Source: a virus (taxonomy: Duplodnaviria; Caudoviricetes). From it: 27,447 bases of DNA. The position numbers and the translations under genes were made by a program. The stretch is taken from IMG/VR virus record IMGVR_UViG_3300008107_000471, positions 1 through 27,447 of that record; one strand, 5' to 3'. Shown here one piece after another: positions 1-27,447 of the stretch (positions are counted from its first letter, which is position 1; each line of letters begins with the position of its first letter). The notes under the pieces were generated by a model that saw nothing but the letters and a program-made list of their open reading frames with translations, was not told the origin of the DNA and searched no databases.

Positions 1-1
1 G

Positions 2-1414
2 CTTGAGCCGCAGCTTGATAGCGTCCAGCGAGAGAAGAACTCCCAGCAGGGCATCTCCGAAGGGACGATGAACCCTGATGATCGTGATCGTGAGATCTAC
101 GAGTGATACTGCGAACTGGACATTCAGGGCTTTGAGCATCGCTACAAGGGCAAGCACTCTGGCCTTGAGATCCCGTATCGCGTGACGATTGATGTCTCGA
201 CCAAGCAGATCCTGTCCGTCGTTCGCAACTACGACGAAGAGGATGGTGATCTTCCCGAAGCACGACAGGTGTTCGTGAAGTACCAGTTCGTTCCGGGCAT
301 GGGCTTCTACGACATTGGCCTGCTGCACATTCTCGGGAACACGACCAATGCGATGACTGCTGCTTGGCGCGAACTGCTGGACGCTGGGATGTACGCGAAC
401 TTCCCCGGCTTCCTCATGGCAGACACGGGTGCGCGCCAGAACACCAATATCTTCCGTGTTCCTCCGGGTGGTGGTGCGCTGGTGAAGACCGGCGGGCTGC
501 CTATCAGTCAGGCTGTGATGCCGCTGCCGTACAAGGAGCCGAGCGGTGCGCTGATGAACCTCGTCCAGAACATGGGCGAGACGGGCGCGAGGGTCGGTGG
601 AACGTCGGAGCTTGCCGTTGGCGAGGGGAAGGCCGATGCGCCGGTCGGCACGACGCTAGCCCTGATCGATCAGGCCACGAAGGTGATGAATGCCGTCCAC
701 AAGCGTATGCACAACGCGCAGGCTGAAGAGTTCCAGCTTCTGGTGAGGTGCTTCCGCGAGCATCCTGAGAGCTTCTGGCAGCGATGCAAGAAGCCAAGCA
801 TCGAGTGGAACGAGCAGACGTTCGTGCAGGCTCTGAACGATTGCGAGCTTGTGCCGCAGGCTGATCCCAACACGGCCAGCCATACGCAGCGTGTAATGAA
901 GGTCATGGCGTTGAAGCAGCTTCAGGCTGCTAATCCCAACATGTACGATCCCGTTGCGATTGACACGGAAGCCCTGAAGACGATTGGCTGGAGCAACCCC
1001 GAGCAGTTCCTGATCCCGATGGAAGCTCAGGGCAGGCCGCATCCTGAACTGATCGAGAAGATGGAGCGCCTGAAGATCGACAAGCAGAAGGCTGACGCCG
1101 ACACGATGCGCGCGCAGGCTGATGTTCAGGGGCAGATGGAGAAGCTCCAGCTTGAGAACGCGAAGACGCAGATCGACGCGCACAGCAAGGTCACGAAGAC
1201 GAACATCGATGCCGAGAAGGCGAAGGCTGAGATGGGCTACTCCGAGGCTGATCTGGAGAGCAAGAAGGAAGATCGCCTGTCGAAGGAGCGCGTACAGCTT
1301 ATCGACCTCGCCCAGAACCTCGCCGTCCACCCCGAGAGCGCCGGTCTGGTGGCTCCGCTGATCCGTCCTGCTCTGAACGAGCTTGCGACTGACAAGAGCG
1401 TCGGTGGCGTCTGA
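2..1414 (+). CDS. Phage portal protein, 5'-truncated by window edge; contains an in-frame TGA at 104-106
   Basis: Frame 2 reads as continuous protein from base 2 (LEPQLDSVQREKNSQQG...DREIYE*YCELDIQGFEH...PYRVTID) into the 182..1414 ORF. Motifs FVKYQFVPGMGFYDIGLLH, LLDAG..ANFPG, PLPYKEPS, APVGTTLAL, HKRMH.AQ.EEF and VPQADPN are typical of P22-like/podoviral portals. C-terminal coiled coil; first gene of the structural module. Confidence 0.85.
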
Positions 1415-1857
1415 TGGCTGACGATGATGACATCGGCAATGCCATCAGGATTGCCAAGAGCGGAGCATCTACAGTCGATTCTCCAGCTCAAAAGATGATG
1501 TCCGAGTACAAAGATGACACTTGGGATCATCCTTTTGATAGCAGGTCTAGGCTTTTGAACACTCAAACAGGGCTGGAACCTAGGTCTGACTTTGCTGAAA
1601 TTGAAATGGGAAAGTCTGGAGATGACGAAATTCATGTAAATTCTATCAAAGCGTTGACAAAAAGGCGCGGACAGGGGACTCAGGCGCTTCAATACATCAA
1701 AAATCTCGCTGATAAGCATGGAGTTACGATTACTGGACATGCAAAACCATACGGTTCTGGCGGAATGAACGCAAAAGACCTGAAAGATTGGTACAAAAGG
1801 CATGGATTTTCTATCAATAGGTCTGGTGACATGATCAGGAAGCCTCAAAAGGGCTGA
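1414..1857 (+). CDS. GNAT-fold acetyltransferase-like protein
   Basis: Coupled to the portal by a TGATG overlap. IHVNSI..L.KRRGQGTQALQYIKNLADKHG resembles acetyl-CoA-binding motif A, and LKDWYKRHGF resembles the C-terminal FY.K.GF motif. Confidence 0.65.
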   Translation: MADDDDIGNAIRIAKSGASTVDSPAQKMMSEYKDDTWDHPFDSRSRLLNTQTGLEPRSDFAEIEMGKSGDDEIHVNSIKALTKRRGQGTQALQYIKNLADKHGVTITGHAKPYGSGGMNAKDLKDWYKRHGFSINRSGDMIRKPQKG

Positions 1858-1873
1858 TAGGCGGGAGTTTTCG

Positions 1874-4800
1874 ATGAACTACGACCAGATCATCCGCAAT
1901 GCCCTGCGACTTGCGAAGGCTCCTCGCAGGTTTGCCTCTGGTGGAGAGGTTGTTCCCAAGAAAATGGGAACTTCTCCCATCCCAAAGGGTATGGTTCGTC
2001 GTTTTCATGTTACTGGATCTCAAAATATTGATGATATCAAGAAGAATGGTCTCACCATGCAAAAGGCTCGCGGCATTGAGGGGCCAAAAGCAATCTATTC
2101 TTGGCCCGATGAAGATAGTGCAAGGTCATATGCCGGGCCTTACGGCTCAATAGTTGAGTTCTACGACCATCCCGAAAACTATGATAGCCATCGATTTGGC
2201 CGACTTGGTGATGTTCCAAAGGATCAGATTCTGGCAATCCATGAGCCGTGGCACGAAAGATACCGATATGCACTTGAGGAAAATATTCCCTCAACGGTAT
2301 TGAGGGATGCTGGCGGTCCAGATTACGAAAAAGCTGCTGATGCTCTTGATAAGAGCCGGGGATATGCTCTTGGCGGGGAGGCAGATTCCAAGGACATCTC
2401 GCCATCCATCTCAAATCCCGTCTCCGTCTTCCCCAAGCCACAGAGGATGTTTCCCTCTGATGCACCTGTCCCCGGTGGTCAGTATCTGGGAATGCCTGAC
2501 AAGCAGGACATGACCGGCCACAAGTCTGCCGTGGCGTCGATTGGTGTCCATCCCGGCGGCAAGCCCTACTTCAATGCATCGAAGGACGCTGTTGATCAGA
2601 CCGGGACCGCTGGAAAGGCGAAGACCAAGACGAACCTGTTCAAGCAGAAGGCTGGCTGGTCTTGGCAGAACGCGCCAGAGGGGCATGAGGACACGAACAC
2701 GATTGTGTCTGTCGAGCATCGCGGCAAGCACTACTACGCTCTGAACGCTCATTTCCCGAAGGGAGTGGACTTCGCGAGGTACGAGAAGGCCAAGAGCGAG
2801 CCTCGACTGCGTCCGACAACGACCGGGGATGTATTCCTTGGTCCGCAGGCAGGGACGATCAGCGTCAGGGGCAAGGAGCATCCCGTCTATCATCATGTTG
2901 TGGTGAAGGCTGATGGTGGAGCGGTCGGCTATGCCTCTGGCGGGGACGTAGACCAGCCTCGTCAGCTAGATGACCGTGGCTTCTACAGCGCAGCAGCCGA
3001 AGCTGCCCGTTCCCTCCCCCAAGCCAAGGGCAGTCCATCCCAGATGATGGCTACCATGAAGGGGGTGAAGCCCTCCGAGCTTGAGTGGTCCGGTGCCGGG
3101 AAGGCTTTTGCCAACCAGAAGACCGTGACCAGAGACGATCTGGCGCAGCATTTTGAGCAGAATGTCCCTAAGATCACCGAAACTGTTCTTGGTGGAAATG
3201 CTAATGCCAATCCTAGAACAAAATATCAGGATTACACACTAGGAAATACTTATGGAAACGAAATTCCAAGGGATCGAAACTATAGAGAAATTTTGCTTGG
3301 TCTTGATAATCCAAAAATACTTCATCAATCAAGTCATTGGGACGAACCCAATGTAATTGCCCACCTGCGAATGCAAGATCGCGGCCCTAACAATGACGTT
3401 CTTCACCTTGAAGAGCTTCAATCCGATTGGGCGCAAAAGGGAAGAGATGAAGGATTTTTTACCAAAGAGGATCTTATCAAAAGAGAAGCAGCAAAAAAGT
3501 CTTTTGAAGAATATTCAAAAGAATTAGCAGATAAATACGGTCTAAATCCAAGGTTAAATCTTGCGATGTACAGGAGCATTGCGGGAATGCACGACTCAGA
3601 AGTTGAAAAATATGAACAACTTCAGAGGGAAGCAATTATTACTGGTGCAATTATAAAAAATAAAAAAATCAACCCCGCTCCATACGTCACTAACACCGAT
3701 CATTGGACCGAGCTTGCCCTTAAGCGCGCTCTGATCGAGGCCGCGCGCGGCGGCTACAACAAGCTCGTCTGGACTCCGGGTGAGGAGCAGGCGAAGAGGT
3801 ACAGTCTTGGGAATTATGCGGATAAAATTAAATATAGTCCAGAGGGAGAAACACTTAGAGGATATAAAAATGGTGAAATGATTTTTGCCAAAGCAGGTGT
3901 AAAACAAGATAGCTTGCATGAGCATATTGGAATGGAGCTTGCTGATGAAATTATGCAGCACCGCAATTCAGTAGAAGAAAATGGAAGAGTTTTTCATGAA
4001 TTGACCGGTCAACAGTTGTTCATGGGCGGAAAGGGCATGACTGAGTATTACGGCAAGATTCTACCCAATGCTCTTCGTCGTGTTCTAAAGCCCCATACAA
4101 ACAAGATCCAGCCGACCTCCCATGTCGTTAAGGACAACGATGGAAATGACGTTACTCTCCCCGGCATTGAGATCACTCCAGAGATGCGCGATTCGATCCT
4201 GAAGAAGGGCTTCTCGCATTACGCTCATGGTGGTGAGGTGCGCCAGCACTTTGAGGTTGGTGGTGGTGCAGAGGGTGGAGACTCGGGCGGCGACGATTCG
4301 TCCAATGGAGATGGGGACAGCTTCAGTTCCAACTCTGACATGGCGGATTTTGGCAGCCAGACGGAACGTGAAGATTCCAGTCCAGCCGCTCCATCCTACT
4401 CCCCGACAGATCAAGATCCCTCGATGCTTGGCGGGGCTACAGAGATGGCATTCTCTCCTCTCGGCTCCGGGTCACTTGGAGTTGGGGCTGGGCAAGTGAG
4501 CGGCAGCGTCCTTGGCAATGCCGAGCAGAACTTGAACACAGGGCCGGGGGTTGTTGGCTTCATCGGTGGATCGCCTCTTGGCGCTCTTGCGTATGCGATG
4601 GAGCAAATCAACAACACCTACTATGATGGCAAGGCTCGCGCCGATGTAGACCAGAACGTCGGTGGTCCATCGTCTGGTCAGAACCCAACTGCTGCGGATG
4701 TAGTGTATCCGCAGTCTGCAAATCCCTCTGGAGGTTTCAGGCTCTCCAGCGATGATGAAGAGACGCAGGCTGGCATGGTGAAGCCTGTTGCGTTCGCTCC

Positions 4801-4930
4801 TCCCGCTCCTCCGATGATGGCTTCTGGCGGGAAGGCACGAAATTCCCATCCCGTTCTTTCAATTCCCGGTGTACATATCAGGGAAGAGATCCACGGCAGG
4901 CCGATCTTCCTTGGAGACAGAAATGGATGA
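1874..4930 (+). CDS. Large polyvalent (multi-domain) putative virion/ejected protein: ART-like domain + unknown domain + EELQSDW-type domain + acidic low-complexity tail
   Basis: 1018-aa ORF with SD GGAG upstream. Domain 1 has FHVT...IKKNGL...AIYSW...ARSYA (ADP-ribosyltransferase-fold pattern). Domain 3 has GFYS...YREILL...HWDEPNVIAHLR...EELQSDW...APY...LKRAL...GM.EYY, a pattern recalled from phage large polyvalent proteins. Domains are separated by xAxGG motifs. Confidence 0.65.
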   Translation: MNYDQIIRNALRLAKAPRRFASGGEVVPKKMGTSPIPKGMVRRFHVTGSQNIDDIKKNGLTMQKARGIEGPKAIYSWPDEDSARSYAGPYGSIVEFYDHPENYDSHRFGRLGDVPKDQILAIHEPWHERYRYALEENIPSTVLRDAGGPDYEKAADALDKSRGYALGGEADSKDISPSISNPVSVFPKPQRMFPSDAPVPGGQYLGMPDKQDMTGHKSAVASIGVHPGGKPYFNASKDAVDQTGTAGKAKTKTNLFKQKAGWSWQNAPEGHEDTNTIVSVEHRGKHYYALNAHFPKGVDFARYEKAKSEPRLRPTTTGDVFLGPQAGTISVRGKEHPVYHHVVVKADGGAVGYASGGDVDQPRQLDDRGFYSAAAEAARSLPQAKGSPSQMMATMKGVKPSELEWSGAGKAFANQKTVTRDDLAQHFEQNVPKITETVLGGNANANPRTKYQDYTLGNTYGNEIPRDRNYREILLGLDNPKILHQSSHWDEPNVIAHLRMQDRGPNNDVLHLEELQSDWAQKGRDEGFFTKEDLIKREAAKKSFEEYSKELADKYGLNPRLNLAMYRSIAGMHDSEVEKYEQLQREAIITGAIIKNKKINPAPYVTNTDHWTELALKRALIEAARGGYNKLVWTPGEEQAKRYSLGNYADKIKYSPEGETLRGYKNGEMIFAKAGVKQDSLHEHIGMELADEIMQHRNSVEENGRVFHELTGQQLFMGGKGMTEYYGKILPNALRRVLKPHTNKIQPTSHVVKDNDGNDVTLPGIEITPEMRDSILKKGFSHYAHGGEVRQHFEVGGGAEGGDSGGDDSSNGDGDSFSSNSDMADFGSQTEREDSSPAAPSYSPTDQDPSMLGGATEMAFSPLGSGSLGVGAGQVSGSVLGNAEQNLNTGPGVVGFIGGSPLGALAYAMEQINNTYYDGKARADVDQNVGGPSSGQNPTAADVVYPQSANPSGGFRLSSDDEETQAGMVKPVAFAPPAPPMMASGGKARNSHPVLSIPGVHIREEIHGRPIFLGDRNG

Positions 4931-6302
4931 CGATCAGGAAGCACCTCCTCCTCTCTCCGACAAGGAAACCAAGGATCTTGTCGGCAAGATTCAGTCTGTT
5001 CTGACGCCCGATCTTCTTAAGCCAAAGTACAGGAAGATGAGCGAAGGCGAGCATCCAACCTTCGGTCATTGTGGATCAGCTACTCAGGCCGCGTATTACA
5101 TGCTTGGCGGAGAGGAAAGCGGTTACGTCCCTCAAGTTGCAAATCTAGGTGACGGCACGACTCATTGGTGGCTTCGACATCGCGATACGGGTCATGTGAT
5201 TGACCCGACCAAGGAGCAATTCACCAGCAAGGGTAAGAAGCCCCCGTATGACCGTGGCCGGGGCTGTGGCTTCCCCAATCCCAACCCTGATGTTCCGTCC
5301 AAGCGAGGTCAGGAGATCATCAATCGCATCAGGGGCAGGGCTGCTAGGGCATCTGGCGGCTCCGTCGATGAATCCGACATCGCCTCTCCTCCCCCTGCGG
5401 AAGAGACAGGCATCGACGCTTATCACGGTTCTCCGCATGAATTTGAACAGTTCGACAGTTCCAAGATCGGCACCGGGGAGGGGGCGCAGGCTTATGGGCA
5501 TGGGTTGTATTTTGCTGAGCATGAACCTATAGCAAAAGGATATAGAGATAGGCTATCACAAAGCGATGTACAAATTGGGAAATATTTTTACGATCCAGCG
5601 GCACTAATGCATTATTTAGAAAATCCAAAATCTCTTGATGACGAGATAAGAAAAAATTATGATATTCTCGAGAGAAACATAAAACTTTTTGAGAGAAACA
5701 ATAGGGATTTTGGAGAAGCAGCAAAAGCAATTGATTTAATAGAAATAGACAAACTTGAACAGTTAAAAAAAATAGATTTAAGTAAAATTAATATTCCAAA
5801 AGGCCACATGTACGAGGTCCGCATCAACGCGCACCCGGATCACTTCCTTGATTGGGACAAGCCTCTAAGCGAGCATAAACCAGAGGTGCAAAAGGCACTT
5901 TCTGGACTTGATCCCTATGTCACATCAAGCGGAGAAAAGATTTGGAAAGAGTTGTCTAAACCAGCCTTTGCATCAACTCCAACAAATACACCTAAAGAAG
6001 CTGCGGATTGGTTAAGGAAACAAGGCATCGTAGGCATCAAGTACCTTGATGCCGGATCGCGCAGGGAAGGTAAGGGAACACACAACTACGTCGTGTTCGA
6101 TGACAAGCTGATCAACATCAAGCGTCGCTATGAGATGGGCGGCGCGGTTCCTATGGCTTCTGGCGGGGAAACAGGAGATACTCAGAACATGCCCCAAGGC
6201 ATCTCCCCTGAGCAGCAGAGCCTGCTCGACCAGCTTTCCCGAGCCATAGACGAGTCTGTGGCCAGCAGGACTACAACATCAACCGTTTGCAGGATGCTCT
6301 GA
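4923..6302 (+). CDS. Polyvalent protein: papain/transglutaminase-like Cys-His-Asp domain + ART-PolyVal-like ADP-ribosyltransferase; probably the 5' half of a frame-broken gene continuing to 8884
   Basis: ATG at 4923 with GGAG SD at 4913 is preferred over the track start 4869. GHC(5070)...HWWL(5163)...IDPT(5202) triad pattern, then AYHGSPHEFEQFD...GTGEGAQAYGHGLYFAE...GIKYLD...NYVVFD, the ART-PolyVal signature. Confidence 0.7.
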   Translation: MDDDQEAPPPLSDKETKDLVGKIQSVLTPDLLKPKYRKMSEGEHPTFGHCGSATQAAYYMLGGEESGYVPQVANLGDGTTHWWLRHRDTGHVIDPTKEQFTSKGKKPPYDRGRGCGFPNPNPDVPSKRGQEIINRIRGRAARASGGSVDESDIASPPPAEETGIDAYHGSPHEFEQFDSSKIGTGEGAQAYGHGLYFAEHEPIAKGYRDRLSQSDVQIGKYFYDPAALMHYLENPKSLDDEIRKNYDILERNIKLFERNNRDFGEAAKAIDLIEIDKLEQLKKIDLSKINIPKGHMYEVRINAHPDHFLDWDKPLSEHKPEVQKALSGLDPYVTSSGEKIWKELSKPAFASTPTNTPKEAADWLRKQGIVGIKYLDAGSRREGKGTHNYVVFDDKLINIKRRYEMGGAVPMASGGETGDTQNMPQGISPEQQSLLDQLSRAIDESVASRTTTSTVCRML

Positions 6303-8884
6303 ACAGGGTGCCTGCTGCGGCTCATGGCGGGGCTATGGGCTACGCCGAAGGCGGGGACGTAGAGAACAACCCTGCCGTCCAGAAGGCTCTGTCCCTGACC
6401 TCTGGCGTCAACACCCCGGCTCTCCACAGCACGTTTGGCCTTGAGAACCGCCCCTCTGCCATTGTCTCTCCTCGCCCCGGCAAGGGTGGTGGTCCTCCGA
6501 TCACTCACAGGCCAGAGAACTTTGATCCTTCGTTGGTTACGGATCAGGAGCCTTGGACATACTCCACTCCTGACATCATTGGTGCGTCCAAGCCCCCGCC
6601 TGTTCAACACCCTGTGTTCAATGAACCTAGGATGAAGAACATCACTAGGCACACAGCAAAGATTTTTAACAATAAAAACTTTGCAAAAATTGTTAAGGAA
6701 ATTACAGGTCTTGAAGGTGTTACCGCCACTCCGACTGTTGGAACTTGGCAAAAGGAGATGGAGCCTTCTTTCATCATTCATCATCCTGAGATGACATCTG
6801 ACCATGCCAAGGCTCTCGCTCACCTTCTGGGATTTGGATTCCAGCAGGATGCAGCGGTACACACTTGGCACAACGATTCGACTGAGGATGGCATCCCAGC
6901 CCTTCTCATTGGCAACGGGAACAAGTTGACAAACAAAGACATTGATCGTATAGCTAAGCTAGCAAATCATCACGGAATTGACTTTACTGTAACTGCCGAT
7001 GGAAAGGCTGCAAAGTTTCTTCATTTTGGTGATGAAAAGAGCTATCACGATTTTGCCGATAAAGTTGGCAATATTGCAGACTCTACTGGCATGAGCGAAA
7101 AGTATCATGCCAAAACTCAAGGAGACCTGATCTATGCGAAAGACTATCTCAATGGCATATTCGGAAAAGGTGGCGGCTCAGAAGGGGTTCAAGCCAGCCC
7201 CGAAAGATCACCCGATCTATTCCGAAGGATTGTCGATCACATTCTTGCACCATACTCGAAAGCCGTCGCATCAGAAGGCTATCGCCTCTCACCAGAAAGG
7301 CTCCAAGAGGCATACGGACTGACTGATGATGAGGCTGAGTATGTAAGGAAGGCAATGCGGCCTTCTGGCCGGGCAGACAGGACAACAATCCCCCTGATGA
7401 CAGGAAAGGAGAAGTTGGATATCCGCCCCACAGGCAGCAGGGGGCAGCCTACTGTCGAAGACGCCTTGTATGCGCTTCAAAATCGAGCGGCAGCCAAGGG
7501 GCAAATTGATCCGGGCGACTACAGTAAGCAGGCAATGAACAAGATTGCCAGCGATATTGCGGAAGAAGTTAAGTATCACATGGATTCCAGCAATGCTGGA
7601 AACCAGAAATCTGCTATTGGATGGTATGATTCAGCCTTAAAAGCTGCAATGGGCAAGTATACAGATATCTTTCCGCAGCTTCTAAAAAATCAAGATGACA
7701 AAATGCTGTTTCATGCCATCCTTGGAATTACATCTCAGGGCAATGACGTTTATTCCAATTCAATAAATGCCGCTAGGGTGTTTTCTCTGATGAAAAATCA
7801 GGGAATGAGCCTTCCAAATGCGGTAAAGAAGCTTTCGGGAACTTTTGGAGCGCAAACAAACGCAATTGAGCAAAATCTACTGAAGCTCCACCATCTTTTG
7901 AATACAAATGGCTTCAATGCCATGCGGTCTTTTTTTAACAACAAGACAACTGTATCTCAGCTAAATAGCTTTTTGAGGAAAAATCCGCAATTCTTTGGTC
8001 CATCTGGCAATCCCCTTGAGGCTCAAGGCAAGGGTGATCAGATTGTATCTGGATGGTCTGTTTTTGGACCCAAAATTGGTTCGTTTATTAACAATCTGCA
8101 TGGTGACTACTCTACCCTGACTGCCGATCTTTGGTTCTCCAGAACTTGGAACAGGCTTCTTGGTCATAATTTTGTACATACTCCCATAACTGAAGCAAAG
8201 CAGTATAGGGATCTTCGCGATGCGATGACTGCGGAACATGCTTATCACAACGGACTTCCGGCTGAACAGGCTCCTTATACAAAAAATGGGAAAATAGACA
8301 CAAGCCGTAATTGGCTTCATGGTTCAGATTTGAAGGACATGAACCATGATGAGTTTAAAAATTTGATAAATGATCCAGAAGCCGTGCTTAATTTTGCAAA
8401 AGATGTGGCCGATAAGTACGCAGATAGTGGATATAAGGACAAATCTGACGTTAGGCGCAGGGCAAAGAATTGGATTGAAAACAGGGAAAAGCCTGTTGAG
8501 GCTCCAAGGGGAGATGAAGAGCGAGCCTTTCAGCAGAACACCGCCGAGCTTGCTCAAAAGCTTATAAAGAAGAGATACGGTGTAGATATCAGCATAGCTG
8601 ATATTCAGGCCGCCTTGTGGTTTCACGAAAAGGAACTTTTCGACAAGCTTGGAGTTTCTTCCAAGAAAACCAAGCCTGCCGATTACGTTGATGCCGCTGA
8701 CCAGACAATTGAGCTAATGAAGAACGGTCAACTCTTTCAGGCTCAGTCCAAGAAAAGGAAGGCCGAAAAGGCATCTGGCGGGTCAGTCGTTGACCAAGCC
8801 CTTCGTTTGGTGTCTAAATACAAGGCGCATCCAGATAGTGCCTTGTCCATGTCCAAGCACTTGATTCAGCGGGGACGCCCGTAA
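6287..8884 (+). CDS. Polyvalent protein (3' part): unknown domain + HhH DNA-glycosylase-like domain
   Basis: 865-aa ORF with a weak TTG start and no adjacent SD; the frame is open from 6212. The C-terminal half has GWY...AILGITSQG...N...GPKIGSFINNLHG...TADLWFSR...IQAALW, a pattern recalled from phage HhH-glycosylase-like (DUF7178-type) domains. Confidence 0.55.
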   Translation: MQDALNRVPAAAHGGAMGYAEGGDVENNPAVQKALSLTSGVNTPALHSTFGLENRPSAIVSPRPGKGGGPPITHRPENFDPSLVTDQEPWTYSTPDIIGASKPPPVQHPVFNEPRMKNITRHTAKIFNNKNFAKIVKEITGLEGVTATPTVGTWQKEMEPSFIIHHPEMTSDHAKALAHLLGFGFQQDAAVHTWHNDSTEDGIPALLIGNGNKLTNKDIDRIAKLANHHGIDFTVTADGKAAKFLHFGDEKSYHDFADKVGNIADSTGMSEKYHAKTQGDLIYAKDYLNGIFGKGGGSEGVQASPERSPDLFRRIVDHILAPYSKAVASEGYRLSPERLQEAYGLTDDEAEYVRKAMRPSGRADRTTIPLMTGKEKLDIRPTGSRGQPTVEDALYALQNRAAAKGQIDPGDYSKQAMNKIASDIAEEVKYHMDSSNAGNQKSAIGWYDSALKAAMGKYTDIFPQLLKNQDDKMLFHAILGITSQGNDVYSNSINAARVFSLMKNQGMSLPNAVKKLSGTFGAQTNAIEQNLLKLHHLLNTNGFNAMRSFFNNKTTVSQLNSFLRKNPQFFGPSGNPLEAQGKGDQIVSGWSVFGPKIGSFINNLHGDYSTLTADLWFSRTWNRLLGHNFVHTPITEAKQYRDLRDAMTAEHAYHNGLPAEQAPYTKNGKIDTSRNWLHGSDLKDMNHDEFKNLINDPEAVLNFAKDVADKYADSGYKDKSDVRRRAKNWIENREKPVEAPRGDEERAFQQNTAELAQKLIKKRYGVDISIADIQAALWFHEKELFDKLGVSSKKTKPADYVDAADQTIELMKNGQLFQAQSKKRKAEKASGGSVVDQALRLVSKYKAHPDSALSMSKHLIQRGRP

Positions 8885-8896
8885 GGAGAAGACGAG

Positions 8897-10450
8897 ATGT
8901 ACCAGACTGCCAAGAAGGCTCGCGAAGCCATGAAGAGCAAGGCCAAGCGCCTTGCTTCTGATCGTCCGCTCCAGAAGGTTGATTCATCGACCTTCCGGCC
9001 CCCGGAGATGCTCAATGCCGATGTGAAGACGGGGCTGCGTCCTGTCTCGCGTCGAGCCTACAAGAGCGGCGGCAAGGTGGACGGCTCCTGCGGTCCCATG
9101 CGCGCGGATCGCAAGGCTCGCAAGTCTGGCGGCAAGACTGAGGCGACTGCTTACGCGAACGCGAAGGTCAATCGCAACGTGAAGGATGCCAACGAGGAGC
9201 GTGAGGGCATCAAGCATGTTGGCGGGATGAAGTCTGGTGGTCGCGCCAAGAAGTACAATGGCGGTCCTATGGCTGGGGCCAATCGCATGATGGCTGACGC
9301 CTCTCAGCGGGCTGGCGTTCCTTCTGCGATGCTTGGCTTCTCCGGTGTGAAGCGTGGCGCTCTGTCCCCGATTCGGGCTACCGGCCTGAAGAAGGGCGGC
9401 AAGGCTGATGACGCCGCGCAGGACAAGGCTCTGGTGAAGAAGGCTGTGCGGCAGCATGAGACGGCGCAGCATGGCGGCAAGCATTCTGAACTGAAGCTGC
9501 GTCGCGGTGGCTATGCCAAGAAGCAGGGTGGCGGCGGCCTCTACCTTACAGAAATGCCGCGCCTGACTCCTGCTGAACTGGAAATGCTTCGCAGGGGGCA
9601 AGATCCGTATGAGGGTGACACCACAAGGGGTCTGACCGACATGCCCAAGCGTGCTGGCAAGCCTACTCCGAGTGCTGGATCTGTTCTGACTGGCGCGGCG
9701 AGCATGTATCGCAAGGATGGCGGCAAGGTCCGCAAGGCTGATGGTGGCGGGGCTGGCAAGAGCGAGATTGAGCGTGTGCTTGAGCGCGCGCGCGCGGGCA
9801 ATCCCGATCCCAAGACTCGCTACGTCAGCTACGCCAAGGAAGAGCGCCGTCCGAGCAAGCCTCCTTCTGCTCTCGATGAAGTCGATGAGGAAATTGCTGA
9901 TACCCAGCGTGAAGCCAAGATGGAAGAGATGTACAAGGCTTTCCGCGCCAAGAAGGCTGCTGCGGCTCGACAGAAGGCGAAGGAGGAGTCCGAGCGCGAC
10001 TCCAACGTGCGTGAGGGTCTCTCGCGTATGCCGATGTTCAAGCATGGCGGCGAGGCAAAGCGCACGGCTCGCGCTAGCGGTGGTCGCACGGGCAAGAAGG
10101 GCAAGGGCAAGACCAACATCAACATCGTGATCGATGCTGGTGGCGCGAAGGCTCCGGGCCTTGGTGCGATGCCTCCGCTGCCGATGCCGGGTGGTCGCCC
10201 TGTTCCGCCGCCGATGCCGGTTGGTGGTCCGGGCGCAGGCGCGCCGATGGGTCTGGGTGCTGGCCCGATGCCGCCTGCCGCGCCGCCTCCTGCGATGCCT
10301 GCTGGCCCGATGCCGATGGCTCGCAAGCACGGTGGTCGCACGATGCGTCGTGCCGGTGGCAAGGTCTATCGGAGCTACAAGGACATGGATGCTGGCGCGG
10401 GTTCCGGTCTCGGTCGCCTTGAGAAGACGGAGATCGCACGGAGGAACTGA
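8897..10450 (+). CDS. Highly basic Lys/Arg/Gly-rich protein with about 13 xKxGG repeats and a Pro/Met-rich C-terminal segment; putative internal head/core protein
   Basis: 517-aa ORF with strong SD AAGGAG and high-expression-type codon usage. Repeats include YKSGGKV, RKSGGKT, MKSGGRA, LKKGGKA, RKDGGKV, FKHGGEA, RASGGRT, RKHGGRT and RRAGGKV. The function is inferred. Confidence 0.6.
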   Translation: MYQTAKKAREAMKSKAKRLASDRPLQKVDSSTFRPPEMLNADVKTGLRPVSRRAYKSGGKVDGSCGPMRADRKARKSGGKTEATAYANAKVNRNVKDANEEREGIKHVGGMKSGGRAKKYNGGPMAGANRMMADASQRAGVPSAMLGFSGVKRGALSPIRATGLKKGGKADDAAQDKALVKKAVRQHETAQHGGKHSELKLRRGGYAKKQGGGGLYLTEMPRLTPAELEMLRRGQDPYEGDTTRGLTDMPKRAGKPTPSAGSVLTGAASMYRKDGGKVRKADGGGAGKSEIERVLERARAGNPDPKTRYVSYAKEERRPSKPPSALDEVDEEIADTQREAKMEEMYKAFRAKKAAAARQKAKEESERDSNVREGLSRMPMFKHGGEAKRTARASGGRTGKKGKGKTNINIVIDAGGAKAPGLGAMPPLPMPGGRPVPPPMPVGGPGAGAPMGLGAGPMPPAAPPPAMPAGPMPMARKHGGRTMRRAGGKVYRSYKDMDAGAGSGLGRLEKTEIARRN

Positions 10451-10561
10451 TCCGTCAGACCTTGTCTCCCGGCAAACTGACGGATCGGGGAGAGGATGTG
10501 AACCCCCCTCACATTCTCTCCCCAACAGACCTACATAGAGGGGGGACTGCGAGGGGGCAGT
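10449..10561 (+). promoter_or_regulatory. Structured intergenic element (three hairpins, possible pseudoknot onto the SD region)
   Basis: GATCCGTCAG(10449-58)/CTGACGGATC(10477-86); GGGGAGAGGATGTGA(10487-501)/TCACATTCTCTCCCC(10509-23); ACTGC/GCAGT(10546-61). CCCCCCTC(10503-10) is complementary to GAGGGGGG(10538-45). Confidence 0.6.
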
Positions 10562-10562
10562 A

Positions 10563-10763
10563 ATGTTGACGCATCAAGCGTTCTATCAGAATGAATTGAG
10601 GAAGAATTTGCTTGAGAGAATTGAGGTTGCAAAAGACAGCCTCGTCACATCTCACACAGCAATCGAACACGCCGACTACAAGTTCAGGGTTGGTGTTATT
10701 CACGGGCTTCAGGCTGCGCTTGAGGCGTGTGAAGAAGTTGAATCTGAACTAAACAAACGGTAG
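10563..10763 (+). CDS. Small conserved phage protein upstream of GroES
   Basis: 66 aa, helical, Y..RVG.I.GL..A pattern, G-rich SD upstream; fits the operon packing. Confidence 0.7.
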   Translation: MLTHQAFYQNELRKNLLERIEVAKDSLVTSHTAIEHADYKFRVGVIHGLQAALEACEEVESELNKR

Positions 10764-10771
10764 GGGGTATC

Positions 10772-11164
10772 ATGCCGTACATGCGTATGACTCACGATGT
10801 CGATCCGACCAAGAAGATCCTCGATGAAATCGGTGATCTGTCTACAGTCGAGATCTTCAACAACCAGATCCTTGTTGGCGTCTATATTCGCCCGCAGAAG
10901 ACCAAGAGTGGTCTCTATCTGTCGGACAAGACTACTGACGAGGACCGTTTTCAGTCGAAGGTCGGGCTGCTGCTGAAGGTTGGCTCTCGCGCTTTCGAGG
11001 AGAACGAAGAGGGATGGTTCAAGGGAGACAAGTTCAGCCTGCATGACTGGCTGGTCTTCCGTCCGTCCGATGGCTGGAGCATCACCGTGAATGGTGTTCT
11101 GTGCCGAATGCTTGCGGATACGCAGGTGAAGGGGCGCGTGAAGTTCCCCGATGAAGTTTGGTGA
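10772..11164 (+). CDS. groES: GroES/Cpn10-like co-chaperonin
   Basis: NQILV...KTKSGLYL (mobile loop)...VGLLLKVGSRAF...W.K.D...DWLVF...G..CRML.D matches the Cpn10 pattern. Confidence 0.8.
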   Translation: MPYMRMTHDVDPTKKILDEIGDLSTVEIFNNQILVGVYIRPQKTKSGLYLSDKTTDEDRFQSKVGLLLKVGSRAFEENEEGWFKGDKFSLHDWLVFRPSDGWSITVNGVLCRMLADTQVKGRVKFPDEVW

Positions 11165-11174
11165 GGAGAAAGTC

Positions 11175-12065
11175 ATGTCTGATCCGAAGGACGAACAGCT
11201 TGAGATCAATCTCGATGAGTCGGCAAAGGACACGGAGCCGAAGGTTGAGGTGAGCGACGATCCGGTGGTTGAAGCTGCGCCGGAACCCGATCCTGCTCCT
11301 GTCGAAGATCCCTTGAAGGCGATTGCAGAGCTTCGTGAGAAGCTTGAGGCAGAGCGTCGGGCGCGTATCGAAGCTGAAAATCGCGCGCGCATGGCGAGCA
11401 GCGAGGTTGATGACACCAATCTTCAGCTTGTGACTGGCGCGATTGAGACGATGCAGCGTGAGCAGGGCATCCTCAAAGGCCAGTTCAAGGAGGCGATGTC
11501 GGTTGGCGACTACGACAAGGCTGCTGAAATTCAGGAAGCCATGTCGAACAACGCCGCAAAGCTGCTTCAGCTTGAGAACGGCAAGGAGGCTATGAAGTCG
11601 AAGCCTCGTCAGGAGCCTGTTCAGAGGTCTTCTGATCCTGTCGAAGCGTTCGCATCTCAGCTTTCGCCTCGTTCTGCTGACTGGGTTCGCAAGAACCCGC
11701 AGTTCGTGACCGATCCGCGCCTCAATCAGAAGATGATTGCGGCTCACAACATCGCTCTTGCCGATGGTCATGTGCCGGATACTGACTCGTACTTCTCTGC
11801 CATCGAGGATACGCTCAGGATTCGACGCTCTGAACAGCCTCGCGCAGAGGAAACGACGGAGTCTCCCTTGTCTGCTGCTGCCAAACCTGTCGCTCGCTCT
11901 GTTCCGCCCGCTGCTGCACCCGCAAATCGCAGCGGAAATGGTCGTGCGAACGTCGTTCGACTTACGCGAGCGGAGGCTGACACGGCAAAGATGCTCGGCA
12001 TGACCGAAACCGAGTACGCGAAGCACAAACTGGCCCTCCAAAAGGAGGGCAAGCTGCCCAATTGA
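11175..12065 (+). CDS. Putative capsid scaffolding protein
   Basis: ATG at 11175 after SD GAGGAG. Acidic N-terminus, long coiled coil and C-terminal VRLT..E...AKMLGM...EYAK; lies upstream of the capsid genes. Confidence 0.65.
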   Translation: MSDPKDEQLEINLDESAKDTEPKVEVSDDPVVEAAPEPDPAPVEDPLKAIAELREKLEAERRARIEAENRARMASSEVDDTNLQLVTGAIETMQREQGILKGQFKEAMSVGDYDKAAEIQEAMSNNAAKLLQLENGKEAMKSKPRQEPVQRSSDPVEAFASQLSPRSADWVRKNPQFVTDPRLNQKMIAAHNIALADGHVPDTDSYFSAIEDTLRIRRSEQPRAEETTESPLSAAAKPVARSVPPAAAPANRSGNGRANVVRLTRAEADTAKMLGMTETEYAKHKLALQKEGKLPN

Positions 12066-12076
12066 GGAGATAGATC

Positions 12077-12694
12077 ATGGAAAACGTCATCAATCCCGCT
12101 GCTCCGACCGTTTCCGAGGCTCCCCGCAGGCGCGGCAGGCCCCCGAGGACTGTCCAGAAGGTCGAGGAGACCGTCGAGGAGACTGTTGCAGCCGTGCCGA
12201 GGGCTGAGATGCGCTCCGAGGTGCGTGAGGAAGACCCGCGCGCCCGTGCTGCTCGTCGTGCAGCAGAGATCCGGGGTCATCTTGGCGACATGGATCAGGG
12301 TACGGACGAGTTCTACATCGACCCAACCCTCATTCCCGAGGGCTGGACGTATGAGTGGAAGCGGTTTCAGGTGCTGGGGCAGGAAGACGCCACGCATCAG
12401 GTTCATCTGGCGCGGATGGGCTGGGAAGTCGTTCCTGCTCGTCGCCATCCCGGCATGATGCCCTCGTCGTGGACCAAGGGAACCATCGAGCGCAAGGGAA
12501 TGGTGCTGATGGAGCGTCCCACGGAGGTTGTCGAGGAAGCTCGTCGCATCCAGCAGAAGGTCGCCAAGGATCAGGTGCGCGCCAAGGAGGCCCAGATCGC
12601 CGGTACTCCTGATGGCACCATGACTCGCGACCATGTCCTTGCACGACCGAAGATCAACAAGAGCTATGAGCCGATCCCGATTCCGAAGGAGTAA
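12077..12694 (+). CDS. Conserved phage head-module protein of unknown function
   Basis: SD GAGGAG; N-terminal RRGRPP (AT-hook-like); PEGWTYEWKR...GWEVVP...GMVLMERP pattern, as recalled for genes between scaffold and capsid in such phages. Confidence 0.65.
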   Translation: MENVINPAAPTVSEAPRRRGRPPRTVQKVEETVEETVAAVPRAEMRSEVREEDPRARAARRAAEIRGHLGDMDQGTDEFYIDPTLIPEGWTYEWKRFQVLGQEDATHQVHLARMGWEVVPARRHPGMMPSSWTKGTIERKGMVLMERPTEVVEEARRIQQKVAKDQVRAKEAQIAGTPDGTMTRDHVLARPKINKSYEPIPIPKE

Positions 12695-12717
12695 ATAGGC
12701 ACTACAATGCTGACATG

Positions 12718-12756
12718 AAAAGGGGGGAGATTGATTTCTCCCCCCTTTACTTTTCT
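12718..12756 (+). terminator. Rho-independent terminator (possibly bidirectional)
   Basis: AAAGGGGGGAGA(12719-30)/TCTCCCCCCTTT(12737-48) perfect 12-bp stem followed by ACTTTTCT, with an A-run on the 5' side. Confidence 0.75.
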
Positions 12757-12780
12757 AACCAACCATGTGAATAGTTTTGA

Positions 12781-12860
12781 GCCTCCCCCGGTGAGGAGGT
12801 TTTTCATCCCGGTCATAAGTCGCCCCGGTGTGCGATGATGGACCTCCTGAAGAAGGAGAA
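12781..12860 (+). promoter_or_regulatory. Leader of capsid operon with twin CCCGGTG-loop hairpins
   Basis: GCCTCC-cccggtga-GGAGGT(12781-800) and TCGC-cccggtgt-GCGA(12820-35), the latter nested in GGTC/GACC; a third CCCGGT at 12808; SD AAGGAG at 12853. Confidence 0.5.
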
Positions 12861-12866
12861 TCCGTT

Positions 12867-13448
12867 ATGGCGAACACCAATGCGCCTTTCGGCTTCCGGC
12901 AGTATCAGGGGACTGGCTCTGCTCCGACGTATGAGCAGGTTCCCGTCAAGATTGCCTACAACGCGACGAACATCTTCTTTGGCGACCCGGTTGAGCCGGA
13001 TGCCAACGGGTATGTGGTTCAGGGTGACGGCACGACAGCGGCTGCTGGCATTGCTGGCATCTTTGTCGGCTGTCAGTACCTCTCGGTCGCCCAGAAGCGC
13101 ACCGTGTGGTCGAACTACTGGCCCGGCTCGGATGTCGCTTCGACGCAGACCGTCACGGGCTACATCGTCAATGATCCGAATGCCAAGTTCGTCGTCCAGT
13201 CGGACGCGACCGGCATCGTGCAGGGCGATGTGAACCTGAACGTCGCCTACACCATCGGCACCGGCAATACGTCGAGCGGCATCTCGGGCGCGTTCATCTC
13301 TGGCGCGAACACGACCAACACCCTGCCGTTCCGCATCGTCGGCCTGATCACCGACCCTCCGGGTTCGGCTGGCACGGAGAGTGGCGCGTACAACTGGGTG
13401 GTCGTTGCGTTCAACAACGTCGCCACCAAGTCCCTCACGGGCATCTGA
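12867..13448 (+). CDS. Putative minor capsid / head decoration protein
   Basis: ATG at 12867 after AAGGAG. MANTNAPFGFR...IFFGDPV...GIFVGCQY...V.DP...F.VQ; beta-rich; immediately upstream of the major capsid gene. Confidence 0.65.
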   Translation: MANTNAPFGFRQYQGTGSAPTYEQVPVKIAYNATNIFFGDPVEPDANGYVVQGDGTTAAAGIAGIFVGCQYLSVAQKRTVWSNYWPGSDVASTQTVTGYIVNDPNAKFVVQSDATGIVQGDVNLNVAYTIGTGNTSSGISGAFISGANTTNTLPFRIVGLITDPPGSAGTESGAYNWVVVAFNNVATKSLTGI

Positions 13449-13463
13449 GAGGAGTAAGCACCA

Positions 13464-14375
13464 ATGGCTGTTAATCTTAGTGCCATCAAGGATCTGCTCC
13501 TCCCCGGCCTCCGTGGCATCGAGGGCAAGTACGAGCAGATCCCGTCGCAGTACGACAAGATCTTCACGAAGCATGAGTCGAAGATGGCTCTGGAGCGCAC
13601 CGCTGAGATGCGCTTCCTTGGCCTCGCGCAGCTCAAGACTGAAGGTGGTCAGACTGCTTTCGACAACAGCGCGGGCGAGCGTTACGTCTACAATCAGGAG
13701 CATACCGAGATCGCTCTCGGGTATGCCATCACTCGCAAGGCGATTGATGACAACCTGTACAAGACGCAGTTCATGCCGTCGAACCTTGGTCTCATCGAGT
13801 CCTTCCAGCAGACCAAGGAGATCTATGGCGCGAACGTCCTGAACACCGCGACCACCTACAATGCGTCGATTGGTGGTGACGGCAAGGCTCTCGTCGCGAG
13901 CGACCATCCGATTGATGGTGGCACGGTTGCGAACACGCCTGCGACGCAGGTGGAACTCAACGAGTCCACCCTGCTCAACGGCATGATCGCTGTCCGCGCC
14001 AACTTCAAGGATCAGGCTGGCCTGAAGGTGTTTGCGCGCGCGCGCAAGCTCATCGTGCCGACTGCTCTGGAGCCGGTTGCGATCCGACTGACGAAGACGG
14101 AACTGCGTCCGGGTACCGCGGACAATGATGTGAACGCGATCCTTATGACTTCCGGTGGTCTGCCGGAAGGCTACATGGTCAGCGACTTCCTCACATCGTC
14201 TTCGGCTTGGTTCCTGCTCACGAACATTGACGGTCTCTCGTACATGGAGCGCGTCAAGTTTGAGTCGGACATGCAGGTCGATTTCGTCACGGACAACCTG
14301 CTGGTGAAGGGCTACGAGCGTTACAGCTTCGCCTACTACAACTGGCGAGCGATCTGGGCGTCGTTCCCGACCTGA
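13464..14375 (+). CDS. Major capsid protein (HK97 fold, Mu gpT-like)
   Basis: 303 aa. LLPGL, K.EG....FD, Y.H...ALGYAITRKAIDDNLY, GGDGKAL....HP, KLIVP..L, GTADNDVN, AWFLLT and ERYSF...WR motifs; strongly biased codons; strong SD. Confidence 0.9.
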   Translation: MAVNLSAIKDLLLPGLRGIEGKYEQIPSQYDKIFTKHESKMALERTAEMRFLGLAQLKTEGGQTAFDNSAGERYVYNQEHTEIALGYAITRKAIDDNLYKTQFMPSNLGLIESFQQTKEIYGANVLNTATTYNASIGGDGKALVASDHPIDGGTVANTPATQVELNESTLLNGMIAVRANFKDQAGLKVFARARKLIVPTALEPVAIRLTKTELRPGTADNDVNAILMTSGGLPEGYMVSDFLTSSSAWFLLTNIDGLSYMERVKFESDMQVDFVTDNLLVKGYERYSFAYYNWRAIWASFPT

Positions 14376-14379
14376 CCAA

Positions 14380-14484
14380 GGAGGGGGGCGGGGAAACTCG
14401 TCCCCCTTCGCACTCCGGGGAACCGGATCACGTTGACTGCCCCGGCAGACGCTGCACCGACAACGTGATCTCATCGTGCAGGAG
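14380..14484 (+). ncRNA. Candidate cis-regulatory structured RNA between the capsid gene and the next gene
   Basis: 13-bp stem with GAAA loop (14380-409); TCCGG-ggaa-CCGGA(14414-27); GATCACGTTG(14426-35)/CAACGTGATC(14461-70) enclosing CTGC-cccg-GCAG; CTGCAC(14452-57)/GTGCAG(14476-81) crosses the stem and reaches the SD. Confidence 0.6.
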
Positions 14485-14490
14485 ACTTGA

Positions 14491-14958
14491 ATGGCAACCA
14501 CGACATTTACTGGCCCGGTCAAGGCTGGCGATGTTCTGAACACGACTGGCTCGACTGCCGGTACGGTGAAGAACGTCGGCTTCGTTGAGATGGTCCAGTC
14601 TGTGGCTATCACGCAGTCTGCAACGGCTGCTGCTACCACCATCTGCATCCCCGCCAACAGCCAGATCATCGACATCTCTGCGCTCGTCACGACGGGCTTC
14701 ACGGGTGCTGCTGGCACTCTGAATGTTGGCACGACCTCCACCTCGACTGAGCTTGTCGCGGCGGCGAACTTCGACCTTGCGGCTGTTGGTCTTGCGAGTG
14801 CCTCTCCCGGCACGGACGCGACGCGCACAGCCAAGTGGATCGATGTCGGCACCACCGATGTCATCATCTACGTCAAGGCGGCGAACGCTCCGTCTGGCTC
14901 GACTGGCGCGGCGATCCTGACGGTTCGCTACGTTCAGGCTATCAATCTCACAGCGTGA
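14491..14958 (+). CDS. Putative virion structural (capsid spike/decoration) protein
   Basis: MATTTFTGPVKAG...IPANSQIIDI...LNVG...G.AILTVRYVQ; Thr/Ala-rich beta protein directly after the capsid gene. Confidence 0.6.
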   Translation: MATTTFTGPVKAGDVLNTTGSTAGTVKNVGFVEMVQSVAITQSATAAATTICIPANSQIIDISALVTTGFTGAAGTLNVGTTSTSTELVAAANFDLAAVGLASASPGTDATRTAKWIDVGTTDVIIYVKAANAPSGSTGAAILTVRYVQAINLTA

Positions 14959-14972
14959 TCAGGAGAGAAACC

Positions 14973-15230
14973 ATGAAGGGCAAGACTCAGAAGGGTGTGA
15001 AGGCGCAGCAGGATCTCCGTAGCGGGTTCTATGCTGGCGCGGGTTCCAACGTCGCTTCCGAGGCCAAGAGCAAGGCCGAGGGCTTCAAGCGTGGTGGCAA
15101 GGCGAAGCACATGGGCAAGGTCCACGGTGCCGCTGCGATGGCTCACGCTGGTCGCAAGCCGCGCAAGTCGGGTGGTGGCGTTTTCTCGTCCGCTGCCAAG
15201 GGTTCGATGCGCCCCGGCTTTGAGGGCTGA
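14973..15230 (+). CDS. Small basic Gly-Gly-motif protein (85 aa)
   Basis: ATG at 14973 after AGGAG; the track start 14835 overlaps the upstream gene. Contains FKRGGKA and RKSGGGV; similar to segments of the 8897 protein. Confidence 0.7.
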   Translation: MKGKTQKGVKAQQDLRSGFYAGAGSNVASEAKSKAEGFKRGGKAKHMGKVHGAAAMAHAGRKPRKSGGGVFSSAAKGSMRPGFEG

Positions 15231-15252
15231 ACTCCGACGATAGTCTGAACTT

Positions 15253-15280
15253 GAGCGGGGGCCTAGCGCCCCCGTTCTTG
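15253..15280 (+). terminator. Terminator-like GC hairpin
   Basis: GAGCGGGGGC(15253-62)/GCCCCCGTTC(15268-77), with only a short U-tract. Confidence 0.45.
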
Positions 15281-15293
15281 CATGGAGAGAGCG

Positions 15294-15533
15294 ATGCCGG
15301 GTGCATGGACACGCAAGGAGGGGAAGAATCCCTCCGGTGGTCTGAACGAGAAGGGTCGTGCTTCTCTGCGCGCGCAGGGGCATGACATCAAGCGTCCGCA
15401 GCCCGAGGGTGGTTCGCGGCGCGATAGCTTTTGCGCCCGGATGACGGGCATGAAGCGCAAGCTGACAGGCTCTGCGAAGGCTGCTGATCCCAACAGCCGG
15501 ATCAATAAGAGCCTGCGGGCTTGGAACTGCTGA
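15294..15533 (+). CDS. Small basic conserved phage protein
   Basis: ATG at 15294 after GGAG; GGLN.KGR...RRDSFCARM...DPNSRINKSLRAWNC pattern, recalled from aquatic phages. Confidence 0.7.
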   Translation: MPGAWTRKEGKNPSGGLNEKGRASLRAQGHDIKRPQPEGGSRRDSFCARMTGMKRKLTGSAKAADPNSRINKSLRAWNC

Positions 15534-15931
15534 TGTCTGCCAAGCCTCAGAATTCAGGTCTCTGGGGCAGAGCCAAGGCTGCTGCTCGGGCCAAGTTTGA
15601 TGTGTACCCTTCTGCCTATGCCAACGCATGGGCATCGAAGTGGTACAAGTCGCATGGCGGCAAGTGGTCTGGCTCGGACAACCGTGTCGCCAAGGCGTCT
15701 GGAGGCGGGCTAGGAAAGTGGTTCGCTGAAGACTGGCGAGATGTGAAGACCGGCAAGGAATGTGGTAGGATCGAAGGAGAGAAGGGCAAGCGTCCGTATC
15801 CTGCCTGCCGTCCTGCCTCTGCTGCTTCGTCCATGACGAGCGCAGAGAAGAGGACGATGGCACGAAAGAAGACCGGCCCCGCTCGCAGATCGTGGCCTGT
15901 TTCTCCCTCTGGAGAGAAGAAGGAAGACTGA
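15533..15931 (+). CDS. Small basic two-module phage protein
   Basis: TGATG coupling at 15531-35. YPSAYANAW...WYK..GG and GLGKWFAEDW.D...CGR...YPACRP modules joined by KASGGG. Confidence 0.7.
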   Translation: MSAKPQNSGLWGRAKAAARAKFDVYPSAYANAWASKWYKSHGGKWSGSDNRVAKASGGGLGKWFAEDWRDVKTGKECGRIEGEKGKRPYPACRPASAASSMTSAEKRTMARKKTGPARRSWPVSPSGEKKED

Positions 15932-15932
15932 A

Positions 15933-16253
15933 ATGCAGCTTATCAGTACATCCGTGACAGGTGTCGGCAGTAGCTCTGTCGAGGCTGTGTCCTACTTCAC
16001 GAACCCGTTCAACATCGGTCTTGCTGCGGTTCTCACCGGGACAGCGACGTTCACGGTCGAGTACTCCCTCGATGATCCGATGGAGTACGGATATTCTGCC
16101 TCCAGCGCAAACTGGTTCCCCGTGACTGGCCTCTCCAGCGTGTCGGCATCGACGGCTGCTGCCCTGACGGTTCCCTGTCGCGCAGTTCGCGTGACGATTG
16201 CTTCTGGCACGGGTGCTGTTACTCTCTACGTCCAGCAGGCTGGCGTTCGCTAA
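15933..16253 (+). CDS. Putative virion structural protein
   Basis: 106 aa, Ser/Thr/Val-rich beta sandwich (TFTVEYSLDD...W...AVRVTI.SGTGAVTL); tightly packed in the operon. Confidence 0.6.
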   Translation: MQLISTSVTGVGSSSVEAVSYFTNPFNIGLAAVLTGTATFTVEYSLDDPMEYGYSASSANWFPVTGLSSVSASTAAALTVPCRAVRVTIASGTGAVTLYVQQAGVR

Positions 16254-16262
16254 GAGGTAGCC

Positions 16263-16958
16263 ATGTCCACCAGCGGCACATACACCTTCAATCCGTCGCT
16301 GGGCGAACTGACCCTGTATGCGTTCAACCTGTGTGGGATCAGGAACACAGCCCTGCTTCAGGAACACATGGAATCGGCTCGGATGGCATCGAACCTGATG
16401 CTGTCCCGCTGGTCCAACCAAGGTGTGAACCTGTGGAAGGTTGATCTCGTCACGCAGGCTCTGACAACTGGGACATCCACATACAGCGTCGATGCGGATA
16501 CGGTTGTGATCCTCGACGCCTATGTGACTGTCAACCAGTCTGGCAGCGACATTGATCGCATCATCATGCCGATCAGCCGCACGGAGTACGCAAGCTATCC
16601 CAACAAGGAGCAGCAGGGCTTCCCGACTGTCTTCTGGTTCGATAGGCTCTTGTCTCCTACGGTCACGATCTGGCCTGTTCCAGATACGTCTACTGGCCCA
16701 CAGTATCTCAAGTACTACAGAGTCAGGCGCATCGAGGACTCCAACTTCACCAATGGTCAGCAGCTAGACATCCCGTATCTTTGGATGGAATGCTACGCAT
16801 ATGGTCTAGCGCAGCGTCTTGCGATGGTTTGGGCTCCTGATAAGGTTGCGCTGCTGAAGCCTATGGCTGATGAAGCTTATGCAATTGCTGCTGATCAGAA
16901 CATCGAGACCGCGCAGCAGTACATTTCTCCGATGGTTTCTGGATACTTCCGTCCGTAA
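16263..16958 (+). CDS. Putative head-tail adaptor / tail tubular protein
   Basis: MSTSGTYTFN, AR...NLMLSRWSNQGVNLW, ISRTEYAS.PNK...G.P...W.DR, IWPVPD and AYGLA.RLA motifs; structural context. Confidence 0.65.
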   Translation: MSTSGTYTFNPSLGELTLYAFNLCGIRNTALLQEHMESARMASNLMLSRWSNQGVNLWKVDLVTQALTTGTSTYSVDADTVVILDAYVTVNQSGSDIDRIIMPISRTEYASYPNKEQQGFPTVFWFDRLLSPTVTIWPVPDTSTGPQYLKYYRVRRIEDSNFTNGQQLDIPYLWMECYAYGLAQRLAMVWAPDKVALLKPMADEAYAIAADQNIETAQQYISPMVSGYFRP

Positions 16959-16967
16959 GGAGGCGTC

Positions 16968-19545
<2,578 letters not shown>

Positions 19546-19549
19546 AGCC

Positions 19550-21898
19550 ATGATTGTCCCCGGCTCCGCAAATGCTCTGCTTCTTTCTCAGGGTGGATAC
19601 CAGATCCAGAACTCGCTGCGCTTCCGCGCGAGCAACAGCGCGTACCTGTCGCGCAGCTTTGGCAGCCCGACATCCAACATCAAGTGGACTTGGTCTGGCT
19701 GGATCAAGCGAGGCGCGCTAGGATCGCAGCAGATATTTTGTGGTGGAGACGGGTCGAGTAACAATTTCTTTGCTGTCACTTACACCGCCAGCGACACAAT
19801 CCAGATCTCGCAGATAGCTAGTGGCGCGTACAACTTACAGATGGCGACGACTGCCGTCTTTCGTGACCCGAGCGCGTGGTATCACCTCGTCGTGATCTAC
19901 GACAGCGCCAACGCCACCAGCACAGACCGCATCCAGATCTACGTCAACAATTCGCGACAAACTGTCAGCTATTCAACGGGTCCGTTTGGCGCGTCCACCG
20001 CATGTCAATGGAATGTGTCGGGCCGCACTCACTACCTGAGAAAGCTGGACTATGCTGCGCTCTATGGAGACATGTACGCAGCCAACGAGACCTTCATAGA
20101 CGGCCAAGCCCTGACGCCCTCCAGTTTCGGCCAGACCGACGCCACGACCGGCGTGTGGGTTCCGAAGGCGTACTCTGGCACCTATGGCAACAACGGTTTC
20201 TTCCTTCAGTTCAAGGATGCCGCCAGCACCACGACCATCGGCTACGACACCTCTGGCAACTCCAACAACTTCACCACCAGCGGCATCTCGGTGACGAGCG
20301 GCGTCACGTTCGACCAGATGACCGACACGCCGACGAACAATTATTGTGTCCTTAGCCCGATCAACAAATCTACCGCAGGCGGGACCGTCAAGAATGCTAA
20401 CCTCACTTGGAATTCCGGTGGGGGCGGGGCTGCTTTCTATCTGGTGCAAAGCACGTTCGTGCTTTCAGGGAAGTGCTACTGGGAATACGTCGTTCCAGCT
20501 TCTATTACATTTCCGCGCCCCGGAATCATGCGGGCAGATCAATCTCCGCCATCCAGCGGAGCTTCATACTGGCCGGGCGGCGCCTCTGGCCCAGCCAATG
20601 CCGTTGGGTATGTCTGCGGCGATGGTGATGTCTACGTCGGAGGAGTTGCCGTTGTTACAGGAGCAACTCCGTCTGCTGGCGACATCATCATGTTCGCGTT
20701 TGACGCCGCTACCGGCGAGCTTTGGGTTGGACGCAACGGAACGTGGCTCAATTCTGGTGACCCCGCCGCTGGAACTGGAGAAGTCACCACGGTCTCGCTG
20801 TCGTATAGCTGGGTGGCAACGGTGTGCGATGCGTCTACGCAAGACGCGGATATCAACTTCGGCCAGCGTGCCTTCGCCTACACCCCGCCCAGCAACTTCA
20901 AGGCGCTGAACACCGCGAACCTATCGGTTCCGACGATCAAGAAGCCCGCGCTCTACATGGACGCCACGCTGCGTACTGGCACGGGCGCGACGGCAAGTGT
21001 GTCTTCGCTGAGCTTCCAGCCTGACCTTGTGTGGACTAAAAGCCGCAGCGCAGCAACCAACAACAATCTTTTTGATAGCGTTCGAGGAGTACAAAACGGC
21101 ATAGTGTCTAATTCTACAGCAATTGAATACTCAGACGCTAATACCCTAACAGCATTTAACAGCAATGGCTATACATATGGTAGCGATGCTTCTTCGCGCG
21201 GAGTCAACATCAACACCAATACTTATGTTGATTGGGTGTGGAAGAAGGGTGTAACACCCGGATTTGATATAGTAACTTGGACTGCTGACGGAACATCTCC
21301 AAGAAATATTTCTCATTCACTTGGAGCTGTCCCCAAATTCATAATTACGAAGCAGCGTTCTCCTAATGCTGAAAATTGGTTTACATACCATTCGGAGATG
21401 GGGGCAACAAAAAATTTGCGTCTTGATGAGTCTGTTGCTGCTCAAACGCAAATAGGCGCATGGAACGATACTGCTCCTACCTCCACTCAATTTACAACTG
21501 GAAATTTTGCAAACTTTACTACAAACGGAAACACTCTAGTCGCTTATCTCTTCGCCGAGATATCCGGCTTCTCCAAGTTCGGCAGCTACGTCGGAAATTC
21601 CAGCTCTGACGGACCATTTGTGTGGTGCGGATTCCGACCAAAATGGATTTTTCTCAAAGGGCAGAACATCGCCACTTCTTGGAGGCAGTACGACGCCGCG
21701 CGGATGCCAAACAATGAAGCCAAGTCGCCGCTGTATTTCAATGCAGCCAACGCCGAGTCGGCGGAAGCTAACGGCATCGATATTCTTTCAAATGGCTTCA
21801 AGTTGAGATGGTCTGATAACGTAATCAACGGAAGTGGCAGCACATACATTTTCGCTGCGTTTGCCGAGGCTCCATTCAAGTATGCGAGGGCAAGATGA
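19550..21898 (+). CDS. Tail fibre / receptor-binding protein with LamG (ConA-like) and SPRY-like domains
   Basis: SLRF...YLSR...WTWSGWIKRG...FRDPSAWYHLVV (LamG); GKCYWEY...GDIIMFAFD...LWVGRNGTW...NFGQR.F...PS.FKAL (SPRY); then FQPDLVW.KSR, GFSKFGSY.GN and GFRP.W repeats. Confidence 0.8.
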   Translation: MIVPGSANALLLSQGGYQIQNSLRFRASNSAYLSRSFGSPTSNIKWTWSGWIKRGALGSQQIFCGGDGSSNNFFAVTYTASDTIQISQIASGAYNLQMATTAVFRDPSAWYHLVVIYDSANATSTDRIQIYVNNSRQTVSYSTGPFGASTACQWNVSGRTHYLRKLDYAALYGDMYAANETFIDGQALTPSSFGQTDATTGVWVPKAYSGTYGNNGFFLQFKDAASTTTIGYDTSGNSNNFTTSGISVTSGVTFDQMTDTPTNNYCVLSPINKSTAGGTVKNANLTWNSGGGGAAFYLVQSTFVLSGKCYWEYVVPASITFPRPGIMRADQSPPSSGASYWPGGASGPANAVGYVCGDGDVYVGGVAVVTGATPSAGDIIMFAFDAATGELWVGRNGTWLNSGDPAAGTGEVTTVSLSYSWVATVCDASTQDADINFGQRAFAYTPPSNFKALNTANLSVPTIKKPALYMDATLRTGTGATASVSSLSFQPDLVWTKSRSAATNNNLFDSVRGVQNGIVSNSTAIEYSDANTLTAFNSNGYTYGSDASSRGVNINTNTYVDWVWKKGVTPGFDIVTWTADGTSPRNISHSLGAVPKFIITKQRSPNAENWFTYHSEMGATKNLRLDESVAAQTQIGAWNDTAPTSTQFTTGNFANFTTNGNTLVAYLFAEISGFSKFGSYVGNSSSDGPFVWCGFRPKWIFLKGQNIATSWRQYDAARMPNNEAKSPLYFNAANAESAEANGIDILSNGFKLRWSDNVINGSGSTYIFAAFAEAPFKYARAR

Positions 21899-22224
21899 GA
21901 TTTTCTCTTCCAGATGGTCAGGTCGTAAGAATTGATCAGTCGTTCGTAATGAACGAGATTCAATATCCGCCAAACTGGATTCGCTCAATGAGCGTAATTG
22001 AGCGAATTGAATTTGGCGCAATAGAATTGCCAGAAGATAATGTGCCTGAACCGACTCCATATGTTCCTACTGCTATGGATGAAATTAGAAATTTAGAAGC
22101 TTTGGTCACTCCTCGCAGGCTTCGTGAAGCCGTTCTGACAGAGGATGGTAAGGCTTGGCTTTCTGGAGTTGAATCACAAATTGCTGCACTAAGGTCTTCT
22201 ATTTCTGGAAATAATGTGACATGA
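21895..22224 (+). CDS. Putative tail fibre assembly / accessory protein
   Basis: ATGA overlap with the fibre gene; QYP.NW motif and C-terminal I..LE...TPRRLREA helix. Confidence 0.5.
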   Translation: MRFSLPDGQVVRIDQSFVMNEIQYPPNWIRSMSVIERIEFGAIELPEDNVPEPTPYVPTAMDEIRNLEALVTPRRLREAVLTEDGKAWLSGVESQIAALRSSISGNNVT

Positions 22225-23303
22225 AAATTTGCGTTTATGCAATTAGCAAAAATGAAAAGCACTTTGTCGAGCGTTTTTGCAACTCGGCAAGTGATGCGGA
22301 TTTGATTCTGATTGCAGACACAGGAAGCACGGATGAAACGGCTGAAGAAGCTGTAAGGTGCGGGGCAATCGTTCACGACATCTGCATCACACCTTGGCGA
22401 TTCGATCTGGCGCGGAATGCTGCCCTCGCCTTGATCCCTCGCGACATCGACATCTGCATCAGCCTTGATCTAGACGAGGTCATGGAACCGGGCTGGCGCG
22501 AAGAGATCGAGCGTGTGTGGAAGCTGGGAGAGACCACTCGCCTCCGATACATGTTTGACTGGGGATGCGGCATCAAGTTCATGTACGAGAAGATCCACGC
22601 TCGTCATGGCTATCGCTGGCATCATCCCTGCCATGAGTATCCCGTGCCAGATGGTCGCATCACCGAGAACTGGGCGCAGACAGAGAAGCTTTTGGTCAGC
22701 CATCATCCTGACCCGACCAAGAGCCGGGGGCAGTACCTCGACCTGCTTTCCCTGTCCGTGCAGGAAGATCCTGACTGCCCGCGCAATGGCTTCTACTACG
22801 CTCGCGAACTGACGTTCCACGCTCTCTGGGACGATGCCATCAAGGCTCTGAAGAGCTATCTGGACCTTCCGGGCGCGACATGGCCCAACGAGCGGTGCTA
22901 TGCGATGCGCCTGCTCGGGAAGTCCTACAACGAGCTAGGTGACCAGTATCAGGCAGAGCATTGGTACGTCCGTGCGGCGGCAGAGGCTCCCAACACGCGC
23001 GAGCCTTGGTGCGAGCTTGCCATGCTGATGTACCGGCAGAGTCGATGGGAGGAGTGCTTCGCCTTCTCGATGCGCGCCCTGAAGATCGTCAATCGCGATC
23101 TGGTCTACACTTGCGATCCAGAGGTCTGGGGGCATTGGCCGCACGATCTGGCGAGCATCTCCGCTTGGCAGATTGGTATGCATCAGGTCGCTTTGGAGCA
23201 AGCGAAGCTTGCCGTCGAGAAGACGCCCAATGATCTTCGACTCGTCGGCAATTTGCGGTATATCGAAGACCACATGGCAAACCCAGAGAAGAAGGTAGCC
23301 TAG
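22221..23303 (+). CDS. Glycosyltransferase family 2 with C-terminal TPR repeats
   Basis: KICVYAISKNE, ADTGSTD.T, F..ARN.AL, SLDLDE (DxD), W...CHE; TPR-like helices (FYYARE, LGKSY..LG...AE.WY..A, P..RE). Confidence 0.9.
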   Translation: MKICVYAISKNEKHFVERFCNSASDADLILIADTGSTDETAEEAVRCGAIVHDICITPWRFDLARNAALALIPRDIDICISLDLDEVMEPGWREEIERVWKLGETTRLRYMFDWGCGIKFMYEKIHARHGYRWHHPCHEYPVPDGRITENWAQTEKLLVSHHPDPTKSRGQYLDLLSLSVQEDPDCPRNGFYYARELTFHALWDDAIKALKSYLDLPGATWPNERCYAMRLLGKSYNELGDQYQAEHWYVRAAAEAPNTREPWCELAMLMYRQSRWEECFAFSMRALKIVNRDLVYTCDPEVWGHWPHDLASISAWQIGMHQVALEQAKLAVEKTPNDLRLVGNLRYIEDHMANPEKKVA

Positions 23304-23307
23304 TGTC

Positions 23308-23541
23308 ATGGAACTCCAGTCCCTGCTGAACATTGGTGTTGGCGTTGTTTTGGCGGGAGTGGGCTGGTTCTCTCGTCAGATTTGGGAAGCCGTCAACGAG
23401 CTTCGCAGGGATGTGCATGAGATTGAAGTTGATCTTCCAAAAAGCTATGTTCGCAAAGATGAATTTGCAGAAAGCGTAAGGGAGATCAAGGCAATGCTTG
23501 AGAAGATATTTGACAAGCTAGATAGCAAGGTTGACAAGTGA
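23308..23541 (+). CDS. Small membrane-anchored coiled-coil protein (holin/antiholin-like)
   Basis: One N-terminal TM (LLNIGVGVVLAGVGWF) followed by LP..YV.K.EF...I...L.KIFDKLD.K.DK. Confidence 0.6.
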   Translation: MELQSLLNIGVGVVLAGVGWFSRQIWEAVNELRRDVHEIEVDLPKSYVRKDEFAESVREIKAMLEKIFDKLDSKVDK

Positions 23542-23942
23542 CAGAGCCTGTCAGCGGAGCAGCTAGCGGCTTTGCACTTGGCAAAGCTTTAACGGCTACT
23601 GCGGGCTTCTTTGGAGGTCTTTCGGTGTCGTTCTTCTGGCAGCCGAAGAAGCTTCACCAGTACGGAAAGCTTGCCGCTGGTGCAATCGTTGGCGGAATCG
23701 CTGTTGCCGCATCCATCACTCTGGGTGGAATTGTCTCTCACTACATAGGCATCGACGTAAACAATGCCGATGCTGCTCTTGCAGTCGGATATGTCATTGG
23801 CGTCATGTCTGTGTTTGTCCTAAGCATACTTGTGAATTTCTTTGAGAAGAAGGAAGACAAAGATATATTTGAGGTTGCCTCTGATGTTAAGTCCATGAGC
23901 AGGAATTTGCGGTCAAAGCCCCCTAAGAGGAGGCGAAATTGA
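23538..23942 (+). CDS. Membrane protein, 3 TM, holin-like
   Basis: GTG start overlapping the previous stop; three hydrophobic segments and a basic C-terminus (KPPKRRRN). Confidence 0.55.
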   Translation: MTEPVSGAASGFALGKALTATAGFFGGLSVSFFWQPKKLHQYGKLAAGAIVGGIAVAASITLGGIVSHYIGIDVNNADAALAVGYVIGVMSVFVLSILVNFFEKKEDKDIFEVASDVKSMSRNLRSKPPKRRRN

Positions 23943-24292
23943 GCGTAGAAACTATTGGATTTTCTGTTCTAACCATTACAAACATAACTGCTGTTTGCAT
24001 CATATTTGCCGGCGCTCTTCGCGAGAAGATGCGTCTATATCCGACTTGGCACAAGATTGGACTTCTTGTTGCGGCACTTGGTCTTTCGGCGCAGGCTTTC
24101 AGGAACATTCAGTTCTTGATGACCGGAGTTTCTCCGTCCGACACGGACATGCCGCTATGGGCTCTGAAAGATGTGGGAATTAGTATTGTCGCCTTTGGCT
24201 ACCTATATCTTGCTGCAACTGGCAAGTATCCTGCTACGATAGAGAAAATTCATCACAAGCCTGCTACAAAGAAAACTAGGAGGAAGAAATAA
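23939..24292 (+). CDS. Membrane protein, 3 TM
   Basis: TTG start after GAGGAGG; three hydrophobic segments and a basic C-terminus (KKTRRKK). Confidence 0.55.
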   Translation: MSVETIGFSVLTITNITAVCIIFAGALREKMRLYPTWHKIGLLVAALGLSAQAFRNIQFLMTGVSPSDTDMPLWALKDVGISIVAFGYLYLAATGKYPATIEKIHHKPATKKTRRKK

Positions 24293-24810
24293 TGGACTTT
24301 ATGAAGATCATTGGTGCCGTCGCGCCCAGCCTTGCGACCGCTGTTGGTGGTCCGATTGGAGGCATGGCGGCCAAGTTCATCACGGATGCGCTTGGCATTC
24401 CCAACGATTCGTCCAAGGACGACATCGCCAAGGCAGTCAACAATGCCACGCCAGATCAGCTTCTGGCTCTGAAGAAGGCAGAGAACGACTTCACCGTTCG
24501 CATGAAGGAGCTTGATATTGATCTGGAGCGGATCGCATCCAGCGACAGGGATAGCGCGCGCCGCCGCGAGTCTCAGGTCAGAGACTGGATGCCCCGCATC
24601 CTCGCTTTCGTCATTGTGGCCGGTTTCATGGGAACGGTCTTCATGGTGCTGCTTGGTTACGTCGAGGGCATGAAAGATCCCTTGATGGCAACCACAGTCG
24701 GAACTCTGATCGGCTTCGTTTCTGCAAAAGCTGAGCAGGTCATCGCTTACTATTTTGGCAGCAGCAACAGCAGTCAGCAGAAGACTGCTCTTCTCGCGGA
24801 GAAGAGGTGA
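24292..24810 (+). CDS. Holin-like membrane protein
   Basis: AP.LATA.GGP.GG N-terminus, DRDSAR.RE, two C-terminal TMs and YYFGSS..S..K; directly upstream of the endolysin. Confidence 0.65.
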   Translation: MDFMKIIGAVAPSLATAVGGPIGGMAAKFITDALGIPNDSSKDDIAKAVNNATPDQLLALKKAENDFTVRMKELDIDLERIASSDRDSARRRESQVRDWMPRILAFVIVAGFMGTVFMVLLGYVEGMKDPLMATTVGTLIGFVSAKAEQVIAYYFGSSNSSQQKTALLAEKR

Positions 24811-25415
24811 TGCGTAGCTTTCATGGCGAGGCGCGGAAGATCACCACAGATGAGATCGACGCTCTCGCCAACCATCTGGAGATCGAGCCTGCTGCCTTTC
24901 GTGCGGTGATTGCCGTCGAGGCTGCTGGCTCCGGGTATGATTCCAAGGGCAGGCCCAAAGCTCTCTTTGAGCGGCACTACTTCTACAAGTATGTCTTCGA
25001 CAGGCCGGTTCTTCTGGCGCGGGCTATGGAAGCTGGTCTTGCCTATAAGGCTTGGGGCATGAAGCCCTATCCAAAAGGTTCTGATGCGGTCTACGACGAG
25101 ATCCAGCGGGCCTGCGAGATCGATGAACATGCCGCCCTCATGTCTACGTCATGGGGGCTAGGTCAGATCATGGGATCGAACTTTCGGATGGCTGGGTGCA
25201 AGTCTGTTGAGGATATGGTTGACGAAGCTATGGCATCCGAAGCCAACCAGCTTCGACACATGGGCGAATTCATCCGAAGTGCCAATCTGATCCGTCCCCT
25301 GAAGTTCAAGGATTGGGCGGCATTCGCCAAGGGCTACAATGGCCCCGGCTACGCACGGAATGCCTATGACACGAAGCTTGCGGAGGCTTATACGAGGCTA
25401 TCCGCAAAGACTTGA
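24810..25415 (+). CDS. Endolysin, N-acetylmuramidase (DUF3380-type)
   Basis: AVIAVEAAGSG...RPKALFERHYF...AALMSTSWGLGQIMGSN...W..FAKGYNGPGY..N.YD.KL; TGATG coupling (GTG at 24807 is an alternative start). Confidence 0.9.
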   Translation: MRSFHGEARKITTDEIDALANHLEIEPAAFRAVIAVEAAGSGYDSKGRPKALFERHYFYKYVFDRPVLLARAMEAGLAYKAWGMKPYPKGSDAVYDEIQRACEIDEHAALMSTSWGLGQIMGSNFRMAGCKSVEDMVDEAMASEANQLRHMGEFIRSANLIRPLKFKDWAAFAKGYNGPGYARNAYDTKLAEAYTRLSAKT

Positions 25416-25448
25416 AGCTGCTAGACTGAGGGGGAAACGGAGCCGCAG

Positions 25449-26165
25449 ATGACAACCGGCCTTACCTACACTCAGTATGTGACGCAGATCGCTACCTTGG
25501 CTGTGGTCGAGGAGACTGATCCTGCGTTCGTGACGATCCTTCCGCAGATGATCACCTATGCGGAGAACAGGATCTATCGCGATCTTGACTTCCTGTTTAC
25601 TTCAATTGCCAACACAAGTTACGGAACAACAGTTGGCAGTAGGCAGATCAGCGTTCCGTCAGGTACGTTTGTCGTGCCGGAACAGATCAATATCATCACT
25701 CCAGCGGGAACCAGCAATCCAGACCTTGGCACTAGGAACTCCCTGCTCCCATGCACCAAGGAGTTCCTCGACATCGTTTATGGATCTGCATCTAACACGG
25801 GGCTTCCGCGATACTTCTGTCCGTTCGATGACTACACATTCCTGCTTGGTCCGTATCCAGATGCCGCCTACACGGTGGAGATCATCGGAACCTACAGGCC
25901 AAATAGCCTTGCGGCTGGCAATCCAACCACATTCATCAGCCTGTATCTCCCCGATCTGATGATCATGGCGAGCATGATCTATGTCTCTGGATACCAGAGG
26001 AACTTTGGTCGCGCCAATGATGATCCTCAGATGGCTATCAGCTACGAGAGCCAGTATCAGGCTCTTCTGAAGGGTGCGATGGCGGAAGAGAACCGCAAGA
26101 AGTTTGAGGCTGCTGCTTGGTCGTCGCAGTCTCAGTCTGCGACTGCGACTCCGACGCGAGGCTGA
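25449..26165 (+). CDS. Putative tail adaptor / tubular protein
   Basis: LTY..Y...I..AENRIYRDLD...G.PRYF...LGPYPD..Y.VE...PDL...S; precedes the nozzle gene. Confidence 0.6.
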   Translation: MTTGLTYTQYVTQIATLAVVEETDPAFVTILPQMITYAENRIYRDLDFLFTSIANTSYGTTVGSRQISVPSGTFVVPEQINIITPAGTSNPDLGTRNSLLPCTKEFLDIVYGSASNTGLPRYFCPFDDYTFLLGPYPDAAYTVEIIGTYRPNSLAAGNPTTFISLYLPDLMIMASMIYVSGYQRNFGRANDDPQMAISYESQYQALLKGAMAEENRKKFEAAAWSSQSQSATATPTRG

Positions 26166-26167
26166 TC

Positions 26168-27447
26168 ATGCCTCATGCCTCCTTCAAGCTCCTTCCGGGC
26201 GTCGATCAGAACAAGACGCCAGCCCTGAATGAAGCAGCGATCAGCGAAAGCCAACTGATCAGGTTTGTTCCTGATCGGACGCTTGGCGGTCTCGTTCAGA
26301 AGCTTGGCGGGTGGACGAAGTTCTTCCCCGACACCATCGGCAGCATCGTTCGCTGCCTATGGGCATGGGAGGACACGAATGCGAATTCGTACCTTGCCAT
26401 TGGCGCGGAGGGCATTGCCGCTGGTGGTGGTCAAGCACTTGAGGTGATCAACAGCGGGGTTGAGATCGACATTACTCCTCAGACTGTGGAATCTGATGCT
26501 GCGGTTGACTTTTCCACAACATCTGGAAGCAGTACAGTTACGGTTATTGATGCAAACTTTACGGTTGATGCATATGATGTAGTCAATATACAAACTCAAG
26601 TTAGTGTTGGTGGGCTTATTCTTTTTGGTCAATATGCCGTTACTCCGGTAAGCTCAACGTCATATACAATTGAGGCTAGGGATGCTCTTGGCTCCCATTC
26701 ATTTGCCACATCTACTGTTTCAAATGGCGGGGCGGTTCCAGAATATGATACAACAAGCGGAAGTGATTTTGTTGATGTGACTCTTGCGGATCATGGATAT
26801 GTGACTGGAAGTACGTTTACCGCTCTTGTCGCAACATCTGTTGGCGGAGTTACAATTTATGGCAATTACACAGTAATTTCTGTAACCAGCAGTAGTGTGT
26901 TTACAATATCAGCAAGTACGCAGGCAACGTCTACTGCTAATGCTCTTGAAAATAACGGCGATGTTCATTTTCTATATCTTAATGGAGTTGGGCCAGTTCC
27001 AAGTGGATCTGGATTTGGCGTAGGTGGCTTTGGTGTTGGAGGATTTGGAAGCGGTATTGCTCCGTCTCCAGACCTCGGAACTCCTATAAATGCCGTGGAT
27101 TGGACAATAGACAATTGGGGTGAAATACTAATTTCTTGCCCGCTCAATGGACCAATTTATCAATGGAATCCATCTAGCGGAGATTTGATTGCCATCGCAA
27201 TTGCAAATGCTCCTCCGGTTAACGCAGGAATGTTTGTTGCGATGCCGCAGCGACAAATTATCGCTTGGGGATCTACATTCACGGGCATTGGAGACCCTCT
27301 TCTCATACGTTGGTGCGATGTAAACGATTACGATTCATGGATTGCCTTGATCACCAATCAGGCTGGCTCCTATCGCATTCCCAAAGGATCTCGCATCGTT
27401 CAATGCATTCAGGGTCCGCAGCAGGGATTGATTTGGACGGATCTTGG
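26168..27447 (+). CDS. Tail nozzle / DNA stabilisation protein (P22 gp10-like beta-propeller), 3'-truncated
   Basis: Absent from the ORF track because there is no stop in the window. ATG at 26168 reads MPHASFKLLPGVDQNKT...IRF...QKLGGW...WTIDNWGEILI...DPLLIRWCD...W...TNQAGSYRI..GSRIV...LIWTD; start and end are in the same frame. Confidence 0.75.
   Translation, partial: MPHASFKLLPGVDQNKTPALNEAAISESQLIRFVPDRTLGGLVQKLGGWTKFFPDTIGSIVRCLWAWEDTNANSYLAIGAEGIAAGGGQALEVINSGVEIDITPQTVESDAAVDFSTTSGSSTVTVIDANFTVDAYDVVNIQTQVSVGGLILFGQYAVTPVSSTSYTIEARDALGSHSFATSTVSNGGAVPEYDTTSGSDFVDVTLADHGYVTGSTFTALVATSVGGVTIYGNYTVISVTSSSVFTISASTQATSTANALENNGDVHFLYLNGVGPVPSGSGFGVGGFGVGGFGSGIAPSPDLGTPINAVDWTIDNWGEILISCPLNGPIYQWNPSSGDLIAIAIANAPPVNAGMFVAMPQRQIIAWGSTFTGIGDPLLIRWCDVNDYDSWIALITNQAGSYRIPKGSRIVQCIQGPQQGLIWTDL

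Follow-up and report, generated by a model that had tools for sequence, protein, structure and literature searches.

A Gly-Gly motif bounding exchangeable modules in probable head cargo proteins of tailed phages

The window analyzed here, i.e., the whole 27,447-nucleotide stretch of IMG/VR record IMGVR_UViG_3300008107_000471, begins with the C-terminal part of a portal protein gene (182..1414; + strand, as are all features described below; phrog_1216, E 1e-17; PF23899, below cut-off), directly after which the cargo genes begin. A variable gene (1414..1857) encodes a 147-aa protein that lacks the Gly-Gly motif and whose N-terminal region carries a helix tag, IGNAIRIAK (about 1432-1458). It is followed by a gene for a 1018-aa polyprotein (1874..4930), in which a leader with a predicted amphipathic helix, IRNALRLAK (1892..1918), precedes the first motif copy; modules at 1946-2377, 2378-2920, and 2945-4234, an acidic stretch (4265-4831), and, after the last copy, a terminal HP..IPGVH tail (4832..4927) come next in that order. 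Its copies lie at 1931, 2363, 2906, 2930, 4220, 4250, and 4817. A single-sequence AlphaFold2 model of this protein (pLDDT 34.8) was unusable for domain borders.

The next two open reading frames are the halves of a split polyprotein. The N-terminal half (4923..6302) consists of an uncharacterized domain (phrog_12251, E 9e-25, with a weak YunG match), a RASGG copy at 5346, an ART-PolyVal module (5361-6143; PF18760, E 1.4e-7, above cut-off), and a motif doublet (6129 and 6153). The C-terminal half (6287..8884) contains a doublet (6317 and 6341), a helix tag (6377-6403), a payload of about 800 aa with a weak SAM-lyase-like part and an unnamed domain, a KASGG copy at 8768, and then another helix tag (8789-8815). 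In near-identical phages the two frames are one gene of 1352 aa (start and fusion taken from P0123), compared with which about 33 codons are missing from the window and the reading frame changes near 6263.

Downstream lie a 517-aa basic protein conserved across the clade (8897..10450; 106 Lys and Arg, 53 Asp and Glu), with 12 copies in a basic dialect, [RK]-K-x-GG-[KR]-[VTA]; the major capsid protein (13464..14375; phrog_371), which carries no strict motif; an 85-aa basic protein (14973..15230) with copies at 15084 and 15162; a stand-alone DUF6321 basic module without the motif (15282..15533); and a DUF5872 gene (15521..15931) whose two basic modules meet at a KASGG copy (15692). The capsid patterns pick out about 1600 IMG/VR stretches. 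The same head gene order, the motif in ejection and small basic genes, and the GEFV domain described below are shared with HTVC023P, HTVC027P, DSL-LC04, and MW202675. However, copies are far more numerous here than in the pelagiphages HTVC023P and HTVC027P, and capsid identity is 38-40% to these two and to CRP-901; over the four phages it is only 37-40%, except for MW202675 (87%).

The peptide has the general form [F/Y/M/K/R]-[A/K]-x-Gly-Gly-x-[V/I/T/A]. A preliminary description made from the letters of this DNA had named the copies at the individual positions given above, and every one proved to lie where it was stated. That description also counted about 30 copies, about 13 of them in 8897..10450. 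A loose pattern gave 33 matches in 7 ORFs, with 12 in 8897..10450; since two of the 33 are overlapping duplicates and about three (3740, 15647, and 17622) look like chance matches inside domains, about 28 remain, and the earlier total was nearly right but slightly generous. One strict match, YASGGYV (17622..17642) in gene 16968, falls beyond its range of 1874..15720 and probably stands outside the motif system.

The strict form, [FYMKR][AK]xGGx[VA], occurs 17 times in the window, always in two of the plus frames, with no match in the remaining four frames. Shuffling of the 30 ORFs gave 0.50 expected matches (maximum of 4 in 2000 shuffles). The 16 strict copies in the six cargo ORFs compare with 0.32 expected in 20-aa local shuffles, and with 0.80 when every GG was fixed and the flanks were shuffled (maximum of 5 in 3000). 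A frequency no higher than that of Gly-rich linkers had been named beforehand as evidence against a motif system; the motif is in clear excess, and these tests rule out Gly-rich linkers arising by chance. Besides, synonymous codons differ among the copies, and therefore the motif is not a DNA-level repeat or a Chi-like site. Among 330 motif sites, 320 use GGY for the first Gly, versus 82% of other Gly residues, a bias that may come from avoidance of GGAGG and G runs. The motif, which has two composition-dependent dialects, is a real, protein-level feature throughout a large family of uncultured phages, and no description of it was found in a literature search confined largely to papers free of subscription.

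The motif is restricted to proteins that are probably head cargo. As the preliminary description had it, strict matches were absent from the capsid, scaffold, adaptor, GT2, and lysis genes of the window, and none was found in its portal gene. This confinement held out of sample as well. With a matrix trained on 61 sites from ejection proteins of other phages, 15 of 58 GG pairs in the six cargo ORFs scored at least 0, versus 1 of 44 elsewhere. In six near-complete relatives, shell genes had 2 matches in 22,506 aa (3.7 expected), the ejection cluster had 27 in 13,017 aa (6.2 expected; 16 of 17 proteins), basic proteins had 56 in 2,859 aa (2.8 expected), and variable post-portal proteins had 14 in 5,538 aa (1.6 expected).

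The observation that copies lie between domains rather than inside them was likewise borne out, also out of sample: 39 of 92 internal alignment ends had a copy no more than 10 aa away (12.4% under the null). A limit is that 31 of 90 alignments spanned a loose-pattern copy versus 40 expected, a weak depletion. Module 2945-4234, which matches phrog_7348, recurs from motif to motif at other positions in two further proteins (L048 and L056). The motif bounds modules shuffled between phages. Boundary conservation, the lack of which among homologues had been named as counterevidence, was found: a copy follows the 6287 payload domain at a distance of 9-64 aa in 73 of the 94 homologues that could be used, and the other 21 have none within 80 aa. 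When the flanks were left unselected, the first GG after the payload had Ala at -2 in 52 of 71 cases and V/I/T/A/L two residues past GG in 61 of 71. Three payloads had been proposed, of which the ART stood, passing the curated cut-off, while the "protease" gave only a sub-threshold YunG match in library searches and the "glycosylase" gave no library match. The relatives carry PF18760, PF18823, and PF18838, and the polyvalent-type domains across the set are ART-PolyVal, LPD23, and InPase.

In addition to the motif, we found that tags of two kinds, a helix (hxxALxL) and a tail (HPxxIPGxH), can replace each other at protein ends, where they lie immediately outside the first or the last copy. The helix pattern, defined on the same set in which it was counted, had 39 matches versus 2.6 expected, 26 of them within 40 aa of a terminus. 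After the last copy in the 73 motif-bearing homologues of the 6287 protein came 30 HP-IPG tails, 29 helices, and 14 other ends. The 1414 protein has a helix tag but no copy of the motif. The preliminary description, in which these tags went unnoticed, had the motif itself load proteins into the head; the separate tags fit loading better, and such a role would be better assigned to them than to GG.

In one shared basic module, GG takes the place of the T4-type xxE site or the start Met of other phages. The junction reads KASGG/GLGKWF in the window and YSEGG/LRKWV in HTVC027P, VSEE/SLRDWF in T4-like S-SM2, and M/SLRRWF and M/SLKKWF in P-SCSP2 and HTVC023P, respectively. The DUF6321 module follows an xxE junction inside polyproteins of three T4-like cyanophages, where the E junctions are themselves predicted sites. 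The cleavage-site role suggested earlier thus gains positional support, but no peptidase Pfam was found among 78 greedy-called ORFs of a complete relative (G001), a set that may hide a distant homologue or lack an ORF. Nor did Pfam or PHROGs yield a peptidase family among the 30 window ORFs or a clan CE cysteine protease in the window or the complete relative, and no zincin-like metallopeptidase was found in the window or in the cargo of that relative. A SprT-like gene is present elsewhere in MW202675. The domain at 4923-5360 has Cys, His, and Asp residues by eye; as a general reader it was rejected, having no counterpart among 36 variable proteins compared. Genes 12077 and 12828, considered as protease candidates, had no informative match in PDB sequences or NCBIfam, and 12077 had none in the Atlas either.

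BLAST clustering showed no gene family exclusive to motif-positive genomes; only with a profile did a link emerge to an unnamed domain of about 50 residues, D-x-I-P-A-x-L-S-x-G-E-[FY]-V (GEFV), on the first ejection-cluster gene, which a 98%-identical contig places immediately beyond the downstream end of the window. The domain is also present in tape measure proteins. The motif seems to co-occur with it: 12 genomes with GEFV had a greater motif excess in their other proteins than 9 genomes lacking it (p = 1.6e-4, or 8e-4 once four close relatives were left out), in a hand-picked set with two label changes only on the capsid tree, one of them forced by strong branches. A copy stands directly ahead of the domain in four distant proteins, and in an AlphaFold2 model of the GEFV protein the two copies in cis coincide with or adjoin its two low-confidence stretches (48-57 and 123-128). 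No recognized fold or catalytic set was found in the domain. With the GEFV protein, Foldseek gave no PDB match at E <= 0.001, BFVD matches were uncharacterized phage proteins, and VIA fold matches (best Z, 6.5) covered the N-terminal helix pair only, so that the GEFV part was barely sampled. The nearest named Atlas cluster, crAss_CARG1 (PF25725), at 0.77, is a lead only; homology to crAss gp45 found no support in profile comparison (hhalign probability, 0.6%), and residues 425-552 of gp45 were not among the fold matches, which the N-terminal helices dominated. With lambda gpH there was only a 20-residue match (6.3 bits). The GEFV domain is the leading candidate for a reader, and this is the weakest step of the explanation.

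Loading-and-cutting codes are established for T4-like and phiKZ-like phages, both with prohead proteases. T4 couples a capsid targeting sequence with prohead protease gp21, which cuts at L/I-X-E, and phiKZ gp175 cuts at S/A-X-E (PMC9026906). As in these phages, variable enzymes and basic internal proteins have a short terminal peptide, here only predicted to be removable, next to a short motif; either end of the protein may carry it, as in T4 Alt, and the 43 doublets at 8-aa spacing resemble the redundant sites of phiKZ propeptides. The same small basic modules occur, with E junctions, in T4-like cyanophages. Unlike T4 and phiKZ, the junction has GG and no gp21-like gene was found. Also in contrast to them, this is probably a short-tailed phage of about 60 kb, known here from sequence alone, whose tags are of two types and can be C-terminal, and the capsid and scaffold of the window lack sites. 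GG/X is a known viral site, cut by clan CE proteases of adenovirus, ASFV, and mavirus (PMC6048507); the motif resembles their hydrophobic-x-GG type of target on probable virion proteins, in pattern only, whereas this is a bacteriophage in which no such protease was found, with added preferences for Ala/Lys at -2 and Val/Ile/Thr/Ala after GG.

The cargo genes also resemble polyvalent proteins in being mosaic multidomain chains near head genes with ART-PolyVal, LPD23, and InPase domains, but the zincin metallopeptidase common, though not universal, in the polyvalent proteins described in the accessible text of PMC5512222 was not found in these polyproteins. In that paper the words "glycine" and "linker" do not occur.

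Double-glycine leader export relies on a single N-terminal leader and a C39 peptidase-ABC transporter, whereas sites here are internal and C-terminal, and no C39 or ABC transporter match was found in the window or the complete relative.

The best reading of these data, to which we give about an even chance, is a T4-like code of loading followed by cutting after GG, with a putative reader. The terminal tags would load precursors into the forming head, a putative protease, for which the GEFV domain of the first ejection-cluster gene is a candidate, would cut after Gly-Gly and drop the tags, and cutting at the joints would free single domains for injection. It is possible, if unlikely, that the motif is instead an uncut binding ligand that docks on the GEFV domain, the portal, or the capsid interior and tethers cargo into the core, with avidity from the doublets and the 12-copy basic protein. 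The failure to find a protease among the 78 ORFs, the copy directly preceding GEFV in four distant proteins, and the fixed doublet spacing agree with such docking, but one copy per protein would be enough for loading, yet copies stand at module borders and at the joint of payload and end tag. The replacement of a start Met or xxE junction by GG, the position of the cis copies in the GEFV model, and the lack of profile support for a GEFV/gp45 homology also argue against it.

The missing protease would also suit cutting by a host protease once the proteins have been injected and not earlier, or reading by the ejection channel or host machinery, with intact precursors in virions; Iyer et al. (2017) discuss post-entry processing of polyvalent proteins (PMC5512222). 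We consider this very unlikely, because the recorded hosts of phages with the motif include Pelagibacter, Roseobacter, Gammaproteobacteria, and Bacteroides, while Roseobacter phage CRP-901 and Pelagibacter phage HTVC203P lack it, and because it tracks a phage gene better than host group. Most improbable is an unread relic: a flexible linker that duplication and the shuffling of modules would have multiplied, and whose basic copies would do no more than condense DNA as repeats. The motif is short, Gly-based, and set in low-complexity regions, and the two dialects and the GGY bias are compatible with a relic; against this, flanks are conserved though linkers range from 9 to 64 aa in length, the excess persists with GG fixed, copies have diverged synonymously, and the motif is kept across capsid identities of 38-40%.

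If the load-then-cut reading is true, a T4 layout with a GG site and no recognizable protease would add an independent second system, in an abundant group of phages. A bolder version seems decidedly unlikely to us: that GEFV is a new virion protease family cutting after [FYMKR]-[AK]-x-Gly-Gly, which short-tailed phages combine with a pair of removable capsid-loading tags into a plug-in cargo code, and whose presence in the tape measure proteins of tailed phages, hundreds of which have it, explains how these proteins are processed. As a marker, the motif singles out, among hypothetical genes, proteins that are probably injected, together with the borders of their domains, and the end tags might be tried for loading proteins into phage heads.

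Two questions on cultured phages also become testable with the motif: does gp45 of crAss001 span the portal as one chain, and what is responsible for the processing of tape measure proteins? Gp45 (PF25725) is a proven packaged cargo protein, treated as one chain and with the motif not remarked upon in the accessible text of PMC10172136; it has about nine similar copies. Because its portal-bound segment is modeled from A425-F-G-G428 onward, no cut seems to have occurred after the GG of that copy, which counts against the cutting reading, as does a further copy within the folded domain. Copies at 263-264 and 562-563 come soon after the ends of modeled segments 214-245 and 425-552. Lambda gpH was rejected as a supporting case, since a cut at FATGG (733-737) would give 80.1 and 12.2 kDa versus the reported ~78 and ~14 kDa, which are better fitted by non-motif GG pairs at 709-721.

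We searched the window, a phage head-and-tail module according to profile searches of its ORFs, for the motif [FYMKR]-[AK]-x-GG-x-[VA]. Every copy named in the preliminary description was present at its coordinate, and the figure of about 30 copies given there proved slightly high, as a loose pattern yielded about 28 plausible copies, 12 of which fall in 8897-10450. The strict pattern gave 17 matches in 30 window ORFs, against 0.50 expected from shuffles. Six cargo ORFs, i.e., the post-portal polyproteins (starting at 1874, 4923, and 6287), two basic proteins (8897 and 14973), and the gene at 15521, held 16 of these. Local shuffles of 20 residues predicted 0.32, and shuffles of the flanks alone, with all GG pairs kept in place, predicted 0.80; this excess answers the objection, raised at the outset, that the motif might simply reflect Gly-rich linkers. 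Codon choice differs between copies, and thus the feature resides in the protein. Two dialects can be told apart: the polyproteins use aromatic-Ala-x-GG-x-Val and the basic proteins use Arg/Lys-Lys-x-GG-Lys/Arg-Val/Thr/Ala. The sole strict match outside the cargo genes lies in the 16968-17708 gene, whose N-terminus is rich in Cys and which matches E1_FCCH weakly.

The gene order in the window is portal, GroES-like gene, probable scaffold, major capsid (13464-14375), adaptors, fibers, glycosyltransferase, endolysin, and the start of a stabilization gene. The capsid protein is 87% identical to that of MW202675 and 37-40% identical to those of HTVC023P, HTVC027P, CRP-901, and DSL-LC04; some 1600 stretches in IMG/VR fit its patterns, and the best 80 of them were retrieved. 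Contig L109 shares 98% identity with the last 3.2 kb of the window and then enters an ejection cluster. The 4923 and 6287 ORFs form a single 1352-aa gene in near-identical phages (P0123, P0124, and P0126), relative to which the window is about 33 codons short with a frame change near 6263; this break (within 6230-6300) may be an assembly artifact or a strain deletion. The GroES-like co-chaperonin (10772-11164), between the cargo genes and the scaffold, is kept in motif-positive and motif-negative relatives. The conserved 205-aa gene after the scaffold (12077-12694) received no name from family, structure, or Atlas searches.

Plus-strand ORFs with the motif occurred in 38 of 39 capsid-anchored loci of at least 9 kb. 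Across six near-complete relatives, matches were concentrated in basic proteins (56 in 2,859 aa versus 2.8 expected), variable post-portal genes (14 in 5,538 aa versus 1.6), and the ejection cluster (27 in 13,017 aa versus 6.2, in 16 of 17 proteins), with 2 in 22,506 aa versus 3.7 in shell and terminase genes; the remaining genes gave 24 in 61,906 aa versus 16.2, 10 of the 24 being in misbinned cargo or basic genes. The two large genes of L109 have 5 and 2 copies, respectively; the one with 5 copies has a match to a "DNA ejection protein" PHROG. Besides, an out-of-sample matrix trained solely on ejection proteins of other phages (motif in 32 of 38; 72 matches versus 22.9) scored at least 0 at 15 of 58 GG pairs in the window cargo ORFs versus 1 of 44 elsewhere. 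From their gene position and family, we infer that the motif-bearing proteins are packaged. The motif is retained in HTVC027P, DSL-LC04, HTVC023P, MW202545, and CRP-2; no clear excess was found in CRP-901, QDWS535, MW202796, and MW202785, or in five unrelated genomes (highest, MW202867, 3 versus 0.8). The distant relative MW202545 encodes, after its capsid genes, a 449-aa protein with eight copies (L193:29805-31151, minus strand). In the large ejection protein (L082:9188-12745), a self-cleaving chaperone domain, Peptidase_S74 (E 3e-11; residues 277-327), lies just before the first copy.

Judged from sequence comparison, the motif bounds modules that are shuffled between phages. A 430-aa module of the 1874 gene recurs, from motif to motif, in an L048 protein close to the N-terminus and in an L056 protein at the C-terminus; L023 and L034 show the same for the ART module. 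Internal alignment ends lay within 10 aa of a copy in 39 of 92 cases (null, 12.4%), a count to which the motif itself contributes by helping alignments extend to that point, and a loose-pattern copy was spanned by 31 of 90 alignments versus 40 expected, a weak effect. Among 94 usable homologues of the 6287 payload (98 found), 73 have a copy 9-64 residues past the domain and 21 have none. When the first GG after the domain was taken as is (71 distinct cases), Ala stood at position -2 in 52, one of K/F/M/Y/L at position -3 in 58, and one of V/I/T/A/L two residues past GG in 61. As for the payloads proposed earlier, ART exceeded its cut-off (PF18760) and no other payload passed one. The relatives carry InPase, LPD23, DUF7178, M15, and GNAT domains, and these proteins are therefore polyvalent as Iyer et al. 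use the term (PMC5512222, as far as its available text goes).

Cargo proteins usually bear a short tag outside the first or last copy. Tag A, with the pattern [IVL]-x-x-A-L-x-[ILV], is predicted to form an amphipathic helix and had 39 matches in 36 variable proteins versus 2.6 expected, the pattern having been defined on that same set; of these 39, 26 are no more than 40 aa from a protein end and 25 no more than 25 aa from a motif copy. Tag B has the form of a tail, HP..IPG[VI]H. Of the 73 motif-bearing 6287-payload homologues, 30 have tag B past the last copy, 29 have tag A there, and 14 have neither; thus, one tag can replace the other behind a given payload. The window 1874 protein has tag A at its start and tag B at its end. 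The same layout, a terminal tag next to a junction motif, is seen in T4 internal proteins and Alt, which lose a terminal targeting peptide by cleavage at L/I-X-E (PMC9026906, available part).

No description of the motif turned up in the literature searched, and it is unmentioned in the accessible portions of the HTVC023P-type genome paper (PMC9599517), a T5 tail preprint (10.1101/2022.09.20.507954), and PMC1796659. The most likely reading, to which we give about even weight, is a load-then-cut code. It would work like T4 CTS/gp21, although with a different motif and without a recognized protease; family searches of G001, a complete relative, found no peptidase family among 78 ORFs. In the window, the module past KASGG (15692) starts GLGKWF. 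In HTVC027P it starts after YSEGG, in the T4-like S-SM2 it lies within a polyprotein and starts after VSEE, and in P-SCSP2 and HTVC023P it starts right after the start Met. GG therefore occupies the place of a free N-terminus or T4-type site elsewhere, in a comparison of one module in which the cyanophage E sites are themselves deduced. Virophage, adenovirus, and African swine fever virus proteases are documented to cut at GG|X (PMC6048507, in the part available).

An uncut binding tag ranks second and is possible, if clearly less probable than load-then-cut, and both can be weighed on crAss001 gp45, a packaged cargo protein (L104:31987-34515) with about nine motif-like copies flanking its modeled segments, which go unremarked in the available text of PMC10172136. 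Its tail segment 214-245 is flanked by copies that end at 210 and 264, and no copy is spanned by the four mass-spectrometry regions named in that text, which fits cutting. However, the model of its portal-bound segment begins at A425-F-G-G428 and that domain contains a further copy, which agrees with binding, or with these copies being left uncut. Processing on the host side is unlikely, and slightly more so is a linker that nothing reads, against which the excess with every GG fixed (16 versus 0.80) argues. Lambda gpH (L103:2543-5104) is cleaved, with site and mechanism both unestablished according to the accessible part of PMC12617516; in its C-terminal part, which is structurally unresolved, it has FATGG (733-737) and YATGG (778-782), but the reported masses better fit non-motif GG pairs at 709-721 than a cut at FATGG.

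A correlated candidate for the reader of the motif, as a putative protease or a putative binding partner, is GEFV, a 50-residue domain. The first ejection-cluster gene (L109:5233-5781; 3477 homologues) consists of an N-terminal 40-residue module, a motif copy, and two GEFV copies; MW202545 also has a two-domain GEFV protein. The GEFV profile was present in 12 genomes and absent from 9, and the motif excess in other proteins was greater in the 12 (p = 1.6e-4, or 8e-4 when four close relatives are left out), in a hand-picked sample whose capsid tree has just two label changes, one backed by strong branches. The form in DSL-LC04 (L086:43140-43400, minus strand) matched 376 phage records in GenBank, and the matches listed were mostly in tape measure proteins. 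An AlphaFold2 model of the GEFV protein (89 sequences, pLDDT 78) predicts two similar small domains, with the cis motif copies at or beside low-confidence stretches; fold searches with it gave no informative match, nor did a Pfam scan of the G001 GEFV protein give any match. Profile comparison did not support homology of the gp45 portal-bound domain to GEFV, and an Atlas value of 0.77 between them is a lead only. In many Acinetobacter phages, genes annotated as head-maturation proteases have a region that matches the N-terminal module (L109:5233-5360; phrog_2423). In Burkholderia phages the module adjoins Nudix genes, elsewhere it is free-standing, and its last helix loosely resembles tag A. 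G001 also encodes a GcrA regulator (L091:11759-12463, minus strand), which hints at an alphaproteobacterial host.
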